Positions 1 to 64,000 of a stretch of DNA of 64,000 nt are shown piece after piece. The DNA is taken from the NCBI GenBank assembly GCA_965113315.1, contig OZ220363.1. One strand, given 5' to 3'. Below the pieces are notes generated by a model that was given only the letters and a program-made list of their open reading frames with translations, ran no database searches and had not been told where the DNA came from. Within the stretch, counting starts at the first letter, position 1. Each line of letters begins with the position of its first letter. This stretch comes from Podarcis vaucheri. Lineage: Eukaryota. The position numbers and the translations under genes are program-made.

Positions 1-800
1 TTGCACATGCCGGAGGGGGGGGCTGTGGGCTGGAGAGTGGGGTGGGGTTTCTCCAAAGCCCCGCCCTTTGGCCGTGCTCGTAAACCTCCTTTTTTCCCCT
101 TAAAAAGGCGGAGGCAGCGAGGTTCTCATAAAATGTGTAAGCCGAAGCTTCCTTGCAAGCCCAGCCTCGTTGGAGTCCCTGCAAGTCTCGGGAATGTGAC
201 ACGTGGGGGTGGGTGGCTCTGTATTTGCATGCCTCATGAATATGCATCGAAGTGGGCGGGGCGAGCCTGGCCTTGATTCGAACGTCATGAATATGCACAG
301 TGCGAAGATCTGCTGCGCCTATGTCGGGCCGTAGATCGCCGAGCTTGGTAAGGGAGCCTACGCAGAAGCCCCCGCCAGCGGGGAGGGCTGTGCATTTTCG
401 TCCACATCCCGAGGTGGGGCTGGCAGGAGATCCTCCTGGGGGTCGCTGGTGGGGGGGGGAAGAGATGCGTGCGGGGGGAGGCGTGCGAAGGGAACGGACC
501 GCGAGGATAAGGAGGCTGGCGTCGGAGGGCCCTGGGGAAAAGAGCTTAGAGGGAGGAGGGCCAAGTGCCCCCCCTCGCCCCCAAATCGGTAGATCGGGGG
601 AGCTGTGGATCCGCGTGCGGGTGGGTCGTCTTCAGCTCAGCCCCTTGCCTGGGATTGAGTCGAGGCGAGTCATGGTGGCCGGGGCAGCAATTGTTCTTTG
701 TAGCCCCTTCGCTGCTGCAGGGATTGTGGAAGGCCTGGCCTGGAGACCCGACTGCAGGATGGCCTAAGGAGCGGGGATGGCGGATTGGTCGTAGAGGGAA
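1..800 (+). promoter_or_regulatory. TNKS1BP1: CpG-island promoter of TNKS1BP1
   Basis: GC- and CpG-rich block, unlike the CpG-poor remainder. E-box CACGTG 200-205, octamer ATTTGCAT 223-230, GC box GGGCGGGG 254-261, TCATGAATATGCA twice (234-246, 285-297). Confidence 0.75.
300..347 (+). other. TNKS1BP1: TNKS1BP1 probable first exon (5' boundary uncertain)
   Basis: Donor TTG|GTAAGG at 347/348 inside the CpG island. ATG at 321 would be in frame with exon 2 after splicing to 6794. Confidence 0.55.
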
Positions 801-3800
801 GGCCAATTAGGACCATATGGTATGCCCATATGCTCTTAAAGGTAGTTTGTATGCCTTCTCTGCTGTAAGCGGGGCTGTCATTTACACTGGCCAGGGGTAA
901 CTGTCCTCGGGCCGTCTCCCTGCTTCCTCGCTTCTGCTAACTGGCACCCCTGCTCGCCTTCTTTGTATGCTTTCTGCTTAATGCGTCCTGAAGCTGCTCT
1001 CCACCCCCTTTTGGCTGGAGTTTCCCGCAGTTCTGCCTCTCACCACTCCCTCCCTTTCTTGGCTGTGATTCCAAGAACACCCAACTTACAAATACTTAGC
1101 TCCCTTTAAATCTTGCTGAAAACCAGTTACTGCACACAGGCTTTATGAACCTGAAGTACACCCTGTGACCTCTCCTTGTATCCATTTCTGCACCACAAAA
1201 CACTGCCTCATGCTTGCTGAGCTCCCATCTTCTTTCATGATATTTCCTTGTTGCTTGTGTAAATAGTGGTCTGAACTGGGCTATGAGGACTGTCTAAACT
1301 GGCTTTTAAAATTCTGCCATTTGTGAATGTTGGTTGTTGCTTATTGTTTACAATGAAACTTATTCTCTGTTGGGAGAAATCCACCCCTCTCTTGTACTTT
1401 AATCACGTGTCAACATTCTCCCACATGCCTTCTGTTTCCTGTATTTCTGCACAATTCTTCCCCCTAATAGAATTATGAGTTTCTTAGCCCATTAACTACT
1501 AATCTAGTGGCCCCCTTTCCAATTGCTGTGATAACCTCTTTCCTATCTGCCCTGGTTTCTATTTAGGATTCTTTCTTTGATCTTCTCTGTTTGGAAATAG
1601 GGAGCAATACATTTTTAGAATAAATTCATAATCTGTGCATTGTAATAAGCCAGTTTTGTTTCACAAAGGGCCAAGTTTACCTAAATACATCTGTTCCTGG
1701 TGCCATTCTTTTCTACCGCTGCTCCTTGAGGAAGAGCCTCCTTTTTATTATCCTTCTGTGACTGTCTCCTATCCATTATTTTTTATTAACATGGTATGTG
1801 TGCATTCTATGGACATGCTGAGATTAATGTCCCCTTCATATGTGGACTGTGCAGACAAAGTGGCAGACAATGATTGCTGCAAGGGTCTTACAGGCTGAAA
1901 AGGCAGGGTGGCATGGGAAACAATAGCCCAAAGATGGCAAGGGATTTGTCTGGATGCATTTAGTAGATCACTATGGCAGCTGGGATCCCTTGAATTACAT
2001 TGTAGTAAGCATGTGCTGTCTTTTTACTTATTCATTCCTTCGACTGCAAACTATCAGAATGCAAGTGCTGATGAAAAGCTGTGCAAGTAGTAGTCTGATT
2101 CAGTGCTAATTGCATAATAGGTAGTCCCTGCACAATGCAGCACCTTCAGAAGAGAGAGCGGGTGGGGAAAGTTGCACCCATATTACTCTCCACCCCCCAC
2201 TAGAGCACCTACCATTGCTTCTTAGATACCTTTACTTGCTTAGCTCTTTTCCCATAAGCGCTTCCTTGACACCATTGTTTCTGATGTTCTATGGCGGAAG
2301 AAAGCAGTTTAACTGATTTTTGTTGTTGTTGCCAAGTTTCACCTTCTTGTAAATGCAATTCAAAGGCTTTACCATCTTCACCTCCACAGTCCTATTGCAT
2401 CAGTGCTGGGAATCTGGTTATCCATATGAGGAAATAGTGCTACTTCAACTGAAACATGAAACATTTGTGCTTACAGTTGAAGTTGTTGAAGCTTTAAAAA
2501 ATGACTACAAACCAGCATTTTAAGAAAGTAGTATGATCCTGGCATGGGCTGGGAATGGGAATGCAGCTGTTTGGGAGACTTTCTGTCTGGATTCTAAAGA
2601 ACAAATAAGTAAGCAACTTGTATTTATACTGGGTAGAGGGGCTAATGTAGAGAAGAATCTTATTGAGGTCCCAGATCTAAACCCACCTGTGGCATTAGAG
2701 ACTCTTTTGTTCATGATGCACAGTTCTAGAGGAACAAAGTTATAGCCCAACTTGATTTGAATTCATAGTATGTTGGGAGAGTAGTCATTGATGCGTAGTC
2801 CAACCATGCAGTGTTAGAAACTGAGATATGAAAGTTAGGAGCTAAATGGCACCTTAAACCTAGGTTATGGTGCAACAACGGAATGTCTAGGCACGCTTTT
2901 TTATAACAAGAATACAAAGCTGAAAATGAATGAGCTGCAGCTATAATATTATGTTCATTTTTCACATGGTCTAGTCCTTCCCCTGTCCACCCCCCTAATA
3001 TTCTTAAGAGGGTCTCTTCTCCAGTCTTCAGAGAGTAGCTGGAAGTGGGGAGGCAGAAAAAGGTCCTCCTTTCCTTCCACTCTGCAGTTTTAATCTGAAA
3101 TCTTAGGCACAGTACTGCGCCCAGAATTCAGAAACTGCTCTCCCTAATGAAATTTCCTGTCGCAAAATGCGCCTAGAACAATGGGAGTTTTGAACATTGC
3201 AGCCATGGTGTGAGTTGTATAGTTTCCTCTTCTTCATATACCTTCTGCTGGAGAAGTTTTGTATAATGTCTTGGAGGTATAATTGCTTCACAAGAAGAGC
3301 CTCTGTAGATATCAAGCCATCGCCTTTAGGTATTTTCTCAGTTCTACTTTCTTGGCTCAGCTTTTGTACTTTCTTCTTTTTACCTACACCTATTGGTGCA
3401 TTTTTCTCCCACGTCGTATCTGCTGTTTGTTCATCCCCTGGTTTTACCTTAACCAAATCCTTATTATAGTCTTTATGAGTGGTTTCCTTCCTGTGGCATT
3501 CCAGTTGAAAATCTCTGGGTTCCAGCAGGAGTGGATTCTGTTGCAAGTTGTACTCACTTAGAAGTCTGTGCCTTCTTCATCCTATGTCATAGGGTTGTGG
3601 AGTTGCAACTATATACATGACAAAAACAACTATTTTGCTTTAGATATTCCTTTCTATTCTTTACACTGTGAACTTGCCTGTCTTCTCTGCCTTCTATTGC
3701 CTCACTCTTGATCTTTAAGAATTGCCTTTCTGCATATCTCTGTTTCATCACGGTAGCCCAAAGCTCAGCTGTAATATTATGTGCTTCCTTCTTCCTAAGC

Positions 3801-3869
3801 AGTTTCTAATTCTGATCTCTCTGTTCCTTTCTTGAAACAATTATGGATTGTCTTTAATAATGCATCACT

Positions 3870-4025
3870 ATTAAAGTTAAAGTCTGGTTGGCATCCGTGT
3901 GTCTCAGGAGACAATGGAGGAGTGTGCCTCTGGGGATGAGGTCAAGTTGTTGGAAGGTTGCATCGCCTGCTGTGGCTGTGGAGACCCATGTGGGAAAGAT
4001 ACGTTTTGTTGCAGCTGGGGCAGAA
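3870..4025 (+). mobile_element. Probable LINE (RTE-like) 5' fragment
   Basis: GGCATCCGTGTGTCTCAGGAGACAATGGAGG...TTTTGTTGCAGCTGGGGCAGA resembles a recurrent squamate repeat; family assignment from memory only. Confidence 0.35.
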
Positions 4026-4056
4026 AGTACCATTTGGGTATATATGCCCCTTTCTG

Positions 4057-4074
4057 TTAGTAGTAGTAGTAGTA

Positions 4075-4116
<42 letters not shown>
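4057..4116. repeat. (TAG)n(TAA)n microsatellite
   Basis: Direct reading. Confidence 0.95.
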
Positions 4117-4119
<3 letters not shown>

Positions 4120-6591
4120 TTATTATTTATACCCTGCCCATCTGGCTGAGTAGAAAGTCCAGGCGCTGAAACTAGATTTTGCAACTATCTGAAAAGATCA
4201 TAAATGGAATGTCACTTTATCTTATGGGTCTTGCAAGTTAATTTTTTTGATCAAGTGTGAAAGAATTCTCTCCTCAGGAGTCTCTCATAACATGAGATAC
4301 ACTCTTGGGAAAATAGAAATTGTACTATGATAACTTCCATTTCAAGACTGAGGCTGTAATCTTATACCTGCTTACCTGAGAGTGAGCCCCATTCAACTCT
4401 AGGAGTTGCTTCTGAGTAGACATGTATATAGGATGGGTTGTCAGTCAGTGTCTAAATATAAAACAGTTTTTTCTTAATATTCCTCCCCCCTCACTTTAGA
4501 AGCCAAAAGTAACCACCTTCGCTTATCTTTCTTTTTGGTTTTTGTTTACTAGCTTGTTGTGTGTATGCATATGTGTTTTACCAAGGCACTTCCTCTTTGA
4601 AGGCTGCTTTACTCTTGATGATTTTCCTGCATTGACATTGTTGTTTCTTTAGTACAGGAACAAGCATATACCATCTAATCTGACACATGTTTCTTTATAT
4701 GTACCCATGGCAAAATGACCATGCATTCATTTTCCCACATAGAAATAATGTTTGTGTAGATAACAAAACAACATGTTTGGCAGTTTTAACTGCTTGATGA
4801 AATATAGTTTGTGTACTTCCTTGTATTTTGTAGAAAGGACTTGTCTGTTTCAGGAGCCTCTTTGCCTGACAGGTTGAAAACCATACTTCATCTATGAAGA
4901 AAAGCAAGAGAGCTGAGGAAATAGGATTGGACTGTTTCTCTGCCTTTTTTTATTCTACCTTTATTTAGTTATACTAGTTCTGAATTTGGAGAGAGTCTCA
5001 TCTTGTCTTGCGTATTTTATTGTGTGTCAGGTATTCACTGCCTTAATAGATTTTGGATGGGGTTCTGGGTACCTTAATGTGTTGCTGGTTTTCAATGTCC
5101 ACTCAGGTTTCATCCGCTCTCCTTCAGCTATCTTCTCCACTAAATGAAACTCTTTCCCCCTTGCAGGGGATTCTGTATTCAGAAGCAATAGTTCACTCAG
5201 GAAGTTCTTGCTGAGTAGGATAAACAGAATGGTACCTCAGACACAGGGGTGTGCAAAGTTGCAATAAAGATTTAAGTTAAGGCAAATGAATATGAGGGGA
5301 GAGAGGTTATATGAACAAGTAGCTTAGGCAAAAATAAGGTCTGGGGCTTTGCAAATGTTGGGCTTAGGTGCTACCAGGCTAGAAGTAGGGGATGGGACTA
5401 AGGCGCTGTATCTTTGTAGAAATGAGACAGGGCCTTTTTGTGGCAGCAGCCTGTCTGTAGAGAGACTAGTCCCATTCTGACGACATTTCGACTGGCAGGG
5501 GAAACATTCTTATTCTGCATTTAATGGTTTTCAGTATATGATTGAAGCTTTTAGCTCTGTTCCTTTTAAGTTTTCAGGTTTTGTTTGGCATGTTCTTTTA
5601 TGTAAACTGCCTCGGGGGACCTTGTTAGGGCTGAAAAATGATGTTAAAAACATCTTTTATAAATCAAGATTAAACTAGTCAAAGGAGGGGCCTAAGCAGA
5701 AAGAGCAGAGGCGGCTGATCTGCCTTCCCTCATCTGAGGCACTGTGCCTTTAAATCACCCTCGCTTTGGAAGGAGAGGCTTGATGGTCCTATTTTGGCAT
5801 AATGTATAGATGGAGGCTGAGGAGGGGGCTGTTTACAATCTTGTGGCTATGCCTTAAATTCAGCTGTATGCCTGTTGTTCCAGCTCTTTCTGTCATACTG
5901 AGGGGGGGGGGGTTACTGGTAGGCCCCCCTCCTCCTCCTGCCTCATTATGGGGATCAGTTCTGTTAGAACAATCTCTTGAGGCACACACTCCTTGTAACC
6001 AAGATGCTGGCTTTGCTTTTCTTTTTTAGCCAGGGTTTGGCCCTCTCCTGAAATCTAGCGGGAGGCCGTTGCAGTAGTGACAGGAGCAGGCCCCAGCTTT
6101 ACCTCATTGAATTCCAGGGGCTGTGCCAAACGATTGAGAAATCTGGAGGGGGGTGGGAGGGGGAAGTACTCCAGATGTTTGCTCCCTGCTCAGTATATCC
6201 GGGTTGGGAGTGTATACAGCTGGGATTGGGTTGAGCAGAAACTCGGCTTTGCTGTGAAGGGGTGGGAGCAGAAAGGGACTTGGGAAGAGAAAAGGAGATT
6301 CTGACTGGAAAAGCAGCCAAATGTTCTGGCAAAGTGACTGGACCTGGCAAGAGAAAGGCAGGGAAGGAGTGATAGCGAGTTGGCTGGGAAGGACAGGGCG
6401 TGGCAGAAAGGTGGAGCAGGGGTGGCCCTGTGGAGAGTGGAGCAAGTCAGCTAGAAAGCCAAAGTTTTATAAGTTTGAGATTCCCATCCTTTAGCATGAC
6501 TCATGGCCTGGATATTTGTGGGAGACTTGCTTCCTTCACCCTTGTTCCAGCCTGCCCTGGGAGTGGCATAACATGATACATTCTCTCTTTC

Positions 6592-6631
<40 letters not shown>

Positions 6632-6652
6632 TGAGTGAGAGAGAGAGAGAGA
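6592..6652. repeat. (TG)n(GA)n microsatellite
   Basis: Direct reading. Confidence 0.95.
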
Positions 6653-6793
6653 AATTCCTCTCAAAGGAACAAAGGAGGATATTGGAAAACTCGCATTCTG
6701 GGAGGAAGCATCTATGGTCTGATGTTGCATTGAAGGTCTTTGCTAGCTTTTCAAGTTTTGCAGACTGCCTAAACTCCCTTTCCTGTATCCTAG

Positions 6794-6935
6794 GGGCTGA
6801 CATTTATGCTGAGTTCAGAGTCCCAGCCCGGTGATGTGATGGACTCTAATCCTCAGTCGTTGTGCTCCCCATTTCCCTGTACTGCTGCTAATGGCCGGAG
6901 AGGACCCAAACAACTAGCAAGCAGTCCGGAGATAG
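6794..6935 (+). CDS. TNKS1BP1: TNKS1BP1 exon 2 (start codons at 6806 and 6839)
   Basis: Acceptor tcctgtatcctag|; donor ATAG|gtatgc; ends in phase 1, matching exon 3. Confidence 0.75.
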
Positions 6936-9900
6936 GTATGCCTTGCATTGTGAGCCTTCAGCTCAGCAGAACTGAGTTGATTCTTTGAGCGAGCTAAATA
7001 TGGGAGATAGTGTGCCAAGTTGCTAGGTATTTAAAATTTTCTGTTTATGTTGGGTGGTGGTGCACCAGAGAATGAAGAATGGAGTCAAATAGCAAGCAGA
7101 AGAATCACTTAATGCAGCTCTTGAGGGATTGTAGCTCTTCATTCTGAAAGTAGGGGACAACATATTTGATTGTGTGAAAAACAAAACATGGAAGCTATTG
7201 TGTCCAGGAGAAGGCTAACCTTGAACCTTTTTTCCTGACATGCTTGTTTTCTGTGTGCATGGGGGATTCCTCTTTGCCCCAGGTGGCAGCCCTGCACCTA
7301 TAATTGAAGTGGTGTCGTCCCTAAAAGTTGCACCACATGGTTCTGCTAATCACGTAAAGGCTCTGATCCCACTGCCTGACCTGAGAACAACGGGTGGTAT
7401 GCAACTAAGTTATATTCAGAGCAGAGCTATTGAAAGTAATAGAGCTAACTTAGTAATGCTATTACTTTCAGTGGGTCCACTCTGAATACTACCATTTGCA
7501 ATTTAAATGCATTCCAAAAACATTTTCATAGCTTCTGTTGGTAATCTTTATTACCACTATTTCTGGTTTAATGGACTAGAAGATCCTCTAGCCTGACCTG
7601 TGTCCAAAGCTGCATGCAGTTTTAGTGGCTTCTCGGTTTCCTGCAAAATAGTTTGGAAATTTAGCAAGGATTATTAGTAGAGCTCATTTTATTTTTATTT
7701 TTTGTGTACTTAGGCAATGGATTATTATTTTGATCCATATAATTTAGTTGCCCTGTGTTCTGGTTGAGCTCTGTATAAAATACATCTTTCCCCACATCCT
7801 TTTTTCCTCAGGGGATGCCCGTCCAAAGCCACCCGTGAAACCCAAGCCCTGTGTGTTGCCAAAGCCAGCCATGCCAGTGAAGCCTGTTCCTGGACAGCGT
7901 CAGGCTCTCTCTGAGGTGCCCTCTGCTGAAAAGATCAACTTGTTGGCTGGGCCCAAGCCATATAGTGGTGGGGCTGGCAATGCTGTTAAGCGTCTTTCTT
8001 TTGGTCTAAAGACCTCTCCAAGAGAAGCTACCAATGGAAAGGAGGTTTTGTATCCATTTTCCACCACAGCCAAACCAGCTGGAGATGGAGAAGGAACTGG
8101 GCCTGCAAATAAATCAAGTGTTGTGGAGGGAGCATCTGGAGAGGAGTGTGGAGAGTCCTCCAGTGTTCGCAAGGGTGCTGTTCCCTTCAAAGTAATACCG
8201 GTGCCAGTAGCAGCCAAACCAGAGCGTTTTCCTGGGACCACAGTGGAGGAGATTTTGGCCAAGATGGAGAAGCCCAACAAAGAAGGGGCAAGCAGCCCTG
8301 ACAGGCCTCGGCTGGTACGCTCCTTCTTCAGCCAGGATGGTAGCACAGCTGTCCACCTGGGGCCTAGGGGTTATGCTGCATTCCGGAGATGTTCCAGTGG
8401 AGAAGGGGGTGAAACAGAGTCGGAGGGTCCTGCTTGCAGAGCCTCTTGTGAAGTTGAGGACAGCATATTGTCAAGGAACAAGGAGGAAATCACAAGCTCA
8501 AATGGTCAGCATCTGCCTGAATCTGAGCTACCAGCAAGAGCAACGGAGAGAAACTTAGACTTACTCTCTAAGGACAGGTGAGGTTCAGATTCATTCCACA
8601 TAATCTTAGATGATCAGGTTTGCAATACATCACAGAGTGCCCTCTGTCAAGGACTGAGATGGGATGCAGGTCAGCAACTATAGAACAGTGCTAGGAAAAT
8701 GAAAGCAATACAGTAAATGTGTCTAGAAGGTGACCTGCTGGCAGTTCTTTCTTTATTCTTTCACATTTGGCTCTAGCAGAGGTAAATTATTCCTGTGATT
8801 TAAGAATGAAAACTGAGGGTTGGCACAACTGAAGGCTACATTCCTGGGCATTACATACATGGCAATAAATACCATTGAATTAATCACAACTTGAATTCAA
8901 TGGCTAGAATTGGGCATGCTTCTCCCAACTATAGTTTCTGTGAAATCTCAGTAATCTTAAATCCTACGATGATGTCATGAGTGGTAGCAACTCTTGGGAT
9001 TTATTTGTAGGTGAGCAGTTGATCAGGCACAGGTAACTGCTTTTAGAAGAACTCTGATGATGCTTGGAGCATTTCTACATTGTGGGGGTTGGATTAGATG
9101 ATAATTGGGGTTCCCCATCTCCTGTTCGTTATGTGATACCTAGTGTTAGGCAGAAAACCCTTTTGTGACAAAAGTAGCACACAATTCTGTTGAGCAGGCT
9201 TTGGGGAAACTGGATCTTCAGATGTTGTTGGACTTCTAGCTAGCTAACATGGCTAATGGTTGGATATTATAGGATTTGTAGTCCAGCAACATCTGGAGGG
9301 TCACAGGTTTTCCATCCCTGCCTTAGAAATACACTTTTTTCCATCAGTAATCAGGCTTGTTTCCTGATGGTGATGCAATCTTTCTCTCAGCAGCTCCAGT
9401 CAACCTAGCATGAGCTGTGATGGAGGCCAACCTGGATATAGCAGTCTACTGTCTCCTCCTGGCGTGAGTTATCTGCAGCACGGCAATTCCTCCGCTGGGC
9501 TCTCTCCTTCCTGGCTCTCCTCTGTCTCAGGGGTATCTGCCACCTCTCTCCTTCCGGGCTCCCTCTCTGTAGGGTGCGTGTCTCCTTTCTCTACTAATGC
9601 TTCTCTTCAAGAAGAGATTGGTAGCCCAAGCAAACAATGCACTATCTTGCACTGCTATGGGGTTTCCCAGGCCATATTTGTTGCTTTTCAGTAACTGGGT
9701 ATGTCCTTGTCAAAATCCCATGGGCTGGCTTACGTAGGTGCCTGCAGTTTGAAAGATTCAGTCCCTAACCTCATGTGCAAGACATGGTGACATCGACTCT
9801 GAGGAAGTCTTCATTTTTCTACCTTGCATGGTACAGTTTTGAAAAATCCAGAGCATAATCTTGGCATTTGGTATAGCACATAGTGCTCCCACTAACAGTC

Positions 9901-12900
9901 CCAATACTGCCTTATGCTTTTGGAAGAGTTAGAAAATAAATGAGAAAAATGGATCTGTGACCCTTCAGCTCTTTAGAGAGCAAACTCTGGCCTAGGCTAG
10001 CTAGCTAGCCTGAGCCTAGCCCAGGCAAAGTGTGGAAACCTAATGCAGAATACCAGGCCCTTAGCTAGAGGGAAGGGAGCAGCTGTGACTCAGTGAATAC
10101 AATTTGGTGACCTACAAGGTATGTATGAAGCAGATCCCAGCAGCTGGGCCTGTGGCCAAATAATCTAGCAGTGAAAGCACTTATAACCTCTTGCTGCTTG
10201 TTCAGGGATGGGTGATGGTAATGATTAACTCCTTTTGCCTCTCCCAGAGGAGGAGGAGGAGGAGGAGGAGGAGGGAAGGAAGGTCATCAGCCTATTGTGT
10301 GATCTACTTAGCTTAGTTCTTCACTTTTCTGAAGGCCTAGTTGGAGAGGAGGCAAGGTCCTGGGGTGGGGCATACAGCCTTGTTACTGCAACACTTTGAA
10401 CAATTTCTTCAGCCTCTCTTTTCCCCTTCCTCCATTCTTTGAATTTCCTTTCCTTCTGGCTTCCTTCGGGCAGAAATATTGTTGGGGAGGGTCTCGTGGG
10501 GTCTTGTAGTGAAACCAGAACTTCCAAGACATGAAGGACAATCTCTAAGGTCTAGAAAAAGAGGGAAGAGGTTAGGATTGGAGGAGACATCCTGTATTCT
10601 TTGGGGCTGGAGGGGGACAGATTAGGATGCTCGGGAAGGTTCCAGGGAGGGAGGAATCATATTTTTAAAACCCATTCTTCCCTTGTTTCTCTCCAGGTCT
10701 CTCTCCCCAAGACCTATCAACTTCTCACGAAGCTTTCTTCTCGAGTCACTCCTGGGTCCCCTGATGCCCCTGCTGAATCAGCCCAGTCCCCAGAGAGCCC
10801 ACATTTTCCAGCAGATGTCCCAAGTGCTAAAGCTCAGCTTCCCCCAGGCTCCCCTGATGCACCTACTGAACCCCTCAGATCTCCTGTTAAGGTCTCCCTT
10901 GGTCATGCCCAGGCTCCAGGTTCCCCTCTTGCCCTATCTGATCCCTGCCCCCCAGGATCCCCCAGTGGTTTCCTAGGACACTCCTTGTCTTCAGGTCTTG
11001 GGGACCTTTCTGCAAGATGTGCTGGGCCATCTGCCAGTTTGACTCATCCTGCTGCTGAGCACAGCCTGGCACCCCCCTGTGGTCTCCGAGGAGTGTCGGA
11101 GTCCCCTGGCTCCCCCAGCACTCCTTCTGAGTACCTTGCTAGTTCTGATAAGCCTCCTGGCTCTCCCTCTCATGCGCAAGCCTCCCCCTTACTCTCCAGG
11201 GCTAAGGATTCCCTCGACAATCAAGCACCAACATTAACATTTGAGGGTAAAGACCCCCAGTTATCTCAACTGGTTCTACGGCGTGCCTCAGAAGGGGTGC
11301 TGCAACCACGGGGTAAAAAAATGGACAAGGAGGAGCTGGGAGGGTCTTTGGCTGTCTTGCCAAGAGGAGGGGACCCAGCTTTAGAGCAGGCTGCAGGGGG
11401 AGAGTCCAACTGGAGCTTGTCACAGTCCTTTGAATGGTCGTTCCCTAACCGGGCTCTTGAGTTTGGTGGAAGGAGACTAGGGTCTCCTCCAAGGTCTCCC
11501 ATTGCGGAGGCTGATGATACTGGTCTCTTGGAGGCAGAATTGGATAGAGAGAGCCTCAGCCCCAAAGGGTCTTATAAGGAAAGAGGTTCAGAGGGCCAGA
11601 GAGGAGAGGAGACTGAGGCTTATGGGAGCTTGTTCTGCCACAGCAATTCCAGGAGTTCCCCAGGGATCAGGAGAAAGGCTGAGGACCAGCTGGAGTCCCC
11701 TTCAGCCCTTGAGATATCAGCGCCTGGAGGTCCCTCAACTCTGAGGGAGCCTATTAGCCCCAAGCTCAAGGGCCCTATAGCAGCAGCAGAGGTTGGTTGT
11801 CAAGAGGAGCATGATGGTTTATTACCCTTTGTCCCAACCCCTGAGGAAGGGGCTTTAAGGGCAATGGAGCCGTTGCCAAGTGTAGAGCAGGCTGCCCCTC
11901 CTGCAGAGCCTTGCATCTTATTCTCTGAAGATGTCCAGGTGGGGACAGCTGCTTCCTGCCAAGAAGATGATGGTGCTGTAGGTCTGGCACGTGAAGGCAA
12001 GTTGGGGGTTGCTGACCCCGAAAGGAGGGCTGACCCTGATCCAGGCTCACACTGGCTTGATGAACTGCTGGCATCTCCTCCGCCTAGTGCTGATGACATA
12101 AAGAAGAGAAGTACGCCCAAGTCAGAAGACCCTACAGGACCGGAGGTAAAGGAACTGTATTTAGTGTGGGGATGGGTGGTTGGCTGAAGACCACAAAACG
12201 GGTTGCAAGGAGACAGTTCTACTGGCTTCCTATTTCTAGTGCTTTTAGAACCTGGTAAGAAGGCATTAAATGGGCACAAGCATGGCTAGGTGAATGTGCA
12301 TTCCTGCCCAGTTAAATAACAGAGACTGAACTTGTCTTTGGGAAGGGCGGGTCTTGGTTTTTAAGTAAGCCGCAAAAGTGGCTGAACAGGTTAGATGGCT
12401 GCAGAGTGTGCAAAAGAGGAGGCTGAGCCAAAAGGTGCTGCTGCGTGGGTAATCCTCCAGTCATCCTGGGTGGAGCAGCTTCCCTCACCTCCCTGAATCC
12501 AGCCTGCCCGTACACATCAAAGTTACTTTTGTCTGTTTGGTTGGCCCTCTTTGCCACCAAGAAATTGTGCCTTGAGCTCCAGCAGACTCAGCCTAAGAAT
12601 GAATTGGTGCTTCTTAGTTTGGTAGGGCTCCATAGCTATGTAGCTACAAGGCACATCACTTAATGTACTGGGTTGTATACCAAAACTAATGTGCATACCT
12701 TGGTAGGCTCACGTGCTCTAGCGAACAAGAATTAACTGTTCATTAGGTGGTTATAATAGGGGGTGCTTCTGAAAGCCCAAAAGTCTCACAGTCTGATCAG
12801 GCTTGCAAGGGGGTTCTTTGCCAGTGAACAATTCAGTACAGTGGTGCCTCGCAAGACGAAAAGAATCCGTTCTGTGATTCTCTTCGTCTAGCGGTTTTTT

Positions 12901-15900
12901 CATCTTGTGAAGCAAGCCCATTGACGGATTAGCGCTATTAGTGGCTATTAGCGGCTTATCTGCTGATCGGATCAGCTGATAAGCGGCTTAGCGGCTTAGA
13001 AAAAGGGGGGGGAGGAAAAAAAACCAGCAGGAACTCGCAAGGCATTGTCGTCTTGCGAAGCAAGCCCATAGGAAATTTGTTTTGCGAAGCACCTCCAAAA
13101 CGGAAAACCCTTTCGTCTAGCGGGTTTTCCGTCTTGCGAGGCATTCGTCTTGCGGGGCACCACTGTACCAGTGGCTACTAGTTTATTTTCCTGGCCATAT
13201 AAGTACCTCTTTAATCTTCCTTGCATTTTACCAATATGGAGCTTGCCAAAATTCCAAATTATTTTTGAAAACTAATTTTTAACAGGCACGTTTCAAGCTA
13301 TAATTTCCTTACATAGAAAACACTTCTATGTAGGAAACTGAGCAAGCATGAAAGACCAAAGAAAGAATTGCCACCAGGTCCCCCCCCCCCTACACATTTA
13401 CGTAAATAATTGTTTCTATACTAAATGCATGAAACTTCCTTCATCTACACATGAGTGGATGATTACCAAGTGCAGGCTTATCACTCTATGTATGGTCAAT
13501 TTTTTTAAAATTGTATATAGCCAAAGGCCTTTACAATGGATGACAGAGAATAAAAGGAAAACTTTCCTCTAAAATCATACATGTGGGTTTGATATATGTT
13601 TCCATTTGGAGGAACTTTCTAAATGGAAGATTGTAGTGTTAGGAACATAGGAATCTGCCTTAGACTGAACCAAGACCATTGATCCCTCTAGTTCATGTCT
13701 AGTTTAGACCTGGGGCCCATTTTTAGTTCAAACATGCTTTTGGGCATAAGCATCTTAATTTTTTACTACATATTTATAAGGTTGTGATGTAGTTGTTGTG
13801 CCCACCTTAAGTCATGTTGATCTGGTAGTAGATCTGGCACATTTTTGAAGATATAATGGTCTACACTGACCAGCTGCTCTCCAAGGTTTTGGACAGGGAT
13901 CTTTACCAGCCCAGTCTGTGGATGGCAGGGATTGAACCTGGCACTTTTACATGCAAAACGTGCTGCTACCCAGTAATGGCTTAAATGTAATGGTTAAAAA
14001 ATAATAATACAGGAAGGGCTTAGTTAATTTACATTTTCAGTTTCTGTCTCTTTAATGTATTTCTCATATTGGACTGTTGGGAGAAGGGACATCTTTACTA
14101 GATCAGATCCCCACTAAATTTGGCTCACTGTCCCATGCCTTTCTAATGTTGCTTTATTTTCCTCGCCTTTCTTTATTAGGATCTTCTGGGATGGTCAAGG
14201 AAGGATCTTCACAGCGAGTTTGGCTTTGTAGAAGTTGATCGGTCTGCTACCTTTGGCATGGGTTGGGCTGCTGGTGTTGGCAAGGTAGTTTGGCCTGGTG
14301 AGACAGAGCAGGATCGAGAATTTGGCACTGGCCCACAGGAGTGGCTGAGCTCATACAGTGATGCCAAAAGGCAGGATATGGAATTTGGTTCCAGCCAGAA
14401 AGTCTGGACCAGAGGAACACCATTGCAGGACAGTTCTAATCCAGGGCAAGAAGATTGGATCACTGCCTATGGCAGCAGTTGTGGTGACCAGAAGATTGAG
14501 GAGCCAGATTGGAGCAGCACATATAGCATCAGCACTGCTGAGTGTCAGGACCGAGAGCCATACGTGAGAAAACCAGGCTGGCCCAGACTCTGCAGTAATG
14601 AAGATGATCAGGAGAGCAGCAGGTCTGCTGCTGAGAAAATGGGTTGGAGCAGCCCCTATCACGGTGCTACTGAAAGAACTGACTGGCCCAATAAATACAG
14701 TGAAGAAAAGGATAGCTGTCCAGAATTGGAGGTCAACACAAAATCATCAGATGCATTTAGCAAATACGGTACTCACAGCCACCAGGATGCAGAGCTCAGT
14801 GCCAGGCATTTAGAGGGGCCCAGTGATCACAGTGCTGTCAATGTTGGCTCTCAGGATGCCACGTCCAGTGCCAGCCAGTCAGGCTGGCCTAGTGATTCCA
14901 ATGTTGACAGCAGGGCTAGCCCAGTGCGGTCAGAGTCCCATGCCAACCAGGTGGAGCAACCTAGTGAATATAGTGCCAATCATCCAGAATCCCAGGTTAG
15001 CATCCAACAGCGACTACGACCCAATACATATGGCTTTGATGATGGCAGCTGTCAGGAGTCTGAACTGAGTGTCAAACAGTCTGATTGGCCCAGCAGATAT
15101 GTCATGGGTATTCCCCAAAGCCATGATGGTGTGTTCAGTGCTGAAAAACCAGATGGAGCCAGTGAATATGATGATAATCAAACACGCTGGGAAAGAGAAC
15201 TCAGTATTGCAAGCAGAAGCAGCACCACTGAATTTGAGGCTGGTAATCTGGAGTACTGTGCCCGGAAGCCAGTCTGGGCTGATGATTACAACCTTAGGGA
15301 ATCTGATCTACAAGATAGTGATTTCCCCATTGCCACAACAGAATGGGTCAGAGACACTGATGTCTCGGCAACTAAACAAAATAACCAGTTAGGTGCTATA
15401 GGGAAGGACCGAGCTGGTAGTTTTGGTCCAATAGAGTTACCAAGTCTAAGTGTGACCGTGGATTTGGAGGAGACAGCTGGCAGCCTGGTAGGTCAGTCTA
15501 GAGACTTAATAGCAGTTGCTATGGATGAGCCTAGAGGAGTTGGAGAGGGGCAGCCTGAGTGGACTCAAGATCTTGGCCTCAGAGGCATGGATCTCTCAAA
15601 AGACTTGAAAGTTGGGAGCCCAGATGCATCTGAAAAACCTACAGAGAAGCAGCTTCATTGGTTTCCTTCCTTGGGTCTGGAAACCGTGTCTGCTTCATCA
15701 GATGTAAGGACTGTGAATCCAGAGGAGACCAGAGAACCTGGTGTGGGACAAGCAGATTTGGCCTACAGATCTGGCACTGAAAGCATGGAAGTGTCTGATT
15801 TGAGGCCCAAGGCTTTGGATGGGGCTGAGGAAGTAGATCTAATACAGATGGACTGGACTGGCGCAACTGGGATAAAGCATAAGGACAGCAGCTATCAGTT

Positions 15901-18900
15901 TGGAGCAATACCTTTGGATGGTGATGAGATGGAGCATCCAAGAGCAGCTGGAGTCTCTGGAGAAAGGTAAAGGCTGTATCCTAATGTATTATAAAAAGGT
16001 TCAGATGTTTTCATGCTTTAGTTCACTTGGTCTCCAACAGGTGCACTTCAGTGTGACAAGAGACCTATGAGAGCTTTCACAGTGGTATTAGAGGAGGATG
16101 AGAAGATGAAGGCAGGTGGGTAGGTTGCCCAGGCGATCTGCAGAGGAATTGCCAGGACATTTTCTGAGCAGCTGTGCTGCTGCTTCCGCCATATCCATTG
16201 CTATTCACCTCACACCAGTGATGCCATTTCAGCCTCAGCAGTGTCAGACAACAAGGGAAGTGAAGCAGGTGACCTGCCCAAGTGAGTCATAGAGGAACAG
16301 TTGGGACCCCTTGAGCAGCTTAATGTGGGTCAGACGGGTGTGTGTGTGTGTGTGTGTGTGTTGGTGAGTGAAGCAAGTGATGGCACAGCCCCATGTCTCT
16401 TAAGAAAGTTAGAATGGAAGTGGAAGGCTAAATGAATACAAGTGGACAATGGAATTGAAGTACTGATTTTGTTTTTGCATTGATTTCCTTTTGTAAATTC
16501 CTTTTGTAAAGTCAAAAGCACAGTTGCACACTTTTAATCGGTTTGCAACCATTCCCTTTCATCCCTCCATGTTACCCATTGTTAGTACAGCCAGTACCAC
16601 ATATTACTTTGTGTCTATGGTGCACAGCTGCTGAGGTAGGCCGTACAGCTACCTCTTGAAGCCAGAAATCTTTGTGGGAACCAGGAGAGGCAACTTCTAC
16701 GGCGCTGCAGTGTAGAAACACTGCCCAGGCAATGGAACTTCTTTCCCTCACTCCGTGTGTGGCCCCTAAATCTACTATGAGTTTCCCCCCAGTTCTCCAT
16801 AGCAGATTTGGGGATGGCATGGGTCACATTTGGTGGTGTGGGAGAGGGAAGAAGAGAGGGAGAAGGTTCCATCCAACAAATAAAATTCTTGTGGTGATGG
16901 AACTTTAGCTCAACATATTAGTTGAATATGGCCCTGAGGTTTAGAAGCAACAATCATAGTGTGTAACTCTTGTTTCTTTTGTGAGAAAATCCAGTGATGC
17001 TCCACTGCTACCCTCCATCTGGTCATGACAGCAACTGCACACCCAGTAGCCATGATGTGCACTGTTTTGTTTTTCTAACTGTGGAAACACAGTAGAGTAC
17101 TGTGGCTGTTGTAGAATGAAATCAGGCAGGCGGGGGGGGGGGGGGGGGCTGCAGCAGGTTACCTGGAGGTATATTTTTACTCTCCTTAGCTGACCAGACA
17201 AATGCCTAATGATACAGCTGCTGTTCTGCAAGAGCTGTCACCTTTGCTGTCGTATGATCAGTTCCACTGTCTTGTCTTGGGTTGGTGCCATGTTCAGCAG
17301 GAATGAGAAGAGGACTGATTCTTTTATGAATTGCTTCTAGTGTTTGGCTTTCAATTAGCTGTCTTGCTTCAGCAACATCCTGTACCAGCAGGTCCCATGT
17401 CTTATGCACATAATTAGCACTCTCATTCAGTATGCTCTGAAGTCACAACCTCTTTGTTATGGGTGAAAATGAGTGACAGTATCTATAATTCTCTTTCCTA
17501 TATTGTATTCTGTAAACATCTCTCTTCGTCATCACTTGTTTCTCTTCAGCCTTGGATTTGCTGACTAGTATTTTTAAAAAAATGATTCACTTCCCTCTGT
17601 GCCCCCCATGCCTCTTGCTGTGGTCCCTCATTTACGCAATTTTCTCCTGTGGCCCCCTTGGAATATCCTGGGCCCCAGCATATGGCCCCTGGTTGTGAAA
17701 CACTGCTCTAGATTGGAGTAGGAGTGCTTTGTCAGGATGTGAGGTGGCATTGCTCCCTCCTTTGAACATGTGCTTTTGAGCACCTCTTTTTTGGCAATAC
17801 ATTCTCCACAACTAGGTACTTGAGAGACCAGCAGCAAGTATGGCTTAAGGATTGTGCTGATGTGGAAGTGGCACACTATTTCAGAGGTAGGAACAGGTTC
17901 CATAACAGAAGTAGGTCAGAAGGGGTTGGACCAGGCCCTTGTGGTCTCTTCCTGGAATGAAGTGGTAGCTAATTCCCCCCCCCCCCGCACTCAAATCTGG
18001 ATCCATACCTGTATTGCTTTCACTAGGGAAATAACAATTTTGATGACTGTCCAGCTTCTTTGAAATGCAAAACAGAGTAGGAGTAGCAGACTGCACAAAC
18101 CCCTGTCGCCTTTCTCCCACTTTCCTAAACTTGAAACAATTTTCTTTTTATACAGCTAATGCTGTTGCCATCTTTCTATCACTTTCTGTGGGTTATAACC
18201 AGCATCTTTCTGTTCTAGCATTTGAGGAACTCATGTCACTGCTTGGAATAAGACTTCCAGATTGTGAGCTCTTTTAAATGCGAAGTCATCAAATTGGATT
18301 GTGATTATGGAAAGCAAAAGGGACAAGAAAGATAGTTTGCAGTGCTGCACTTTTTAAGCTAACCATGAAACAGGGGCAAGCTATTATTTATTAGTCACCA
18401 TTATGCTGGAGCCCCAAGTGGCCAACAGTGAAAATTAAATATATTAAATTTAATCAAGTACAGCAGCAAAAATGAACCATAGCAAACAAACAGACTAAAT
18501 ACTAAACTCCTCTTGAGCATAAGCCTCATTGTCATCAAGTTTATCAAATAATGTTAAAAGCACTGATTCGTAACATGTTGAAAATGTTGAAAGGCCTGGG
18601 GAAAGAACTGAAGTCTTCTCATCGTGCCCTCCATATATGTGTAGAAATTAGGAAGAATTGGGTCAGTTTCAATCTCAAATAACTGATTGCCATCATCTCG
18701 TCCTTGTAACCTAATGAAAATGGATAGTTATAGAGATGGCCTTGGCAACTGTAGAGAGAATTCAAGGAGAACAACAAGGTGTGACTTTCAATGCCATGCA
18801 CACAGCCATTTTAAAAGGTGCAGGTTTCACTCAAGGACTCTTCTTAGCTAAAAGATGTGCCTTCTGATTTGGCTAAAATGGGGGATGGAGAGAATTGAGG

Positions 18901-21900
18901 GTACAGCCAAGGTCACCCAGTGAACATCATGGCTGAGCATGGATATTAACTTGGGGCTCCCTAGTCCAAGCCTAGCATGCTGCCTTTCTCTGATGTGGAA
19001 TCCTTCTCATGTGCATGCCTAGTCATACTCTTGTTTTGAAGCTGCCTCTGCCTGTTTTGGTTGCTGCGTAACTTCCAGACAAAGGCTTTCTTGTATATTG
19101 GGTAATTTTGTACACTTGACACCCTTAAGCCGTGCATGGAGTGATTGAATCTCTCTGCTAATCCCTGCAACTCAAAATGAGAAACCAGGAAGTATCACCA
19201 TCCAAACCAGTGTAAATTGAATGAAAATTAATTAATGTGTTGTGTCTTGGGTACTCCCCCTCTTCATACTTACGTTCTTCGGGCCACAGAGGGAACAGAA
19301 TGCAGCAGTGCCTAGCAGCTCACTGAAGTTGATTAAGGCTATAATCCTATTGTCCAGTTTGCATGTAGCAGCCATGCTCTGAAATGAACTATAGCTTATC
19401 TTAAACAAGCAGTATACTTGTACATGGTGGTCGGATTGTGACCTCTGTGTTTGTCCTTTTTCAGAAGCACATCATTGCTGGCTTAGCATTGCATGCAAAC
19501 CGGCACTCATGGTTTGTTTCCCACTAAACAAACCACAAGTGGCAAACCAAAGACAAACCTCGATTTCTTACTCATGGTTTGTTTGAAAATGCTCCAAAAA
19601 CATGGGGTCATGGTAAACCGTAACTTTAGGCTATGGTTTACCATTACATGCTAACCAGGACTATGTGTGTTATGTGAGAGTAAGCCTCATTGAACAGAAT
19701 GGGACTTAATTCTCAGTAAGCATGCATAGGATTGTTCTTTTAGAGTTGCCCTTAAGGGAATGTAAAACCAAGGAGGTTGTCAAGCCAGGGTTTTTGCAGG
19801 CTGTGGGTTGTAAATTGGGCAGACATGTCATAACGGCAGCCTTTGGCCTGAGGAATCTGTAGTCTGTGGGGTAGCTACAGTTACATATTCCACACTCCTC
19901 ATTACAGTCCAGCCTTTTGAAATGGCCATATAGTATAGCCTGTATTTATTTTGGCAGTCGGGAAATGTGCAGGTTTATCTTTCCTCCTGTCTTCTCTAAT
20001 GCAAACTGTTGCTGCCTTGGATCGCATGAGCTTCCACCTGCATTGTGAAGTGGATATCCCTACGATGATTGTACCATGTGGCTTAAGTGTAGGGTCATGA
20101 TTTGAGTTCTCTTTGAGGTATTTGTACTCTTTGACCATTGGCAATTGTAGGTTTGAATCCTCTGTTGTGGGTTTGTCCATCTCTGATGCCTCCTTAGGCC
20201 TGCATCATGTTTGTAAGGTATTCATTCTCGCTTTGGCTGTCGAGTCCTGACCTTCACATACCGTCATTTCTTTTGTACAGTGAGGAGAAAAATGGCTTTG
20301 GGATGATTAGGAGATATGGAGATGCTTAGAGTTGGGGAGGGGGAATTTTGCTAGGATAGTGAGAGACCTGTTGATAAGAATTAAGAAGAACCTTACCCTA
20401 ATGTTCATTATCTAACATCCAAACAGAAAATTCCGTAGCGAGCGACTCTCCAGCCCCAGCTGCCTGCAGGAAGACATGGTTTCCAATAGTGCTGTCAAAG
20501 AGGTGGCCCAGCAGAAGAGACCTGCCTCCTTCCACAGCTGCCATTCAGAAGAAGAGAGGATACTGCGCAGCTTGCGTAATAACCAGGGGGCTCTTGCTGA
20601 AAGGGCTGAAGGACTGCCTTTCTCAGCAAAGGAGGATGGAAAAGCTTTGTCTGCTGCAGATGGTGGGGACAGCCAGTTAGACAGTGGAAATGGGAGTCAG
20701 CTACCCGTGGACCTGAGTGTGTTGAATCATCCAGAGCAAAATGGAAGTCAAGCTGCACAGCCCATATCACAGAAGGCTCCTGCTTCAGAGGGAGCTATTG
20801 CTCCTGAAGGGGAGAACTTCATCTTCTTAGAGGTAAGTAGTACTTAAGATGTTTCTGAGGTACCTGCTTGACCCCTGAGCCTTCTCTGCAGGATATGGGC
20901 TTATATGTGCACAGCAATTCTAAGGTTTGAGGGGCTTTTACATTACATTTAAATGCGTAGCTGATATAGAAACATGGGTTCCTAATGCTTTCTTTCAGGC
21001 AAATGCTACATTTCAGACCTGCTTTACAAAGGGTTTTGTCATCTTCTATAATTGCTTCTGGATTGAGAGGGATTGCTAAATCAGTAGAGCATGAGGCTGT
21101 TTATCTCAGGGTCATGGGTTTGAGCCCCATGTTGGGCAAAAGATGTTGCATTGCAGGGGGTTGGGCTAGATGACCCTCATGGTCCCTTCTAACTACAATT
21201 CCATGATTCTGTGATTCTATGTATAAAAATAGCTCATAACCTTGCCTTTTTTGGCTGTATTTTGGTAGCTGACTCCAGATAATATTTCAGGCTTCACAAG
21301 TTGACTCATGAGTCATGAGTCCTCCAACAAACAGCTTATGTCTTGCTGCTGAAGTAGAAATAAGCTGGAAGACTAGAGAGTGAGAAGAGAAATCTAAATC
21401 CTTTTTCTAATATTGCCATTTCAGTTGGGCAACCTTGAACCAAAGTTATTTTTGTCCCTTGGTTTTCTTGGCAAGCTGTAAATCATTTGTAGGAAAGGTT
21501 TCAGCCAACCACCCATGCCAGTCTGCCCAGAAGCCTTCCCACACAGCCTGGTGATGCCCTTGTGTTGTGCTACATGGGCAGAGCTAGTGTGTCCAGGCTT
21601 TTGGTAACCAGCCTCATCCCACACTTTAGACTTGAGTGACATCCCAGGACAATGTAAGGAGCCTGATGCAGTGCAATCTGGTTGGAAAAATTCATAAGCA
21701 GTTCTCCCTGCCTTCCTCTACTCATAGCTGTCAGTCGTTCACCTAAAATTTAGAAGGTGAGCTAACCATAGAAGAGTATTTGGGGCAGGAAATAGAAGAA
21801 AACCGACACATATTAACAGTTTTTAATGAAAGGACAAGTTGTTAATGGTTGAGCTCAGGCTTTGTGGGAATATGTGGATGTTTTGCTAGCTGTGGTCCTG

Positions 21901-24900
21901 CAAGCTGTGCATGTCTCTGGAAAGTGTATGAAGTACTCTTCAGTTTCTGCTCCTTGGAGGAACTGAAGCTGAGAAGGATCTATGGGGGCACTCTGGGTGT
22001 TGCTGTGCATTCATTGAGGGAGAAATGTGTTTCTCTGATCTCTTTGTTCTCCTCTTCTGTATGCTTTCAGGATACAGAGGTTCTTGACAACACTGTGTAT
22101 CGTGACCGTGTTAATTTGGGCCGTAAGCGAGGTCATCGTGCACCAGCCACCCGGTCTGGAGGGGCTCTTTCCGAGAATGACGGAGACAATTGGATGTTCA
22201 GAGATTCCACAGGTAGCATGGAGCGTTGCATCCTGGGCCTGGCATGTAGCCTTCATTGGTGTATTCCCAACATCTGTTACTGAAGCGGTTTTGGATGTGT
22301 TATCTCTTTGTGTCTTACTTGGTTATGTCATTTTGTGTGTGGCTTATTTTGTTAACTTACATTCTTGCCTTTCTTCACAAAAAGCTCTAGGCAGCTTGCA
22401 TATGATTCCCAGGCAGTGTTCACTACAGAGGCACTGCTTAGGGTCAGGCCATCTTAAGGTAGTTTATATCATGCTACACGTACAAGAATGCAAGTTTCTA
22501 TCTAGAGCTTCCAGTCTAGAATTTGACAGAGTGAAGAGGAGATAACCAAGGCAGCAGTATGTGGTTGCTTCAGTTACATGTTCTTAGGCTTTGTTATAGG
22601 CTTCAGCAGATGTGTCACATATAGCATGACTTGGTGTGACAAAAGTTTCCAACAGGAGTGTCCTATGTTGCCTGTCATTGCTGCGTTCTAGGCACTGCAC
22701 TTTAGATTATGTCATTCTTTTCCTCCTGTTGGGGCATGGATTAAAATGCGTCACATGGTGTCAGCATGGGTTCTTCTGCATTATAGCATTGCCATTTTCT
22801 TCCCTGTTTAGAGCCTCGAATAGTTTCTGCGGTCTCTGATGAAGAAGCCCCAGAGGAACCAAGGAGCAGGAAGTCACGAACATCTCCACTGTCAAAGGGG
22901 GTAAAGGTCCCTCTCTTCCCAGGGCTGAACCCATCGGCATTGAAGGTAGTACCTGGAAAGGGGTTGGGGACAGGATAAAGAATGACACAATGTTAACAAA
23001 ATGGGTTGGCTCTTAGAAACTGAGTGGCCTTTGCTATCAGGTAGTGGAATGTTAAATGTTAGAATTCCAAGCTGAAATCAAAGTACTGAATGAAAGGAGG
23101 GGGGAGAAAAACTCATGGAGAATGAGACAGTCAATGCTTCCAAGTCATGGTGGATAAACATTACTTCCATCATGCCACTGAACATCATTTGCTCAGGATC
23201 ACCAATGGTAGAATGCTATTGCACTCATATTTGATAGGCATCTGGTTAGCTACTATGAGGAACCAGGATGCTGGACTAATTAGCTAATAAACCTCTGGCC
23301 TATAGGCGGCCGGGGGTTTCAGGGGTTCAGGAAGGGGTTTGCATTGAAATCCTACTAAAATGGTGGAAAAAACATTTATTTTAGCAGGAGTTTCAATGTG
23401 AACCCATTGTGATAAGGAAGGGAAGTGCATGCATTAAAACCCCTGCTAAAATGAAAGGACGAAAAACCTTTGCTTTAGCAGTAGGTTCAATGCAAATCTC
23501 CTGTTATAAAAAGGTGTTGGCATTGAAAGCCCTGCTAAAACAAAATGTTTTTCACTGTTTTAGTGAGGTGATTGACAAATGGGTGGCCTTGCAAGGCTTG
23601 TTTTGGCCCACAGGGCTAGTTGTGTCCAATTTGGCTTGCAAGGCAATCCTGGCCCATGGAGCCAAAAGCTTCCACACACTTGAGATAGGTCTTTGCTTTG
23701 TCAGAGGAGATTACTATCTAACCTGCAGCCCCTGATGGTAAAGAAAGTGCAGGGGGCAGTTATGAGAAAAAACAGAAAATTGCCAATGATAGATCAGGGA
23801 GTAGGACAACTCTAAGCAAATGTTAGATGTTTTTCTAAATGCCTGCTTTTGTAAATTTGTTGTCCTCAATCCTAGGCCAAGTTGCGAGGCCGAAACCGTT
23901 CTGCTGAGGAAGGGGATCCACAAAGTGAGGCCAAGGAAACCCATGTTCAGCGCTCTAAATCGTGCAAGATTGCCAACATCACTGGGAAGCCTCTGGTGCT
24001 GCCACCCAAACCAGAGAAATCCTCAGGGTAGGTGTGTGGTGGTGGAAAATAACATATGTCGGTGGTGGTTATCCTGCTTGCTGCAGAACATGAGTGTGCT
24101 GCAACTCTTTCTGGCAACTATAGCAGAAGAAAGGCAGCAGCCAACAATAGACAGGAAATTAGGATAAAGATCATATATACTATCAGTGTTCTCAATTCTC
24201 CAAGTACCATTGCTTATGTAGTCAGAACATCACCACCCATGCACAAGAGGCAGCACCCCAGGTTTGCAGAAGTACAAAAAATCTTGAAGGAAGAAACCTT
24301 TTTGAGGGGAATGCCTCCTTCCCCAAAAAACATCCCATTGAGAACTAAGTGTGCTTAATGAGTACAGAATGTTCCTTGACTAGGGAAAACCAGGGATGGG
24401 GAAGAATGGAATGGAACAGCTGGAATCCCGAATGGAGGGCATTTGTTCAGTCATATGGACTTTGCTGGCCTATTGTTGGTCAGTTACAGGTGTCTGTATA
24501 CCATTTGTCCCTCTAAGTCATGGTCCTCTGTATGTTATCAGACTGAAACTCCCATTGTCCCTGACCGCTGGTCATGCTGGCTGGGGCTGAGGAGAGTTGC
24601 AGTCCATCCACATCTGGAAGACCACAAGTTCTACTCCCCCTCCCCCTTCTCTGCTCTGAACAATGCATAGTCATTCTTAGTTGGTGGAATGTTTTGTCTT
24701 TTTAGTGCTGGCATCGAATGAGACTCTGGCATGCCAACTAGTCAAGACCTCTTAGTGGTTGGCGTTCAGCTAGAGGGAAAGGGACAAAGGCATTTTGCGT
24801 TAAGACTCTTACCTGATTCAGACTCATGGCCTTTCCCTCCTCCTCTCTCTCCCCATTGTTGCTTTTTGAACATCCAGCCTGATAAAGAGTTCTGGGCAAC

Positions 24901-25262
24901 TTGAAAGCTTGTCTGCTGTTTTGTGACATTTTTGGTTGGCCTAATAAAAGTATTGTCCTAAAACAGATTTTGGAGTTCAGTGATGTGTTCCCAGCAAATG
25001 ACCTCGTGGGATATTCTCATTTTTAAAGTAAACTTTGCAGTTGTCTGCTCCCTCTTTGAGCATTCAAAAACTAATGTTACAAAAAGTTTGAAACTGGATG
25101 TACTCTTACTTTTGGAATTGCCTTCTCCCATGAGAACCTGCGCAGGAATGCTGTTCCGCTACAGAGGCCCCCTACTATATTCACTTGCTGTTAGAGACAC
25201 AGCTAACGGGCTGATGTCTGTGTGTGTGTGTGTGCATGTGTGTGTGTGTGAGAGAGAGAGAT

Positions 25263-25306
<44 letters not shown>

Positions 25307-26032
25307 TTCTCTGTTGTGGTGTCCACATTAAGGAACAGCCTGCCTAGGGAGATGCACTTGACTTCCTCATTGCTTGCCCTTCAGCAAGCAGTGAAGAACA
25401 TCTTATTCCAGCAGGTGCTCACTTAACCTGGCCTCTCTCCATGATGTTTTAATTGTTGTTTTCAGCTGTTGTCTTACTGGTTTGTATTTATGATTTGTAT
25501 TTTATGACTGTAGCCGTGGTCTTGTTGTAAGCTGCCTTAGTCCACTTCTGTGAGCAAAGGCAGGTAGAAGTAACTGAATACATAAGAAACATAATAAATA
25601 TATAATTTTGGGGCAAACTTTGTTACTTAGTGTTGTGATTTTGGGTTCTGCCATGGGTCACAGCGCTACCTGCTCCTTCAGGCTTCCTGCCCACAACTCA
25701 TGAGACATATTAGATTGGGGTGTGTGTGTGAAATTAGTGGTGCCAGGGCTCTTAGATCCTATTCTCTGCACTCTGCCTCCTTGCCTGTGTAGTGTTGGAG
25801 GGGTTGGAAAATTGTATACAGTGGCATGTCTGTGTGGCTGCATGCTGAGCATATTCAAACTATTTCTTAGCATCCAGGTCCATCATTTTGCCTCTGGAAT
25901 GTGGGTAACCCATTATTTTTTTTCTATCGTAGTTCCACCTTTTGCTTTTAACCATTTCCTGACTCCCCTAGGTCAGAAACATCCTCACCCAATTGGCTGC
26001 AAGTCCTGAAGTTGAAAAAGAAGAAGTCTTGA
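6806..26032 (+). CDS. TNKS1BP1: Tankyrase-1-binding protein 1 (TAB182), spliced CDS join(6806..6935,7812..8577,9391..9463,10697..12145,14180..15966,20427..20832,22071..22212,22812..22945,23876..24027,25972..26032), 1699 aa
   Basis: All GT-AG junctions are phase-compatible and the exons sum to 5100 nt. Motifs recalled from human TAB182: KPPVKPKP, TTVEEILAKME, RRASEGVLQ, WSLSQSFEW, LLGWSRKDLHSEFG, LGRKRGHRAP, LFPGLNPSALKAKLR, QRSKSCK, PPKPEKSSG, PNWLQVLKLKKKK. Adjacent to APLNR as in human. Confidence 0.93.
7812..8577 (+). CDS. TNKS1BP1: TNKS1BP1 exon 3
   Basis: tttttcctcag| GDARPKPPVKPKP...LSKD AG|gtgagg; phase 1 to 2. Confidence 0.92.
9195..9320. mobile_element. Short palindromic hAT-type MITE (multi-copy)
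   Basis: CAGATGTTGTTGGACT...AGTCCAGCAACATCTGGAGGG...CCCTG; similar copies at ~24520-24640, 31870-31980, 33350-33495, 34855-34975, 38710-38820, 41170-41270 and 57207-57340. Confidence 0.65.
9391..9463 (+). CDS. TNKS1BP1: TNKS1BP1 exon 4 (73 nt)
   Basis: ctttctctcag| ... GGC|gtgagt; phase 2 to 0, the shift needed to bridge exon 3 and exon 5. Confidence 0.8.
10697..12145 (+). CDS. TNKS1BP1: TNKS1BP1 exon 5 (Pro/Ser-rich)
   Basis: tttctctccag| VSLPK...PTGPE |gtaaag; contains RRASEGVLQ, LGGSLAVLP, WSLSQSFEWSFP, WLDELLASPPPS. Confidence 0.92.
12839..13165. mobile_element. Tc1/mariner (Tigger/pogo-like) MITE
   Basis: TIRs CAGTGGTGCCTCGCAAGACGAA / TTCGTCTTGCGGGGCACCACTG flanked by a TA duplication. 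Confidence 0.85.
14180..15966 (+). CDS. TNKS1BP1: TNKS1BP1 exon 6 (acidic repeat region)
   Basis: ctttattag| DLLGWSRKDLHSEFG... GAAAG|gtaaag; phase 0 to 2. Confidence 0.92.
20427..20832 (+). CDS. TNKS1BP1: TNKS1BP1 exon 7
   Basis: Branch-like tctaac, aaacag| ... ENFIFLE|gtaagt; phase 2 to 0. Confidence 0.85.
21069..21221 (+). mobile_element. tRNA-derived SINE with CR1-like tail (Squam2-type)
   Basis: tRNA-like head (TCAGTAGAGCATGAG...GGTTTGAGCCCC), GGGGGTTGGGCTAGATGACC core and GATTCTAT-type tail; partial copies at ~9070-9110, 32315-32362, 41941-42009 (-) and 56913-56966. Confidence 0.75.
22071..22212 (+). CDS. TNKS1BP1: TNKS1BP1 exon 8 (start of conserved C-terminal Tankyrase_bdg_C region)
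   Basis: gctttcag| DTEVLDNTVYRDRVNLGRKRGHRAP...FRDST G|gtagc. Confidence 0.93.
22812..22945 (+). CDS. TNKS1BP1: TNKS1BP1 exon 9
   Basis: ccctgtttag| EPRIVSAVSDEE...LFPGLNPSALK |gtagta. Confidence 0.92.
23876..24027 (+). CDS. TNKS1BP1: TNKS1BP1 exon 10
   Basis: tcctag| AKLRGRNRSAEEG...QRSKSCKI...PPKPEKSS GG|gtaggt. Confidence 0.93.
25100..25590 (+). mobile_element. L2-type LINE 3' fragment interrupted by a (TG)n(GA)n microsatellite
   Basis: AGCCTTCTCTGTTGTGG...GGAACAGCCTGCC (AFSV...NSLP motif) and GTAAGCTGCCTT 3' end; related fragment on the - strand at ~55850-55940 (KAFLVVATQLWNSL). Confidence 0.5.
25219..25300. repeat. (TG)n(GA)n microsatellite
   Basis: Direct reading. Confidence 0.95.
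25972..26032 (+). CDS. TNKS1BP1: TNKS1BP1 last coding exon (exon likely extends to 26047)
   Basis: ctcccctag| SETSSPNWLQVLKLKKKKS* with TGA at 26030-26032; basic NLS-like tail. Confidence 0.93.
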
Positions 26033-27432
26033 AATAAAAACATTCAGGCAAGTTTCTCTTCTCAGATGCAGGGCTTAAGTCTAGCTTTCCAAATGGGCAT
26101 CTGATCCCTAATATTTGTGCAAGTGGGGTCATCATTGCTTTCCAAGTGCACTATATTCAGCACAGCTGGCCATTTTGGTTCTGCAGCTGCAAGAAAAGTT
26201 TGTTGGAATCTTGGCAGTTTGTCAAGCATGCTTACAGAAAAATGTCTGTGGCTGTTGTACATCAAGCATTAAGACCTCTGAATTGTTATCTGAGAGAACA
26301 GGATGAGGCATTTAGGCCTCCTGGAAGTTGAAGCACTCTTCATAGTGGATGTCAGTTGGACAGAGTTATAAGAGTGGCCATTAAATCTCTTCCCTGCTAG
26401 TATCCTTATACCCCAAATTCTCTTCCGTGAGCTCTCACTGAAGTCTTGTCCAGATTGCACTCAGCAGCTTCAGGCTGCTTGTGTTAGCTTTTGCACAAAA
26501 GTGTGATTTCAAATACAATGCTTTTCAGTACACATTTATTTTTGTTGTGTTTGTGTGGGGTGGGGATAGGGAGCTTGGGGAATCCTCCTGTCCTTTTTGA
26601 CCTTTCCATTTACCACTCTGGTAATGTATACTGGGTTAGTCCTGGTACTATAAGGACAAAGCTATAGTTAGTAGAACTGCATGAGCCCAGAAGGCTGCAC
26701 TAGTGGATTACCTGTGCTTGCATTGTGGTAACTGGCACTCTGGAATCCTACATAGGTGAATTATCATGCATGTTCATGATAATCATGCTCTTGCCTAGCT
26801 GTTTGTAATCCCACAGACAGCTGCAGTAGAGGAGCCTAAAACATTTGCCATCTGTCAGAGGTCCATTGCAGTTAATGTAAAGTGACAAGACCATCACAGG
26901 ATGAGTCATGTGCTTTGATTCCTGTGTAAATGGTATGTGCATATTGTAGGTGAGGAAACTAGCTGCCAGGCTGAAGAAGTGTGACTGGTATAGGGCAATT
27001 CCCAATGAGTGCTGCACTGGTTGACCTGGGAATTGTTGCAAAAACAACAGTCTTCCGTCACCTTCAAGACTTACATGTTTATCAAGGCTCAAACGTTTGT
27101 AGACTAGATTCCATTTCGTCAGATGCATGACATATTGTCCTAAGTAGGTGCATGCACGCAATATATGCGCTTTTGGGCTGTGTGGGTGTATGAGGATAGA
27201 AGCAAATGAAATGCAAAAAGTACAGGTCGTGTCATAGCACTTCCATGTATTGCACAGAATGAATGCTAGTCTACAAAAGTTTAGGTCACAATACATTTGT
27301 TACTCTTTGGGCTGTCTTTGCTGCACCAGACTACCATTATTCCAGGAACTAGAGTAGCATTCCAGCAGCTGGAACCGCATGTGGTGGGAAACATCCTGTG
27401 TCTGCAACTTGCAGGCTATTCTAGGAACTTTT

Positions 27433-27457
27433 TGCCACCTAGTGGGCAATGCTGCAC
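27433..27457 (-). promoter_or_regulatory. CTCF motif with upstream (ZF9-11) module
   Basis: Minus strand reads GTGCAGCATTGCCCACTAGGTGGCA, i.e. TGCAG + spacer + CCACTAGGTGGCA core. Confidence 0.6.
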
Positions 27458-27762
27458 ATGACTTCCCGTTTATTTTGGTTGGAGGTAATGGAAGATTGGT
27501 TCCTTGGGAATTCTAATAGAAAGAGAACTGAAGAGGGAATTTGGCATACTAAATATCTATGCAGTTATAAAAGGGCACCTTGATTTGAACGTGCTGCTCC
27601 AAAGGGTGTGTAGGCTTGTGTGGGAGACTAAGCCTTTAACATGTTTTGCCCATGAGCCAAAGTTGGGCGGTGATGCATAAGTCTGTAGGTGGGATTCCTG
27701 CACTATAGCAAATAAGCCTGCCAAGCTTTGTAATTCCTGTCATATTCTTCTTTTTGTTGCAG

Positions 27763-28250
27763 GTGTTGCTCTCCTGCTACTGGGCCCCTGACAGCTGAAG
27801 TTCCAGTGAGCTGTTCACGGGTGGGAGGCAGCATGTTGGGTCTGGAGCCAGAATCCCCACCTAACAACTTAGAGGGATTGGGATGGGGTGGGGGGAGGTG
27901 GGAGGTGGGGAGGGGAGAGGGAAGACAAGGCACATTTATGCACTTTGTATCACATTCAGTCACTCATGCATATGGCGGTCAGATGCTCTCTGCCGCTGTC
28001 CTGGCTGTTTTCTCCTTTTTTCCCTCCTTCTTATACCACATACATTTTTATAAAGTATCTTTATTCTTTTTTTGTAACCAGTCAAGGAGCTTTGTGCTGG
28101 CCCCCTTTTCTTTCACCCCAAGGTAGGGAGGGAAGACAAAGAGGTGAGGCTTCTGCTTTCTCGGCTGCCATATAATGCATTTCAGACAAAAGAAGAATGG
28201 AATTCCCCCCTTTGGCCACTTGAAACAAATAAAGGTTTTATGGTTAAGGA
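27763..28250 (+). other. TNKS1BP1: TNKS1BP1 non-coding terminal exon (3' UTR)
   Basis: Strong acceptor ttcttctttttgttgcag|G at 27762/27763; AATAAA 28228-28233 followed by GT-rich sequence. Confidence 0.7.
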
Positions 28251-30326
28251 GGCACTGTGGTTCCCGCGTGCTTGTGTGTGATCCTCTGAGCTGTATCCTG
28301 AGCCAGCCTTGTTACTTGGCAACCTATTCTTTGAGAGGGGCAGGCAAGCAGGGGTTATAAAATAATGCTGGTGGTGAAATAATGTTTTGCTTTTTAGTGG
28401 ATAAAAACAGGGAGCTTGTTCAATATAGTTTTTATCTTTTTTAAAAATTGATTTTCAGTTTTTACTACTCATTGGCTTAGTCCTGCTGGGAATGTAGGAT
28501 GAGTGTAAATATTAGAATATGAAACTTGGTTCATTAGCTAGTTTCAATATAAATCAGTGTGGAGAATTTTAGTGCTGGGGAGAAACCCAACCGTACCTCT
28601 TGGTTGGTATCTTAAGGCTGAAGATGTGCACGAAAAGATTCTGAGCTCTGAAAGTGCATTCACCAGTCTTCTTGTCCTGTCCTATGTACGAGTAGTGAGC
28701 TCATTCTTTGTGTATTGATCTTTGTGTATCTAAACTACACCACACATACATGGGAACCGCAAGTACAAAAAATCCTTAGGAAAAAACTCAGAGTGCAAGT
28801 CCCAAAATAGTCCAGTTAGAACTGAGTATGTTCAGTGTGCCGAGGATGCTGGTTAGTGGGTGGGTGTGGGGAGGAAAACCAGAAAGGGAGATGGAATGGA
28901 GTACATTTTAAGAGGGCAACACAGGCTGAGCTGGACCCCTGAACAGGAGCACTCCATCCACAATGCAACTTTTTTTGTTGCAAGTCCTACTTGTACATAC
29001 GTAATCCTCTCCAGGACCAAGGTAGCAAATAAACTCTTGGAGTGCTTAGATGTACAAGTGACGGTTTTTAAAACATATATTTTTTAAAAGTCAGATAGCT
29101 TACATTACCCGCGGCAGGAGGGGCAAGATCTGTGGCTGATTCAGTCATGTAATCCCTAGTAAGTATGTGTGCTGATGGCACTGTAGGGGGAGATGAATCC
29201 AGGTTTGCTCTGCAGGGGGAAAAGCTTACACCACATCTTCCCCCGTCCTTCTTTTATATACATCAGCACACACCCTCACTCCTCTTTAACTGGCTTTCTC
29301 TCGTACCTCCTGAATCCCCAAAGAGCAGTTGGGGTGGAGGGAATCTCCAACCTGTGAGTAGGCCTGTGAGGTTGTTTTAGGTGATCCTCTCCCACCTGTC
29401 CAACTCCTGACACCATTGTTCCTTTGCAGCCACAGCTTGAATTCAACGCCATCTCAATTAGGTGTCTTTTACCTGATGTCTGGTGATGGGCAGGTGGGTG
29501 TGGCTTGCCCACTTCCACCTTTGGAACAATAAATTCGGCCCTTGGGCCAAAAGTGGCTCTCCAGCCCTGATTCAGAACAGGTATAAGTCAGGTCACAGCC
29601 ACGATACAGCATGGGGTATTTAATGCAGTTAATTTCATTAGGAAGTACAACAACCTCACTTTACACCTGGCACTGTTACACAGAGACTTTTCACATGTTG
29701 CCTGTGCCAGAAGTGGATTGGCCACTCTCCAGTTTCATAGTAGCCTCAGTTATGCAAGACAAGTATTTCTCAATCTTAAATGAGTCTGGGGTTCCTTTTG
29801 GACACATACTAGCTGGCCTTAACATGTAGTTGTGCAAACATCCTCCTCTTCCTCCTAGATGACAGCTATGCAGGTGTGCATACAGCCAGTCTTCAAATTT
29901 AAATTGGTACCCTTTCTCAGAACTCTTGTGTGTCTCCCCCCCCCCCCATGGGATCTGCAAGCAACGAGGTGAGAATGACAGAAGCAGGGACGCTATAGTT
30001 TTCTTCTGGTCTGGCTGTTGCGCCATTGCTCACTATGGCCTACAAATCAGCCAGCTTTACTAGTGGAACAGAGTATTGAACTTGAGCCCACAGTAGATTA
30101 GCAGCTTAGCCACAATATTTTCTGAAAAGAGGATTTATTCATTCTTGGTCACAGGTTTACCAGGGAGGCACACTTTTGATTTTATACACCTCGATTTAAC
30201 TACAGCACAATCTCGAAGTGCCTTTAACTTGATCCCATTTTCAAATGTTATAGTGTAATTATTATTATTTTGCTTTTCAAACACGCCATTGCACATGTGG
30301 GATTTGCCTGAAACTATTGTGCCTTG

Positions 30327-30345
30327 CACTCACCAGAGGGCACTG
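30327..30345 (+). promoter_or_regulatory. CTCF-like motif
   Basis: TCACCAGAGGGCAC matches CCASYAGRKGGCR at all but the first base. Confidence 0.45.
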
Positions 30346-33300
30346 TGGCACCTTGTAAACTGGCAGCAGACATGTCTTGTTGCTTTGTGCATTCAGTTGC
30401 TACAGATGGACAGGAGAAGCGAAGGCAGTAAGAAACAGCAAGAGAGTAGAAGCATTTCTACCACAGATGGAAAAAAATAATCTCACCACATGCACCCTGA
30501 ACTGGGTTAAAATTGGGTGGGGCCACCAACATAATTCCATCTGTATGCAGAGTGGTCCAGCTCTATCCATGTGCACACTTGAATATGGTCAAAACACTAT
30601 AACTTCCATTGGAAACCAAAGTGGAAAAAGAAGAATTACAGGACTGAAGTGCCAGTAAGGAAAACAGTAAGATTGGGCTCTCTTGGCCTCTACAAGATTG
30701 ATGGCTGAAGAGAATGAGATGTTTGGTCACTTCGAAATCTACATCATTTTTATTGAAGTATTTAGGGGAAAAGCACATGCGGTTGCCTAACTCAAATATG
30801 TTTGAAAAAATTCAAATTTATATAAATTTCCAGTATTCTTGCTTATGGATATGGTTAGTTGCAAGGGTTTCAGAAAAACAAGAGTGTTAAGTCTTAAATT
30901 GTCGTATTTTTAAATGAATGTTATTGCCTTAATAAAGCTTGAAAAATATTTTAAATACTTCACTTTCTCCCCCCTTGCCATCTTTTGAACAGACCTGAGT
31001 AAGCATGAAAATGCCTGAGAATGTTCCCCTGCTTTCCCCATCACTACAGATGTTGCAGAGGCTCCTAAATCTTTCAGCTTGCACAAACATTCCACATTTT
31101 CAGTATTTGTTCTATGTAAAGTATGTGTTATGTGTTTGGCAGGGAGTGAGGGGTGAAGAGGAGAGAGACGTGATGTGATGTCATGGTGTTTGTCTCATTT
31201 CAGTGTGGATTTGTGACTTGGATGCTGCCAAGCCCACTGTTGCTTTGCAATTGTCACACTACTCACCCACTCTTTACAGGGTATTTATACGATGCCATTA
31301 AATCATAGTCCTGTGTTCCCTCCTCTCCATGTTCTCCCCTCCCCCTGCCCAACAGCAGAAAATCTGGCTTTTTTGTTGAAAGAATGGAACAAAAGTGTGT
31401 TAAGAGCTCAATTTTTATACGTGCAGTGTCATATGAAATGTGCAAGCTCAAGACCACACATATATATCCCCACACAATATCACTATTATGTTTCTGGTCA
31501 GCACTGTGTTAGCTGCATTTCTAAAACTCTTTTTTTGGCTATTATATTTAATTACTGAAATATTTGCAGAAGAGCGCTTAAACGAAAAACCATGTCTGTG
31601 CTAATAAAAACAAACAATTAAAAAACCAAGTTTCCAATCAGCATCATTTCATCGTGTTTCATTCTCCCCTCCTGTTTCATATGGACATAAGCATACAATT
31701 GTGCATAAATTGTTTAAGTGCAAATTTAAAACATGCTTGTTAAACTGGCAGGGAGGAAAAGCTTGGAATTGCTTGTTGAGATGATTTTTTCCCCCTTTCC
31801 TGCCCACAAGGCTACGCTACACTAAAGAACACTTAGCACATTCATTTATATTATGATGTATATAATCTTACACTGTTGGACTCCAGCTCCCATCAGCCTC
31901 AGCGAGCATGGCCAGTGGTCAGGGATGATGGGAACTGCAGTCCAACAACATCTGGAGGGTCAATGGTTCCTCATTCCTGGTGGACAATGTCTGTTGCATC
32001 AGAGTCATAACTGCTTAATGATTTTTGTGTGCAAAATGGCTGATGAGAAGCAGCAAGCTTCCCTTGCCTATGCTAAGTTGAGACCCTTTTCATTTAGCTT
32101 TCAAAATTATTTAGAGACGACACTATAGCAATCTAGTGGAGAACGTAAACTGGCAAAATAGGGAAGAGTGATGCATCTCAGTTTTTGAGGGCTGTGCACA
32201 AATCCTCACCTGTGCTTGGGAGTGCAAAGCATAAAGTGCTGCCTCCCCTCACAATAGCAGGACCACATACCTTTGGAATTTCACTTCCCATTCTGTCCTG
32301 GATGCTTCGGCTGAGATTTCTGCATTGCAGGGGGCTGGACTGGATGACCCTATGATTCTATGAAATTCTGTTATTCTATCTGTTGTGCCGAGAAGGTCTA
32401 TGGCACTCCAAGGATAATGGGCTTGGGGCCTGATTTACTTGTGCTGCAATGCCTACAATGGATAGTCATTCAGCTCTGGATGGGAGGAAAGAGGTCTGTT
32501 ATCTCCTTAAGCTGATCTGCATCCAAGCAGAGATTCTCCACTGCTCACATCCCCTCATTGTTACAGTGAGACATGCTATAAATACTTTGCTTACTGTATG
32601 CTGGCCCCAGCTCTCCTGTCCTTTCCTTCCTGTCTCCCTTCCATTTCCTGCCCTCCCTCCCAATCTCAGCCAGGCATCTTCTCTAACATCCAGGCGCACT
32701 TTCAGCACTGAGGGAAAAGTGACGGAAATAGACAGGCGAGTGGCAGCCGGCGCTTTGGAGGGAGGCCCCTGCAGCTGTTGCTACACATCTCAATCCATCG
32801 AAAGGAGCCTGGCTGACGTTTCCAGGCCTGACTGCAGAGAAGGGAGCGTTCCAGCTAAACTGGTTGGCATTGTACCTCTGTGCCAGTAGCACATGCTTGT
32901 CGGCTCACTAGCCTAGCCCAGCGCATCAAAACACTGACAACAATCAAAGAAAGATTTTTCTTTGACACAACATACATTTCTATTTATTCCAAGGAGTTCA
33001 AGGTAGTGGATAGGTGGTAGGTGAGACGGGTGACTGGCCCCAGGCTCCCCAAATAGCTTTATGACTGAGTGGGGACTTGAACCGCTACATCACACAGGCT
33101 GTCATTTAAAGCCCAATGGCTTCTCCCATAGAATCCTGGGAACTATATTTTGCTAAGGGTGCTGGGAGCTGTAGCCCTATGAGGAGTAAATTTGAGTTTC
33201 CAGGAGTCTTGGTGCTTTAAATGTATGATATGAGGGTAGGACTGTAGCTGTGTCCCCAACAAAGATGGAAGAGAGCGTAGGAGAGTTGTTTTTACAAAAG

Positions 33301-34344
33301 GCCAAGTCTCTTAGAAGTTGAATCTTCCTTTGCATTTATTATGGACCAGCCTTCCCCCAAGCTGGTACCACCCTCCCTTGATGTTGTTGAACCAAACACT
33401 TATTCCCACCATCCCTCAACACTGGCCGTGCTGGCTGCTGCTGCTAACAGTTGTGGTCCAAAATGCCTGGGGGTATCATGTTGGAGAAGGCTGCTTTAGA
33501 CAGGTGAAGTTTTCAAATATTTCTAGTCTCCCCCCTTCTGAGGAAAACTGAGGGCAGTTACTTGGTCGTACTTGCTTGTATGTAATAATAAGGTAATTGA
33601 CCAGGGCATGGCGGGAGAGATTGGGCAGCATGGAATCAAAGGGAACACCAGAGAAGGGAGATGCTGCTCTCTGAGTTTATTTATTGCATATTCACGTCTA
33701 ACCCCCTTTTGCTGTGTCTGTTCCCCACTCTTTCATCTGGGCCACTCTCAAATTCACAATCCTTCCTCTCTGAGCTTGATTTGTAACGCCAGTTTCTAGA
33801 CTAGACCTGGCTGGAATTTGCAATTTAAAATATGAGTTGCTTTTCCCAAAGCTGTCTAACATCTGACGTCGTGTCAATACCAGACCCATATTAAATAGTA
33901 ATGATAAAGTCACATCATGCACACCTTTTGTTTTCCTAGAAAAGTTCCTACTTCCATCCATCGATTAAAAGATATTTCAGAGTCTGGGAGTACATGCAGT
34001 ACTATGAGATTGAGCTAGATGAACCAGGACCAATCTTGCACTCTGCCACAAGCTCTCTAGGTGACCTTCATCAAGCCCCTGGCTCTCTCCACACTTCCAT
34101 TTGTCCCCTTCCATTTGTCCCATGATTTCTAGCCCTGGGTCTTTTGCCTTGCTGCTTTCGCCTGGAAAACCCAATGTTTACTATTGAATCAAAACAAATG
34201 TCAGTCTGCAGAAAATCCAATGGATATTTGTTCTGATTTAGCAGTAAACAGCAGGTTTTCTCAGGGAAAGTGGTGGGACAAAAGAAAAATCTCTTGAAAG
34301 CATGGGGCAAACAGAAGTGTGGACCAGCCCTAACGTAAGGAAAG

Positions 34345-34635
34345 CCCTGCAGAATCAGCCACAGTGGCCCATCCAGTCTAGAATCCTGTTCTCACCGTGG
34401 CCAACCAGATGCCTTTGGGAACCCTGCAAGCAGGACCCAGGCACAAGAGCATCCTCTCTGGTTTCCAGCAACTGGTATTCAGAAACTTGTGGTCTCCATT
34501 AGTCGAGGCAGAACATTGCCACCATGGCTAGTAGCCCTTGTTAGCCTTTTAAAGCCATCCACGTTGGTAGCCACCATTACTTGTGGAAGTGAATCCAATA
34601 TGTGAAGATGTCTGTCCTGGGTCTTCCAGCATTCG
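34345..34635 (-). mobile_element. CR1-type LINE 3' end fragment
   Basis: GGCCCATCCAGTCTAGAATCCTGTTCTCACCGTGGCCAACCAGATGCC; a related copy lies in the opposite orientation at ~35660-35750. Confidence 0.55.
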
Positions 34636-37600
34636 GCTCCAAACTACACGTGATATGGCAGCAACAGTTTTAGTCCTCTCCATTCATTATTGTTTTTAAA
34701 AGCCACACTTGGTCTGGGCAGGCTACAAGGTGGGGTGTGAGAAAGACAGATGGAAGGGTGCTTAACCATTTTTATTCTGGCAATTTCCCAGCTCAAAATA
34801 TCACCCCCAATATGCATTTTAATCTTGGAGGTGGAAAGAAAGATGTCCCTTGCTGGGATGGGGAACCAGTGATTGTCCAGATGTTTTTTGATTCCATCTC
34901 CCATCAGTGATCAGGAATGATGGGAATTTTATTCCAGCAACATTCTGGAGGGCCATAGGTTCCTCATCGCTGGCCTAAATAGCTGTTTTGAGGATTTTTC
35001 ACATAGCATATATGTAAATGACTGATAATTCAGTCATATTCTATTTTTTTAGCTGAAGTTCTTGTGTTTTTAAAAATTAAGCAATTGGGTTAAAGAAAGA
35101 TCTGCTGGAGTCTATTTAGACTGTAACGTTGTAATGACTCAGGAGGTTTCTGAAATTTTGGCACCTTTACAAAACTGCTCTTTGCTGATCAAATTGCTGT
35201 TCTACCCTACCTGTTTATCACAGGCTTGAAATAGCAATTTAGGGGTGAAAAAATGCAGTTTGTAAGATTCTCAGAATAATCCTGTTTCTGGTACAGGAAC
35301 TGAAGTCAAGGTCTGTTCCACGTGTCTCTTTGAATAGCTCAAGCGTCAGACGTGATTATGACACATCTTTAACCTCTTTAAAATAGGATGGGATTGTTTT
35401 CACCTGCACAGCTCTTCCTCCAGCCTCCTTGACTCCCAAGACATGCCCTGACTAGTAGTAGCCTCTGAATTTCAGGAGATAAAAGTCCATTAGATTGTAT
35501 GGAGTGACTCTGAGAAATGCTGGAACATGAAATCTCTCAATTTTTTTTAACCTTGAGGCTGGTGATGGAGCATAGCAGATTGTAGTCTTTATGTAGAATG
35601 CGTTTAGAACTTCCAAGGTCAAAATATACTTATTGAACTTAAGATGGTGGGCATGAATGGGAGATGGCTGTTGCTCTCGTGTCTTGCTTGGGGGCTTCAC
35701 AGAAGCATTTGATTGGCCACTGTGGAAAATGGGATGCTGGATTAAATAAACCCTCTGTCTCACCGGCAGGCACCTATGTTCTTATGCAATATGGAAGCAG
35801 TATAGACCCAGAAGCACTGGGATCAATGTCCTTTCCATCAAGAGACAGGCCACCCTGATGTGATCTATGTGCCACTTAAAACAAAATGTTCATGCTGACT
35901 GGGCTGGTGGTTGTAGTCCCAAACTTTTGGAAGGCTAGTGAAAACAGTGCTTTCAATTAGTTGCCTGTGTGTTTTAAAACATTATATTGAGGGCTTTATC
36001 ACCTAAACTGGCTTTCCTACACAATGAATTTGGATGTGTGTACATGTGCAAGCCCATGTGTTTGTCACATGTGACCCACTCCATGTGAGAGTTTCATAAT
36101 GTCCTCCATGGAAATTCATTCATGGGTGAAACAACCCCTAATGGCTTAGCATTTCTGAAGAAGTATTTCACAATATATAGCTTGCCTGCCATAGAATTGT
36201 AGATCTTGGCTCATGAAGCACACATACCGAGGTTTATTCTAAATTGTGTTCTCATTTCAAATGACGCAAAAGAGAGGGAGGCTTGACATTTTTGGCTAGT
36301 TCTGCACATGAAGTGGATATGTTTTCTAGAAATGATGATGTTCCCAAGGGCTACCTAGTGATCTACAGTCACTGTGCCCACTTACCTGGGAATAAGCTTC
36401 ATTGCACTCAGTGAGGCTTCTTTTGATGCTAGTATAGGATCACACCATAATATACTGATACCCAAGTTCATCTAGTGGTTTTGATAATGTTGGAAGGGGG
36501 CCGTGAACAGTGAACCAGGAAGTCTCTGGTTCAAATGTCACTTTTTGCTATGAACTCACTACTTAGTTAGCCTTAGGCAAACTGATAGGCTCAGCCACTT
36601 GGCCATCTGACATACAGGGCTAATGATTCTGACCGACCTTGTATGCTTCGGAATTACTGAAAAAAGGTGTATGATTCAGTTGTGCTAAATAACTCTTAAA
36701 TAGTATTGCAGCTGGAGACTTGGATCTCCCACTAACCATGACGTCATGCTTATTCCCTGGTATGTGAAGAGGAGAAGGAGATGGGCTACCCATTGGCAAA
36801 AGGATCTAGACTGAATGTTTTCCCAAACAAGAATGGTATTTGATCATTTAATGATCATCAAAGCTGGCCTGCTACATCAGTACCACACAGGCTCACTATG
36901 ATTTTCTACTTTTCAACAAATGGCTTGCATGATTTGGGGAAACTGCTCCCTTGACTAAGCCAGACATGCTTTCTTGTTTTTAATTTCCCATCTGTAGACC
37001 TGAGCAGATATCTGTTGTTGATCCTTCCAGAGTGAAACAATGAGAGAGGCAGTGTGTTTCATTGGTTGGACAAAGACTGGGAAGACCAAAGTTCAAATCT
37101 CCCACTTAGCCATGATGCTCACCTTAGACTGGCCACCATACCCAACCTTGCAGGATTGTTGTGAGAATAAAATGGAGGTGGGTGGGGAGAAGATTTGTAT
37201 ATCACCCTGAAGTCCTTGAAGGCAGGCAAATCACAGTCAAGATAGTGTAAGCATTCCGGGTCTGTTTAACTAGATCAAAGTACACTTCTTTCCTAGTTTC
37301 CTTAAGCAATTGAGAAGTCCAGCATTTCAGGGAGGAAAACTTAAGCCTGAACAGCATAGAGGCTGTCTTGTTACACTGATGGTATCACAGCACATGCACT
37401 ATAAACATAAGAGAACTGAGGCTAACTAGGACAGATATCAGTAGTTATCAGGCAGACCAGCAAAACACAAAGAGCAGATAAAATGATCACAGAGAGATCA
37501 AACACCAAAGCCATACGTGACCATAAGGCATGGCATTCTGGTCAGCACAAAAGCCATTTTTTAGTACAATAAGCCAGATGTTCTTGGGAATGCAGATAAA

Positions 37601-37932
37601 ATCCAATAAGCAATGGCACTACTGTAGACACTTCAAAGAAATTGATTGTAGCTGCTGTTGACTATTAGCAAAGAGGGTCTGGTCTTGTCCTGAGATCTCA
37701 TGTGACCTGGGTTCAAATTAGTCTTCAGAGTAGACTTTTTATATGACCTTTTGAGAAGTCAGGTCAGAGGTACCATTTCATGGGCTGAGTCTGATAGGGT
37801 TTCCTGCAACCCCTTGTCAACGCTCTTCCAGATTTTCCGGATTTATATTCATCTCAATCAAAGGTTTGTAAGTCAGCTTGTTTCCAATCAACACATGGAA
37901 TTTATGTTTTGGTTTTTACCCTAAGTATGAGG

Positions 37933-38271
37933 TAAAAGGTAAAGCCCTGACCATTAGGTCCAGTCGTGGCCGACTCTGGGGTTGCAGCGCTCATCTTGCT
38001 TTATTGGCCGAGGGAGCCGGCGTACAGCTTCCGGGTCATGTGGCCAGCATGACTAAGTTGCTTCTGGCGAACCAGAGCAGCACACGGAAATGCCGTTTAC
38101 CTTCCCGCCGGAGTGGTGCCTATTTATCTACTTGCACTATGATGTGCTTTTGAACTGCTAGGTTGGCAGGAGCTGGGACTGAGCAATGGGAGCTCACCCC
38201 GTCACAGGGATTCAAACCACCGACCTTCTGATCAGCAAGTCCTGGGCTCCACAGTGCCACCCGTGTTCCTA
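37933..38271 (-). mobile_element. Sauria SINE, near full length
   Basis: Recognisable Sauria SINE body (GGTCATGTGGCCAGCATGAC, TTTACCTTCCCGCCGGAG, GAACTGCTAGGTTGGCAGGAGCTGGG) and ACCTTT-type tail on the - strand; TSD TAAGTATGAGG at 37922-37932 and 38272-38282. Confidence 0.88.
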
Positions 38272-39386
38272 TAAGTATGAGGACATTGCCATTTTATGAG
38301 ACTTGTGGTCCTACAAATATTTTACTCTGCAGCCTCATATTAGAAAGAGAGTCAGCAGGCTATAGAGACCATCGTTCTTTCTCTTGTGCATCACCATTTA
38401 GTTAACAAACTTCATTTTGGATTCCTTAGTAGCACATGCAACATACATATGCCACTCACAGCTGATGTGGTTGCTGTGGGATAACTTTTACTGCATTAAA
38501 TGACTGATGCCGGAGATGGCAAGGATTGCTGCCCACATCAGTTACAGCTGATTTCAGATAAATTATTTTGTTTGGAAAAATAGAAAAGATTTGGATTTCA
38601 AAGTTCTAATTCAAGATTACAGCAACTTTTTTTTTATAAAAAGCTACTGGATTATTTTTTTAAAAAAATAAAAAGGTGCCATTATTGATCTCAGAGGTTT
38701 CAGAACAGGTAAATCTGTTTAGTCCAGAGGAGTGGCGGCCAACGTCTGGTCATTTTGGCAAGGGTTGTTGGGAGATTGTGTCCAACAACATGGGCCAGCA
38801 CAGGTTCCCTATCCCTGGCCTAGACTGTGGGGAGAGAGTTCCTAGATCAATGATGCTCTTTAAATGATTGGGCCCCCTGTAAATCCCACCCCTCCTTAAA
38901 GCTTGGAAATGCATCTCGTATACTCTGCACACCGCAAGCTTTCTTTTTCTCATCTCTGGGACCAACCACATAAGCTGAGATGTTGCTGGAAGGATAAGCA
39001 GCACCTGCATTTTGTCTCCAGCTTATCTCCATCCTTCCCAAGGACCAAGCAGAACCTATTTAAAATTCAGATTGGTTTTGCATCCGCCAAGCTCACTCGT
39101 GACACTATCCTCGACCCCACCAAACCTATTTGCATGAACAAATGCCACTCAAAATAAATACAGCATTACTGCATCTAAGTAGGATTGACTTAAGTGGATG
39201 CTTTCTTTGCTTTGGGCACTCTTTTGTTCCATGTTGCACTGCTCTTAAAACTAAGAGAGGCTCATGATGAAACTGACAGACAAATTAGATCAGGTTAGCA
39301 AGGCGTTTGTGAACTGGGGCAGTGAGCCTTCCCTCCACCCGCACCCACCAGCATCTCTGGTTGGACTTCAGCTGCATTCCACCCCC

Positions 39387-39387
<1 letters not shown>

Positions 39388-39422
<35 letters not shown>

Positions 39423-39424
39423 TC
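39388..39424. repeat. (TTTC)n microsatellite upstream of APLNR
   Basis: Direct reading. Confidence 0.9.
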
Positions 39425-39860
39425 CTCTGGAGAGTTTAGGATGAGAGGATGTGTATGGTTTGTTTGCAAGTGGGTGGATACAAATGACAGATGGAGCTGC
39501 CCAGCACTGCAGGGGGTCAAGTCGTCCAATTCACATAAGGATGTTGAGTGAAAGCAAAGGGAGGGGTGGGAAAGGGGGCTGGGTCGCCTGGATTTTAAGA
39601 CAAATCCCAAGGAAGGAACTGCAGCCTCCTGAGTGTGTGTGAGAGAGTGAGGAGGAGATGACACACAGGCTGAGCAAGCCCCTGGCCAGATCTGCCTAAA
39701 GCTGTGATAAGGAGGCGCAGGAGAGGCAAATGAGCTGAGACCCTGGGACTTTTTCCTCCTTGCAACAAGGAAGGAACTTGTACGGAGTGGATCCAGATTG
39801 GTGAAGGATTCTACAAGATTGGAAGAGAGGCCTCTTCCACATTCTCCTTCTTGAGCAGGC

Positions 39861-40979
39861 ATGGAGTCCAGCAACGACACTGACAGCTACCCAGGCATTC
39901 TGGAGTGTGACTACGAGGACTGGAGTTCATCCAGGATCCTGATTCCCTCCATCTACTTGCTGGTTTTCTTCCTAGGCACCACTGGCAACGGCCTGGTACT
40001 ATGGACCATTTTCTGTGGAGGCCAGGAGAAACGGCGGTCTGCAGACACGTTCATTGCCAACCTGGCAGTGGCAGACCTCACCTTTGTGGTCACCTTGCCA
40101 CTTTGGGCTACCTACGTCATCCTGGACTACGACTGGCCCTTTGGCTCTTTTGCCTGCAAGCTCAGCAGCTACCTGGTCTTTGTCAACATGTACGCCAGTG
40201 TCTTCTGCCTCACAGGCCTCAGCTTTGACCGCTACCTGGCCATCGTCCGCCCCATCGCAAATGCCAAGCTGAGGTCCAAGGTTAGTGGGCTTTTGGTGAC
40301 CCTAACCCTCTGGGCCATGGCAGTCCTCCTAGCCTTGCCAGCCATGATCTTCCGGAGCACAACCGTCTTCACCGGGACAGACAAAGTGACGTGCTACATG
40401 AATTTCTCCAGTGTGGCCACCGATGAGACCGAGCAGATCTGGGAAGCAGGGCTGGGCTTGTCTTCCACCCTCCTGGGCTTTGTGCTTCCCTTTGCCATCA
40501 TGCTGACCTGCTACTTCTTCATTGCCCGCACCATTGCCGGCCACTTCCGAAAGGAGCGCACTGAAGCGCTGAGGAAGCGGAAGCGCCTGCTGACCATCAT
40601 CATCGTCCTGGTGGCCACCTTCGCCGTCTGCTGGCTGCCCTTCCACTTTGTGAAGACCATCTACATGCTGATGGACTGGGGGGTGATGCCCTTGTCTTGC
40701 GGCTTCCACGCCTTCCTCAGCAACCTCCACCCGTACAGCAGCTGCTTGGCCTACATCAACAGCTGCCTCAACCCTTTCCTCTATGCCTTCTTTGACCCCC
40801 GCTTCCGACAGGCCTGCGCTGCCGTCCTCTGCTGCAGCCCAGGGCATTTGGCAGGATCTGGTGGGGACAAGTCTGCCAGCTACTCCTCCGGCCACAGCCA
40901 GAACCACCTGGGGAAAGGAGCAGATGCACAGCGGGAGAAGCAGTGCCCCGACAGCCAGGAGACTCTGCTCCGGGGATAA
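39861..40979 (+). CDS. APLNR: Apelin receptor (class A GPCR), 372 aa, intronless CDS
   Basis: Seven hydrophobic segments. ECDYEDW N-terminus, GNGLV, KRRSAD, LAVAD, CKLSSY, FDRY, CWLPFH, NPFLY, Ser-rich tail [16 protein letters not shown]. Strong Kozak gcaggcATGG with an in-frame upstream stop at 39852. Synteny with TNKS1BP1 indicates the ortholog of human APLNR. Confidence 0.96.
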
Positions 40980-42354
40980 AAGCTGGACTACGCCACATAC
41001 AAATGTCAAGGACTTTGGAGATAAGGGGCTCTGTTTTCCTCTTTTCCACCCTCTTCTGTGGGCCCTTGCTTTTTAATGCTATTATCTTTTTCAGGGTTCC
41101 CTTACCCCTTCTGACATACACCCCCTTCTGCCTTTCTTTGTCTTTCTCTGCCCACCACCTTGTCCCCTAAACCAGAGCTGGAAAAATTGGTGGTCTTCAA
41201 TTGTTGCTGGACTCAACCTCCCATCATGGCCCAAAGGTCAGGGGTGATGGGAGATGTGGTCCAACATCCATGTTTAACTTTGCCACTTGACCTCTTTTTA
41301 AGATGGAATATCCTGCAGTGATGGGATGAGCTAGGCTCCCAAGGAACAATTAGGAGCTCTGCCAGCTGTTCTGGAGTGAAAAATACAGGTCATGGTGCTG
41401 AAACATAACTTTGCTGGGCACTGGCTCTGTCTCCTGCTCCATAGCACTTTCAATATAGTTTTGCTTCTGTCCCCCCCCCGCACATCTGTGCTTTTTATTG
41501 GCACGGTGCAAAGATAAATCTGCCTTAATTTGTGCTACTTGACATTCCAGTAGCACGGCAGCAGGAAAGAGGGAGCAGAGATGAGTTCCTTAAGAGGTGA
41601 CCAGCTGTCTTAGGAGGCAAGCAAAGTCTGCAATCCCCCACACACATAGTTGGGAACGAGTCCCCTCGAACTCAGACTTCTGAGCAGGCATAACTGGGGT
41701 TGCGCAGATGGTCTGATCACCGAGGAGTCAGCCTATAACTTCTAGGCAAATTCTGGGCATTCTAGAAAGGCAGCAATCCCATGCGCATGAAATTAACGGG
41801 ACTCGTTTCCAATTAAATCAGGACAGGATCATCCAGTGTGTCCCACTGGGTTCCACTGGGCTTACTTTCAAGTAAGCAGCATAGGATTGCAACCTTGGGC
41901 TAGGATTTTTAGTTTATGGTGAATCCCGCCCTCCCCTGGTTATAGAACCATAAAATTGTAGAGTTGGAAGGGACCCCAAGGGTCATCTAGTCCAACCCCC
42001 TGCAGTGCAGCAGTGTCAGAATTCATTCTGCTCCACACTCCCTAAATAACAACAAACCTGGGAGTAATAAATTATTATCTGTAGCTGGCTGTTGTTATTT
42101 TTTTATTTTTATTTTTTTGCTGCTGCTGTTGTCTGAGCCAGCCTCTGGTCAGGATTCCCTGACTCAGAAGTTTCCCCACCCACACAATTCATTCTTCTTG
42201 TCAGGAGACACTTGGGGATGTGATTGATTTACAGCTCCCGGTTGCTCTAGACCTCTGCCAGAGCAAAATGACCACAGCTCAAGGAATGTATCCTTTTTAA
42301 GATCCAGCACTAGGACTGGCACCATGGACAGAGGTCTCCGGCCTGCTCCCTGTA

Positions 42355-42601
42355 CAGTGGTACCTCGGGTTACATACGCTTCAGGTTACATAAGGTTCAG
42401 GTTACTGAATCCGCTAACTCAGAAATATTACCTCGGGTTAAGAATTTTGCTTCAGGATGAGAACAGAAATCGTGCTCCGGCAGTGCGGTGGCAGCAGGAG
42501 ACCCCATAAGCTAAAGTGGTGCTTCAGGTTAAGAACAGTTTCAGGTTAAGAACGGACCTCCGGAACGAATTAAGTATCGTACTTAACCCGAGGTACCACT
42601 G
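42355..42601. mobile_element. Tc1/mariner (Tigger-like) MITE in the APLNR 3' UTR region
   Basis: Perfect 18-bp TIRs CAGTGGTACCTCGGGTTA / TAACCCGAGGTACCACTG, TA target-site duplication. Confidence 0.85.
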
Positions 42602-43511
42602 TAGTTGAAATGTGCCTTATAAGATGCACTGAGAATAGATACCAGGCTGCCCTTCCCTTTGTTCTTCTCCCTCTTTTCCTGTCTGTTAACACCCCCTCCC
42701 ACTTTATTTCCTGCCACAAGATGTGAAGGAAAGATGTGAGGTGTGAGAAACTATCTCCCCTTCCTCACACACACACAATTATGGATGGTTTAGTAGGAGT
42801 GACTTCTTGGGTTTTCAGTTTTTTATGGTATAATCCCCCTCTTTCCCCACAATTCACTGGGAGCTGGTTTCTCCCAGAATGTGTACAGAAACCCCCCCCC
42901 CCTTTGCAGGCAATATGAACAGAAATGGCAAAATGCAGTTAATATTGCATATGAGCTCCCTTTTAAGGGGGTTGGGACCAAATGGCAACTTTCTGATAAT
43001 TTCCTTCTGTTCATTCTCCAGTTTAATATATTGAGCCATGCATCAAAATGCTCCAGAACACTATTATAGGCGTGTTCACATGTTGCATTCAAGGAGTGTG
43101 CTGTCTGTGTACCTGTCTACACATATAATGGAGCTGTATATATCAGATAGTTACACTCTTTTGCACAAAGACTTGCAAGTGTGTAGAGAAAGCTTGTAAC
43201 TGTGCTCTCTGCAAGCTATGAACAAACCTTGAGAAATTTGTCTGTTGGCAAAAGGTTTATGTATGAAATGACCTTAATAATGCATTCTCTGTTCTTATTA
43301 ATCTAGAGACCCTAGGACAAAATTGCAAACCAAAAAAAAAAAGTTTGAATCTCTCACTTGCTATATTTTTTTATATCTGAATGATTATTTTAAAAACGAC
43401 TCATGTTTAATTTCCTAAACTTTTTTTGTATAAGATTTCTGCTGACCTTTAAAAATTTTAGCAAGTGCTGCAGACTGGAAAGAGGCTTTTAGCAATCAAA
43501 TACTCTGCTTG

Positions 43512-43517
43512 AATAAA
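43512..43517 (+). terminator. APLNR: Probable APLNR polyadenylation signal
   Basis: AATAAA after an AT-rich UTR-like block (43250-43510), followed by a TGTTTTTGT downstream element. Confidence 0.55.
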
Positions 43518-45856
43518 GAATAGCGAACTGGGAAATGCAAATGTTTTTGTATAGATCCTATTGAAACAAAAGTATTCATCATCATTATTTTTTTTATCCT
43601 GCCTAATCCAAATTCATTTCCCACCTGAGAATGTAATGTTCTATTGTTGAATTAAAGAATCTTAAAATGTATTAAATCCACATCTTTGCTGTCTTCCTGG
43701 GGCAGGGTGGGGGAGGGGAATCTCTCTCCCAGTGGTAAAAATAGATGTGCAGATGGCTCTCGTTCTGGAGAGGACGTGCTGCTGACTGAGGTTGTGATGC
43801 ATTTAACAGAACCAAGCGATAGAACTTTCCCTGAATTGTACCATTTCAGGGTGCAGGTGGGAGGTTTCATGTTTAAAAAACCTCCCCGGATATAGAAAGG
43901 TAGCATTTCAGGGAAAATATGAGGTTGAACAATTCTCCATGGTATGTTCCTTTTCAAGATGAAGAGAAAGTTTTAGATAGGTGGATTTAAACATGAAACC
44001 CCACCCCCAGCTGCAACCTGAAAAGCAAGCAATCCAGAACAAGCTTTCCCACTTGATTTTGGCTAATGTCTAAAAGGGCTCTGTGTGTGTCAGCTTCTTT
44101 CTCCTTGGACAGAGAAAGCGCACACCCTAATTTGGATTATGCATATGTGATGTGTTTCTGAGCTGTCGATGCCCTTGTCTTAAAGCCTTGAAAAGACTGC
44201 AGAAAGGAGACTAGGAGAGGGCAATCTGGTTAAAATTCCTCTTTGAATTTTATTATGATTGATCTCATGCTGCTATTAAGCTTTCCCACAAGCTTGATAG
44301 TAGCACTGGGGGGGGGGGCAGGATTTAAAACTTTCCTCTTCCTGGGATGCTCCCTGTGCTGCTCAGCTGACTGGAGAACAGCTGAGAGTGATGAAAAGGG
44401 GAATAGACTGCTGGAAAAAATGTTAATAATATGGGGTCTCATCCTTCTTCCTCTTCCTCAGCTGATCGGTGGGAGGGTATTTCATGGGGGGGGGGTAAGA
44501 GGGACAAAAGGTAACAGGGGTGGGTGGGTGCAGATTGCACAGTTCTAAACAGGAGATGTTGCGGGGGGAGGTTCTTGGAGACTATGCATATTGCCCAGAG
44601 AACACACAAAATGCAGTCAAGATATGGCCTGTTGGAGATTATCTCCCAATGTCTGGAGAATATACAACATTCGGCTGAGATATGGACATTCCCTAAGGCC
44701 TTTTGGAGATTATGTACATTGACTGGGAAATGTGCACAGTTGCCTTTTATGTGCATATTCTCCATGAGGCCTGGTTAATGTGCATAATGTCTGGTTGTTA
44801 TGCACATTAATTGCTCAAATTACATATATAGCGAAGGCACTGGCTCTGGTGTTTAGTGCCTATGGATCATGTTGGTGCTTGCCTATTGTATCTGGAACCA
44901 CCCAGGTGTCCATATGCACACCTCTCCTCTGGATGCTTTAGGGGAAGACTTGCCCATCCATGGTGGCATTGCCCTCTTTGCTCCCTCCCACTGCAAAAAC
45001 ATAGCAGAAAGCTTCAGAGAGCAATGTTCCCAGACAAAGCCACAGCTCAAACAATCTAGTTTGCTCTGCTACCAGATTCCTTGCTGGAGCCAGATGCAAG
45101 GGAAACCAAACATTCAAAATGCAAAAAGAGATAAAAACTGATGCCTGAGCGCAAATAACTGCTAGACGCCCCAGTGTCCTCACTACAGAATTCTTGAACT
45201 TTCCACTTTCAGATTCCCAAAGAGTGTCACTCTCTCTTACTCTTCACCATTATGCTTTTCACCAGTCACAAACACCAATGATGTCTCCTAGGGCTCCCAG
45301 ATGTCTGCTTATCCCACATGCTTCTCCCAAGAAAACTCACTCTTTAGTGCTGAATAAAGACAAACATCAATCGGGTTTTCAGCAGATTGATGTTTGCTCT
45401 GATTTAACAGAGCGGGTTTTCCCTGGTAAAGCACTGGGACAAGCAGAAAACAATTTGGAATCGTGCCTAGAAAGCATGGGACAAGTGGAAGCCTTCTCCT
45501 TTCATTGCTGGGCTCTCCCCTATTCCTGCTGTCCAGCTAGCTGATGGAGAGGGCTGTGACCCCACATCCACTTACCTGGGAGTAAGTTACATCAAACTCC
45601 GTGGGGCTCTCTTCTGAGCAGAGATGCATGGAAATGCATTGTAACTGTACCTATCTGACTGCCACCATGCTCCCCCCTTTTCAGAACTTTGCTACCACAA
45701 CTATTTTGAGTGTAAAACTTATTTTAGGAGTGAGATGTGTGCTAATTAAAGTGGGTACGTTGGTTAAATCTAAATCTAAAATGGTACTTTATGTGTCACA
45801 AGACACAATTAACAGAGCTTCTCAAAAATTCTTTGGAGTGGGCACACCAGTCGGTT

Positions 45857-46024
45857 AGATCAGTAGATTGGGGATGCAGCTCACAGCTTCAATCCTCAGC
45901 ATCTCCAGGTAGGGTTGGGAGAGACACCTGCCTGAAATTCTGGAGAGCTGCTGCCACTCAGTGTCAATAGAACTGCTCTGCATAGACCAATGAACAGAGT
46001 CAGTATCAGGCAGCTTCCTGTGCT
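45857..46024 (+). mobile_element. tRNA-derived SINE (second family)
   Basis: TTCAATCCTCAGCATCTCCAGGTAGGG...CTGGAGAGCTGCTGCC...AGGCAGCTTCCT; a split antisense copy lies at ~13642-13690 and 13860-13970. Confidence 0.55.
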
Positions 46025-48499
46025 TTGTGTTCAACAGATGATGATGAATCTGACTTACTTGACTGCTTCACCATAACACTAAAGTGATACAGGAGCATCA
46101 GTGCACATGCTGTTTTATCAAGTTCCCCTGTCCTATGTGAGTCCAAGCATCACAAGCTGCTTTTATACCAATACTATCCTGACATCCCACATGCCTTGGG
46201 CGCATCACCCTGACGGCAGCTTCTGCTATCTGTTGAGTATTAGGGCCAGGGAGGAATGTGCAGGCTGGGCTATATATTTCTTGGGGAAAGCACATAGATG
46301 CTCCTATGGGAAAGATTTATTGTTTATTATTTACGGCATGTCTATCCCACCTTTTTCTCCAATGAGCTCAAGGTGCTGCACAATGCACATGGCTCTCCAG
46401 TTCCACATATAATCTCCAAAACACCCCTGCGAGGTTGGTGAGGCTGAGAAGCAGGCCCAAGATCACATGGTGAGTTACATGGTCTCCCAGATTTACTCTT
46501 TTCCTAAACTGGGAGCAAGGCGAACAGCAACGTGGACATACAAAATGACCGTAACCAAATTACCAATGCCACTATCAAACGGCGGAGGATATGCAGCTTT
46601 TTCACTTCTATCTAGCCTGCACGACTTCACACTGCATGAATCCACTGTTGATGCTTTGCTTGTGTGAAACAGCTGCATCAGATCAGCCATCAATGGAAGA
46701 ACTTTTCCACCACCTGAAGAGTGCTTGTTTCACCTATGGAAACAAGCAGTTGACACATTCAGCAGCCGCTCAGCCAGTGATGTGCATGTTTGTGTGAACT
46801 GGCTCTCAAAAGTCCTCTGCTGTTCAGTAGGTTTCTTCTCACCCAACAAATCCACCTAATTATTTCAGCTCTTCCTTTGTAGTCTCCCTGTCCTGAAAAT
46901 AAAGAGGGGCAAATGGTGCTAAACCTCTAGCTGGCAGCTCTGTGATACATTTGTCATCAGGACCCTATCAAGTCAACTACAGGCAGAGAAAAGCAGAGAC
47001 AATTTTGAAGGGTGTGGGGGGGAGGAGAGGGGCTTTGGCTGATGGAATTTGCTAAGTGAATTCTGCCCATGAATGGCTAGCTGCATCAAGAGCAAAAATA
47101 AGTGAATAAACTCCAGGTTTGGCGCACAAGTTAAATGAATAACGGTTGAGGGAAATGGATATGTTTAGTTTTGAAATGCTGTTATAGAAGAGAGGCAAAG
47201 GTAATATTTACAAATGTCTAGGAAGAAGAAATGAAAGACTACAAAAGGTGTGGCATGCATTGATTTGAGGGTAAACCTGGAGTTCTCTTGCTACAGTGTA
47301 AGAGAAGTGAGAACAGCAGTAATAATGAAGGAACAGCGTTGGGATGGCACAGTGACTCTTTTGTCCCTCTCTTGCTGCTTCGGGACAGGCGGGGATTCTG
47401 GGCTATATCTTGAAATTTTAATGGGTACAAAGTTGCAGCCAAGCATTTCCTAAATGTACCAAAACTACCAAAACGATCACTTTGAGTAGTGGATTAGTGA
47501 GGTTTTTTTTTTTTTTAAAGGTTGATTTACTTCCCCATGTCCCTGAAATTGGATCTGTTTACTTTGCCTTCCTTCTGTTTAGTTTCCCCTTCAAGTGTTG
47601 CAAAATGTTAATTTCTTCCTGGAGTTCTGTTAACTGCGTCCCTGGCAATTAGATCAAAGCAGAGCCAGCATGTTGTATAATAGTCTCTCCTTAAAATAAA
47701 ACAAAGGTTTTAAAATCTGAACTGCTAGATCAAGGCAGAGTTCCCGCCCAAAGCTTCAGCATTCGCAAATTAAATAAAATAGACTTTGTTAAACCTGAAC
47801 TGCTAAGTAGTTAGGCAGTGGCTCCCAGTTCCCATCCCACCATCTCCCATCTTCAGTCCCAAATCCACAGAAATGTCAAGGACCACCTGAATGAAGCTTG
47901 TGGCCCACAGACCAGTTTGGGAATCCCTGGTGACAGAGTGTCAGAAAATTTCATGGCAAGGCCTTAATTCCCTTTTCTCTGACTGAAACAGATGCCAAGA
48001 TCAGACTTCACGTGCAGAGTGAGCTCTTTGGCCTTAAAACATCGCAATATGAAGTATCTTTAATGGCGGTGGTGGATGTGAATCAATGCAAAATAATAAA
48101 ATGTTTATCCTGGTTTTCTCACTTTGGTTCTAGTAATAAGAGACAGGGCTTATCCTAAAAGGCAGCGTACTAGCCAAAATAGCCACCCCTGGGATTTTCA
48201 GAAGCCAATAAGTGCACTTGTGGGTACCAGGCCACGTAATTCCGCATTCTCTGGGTGACTGGGATTAAGCCAGACGACTGTTTATCAAAAAGGCAATTTA
48301 CCTCAGTGCTTATGTGACCTCTTGATTACAGATAACTATTTAACTATGTATTTACATCGAGTAATACATTTAATCCTTTTGTTTAGGGAGGCTAACCTTG
48401 CTGGTTGGTTTATGGAACTTTGCTGTGCAGTTCACTGCTGGGGGGGGGGGGCTTTTGGCTGAAAAGTAGTGTATAAGTTAACTGGGGTTGGGGAAAACC

Positions 48500-48980
48500 A
48501 GACAAACAAACAAATAAAACTTTCCATTTGACAGTGATGACCAGTACTCTTTCCCCAATACTCTTTAACCTTTTTACATGCTCACTGCATATGAAAAAAG
48601 GTTTCCTCCCTTTCTTTACAATTCCAACACAAATCTGATCCTACTTTATACATCTTAACCAATCTACCCAGAGTTAAATACCATCTATGGATCATTTTCA
48701 TGTGATTCTCTTTCAGTGCGTCACATGCAGTAAATTTCAAATCGTTCTTCCAGAGTTTCTCCCAAAGATTTAGATTTATGTTATGCCCTATATCCATTGC
48801 CTAGTGTGTCATTGAAGCTTTAACTTGCTCATCCTTTGTTTCCCATTCTAGCAATAATTGATATATTTTAGACTATAGGTTGTCCTTGTTCTGTAATAAA
48901 TGTCTTTCATACTGTGAACTTTGGTCCAAAACCCCATTTTTCTTCCCTAGTTTAAACATGTTGTATAACTGATTATACTT
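48500..48980 (-). mobile_element. L1-clade LINE ORF2 3' fragment
   Basis: Minus ORF 48582-48797 LWEKLW...LKENHMKMIHRWYLT...CWNCKEREETFFHM resembles the zf-RVT-like Cys/His C-terminus of L1 ORF2; degraded. Confidence 0.75.
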
Positions 48981-51922
48981 GGCGCCTCATATTTTCCATT
49001 GGTTTTAATCTGGGCTCACTCCCCGTGTCTTTGACTTACTTTGTGGTTCAGTGCCTATCATACTCTCCCCCCACCCCAATTTGGCAAATAGTCAGCTGCC
49101 TTCACTCTGTTTCCCATTTTAGAGTGGGAGTAGTTGAGGGACAGAGACTGGATAAGCCATTATCAATAAAACTCCTTCATAGGAACATGAGAAGCCCCCT
49201 CTACATTATCAGACCAAAAACCTACCTAGCCAATATTGTGTTTCCCAAAGTGGTCTTTGACCACATGTCTGTGAGAAGCCCACAGCCAAAACATGAGGGC
49301 AATAACCCTCTCCTGCTGCTCTGACTGGTAACCCAGGGCACACTGCTTTTGATTCTGAAGGTAGCAGATAGTTATCCTGTCCAATGCCCATTGATAACCT
49401 TATCCTCCATGAGTCTGTCCGATCCTCTTTGAAAGCTGTCTAACATGGTGGCATCATCACATCTTGCGGTACCAAATTCCTGCTCTGTGTGATAAATCCC
49501 TTTGACTGAATGGTCGGCCACAGAAGACTAGCTCCATACCCCATGTGAAAAGTGTAGAGCAAGCGGTCACCAACCTTATTAGGCCTGTGGTCAGATTTGC
49601 AAACATGAGAAACTTTTGTGGGCACCCCCCACCGCAGCACAACAGCCTCTTCTATGGGTTACCACAGAATGATTCTTCCAAATTTCTAATTTCAGTGAGG
49701 GGAGGGGTGTACCTTGGGGACAGCAAAGATGGCCTCTGTGAGCACATGGACACCACATTGACAACCCCTTAGAATTGCCCCATCCTCACTTTGCCCCCTT
49801 GTTGTGTGGAGTAGGAATGTGGGGCAAAAAGAATGACTGCTAAGGAACAAGAATAGATGCCAGTTCACCTGATTCTGCTCGCAAATATATGTTTAGATGA
49901 AACCTCAACATGCCCCCATGAGGCTAGTCAGGCAATTACTGCCCACACATATAAAAGCTGGGCTTGTGGGAGTGTTTGTTTGCTGTTTGCATCTTATCTG
50001 AAGAAAAGTTTGAAGGCTACAGCTGGGTTAATTGAGGCGCTGCTTTTTTCCCCTCACACAAGCAAAACAGCAAACACTTGACAGTTGCTTATGGGAATCA
50101 TACTAAAGATAGCATTTGGCAAAAGGAAAAAACACATCCTACTGACACCTAATAAGGCAATTAAGAAGACCTCAGAAGTACCTCAGGCCAGGCTAATTGA
50201 TCTAAGCAGGCCAACAGCACCGGGGGTGGGGGGTGGAAATAAAGACTGTTTTGAAGTCTATTTAGGCGTTGATGGACAATGCCCCGGGTCTAAGGTCTTC
50301 CGCTTACCAGCAGGGCAGCAGTCCACAGCAAAGAACCATTTTCTTCAGTCACCCCTCTCACGGCCATTGCTGACAGAAAAGAATAAGCTGACACTGTGAG
50401 GGAGTTGCATGCTCAAACAGCCGCCCACTTCGCCCTCCCTATGTTCCTGTGTGAGGCAGCCCTCGTGGGAGGGATAGTGTTGTTTCAGAGTGCAGCAGCT
50501 GTAAGTGCACTTGTCTCTGAGGGAAATGTCTCCTTCCCTCCCCCAAATTAAGCTAAAGAAACTTCGGCAGACTTCTTTTGACTCCTACATGGAGCTGCTT
50601 CCGAGGCTGGGTGTCTATTCCCAGCCTCTATGGTACTGATGGCAAGGAGAATCCTTCACCTAGCAGCCACCTAGCAGCTGAGGAGGACAGCAGCTGGGCC
50701 AAAGAAGCCTACTTACTAGTTCAATCTAAAACTGCTGACAACCACCCACATGGGCCACCCAGAGGCCCGATTGGCATCTCAGTCTGTGTCTCTTATGAAC
50801 TCAGTCCTATTGCGCATTGTTTACTTGGGAGTAAGCCCCACTGAATTCAATGGGACTTTCCCCCAAGTAATACAGCTGAGATCCTATGACCAAAAAAGCC
50901 ACTCAACTCAGTCACTGTGGTACACAGCCTCCACCACCCACCACCATTGTACCAGGTGGAACAGGCCAGAGAAGTGGTGATTTGAGGGAGAAGGTACAAG
51001 GGCAGCCTGCTTTGACCAAGTCATGGGAGCTATGATGGGCAAATACCAGAGTTCATTTGGGGGTCTCTGAGGCTTGCTGAGTTTTACATTGGCCTCTACA
51101 GAGCTGAGCAATCACAATTTCCTGGGTGTTTTCAGAATAGATACTGCATGGCTCAACCAACCTAAATTCAGTGCTGGCTAACATAGGCTTAAAGTAAGCT
51201 AGAGTAGACCAGGCTGCTTGCTGAGATAGATAGAAAAGCTTGGAAGTCAAGATTGTGTAGAAATTCAGCCTGAGGCAAGTCCTAGTCCCTCCAGCTCTTT
51301 CAACTTCTCCATGCATGGACTTGGAAAATGCCTGGAGTCTAGACCATTCCTTTGTTTGGAAATGAGACTTCCTTGCTACATTGGATGCCTTTTTAATTTT
51401 TGTCTCTTATGAGCAGGGTTAAAAGTGTCAGGCAATGGAGAAATGCTGGACTTGGTCATAGCTGTGGTTTGGCAGCAGCGCATCATCCTGTGCTTCCACA
51501 GGAAACAAATGTCAAGGCAGGGACTGCATGCTTTTTCACACGCAGGTCTTATTGTGCAGGGAAAAAGGTTATTATATTATTAAACACAGTAATCCAGTCC
51601 ATATTTGTGGTGATTAGTGGTGGCTACCCAAGAGTAGCTTATTTTTAATTTTCATTTATTATTCCAATTACAGTATATTCTACCTCATCCCCGCAACAAC
51701 CCTGTGTGGTAGGTTAGGTTAAGAGATTTGTGATTGGCTCATATGCATGCAGTGAGCTTCATGGCCCAGTGATGAAATGAATCCTGGTCTCCCAGGTCCT
51801 AGTCCAACACTCACCACTACACCACACTGCCCCTTGTAACACAGTCTAGTATTATTATCCTCTCATTATACAGGGGGCTGAACTCTAAGCCTGCAGCTTG
51901 GTGGTATCTACTTAGGGTCATC

Positions 51923-52357
51923 CAGTGCTTCTTTTTCTGGGGAGACGCAGGAGTACACATACCCCTAAACCAGGGGTCAGCAAACTTTTTTAGCAGGGGG
52001 CCGGTCCACTGCCCCTCAGAACTTGTGGGGGGCCAGACTATATTTTCAAAAAAATAATGAATGAACCCCACAAATAACCCAGAGATGCATTTTAAATAAA
52101 AGGACACATTCTACTCATGTAAAAACACACTGATTCCCAGACCGTCCATGGGCCGGATTGAGAAGGCAATTGGGCCGGATCTGACCCCTGGGCCTTAGTT
52201 TGCCTTCCTATGCCCTAAACATTTTGTGAATCTTTGTACTTTTGTCCATTTACTGTATTTATTTTTCCCCAATTTGAACTATAAAATGGTGATTTTCTTG
52301 AGTCAAAATGAGAGTACCTCTTAAACATATATATTTTTTTATAGAAAAAAAGCACTG
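51923..52357. mobile_element. hAT-type MITE (outer element of a nest)
   Basis: TIRs CAGTGCTTCTTTTTCT / AGAAAAAAAGCACTG; 8-bp TSD GGGTCATC at 51915-51922 and 52358-52365. Confidence 0.8.
51971..52212. mobile_element. hAT (Charlie-like) MITE nested in the previous element
   Basis: Ends CAGGGGTCAGCAAACT / AGTTTGCCTTCCTATG, internal GGGCCGG motifs, 8-bp TSD CCCTAAAC at 51963-51970 and 52213-52220. Confidence 0.85.
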
Positions 52358-53730
52358 GGGTCATCTAATTTATCCTCGCTGCTCTTACTGCAATCTAGGT
52401 TCTTGAACAGCCCTCAGAAGCACTGTAGTGGAAGCTCTTAACACCTGCAATGTACAGCTAGGGGCTATGTAGTTGTTGTTTTGGCTTTCCAAAACAATCG
52501 GACACCACAACGATCGGACACCAACAAATTCTTCAGATTGTAGCCTCAAACTCAAAGCTGAACACTGACATAATTGCACCCCATTCACTTTCATGCAGAC
52601 GCACTGCGCATTCACCCCTCCTAACGCTGCAAAATGAGGGTCCCACTTCCAACCAGAAGCCAAGGACTCTTTCTGTCTCTATCCTTTCTGTCTCTATGCA
52701 TATTTTCTAATTATGTTTCTTGACTCTTGGCTCAGATCTGGGAAGGATGCAGGGCTGATACTGCTGGCAAGATTTCTTTTGTTCAGTCTTGTTTGTGTGA
52801 CTTTTCTTATCACGGTGATCTCATAATTTTGCACCTTGTGCCAAATTCATAACTCTAGTGGGATTAATTTGTCTCATGATCTAACAAGTATTAAAATAAA
52901 AACAAAGCTAAAGGAAGGGTGCAGTAGATTGCTTTGTTTTTAACTTTCTGAACTTGGATACAAGAGGCGACCTGAGGACTAATTCCATACCAGGGGTGAT
53001 TAATGCCCAGTTTTGGGGCTTGAACTCCACCCAATAAGCCATTTTTTCTGCTCACCATGACCCCACTACTTTTGGCAGCAATGGCAAAAATAAAATATGA
53101 ATTAAACTGGATAGAACCCTGAGGTGGGTGGAGTCCTGTGCCCTAATGCTGATGCAAATAGTCTCTTCCCTGGTTATCAGATCTATCATTAGATGAGGAG
53201 GAAAAGTGTGATAGCAAGCAATCAGCTGAAAATGAGCTTTGGTATTCCAGGGACTGTTGTCACCACCAGATCCCCATCCCTACTGTGCTCTGCAGGATAC
53301 TATCTAAAGATATTATCTCATCAGGAATTCCTTTCTACACAGTCAGGCCTTTAGGGTGGTGGCATCTAACTTGGGGAACTCCCCCTCTTCACATGTCAGA
53401 CATCTCTACTGTCTTTTCAGCATCTGTCCAAGTCTTTCCTCTGTCAACAAGTGTACCTCAGTCAGTATCTGTTTTGAATTTTGAGTGTGTTTGTATGTGT
53501 GTGTGTGTGTGTGTGTGTATTAGTTTTAACTATTTTAATGTGTGCAATGATTTTGTATATGGTTTTATTGTATGGTGAAATTGCTTCAAGATGCTTCATA
53601 GGAAGCATGAAGATCATCATCATCAGGTATTGTAATCATACTGTATGAAAAACTGTGGGGCTGTAATAAAGACTCAGGTGTGTTTTCTGGCTTCCACTAA
53701 GAACACAGCTTCGTAAATTAACTTACAGTA

Positions 53731-53980
53731 CAGTCGTACCTTGGTTGTTGAATGCCTTGGTACTCGTATGTTTCGGCTCCCAAATGATCGAAACCAGGAA
53801 GTGAGGGTTCCGGTTTTCAAACTTTTTTGGGGAAGCTGGACATCCGATGTGGCTTCTGCTATTGTTTCTGGCACGCCTGTGCAATCAGAAGCCAATCAGA
53901 AGCTGTGCCTTGGTTTCTGAATGTTTTGGAAGTCGGATGGACTTCCGGAACGCATTCTGTTCGAAAATCAAGGTACAATT
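53731..53980. mobile_element. Tigger-like MITE, right TIR degenerate
   Basis: TA-CAGTCGTACCTTGGTTGTTGAA left end; TTCGAAAATCAAGGTACAATT right end. Confidence 0.65.
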
Positions 53981-54271
53981 CCTATGGCAGATGGTTGCCG
54001 TATTTCAAAAAGTGAAAATCTGGACACAAAAGTTATTGAGCCTTTTTTTTGGAAAAATCTAAAAAAGAAAAGAAAAGAGTTTTTGAGCTTTCTTTAAAAA
54101 TAAAATTTAAAAATTGCCAGAATAAAGCCTACACTTCCGACATGGGCTTTTCCTGGACATTTTAGCGATTTCTGCTCAGACGCTGTTTACGAGAGCCAAA
54201 TACTGGCTATGTCCGGGAAATTCCAGACGTATGGTGGAATTAGATGTAGATGTCTCACTCTCCAGAGAATG

Positions 54272-54501
54272 TTACAGATAGGTAGCCGTGTTGGTCTGCC
54301 ATAGTCAAAATAAAAAAATTCCTTCCAGTAGCACCTTAAAGACCAACTAAGTGAGTTCTTGGTATGAGCTTTCGTGTGCATGCACACTTCAGTGTATCTT
54401 CAGTGTATCTGAAGAAGTGTGCATGCACACGAAAGCTCATACCAAGAACTAACTTAGTTGGTCTTTAAGGTGCTACTGGAAGGAATTTTTTTATTTTGAC
54501 T
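54272..54501. mobile_element. Penelope-like element remnant forming a long inverted repeat
   Basis: 88-bp arms 54303-54390 and 54414-54501 (1 mismatch); flanking direct repeat CTCCAGAGAATG at 54260-54271 and 54500-54511. Confidence 0.75.
54405..54442 (+). ncRNA. Minimal type I hammerhead ribozyme motif
   Basis: GTAT-CTGAAGA-a-GTGTGC/AT/GCACAC-GAAA-GCTC-ATAC: both catalytic core boxes, stem II, 4-bp stem I and a palindromic minimal stem III. Confidence 0.65.
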
Positions 54502-56104
54502 CCAGAGAATGAAATTTGTATATGCAGCCTGCAATACTTTTTGTACGCATGTTGCTATAAGAGGAAGCAGTGGTGGTGGAAGTGACTTTCCCCACTCATT
54601 TTCTCCACTACCGCTCAATATTGAATGACATAGTGTCAAAGAAATGAACCTCTTTTCACCTGACATCTTCTGGAAGACACGAAACTGTTGACCATGAACA
54701 AAGTGTCTCACTGAAGAATGAAAGCAAAAAAGGGGGAGAAAGAAGTTTGTTGGCTATTTCCTTTCAGGAGTGGGGACAAGGGATGTGGGCTGCTGTTGTT
54801 TTCAGTCCAGAGTGCCATCTATTAGATTTGTCATGCAGCCTCTTCATTTTCCATTTCCTCTCAAGGAGGGAAATGGCCTGAATGGAGTCACCAGAAGAGA
54901 GAATTTAAGCAACATGACAGGAAGCAGAGACTTTAAACCTGCACATTGCCTCAAGAAGAGGAGTTGGGAAAAGGGGGGAGGAAGCAGCAACATTTAGCAA
55001 AATGTCTGAAGGCGATAAGAAAGGTGACAACATCCTGAGGCATGGCAAGGGGACAGAGAGTAGAAAATCCCTGGGAGAGGTACAGGTATTCATTTGTGTA
55101 GAAAAAATAGATTGAACCCATATTAAGTAACTCACTTTAGACCCATTGAGATCAATAGGACTTACTTTTGTCATGACTAATTTATTCCATTGATCTGAAT
55201 GAGCATAACTGTATTGTGGGAGGGATTCAAGCACGTATATACAGTTTTAGGTTTGCGCAGTTAAGGTGGATTAAAGTGCTCTCTTGCCCTAGCATGTTAC
55301 AAATCCACCTTAAAAAACGGACAGTTTGCAGTTTGGAAAATGATGGTGAAATGCTTCTTAGAGCCTACACACAACAGAACCTTGAATACTTGCTTAATTA
55401 AGAACATTTGTTTAATATGGGGTGATATGGAAGTGGGGTTTTGTACAGTAGCACTGGTTATATCTTAAACTTATTCTTATTTTATTTTTCATAGCCCGCA
55501 GAAATGGGCTGTTCATTGCTGGAACCACAGTAGACAGAAACTGAAATTAACTAGAAAGAAAAGTATAAGAGAGGACTCTTGCTCCAGCTCCAAATAATAT
55601 GGGGTTTTAATTTATCCCAAGAATGATCAGATTACCACGAATTATTTAACAACACCCACCTTAGCCATTTCTCCTCTCCAAATCACATTGTCACAAAATG
55701 GTTGTTCCTGGAATAAAAAGGCTGTTGCAGTTTGGATAGTGACCTTTGTGTATAATGAATAGTTATTAGGTTCTGGCTTTCGCTAATGAATACAGCACTA
55801 CCAAACACTGAAAGGCTGTAGAAAGTAAGACTTGCCCATTTTTGCTGAATTGAGCTTTGAGAGGCATCCTGATGGATCTTTGCTGAAAGAGAGTTCCACA
55901 GCTGTGTTGCCACCACTAAAAAGGCCTTGCCTTCATGCTCAATAATGCTGAATGCCTTGTGATGGTATCCTTGGATAACATGCTTAGGCAAGGAAAAGGA
56001 ATGAAAGGAACCTCACAAATGTACAGATTGTATTAGCAAAAACATTGCAGCGGCACACACACAGTCACAGAGAGACATTGCCCTACTGGCTCCTGGTTGT
56101 GTAA

Positions 56105-56213
56105 ACACCATACATTTAAAGCACGTCTAAAGCAGCCCCCTGCAAGAATGTAGGGAACTGTAGTCTGCACAGTGCTACAATTCCCAGACCTTTAGCAAAC
56201 TACAGTTCCCAGG

Positions 56214-56255
<42 letters not shown>

Positions 56256-56269
56256 TAAATGTATGGTGT
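56105..56269. mobile_element. Palindromic MITE with an internal (TG)n tract
   Basis: Ends ACACCATACATTTAAAG / CTTTAAATGTATGGTGT; related copy at ~33100-33226. Confidence 0.6.
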
Positions 56270-56693
56270 GTATGTAAAACCTGAAGCTGCTCACCCAAGC
56301 TATCAAAACTGTAATGACTGGGATATTTCAAGTAACACTCATCAGGCGCCATTCCTCCTTGCCCACCCAAAACTGAGTCCGGAAAGAGCTCACACCTCCC
56401 CTAGCAACCATTTATGCCTTTGCAAGTTGACTCCCATTTTCACACATATGCTGAAAGCTGGCGGAAACAAAGAATGTAGATGTACATGGTGATAATTAGC
56501 TCTTGACACAGACTTCAATACAGGAGGGCCAAGTAGCTTTTTAAAAGTGTTGCTGTGCTTGAGCATGACCCAAAAATAGGAGGAGGGAAGTGCTGCAGTT
56601 GCTCTGTATTTAACAAATGAACAACAGCAACAAAATCCCAGTAAAAGGTTCATTGCAAGAAATGTTTCAAGCGTTCAAATGAAGCTTTCAAAT

Positions 56694-56903
56694 GGAGAGC
56701 GGGTGCAGTGTAATAGTTAGAGGGTCAGATGAGGATACCAAGGTTCAAAACTCCACTTGGCCATGAAACTCACTGGATGTGACCTTGGGGGCCAGTCACT
56801 GCTTCTCAGCCCTAACCCACCTCAAAGGGTTGTTGTGGGGATTAAATGAGGAGGGGGAGAAGCATGTATGCTGGCTTGAGCTCCTTGGAGGAAAAGGTGG
56901 GGT
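56694..56903 (+). mobile_element. Squam3/MIR-like SINE
   Basis: Same head/core/tail layout as 59910-60139; further copies at ~37045-37225 (+), 46320-46490 (-), 51680-51831 (-) and 63185-63320 (-). Confidence 0.7.
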
Positions 56904-57479
56904 AGAAGTTTGCTAGATGACTACATGACCCTTGGGTTCTTTCCCAACTCTACAGTTCTGTGATTCGAAGCGCAAAAAATAAAAATCACACAAGATTCCA
57001 TTAGAAGTATTCAAAATTGCATTAGGTCAAAAGGAACCAGTTCTTGCATGCTTAGCTTGGTCACCTATAGATGCTGGGCCTGAGAATTTCAAAAAGGCTG
57101 CCAGGGTAAAAACTGTGGGTGCTTCAGAGAAAGAGACTGAGGCTGAAATTTGTTCAGCATGAAAGCACAACAGGCAATCCAACTATAAGTGAATCATCCG
57201 CTTGCACAGGTATAGAGAAGCTGTGGTCCTGCAAGTGTCACTCCAGCTCCCATCAGCCTCACCCATCATGGCCAATGACCAGAATACAATGGGAAATGTG
57301 GCCCAGCAATATCTGGAGGGCCACAGTTCCCCCACCCCTGCTCTAAGGCTCTCTTTGCGTTTGGCAAAAGCATGGCAAAACAGAGAGGCTGGGAGGCAAA
57401 TTGTAGCCAGAGAGGAATTTTCAAATAGGCTTGGCAACAGGCTTGCAATAAGGAAATTTGCCCAAATCTACACTCAACA

Positions 57480-57583
57480 TGGGTTGTCATACGTCCGGAT
57501 TTTGCCGGACATTTAAGCGATTCCCACCCGGACACTGTTTCTAGCAGCCGAATCCCGGAATTTCCGGGTATATGGCAGCCCTA
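57480..57583. mobile_element. MITE with GGGTTGCCATA / TATGGCAGCCCTA ends
   Basis: Inverted ends and internal CCGGAC repeats; related pieces at ~53990-54238, 60550-60660 and 62020-62080. Confidence 0.6.
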
Positions 57584-58408
57584 CTTGGCAGTCAGTTTGG
57601 TCTCCATTTAGCCAATTATATGTGCTAATATAGGAAAGTGTGTTACTAGATGAAGTTTGCACTCTGCAGGCCTAGATACTGGTTGCTGGCCACTACCAGA
57701 GATCTCCTTTCCTCCCTCCTGATTCAAGCATGTGACTAAAGAGGCAGTCCAGCTGTCACAACCCAATTCTGTGCTATGTTTGGCTTGGGGAAGGCTAACC
57801 TCTATCTACCCCATATGGTCTCTCAGCTGTGTGTGTGGGAAAAAGAATATCAGCAGGTGCAACTTGGCATTTTTAAGCCTGTGGAAGTAAAGTTCACAAG
57901 TAGGGTGTTATGCTCACAGCCACCTTCTGAAGTTTGCCTCTGGGTACCTGTCAATCTTTGATCACCTGCCTCTCCCTGCATAGGTTCCATTCTTCACAGA
58001 TACAAGAAGTTGCATATAGAACTCTATATGCATAAATTTGTCTAAAAATCCTTTTCCAACTAAAGTTCCAAAATAAGTCTCTTCTGAATGATGAGAACAG
58101 GGGGAGAAGAAAACAGAGATGGCATCATCATAGCACAAAGCTACTGCAGAATCAAGTATGAAGAACAAGGAAGGACAGACACATGCTAGACAGAGCAATC
58201 TATTGACTGAATTTAAAGCATTTCTAAATCACTTGATATTTAAGCATTTCCGAGAGGTATGCTAAAGTGCCACTTAAAAGCAGATGAAGCAGGCATTGAG
58301 TAACAGCAGGGCTCAGGGAAAAGCTGGGCAAGAAGATATGTGTTCACTCGAGATGTCTGAAGCAGCTGATGGGTGATGCTTCATGTGTGGCAGAGGGAGG
58401 GTCATTGC

Positions 58409-58409
58409 A

Positions 58410-58441
<32 letters not shown>
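58409..58441. repeat. (AATC)n microsatellite
   Basis: Direct reading. Confidence 0.9.
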
Positions 58442-58443
<2 letters not shown>

Positions 58444-59909
58444 AGGGGCAATGGCAAAAGATGCTCATTTTTGGGTCACAGCCATGTGATATTCTGTAAG
58501 GTACAGTGCCATGAGTATAATTTCCCCAGATGATCCAAGTAATTTACAGGTCTATACAGGGGTAGGTGGTCATTCAGGTAACCTGGTCTTGAATTGTTCA
58601 GGGAACCTAACTAAAGGGTGTGTGACCAGGGATATATGAAGTCAACACATTTTGATTTGTGGCTGTGGGTTTGGGGATTCTTCTCATGGACCCATGTGGC
58701 TTCCTTCACTTTTTAAAGGATGATTTAATAATATACTCTGTGAAATTGCAATAACTGGTTGGTTGAGTGAAGGTGTGACATTTGGGGAGTAAGAGATGAC
58801 CCTCAAAATAAGGGCCAGTTGGCAAGGCAACTCTGGGTTTGGTGATGCCCTGAAACAACCACATCTGAATTTGACATAGACCTTTGGGTTGCCTCTCTAA
58901 TCTTGCAAGCAAGGTGCCACTGAGATGAACTCAACATGTGTCCTGAGGACTTCTCTGCCAGCAAAGTGAAATCCAGCCTGTTTTGTTTTCCCTTCCTTCT
59001 GGGAGACAAGGTGAGGAATTTCAAACCCTCAGATCAAAGGGCTCCATGGTACCTTGTGTTTGGTAGATCTGGCCCCAGCTGTTAAGGATCAGGCTTCCCC
59101 TGTGGGAAACAAAAGGAGCAAACTGGAACCGTAAACCAGGAAAGAAGGCTCAAGAAAATTAGCTTCCAGGCCTCTTGCTTCCAGCAAACAGGAAAGATAA
59201 ATACTGCTGGGCAGGACAAATAAAATGCAGATGACAGTAAGAGACATTCTAAGCTTTGCTACTCAATGAGGATGTTAACAACTGGGAGAGGGTGATAAAT
59301 TCTGTTGCTCAGGATGACAGTGTACAACTGAGGAGACAGAAGTAGGTGACAGGGTCTTCCATAAAGAAATGACATAACCTACTCTCATTTCTAGGAGAAG
59401 TAGGTTTGAGACTTGGACCTAGATGTCTTCCGCTGAGCTACCGTCTTTCCCTTTCTTTATCTCCCAAATTGCTGATGTGGCATCTGCCTGCAATGGCCTA
59501 GGTCAGGAGACAATGCTGATTCCCCCTTAGGAACAAACAGGAGTACTGTGGCTGATAACTCTTTGGCACTCTTGCAGCAGGAATTTTCTGCCATGTGTCT
59601 TTGGGTTGTTGATGGCTCCCTGGAGAGAAGACCAGTCTCTGTCTTCTTTAGCATCTGTGAGCCAGGGCTACATGGCCTTGAGATAGCAGCATTAAATCAG
59701 TCACAAACCCGTGACATGGACAAACAGGAAGAATAAATATCTCTGGGGCTGTGAGCAGGATAAGGTGACAGTCAAAAGGATGCAAATGTTATTCTGAAGT
59801 TCCTCTTTGAGTTATTGAGGCACGGCCCAGTGTCCTGTGTGTGAGATCCAAGTCGAAAATGGGAAGAACAAAAAGGGCTTTGTGTGGGGTGAAATGCAAC
59901 CCCTCAAAT

Positions 59910-60139
59910 GGGAGCCAGTGTGGTGTAGTGGTGAGGATGTGGGAGCCTGGGAGATCAGGGTTCAAATCCCCATGAACCTTACTGAAAATCCCCATGAACC
60001 TTATCTTGGGCCAGTCATTGCCACTAAGCCCAACGTACCTCACATGGTAAAAAGATAAAATATGGAGGAAGAGGACCATATATGCTACCTTGAGCTTCTT
60101 GGAAAAAAGGTGAGATATAAAAGTAATAATAAATAAATA
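59910..60139 (+). mobile_element. tRNA-derived SINE with L2-like tail (Squam3/MIR-like)
   Basis: A box GTGGTGTAGTGG, B box GGTTCAAATCCC, CTTGGGCCAGTCA core, (TAAA)n tail. Confidence 0.75.
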
Positions 60140-60239
60140 CATCTCTACCAGTTCAGTGGGAGCACAATGTATTTCCTCACTACACATGTACCAGCAGTTG
60201 GGGTGTTAACTTACTTCCAAACATAAAAACTAGGAGGAA

Positions 60240-60335
60240 TGATAGCACTGGCATCTTTCTTGAGCTATCCACTATTACTCCAAAATCTTGTTCCTTGTCA
60301 GTCACTGGTTCAAGCCCCAAGAGCACATATGTGAA
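60240..60335 (-). mobile_element. CR1 LINE RT remnant
   Basis: Translates LEPVTDKEQDFGVIVDSSRKM, like the CR1 ERDLGVIVDSSLKM motif. Confidence 0.6.
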
Positions 60336-60969
60336 ATTTAGAATTTTTTTTGCCCCAACACATGTCTGCCATTTTTCTATCCACAATCCCTTTTTTACAA
60401 AAACACCAAAAAAGTGATTTTTTGATTGACTGGCCTGTGATCCATGACAAAGCACCACCTTCCAGAAATTCCACCTTGTTGAGCTTTTTTTTTTTTTTTA
60501 GTAAAAGCAAAAATAATTTTTGAGTTTTGGAGCTTTTAAAGGCATTTTTGGCACGGTTTTCTGGGATATTTGCCCAATTTCCAAAAAATAATCCAGGGCA
60601 CCATTTTCGGAGGCAAATTCCAGGACATGTCCTGGAAAACCAGGACGCATGGCAGCCCTATCTTATTCCATGATTTTAAAGCTTAGGGCTCATCCACACT
60701 TACATTTGTGACATGATTTTTAGGCATAGGTCCAAGAGGCTTATCGTTTGCCCTGCCATTTTCCCTGCGCAACCCACTGTTTACTGCTGAATTGGAACAA
60801 ACGTCAATCGAGTTTTCTGCAGATTGATGCTTGTTCCGATTCATTTGTAAACAACAGGTTTTCCTGGGGAAAGTGACAGAACAAAAGAAATTCCTCTTGG
60901 ACCTGTGCCCAGAAATCATGGGACAAATGGAAGAAATCAAGGGATAAAGGGAAGTGTGGGTGAGTGAGT

Positions 60970-61060
60970 CCTTACTCAGGAGTCTTTGGTGAGCTACCTT
61001 GTTGAAAGCTTTTCGAAAGTTCACTGTACCACCTCTTTCTATAGCCTTGCAGTCAGTCTC
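60970..61060 (-). mobile_element. CR1 LINE RT remnant
   Basis: Translates NFRKAFNKVAHQRLLSK, like CR1 RT DFxKAFDKVPHQRLLSK. Confidence 0.65.
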
Positions 61061-61085
61061 AAATAACTCTTAACCAAGTTAGTAA

Positions 61086-61309
61086 CACTGGCGGAGGAAG
61101 AGGAGTGCGGGGGGAGCACACCACCTCTGACAATCCCGATGGGGTGCCATTGCAGCTGCTCTCCTGCCCGAGCTGGGTGCCATGCCCCCACAGGCGACGT
61201 GCCATACCCCCAGGACATGCATCATGCCCCCAGGATGCACACCAGCCCTGCCCCCGACTGCTCTCCGCCCCCCCCCCCTCCGGTGCCAGAGCATGAAGCT
61301 CTGCCACTG
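61086..61309. mobile_element. GC-rich hAT-type MITE
   Basis: Ends CACTGGCGGAG / CTCTGCCACTG; 8-bp TSD GTTAGTAA at 61078-61085 and 61310-61317. Confidence 0.75.
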
Positions 61310-64000
61310 GTTAGTAAGACAGAACTTAATTCTTTATTTAAATAATAGAATTTTTTTTCTAGATCTGCATGGATTAACATATGCAATTAGGGAAATCGGC
61401 CACCTGTTTTGTCCTCTTTTTTCTGGCAACATGTTACTTATCACCTGAGTTGGGGTGGTCTAGCAGCAACTGAAATGTGGATCTCCATTTCTACCTCCCT
61501 TGAAGTGCGAACTGAGAGTGATGGTATTTCAGATTCAGAGCAGAGCATCCACTCCAGATGTCTTTAGGAGCATTGCCCTCCTCGCCCGTGTGTTGTGTGG
61601 GAGTTTCCACTAGGGTTTGATTAAATGTGATTAGAAGAACCCTCTTTGTGATCTGACAAAGCAAGGTCCCTGGTTGTGCAAAGGAGGCTGCTCCCATTCA
61701 AGCAAGCACAGGTAGAAGACCATTCCAGATTTCCTTGTGCAATGCAAGGATGGTTGGGGACTGAACGGGGAGGGAGGGGACATGTGCAAAGACTTTGGGA
61801 GTGGGCTTGCAGGAGTGCCCTCCATTCCCATCCACAGGAGGATGCAGTTGTTCAGGCCAATGGCAGCCATCTGCACACGCGACAGCAGTGTCATATTCAC
61901 AACAACTCTGTAAGGTAGGGCGGGCTGAGAGATGATCAGCACTCTGACCACTTTGCCACGCTTCCTCTCAATGTACTTTACATACATTATTGCAATAATC
62001 TTGAAGCTCAACAACTTTGCCCAAAAACGCTCAGCAACTTTTGTGTCCGTATTTTCACTTTTTGAGATATGGCAACCCTATCTTGGAGGTAAGTCAGCAT
62101 GCATTTGCCTTGTAAGTGGGTCATGCGAGCAAAGACAGGTATTCACAGCTAGACCAACCCTTTGGTTCCCAGCATTTTCTAGAAGACGATCAGGGTGGCT
62201 TATACTAGTGCAGTTAGAAGTGTTGCAGTGTGGACAAATGTAGGCCTAACAGTAATTAACATTGACTAATTAATCCAGTACAATATTTAAATGGAGATTC
62301 AGGACGACTAGCCTAGAATTGAAAAGACACTTGAGAATAGATGGCACAGTAACCTAAGCTCCCGCCCCCAGTAAGTTTTGTTTGCCTTCACTTCTGTTAC
62401 TTCCTCAAGTTTTCCGGCCAAAATCCACCTTTAGCTTCACAATTAGAAAGGTCTGATGCAGATGAATGAGCAGAGGAGATGTGAATGGAATCTGTTGCCA
62501 GCACAATGCATCTGGGGATGATATAAGATATATTGTTGGTCCTTGGGGGAGAAAGCAGGGCAAGGCAAGCCTTCGTAAGGTAATCTCCGCCAGGACATGA
62601 GTGCCAGCTGCTGTTTGACCTCTGAGACTTGTGGCCTCCAAATACACAATGTTTGCAGTGACCTCTGACTCCTGCTAATGTTCAAATGCTGTTTTGAGTC
62701 CGCAGTAGAAGGAAACTTTAAAATAGAAACCAGTCGCTCTCCACACGCCTGGCTCCTACCCTGCATTACCCAGCGTCTTTAATATGAAAAATCTGTGGAT
62801 GCCCACAGGACTGACTAGGGAAAAGAGGAGCTGTCAGTGATGTGGGCACAGCAACAGAGGCAGTCTACCACCACTGTGCCTGTGCTGTGCCCACACCATG
62901 CTGAGCTCCCACTGCCTTGCCCCTCTCTGTCAGCAGGAGTGCCAACTTGGCCCCATGACCGTGGGTGCCCAGGGCCGTAGGTGCCATGCAGTGTGCATGG
63001 CCCTGGCACCAATATCTGTGAGTGCCCAGCCCCTTCATGGGGAATTCTGAGGGTGCTCTGGCATCCAGGGCCCCAAGGAGTTGGCACCTATGCCTCTCAG
63101 CAAGCAGCAGTGATGCACAGTTCTGGGAAGGAAGGTCAGCAATACAGCCCCTCCAAGGCTGGCTTATTGGCGGCACACATGGTTCTTCCCCCACTTTTTA
63201 TCCTCACAATAAACCTGTGAGGTAGATTAGGCTGAGAGATGGGGAATGGCCTAAGGTGACTTTGGTGAACTTCATGGCTGAGTAGGGAGTGGGGATTTGA
63301 ACCCAGTCTCCAGACCTGGTTCTAAGTATCCAGTCCATTTTTACGCTTCAAAAGCCCACAACCCCTTGCCCAATTTCAGGCGATTCATCCCTTCTGCCAG
63401 AAGCAGATACTCCATCCACAGCCTCTCCATAACACATTTTTCAAGATGTCCTCTCAGACCCAACAGATATGCATTTTAGGGGGTCACAGGAAGAAGGAAC
63501 AGACAGGAAACTTTCCCTTCATGAACTTCCTCAACTTTATCCTAGAACCCAGACTAATGTGGTTTGATAGCTTGAAATGAAGCCTCTCAATCGGTAGGTT
63601 TCACTGATGCATGATTAATTGAAAATGTACTATTTTTGTTTTCAAGTGTATTATGGGACCATTTTCTGGGTTATGGCTATGATTTCACATTGTCCTGCAC
63701 TCTACACTTGTCTGTGTGGAGTGTTTGTTCGCTGTGCTCTGCAAATAAAAGAGCCAGAGAAAAGGAGTACGTTTTCATTACTGATCTTTACATTCATTGC
63801 GATTTAAGTAGCATTATTTGTTTGTTACTATTGTAGTTCCTGAAATGGTTCTTTTTGTTGCAGACATGATATTGGGGGAAATGGTTCTTTTCTTTCAGTA
63901 TAGCATAAGGGGACAAACATTTCCCCTTGTTAAGCAAATGTGCTCTCCAGTTGCAAAAAGAGCACAGGCAGTCCTTGTACCTCACACTGCATGGGAATTC

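Follow-up and report, generated by a model that had tools for sequence, protein, structure and literature searches.

A recent fold-back insertion of a Penelope-like element end repeat carrying a minimal hammerhead motif in Podarcis vaucheri, and its likely origin from priming on uncleaved RNA

In the present study, the hairpin surrounding a candidate hammerhead ribozyme in a 64,000-nucleotide stretch of Podarcis vaucheri DNA (contig OZ220363.1 of assembly GCA_965113315.1; hereafter, the window) is ascribed, with a probability of about 0.8, to the recent insertion of 228 bp from the end repeat (pLTR) of a Penelope-like element (PLE), the fold-back likely having formed when two uncleaved leader RNAs were primed, one on each cut strand, and their copies were joined head to head. 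The insertion with its 12-bp duplication has been traced to a parent element and to a large family whose copies have fixed outer ends and copy-specific junctions. The element occupies positions 54272-54499 and consists of a one-sided tail, a minus-strand tail-bearing arm, a junction and an inverted arm. With pLTR position +1 set at window position 54403, the parts are as follows.

54260..54271, no strand: target-site duplication, left copy, 12 bp; its last base is also the last base of the tail
54271..54302, minus strand: one-sided 32-bp PLE tail, pLTR about +100 to +131
54303..54390, minus strand: tail-bearing pLTR arm, 5'-truncated at +12, without the 5' strand of stem I and most of CUGANGA
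54388..54409, plus strand: copy-specific inversion junction, in which an 11-nt piece holding TCAGT occurs twice (54388-54398 and 54399-54409)
54403..54499, plus strand: inverted pLTR arm, +1 to +97, untruncated as far as the predicted start of transcription
54405..54442, plus strand: minimal type I hammerhead motif, cleavage being predicted just past C54438 (+36/+37)
54500..54511, no strand: target-site duplication, right copy, 12 bp, a repeat of 54260-54271

The inverted repeat (54303-54390 and 54414-54501) has 88-nt arms that are 99% complementary, and the stability of the resulting hairpin (z = -17.7) was equalled in 0 of 200 shuffles. The empty site was observed in three of three DNA runs (X15, X17 and X19, which represent three organism codes and three studies) as a contig in which 54259 is joined directly to 54500, 240 letters being left out and 12 letters fitting on either side; such contigs show presence only and are silent on the filled allele. 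The window copy has no open reading frame and lacks the TATA box of the parent. The minus-strand "broken core" is not a mutated ribozyme, as comparison with the parent shows: the arm merely stops at pLTR +12, where it is joined to the other arm through the 11-nt repeated start.

The plus-strand motif at 54405-54442 agrees with what the first-pass annotation had spelled out, comprising stem I GUAU/AUAC, the core CUGAAGA at 54409-54415, a bulged A, stem II, GAAA, the palindromic AGCU and C17 at 54438; the CUGANGA and GAAA core, the NUH site, stems I and II and the palindrome replacing stem III of a minimal hammerhead are all present. The 6-bp stem II with a 2-nt loop drawn in that annotation is impossible; folding gives 5 bp and a CAUG loop, and all 14 nt of the stem II region form a palindrome. 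As an isolated 38-mer, the motif is no more stable than its shuffles (z = -0.44), and the Rfam hammerhead search, suggested earlier as a check, gave zero matches at E<=10 over 50000-59000. A 12-nt piece of the core matched exactly only in the two arms across the window, and at two mismatches the 7 window matches were equal to chance. The motif is beyond chance because its 34-nt core recurs in 9,164 exact copies against 0 for the reversed control, which substantiates the claimed dispersal, here in thousands of copies, and because it is placed in the pLTR of an element encoding reverse transcriptase (RT) and GIY-YIG domains, which bears out the earlier assignment to the minimal type I hammerheads of PLEs. 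Two microRNA precursors, MIR1222 (49.7 of 90 bits) and mir-466 (37 of 85 bits), were rejected as under the Rfam gathering scores; their sub-threshold matches on both strands are due to the perfect hairpin alone.

When the element served as the query of a sequence search, 1,086 candidates were obtained; the best 40 of them, the window's own copy aside, were all fold-backs of similar length with 92-98% identity, and a 20-nt piece of the tail has 7,807 exact copies and 0 control matches. Copies with longer 5' parts continue into a coding tail, and a search with the protein of this tail led to the parent (locus L121), in which a truncated unit is followed by a pLTR at 4283, an open frame of 921 aa and another pLTR at 7302 (3,019 bp on). 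The frame holds RVT_1 at 449-597 (E 3.4e-12) and, C-terminally, GIY-YIG at 819-866 (E 3.3e-05); this single open reading frame with RT and C-terminal GIY-YIG is that of an endonuclease-positive (EN+) PLE, and the parent has the partial tandem arrangement with direct pLTRs. The tail region corresponds to the first codons after the in-frame ATG, and the parental pLTR is 95% identical to the family copy L046. On sequence grounds, the insertion is the end repeat of a young, putatively Neptune-type PLE, the clade name being our assumption from the linker. The parental protein carries the cysteine-rich linker CNKPRCQLC upstream of GIY-YIG, which fits CX2-5CxxC, and in passages of PMC8557442 a CX2-5CxxC linker between RT and endonuclease marks Neptune and is shared with Nematis. 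A TATA motif starting 30 bases before +1 and an initiator-like TCAGT with its A at 0 suggest the promoter and transcription start of the parental pLTR. A search of PDB sequences with the parental protein gave 0 matches, and core pairs 2.4-3 kb apart on contig C1, fetched as candidate full elements, had no long PLE frame. The unit at L121:4283-7400 (G000:C25:3432282-3435399) is apparently complete; position 17 of its hammerhead is U, which was also observed there in 15 of 146 sampled arms. Another locus, L125, holds an inverted pair of long PLE copies amid long hexamer-type simple repeats with dipeptide-repeat frames, possibly telomere-like.

Evidence on how the fold-back formed comes from a survey of the sequence surrounding the first 100 of the listed tail matches (within 0-8.6 Mb of contig C1), which gave 99 distinct tail-bearing copies; these were picked by a tail 20-mer, and the sampled 8.6 Mb of one contig has denser copies than average. 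An inverted arm was present in 63 of these 99 tail-selected copies, short fold-backs accounted for 41, and a duplication of at least 7 bp, most commonly 12 bp, was observed in 73. The 3' end of the tail lay at +126 to +131 in all 99 copies (at +131 in 66), and the outer end of the inverted arm at +89 to +102 in 54 of 63. Among 162 arms, the 5' ends fell upstream of -6 in 50, at -6 to +6 in 66, at +7 to +31 in 30, at +32 to +42 in 1, at +43 to +100 in 14 and beyond in 1 (66 ends in 13 nt vs 1 in 11 nt, p 1e-16), and none of the 162 was at +37, the predicted ribozyme cut. This accumulation of inner ends at the predicted start resembles what RT would leave on reaching the end of an uncleaved RNA. 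When the two arms of the 63 inverted copies were compared, the inverted arm was the longer at its 5' end, by more than 5 nt, in 36, the reverse was observed in 10, and the arms were equal in 17; the extra sequence of these 36 inverted arms, sometimes hundreds of bases, is absent from the tail arm. Junction letters vary from copy to copy in both L001-L030 and the tail-selected sample, and microhomology of 0-7 nt between duplication and arm end was observed in most copies in a tally without a control. An intact core was found in both arms of 14 inverted copies, in the inverted arm only of 24, in the tail arm only of 17 and in neither arm of 8, the window copy belonging to the commonest class. 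Among informative copies, the two arms carry the same subfamily letter in 5 of 6 at position +36 and in 6 of 7 at position +75, as expected from one RNA source; the sharing is weaker at +44 (2 of 3), +48 (2 of 4) and +63 (2 of 5), and private differences between arms number 88 against 25 shared.

Because arm ends lie at the predicted start and none at the cut, and because the inverted arm is often the longer, we infer twin priming on uncleaved RNA; the fixed ends, the 36 longer inverted arms and the shared letters together favour twin priming on RNA of one source, followed by end joining. The transcription start used here is deduced from motif spacing together with the pile of arm ends. Cleaved templates would give starts at +37, although insertion may be less frequent for products that are very short or unstable, and later gene conversion between arms could explain the shared subfamily letters. 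At L059:1495-1590 and at L209, the tail arm is preceded by the pLTR start (+1 to about +48) in the form of short direct repeats, which suggests that RT repeatedly jumped between templates at the 5' end of the RNA.

Herein, we propose that the promoter of the parental pLTR (TATA at -30, initiator-like TCAGT) would start an RNA at about +1 and that the RT/GIY-YIG protein would cut both target strands, with about 12 bp between the cuts. From one of the resulting 3' ends cDNA would be primed at +131, and from the other at about +96; the two cDNAs would run toward the RNA 5' end, and their ends would be joined by repair, in the course of which trimming and small repeats would arise. The hammerhead is likely to be active, if at all, in tandem transcripts of the parent, as a dimer or aided by protein, and in the window stub it would be a passenger. 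A stricter form of this scheme, to which we give an even chance, makes twin priming obligate: an enzyme dimer would prime the 12-bp staggered cut at +131 and about +96 on uncleaved RNA of one source, and the transcription start, not the hammerhead, would stop the cDNAs. If this form is true, thousands of hairpins would represent a genome-wide record of strong-stop products, and hammerhead cleavage would play no part in making the insertion template.

With the same element and the same passenger ribozyme, the inversion might also have arisen when one cDNA, or an antisense template, snapped back and primed its own extension, with subsequent trimming; such self-priming is proposed for inverted PLE junctions in passages of PMC3846280. 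Subfamily letters common to both arms, junctions with short repeats and microhomologies and a tail arm that is equal or longer in 27 of 63 copies would agree with this; however, the sequence that 36 of 63 inverted arms hold and the tail arm lacks makes a simple snap-back of the first cDNA insufficient without trimming, and the clustering of inverted-arm outer ends at +89 to +102 resembles a second priming site, so that we consider self-priming unlikely. That the whole hairpin is a non-autonomous element copied as a unit from a SINE- or MITE-like master is scarcely credible: the likeness of the best 40 of the 1,086 candidates and the 41 short fold-backs among the 99 copies agree with it, but junction letters and short-arm ends differ among 30 copies where shared junctions would be expected, and lengths are continuous from 40-bp stubs to multi-kilobase inverted copies.

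Returning to the twin priming of uncleaved RNA, the fold-back would likely be a by-product of element insertion and not an on/off switch of the ribozyme. The first-pass annotation had proposed a dispersed ribozyme/antisense system, in which the antisense arm silences the ribozyme in read-through RNA, and transcripts initiated in the loop or paired with another copy self-cleave; as a selected system, this is very improbable. The motif of the window is intact, an initiator-like TCAGT is present in the loop, all 4 RNA runs from a related organism contained family RNA of both strands, and, as had been claimed, the read-through transcript hides the core within the full hairpin in the folding model (P(unpaired) <= 0.02). 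The release of the ribozyme is disfavoured by the same model: if the RNA starts at 54391, CUGAAG is sequestered within a small hairpin at the junction, and two 38-mers prefer a 14-bp stem II duplex (-30.6 kcal/mol) to the active dimer (-11.1; monomer -6.8), in calculations that omit tertiary contacts and protein. Dispersal of the motif holds, whereas an evolved system is not supported, as the arrangement varies and the core has no detectable excess conservation; the conserved arrangement and core selection in dispersed copies that would mark a regulated switch are not apparent in the sampled copies. In addition, the junctions and the arm that keeps the core are freely variable, the window copy is without a TATA box, the empty allele of the site occurs in 3 DNA runs, and read starts or ends do not pile at the cut site in the 4 RNA runs, a weak test of cleavage as fragmented libraries barely show such ends.

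The conservation of the core was considered in young and old copies. In young arms, ten non-CpG core sites had 6 changes in 1,255 letters (0.48%) vs 55 in about 6,000 (0.92%) at forty flank sites, a favourable but non-significant trend (p = 0.17) from a test of low power in which flank depth was rounded to 150 and four subfamily sites were left out; with G12 included, the core rate is 1.2% (p = 0.29 vs the flanks). A core more conserved than its flanks among young copies has thus not emerged, and the outcome named beforehand as refuting the ribozyme, i.e. no cleavage as monomer or dimer together with no excess conservation of the core, is half supplied by this null result. G12, the general base according to passages of PMC6155905, is part of a CpG and is replaced by A in 11 of the 141 young arms. 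An older related family was found by a degenerate search, and 30 copies were taken by DNA likeness; its majority sequence matches the young motif at 10 of 11 core sites vs 42 of 62 other positions, the 11th core site being the CpG-decayed G12, which is A in 15 of the 30 copies and, like its change in young arms, counts against a selected switch. The older family also differs at N7 and H17, and compensatory changes between the families are observed in stems I and II. Conservation of the core across families gives p = 0.16 as counted and 0.03 if G12 is taken as ancestral, and in the covariation analysis two pairs were changed on both sides, with a score matched in 41 of 500 shuffles (9 rows, 7 from the core pattern). 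With weak statistics, this pattern fits a core that is kept in the active lineage and then decays after insertion. The older hammerhead family (L221-L250, e.g. L134:1376-1461, minus strand) has a stem II of 6 bp closed by a 4-nt loop and numbers about 1,039 candidates, and an opposite-strand partner match was observed in 14 of 30 loci.

The transcriptional data consisted of four raw RNA runs, 6-12% of each, from organism A, a related organism that is perhaps another species. The RNA covers +1 to +131 on both strands, 83-90% of the reads continue into unlike sequence, and the depth over the ORF start is 0-9 reads, which fits passive transcription of dispersed copies. RNA on the unique flanks of the window locus was absent from about 12% of one run, an absence that is uninformative on the window allele because the DNA run of this organism shows the empty site. 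A-to-G differences in the RNA reads were indistinguishable from differences between copies.

Several features of the neighbourhood were also observed. Multicopy repeats at 53729-53973 and 53993-54232, just left of the insertion, have very deep contig and RNA coverage. A single-exon rhodopsin-family GPCR (7tm_1, E 5.7e-71), which we take to be apelin-receptor-like, is encoded at 39855-40979 on the plus strand, and the insertion lies about 13 kb downstream of it. Three long open frames of 277-596 aa are present at 7748-15970 on the plus strand; Pfam gave no match for the two of them that were searched, and the frames presumably resemble large exons of TNKS1BP1.

Dimer cleavage of PLE hammerheads is reportedly the subject of one study. 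Compared with the minimal hammerheads of metazoan PLEs in passages of PMC4209133 and PMC6765202, the window motif is alike in its core, in having a short stem I, an additional nucleotide ahead of stem II, a G10.1-C11.1 pair and palindromic 15.2/16.2 and in lacking stem III, but its stem II is fully palindromic with 5 bp and a loop, whereas that of Schistosoma has 7-8 bp. Passages of PMC4209133 also describe similar minimal motifs in turtle and snakes, dual motifs on opposite strands 100-700 bp apart and minimal hammerheads in pLTRs with low activity as dimers, and the window motif may already stand in the supplements of that paper. A non-LTR retrozyme, with hammerhead units head to tail, was rejected for the window copy, which is head to head with one intact core. 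Elsewhere, at L066:3441-3904 on the minus strand (G000:C1:5631940-5632403), five head-to-tail units of the same pLTR, about 101-104 bp long and extending from the predicted start to about +98, each contain an exact core; the arrangement resembles a retrozyme array in the making, and its adjacent hammerheads could pair in cis.

The inverted pLTR, the one-sided 32-bp tail, the duplication and the minimal hammerhead are all already published features, and an inverted pLTR with tail and duplication is described in passages of PMC8557442 and PMC3846280. Counts of where the two arms end are absent from the passages of PMC8557442, PMC3846280 and PMC2377424. Among the openly accessible papers covered, no report joining "twin priming" with "hammerhead" or containing "twin priming" and more than one mention of Penelope was found, nor was a paper on this reptile-type family. 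The value of the present results as a record of mechanism is modest; the formation of inverted PLE ends and the role of the hammerhead are left open in passages of PMC8557442 and PMC11167929, and exact predictions for in vitro work are offered by this family, which is young, includes an open-frame parent, has sharply defined ends and counts about 7,800 exact copies of the tail.

As an insertion, the window copy resembles those of EN+ PLEs (PMC8557442; Pen2a_Av of Adineta, PMC3846280; Penelope of D. virilis, PMC2377424; passages of each) in its head-to-head inverted, 5'-truncated pLTR, and the window family is also alike in the one-sided 32-bp tail overlapping the ORF start, the short duplication and the TATA and initiator-like motifs of the pLTR. 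The inverted 5'-truncated copy, one-sided tail of 30-40 bp and target-site duplication that distinguish EN+ PLE insertions are all found in the window, whose copy is the shortest form of such an insertion, with no coding sequence beyond the tail. In the twin priming of L1, two cDNAs copy separate parts of one RNA. L1 twin priming and the window have in common an inverted 5' part, a retained duplication and a messy internal junction; unlike in L1, the window arms overlap by about 85 nt, with a fixed second start. A further comparison is provided by passages of PMC11167929 on Poseidon PAc of the green anole, in which, in vitro, the PLE protein cuts and extends both strands, RT starts at two sites bounding the tail with uncleaved RNA preferred, and the hammerhead cuts only with protein. 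The fixed outer ends of the present family at +131 and about +96 agree with two such priming sites. Poseidon PAc and the present family both have a pLTR hammerhead, fixed ends bounding the tail and signs of an uncleaved template, but the parent of the window family has CxxxxCxxC before GIY-YIG, a Neptune-like linker unlike that of Poseidon PAc, and its tail is at the ORF start, whereas the tail of Poseidon PAc lies 111-118 bp inside the ORF.
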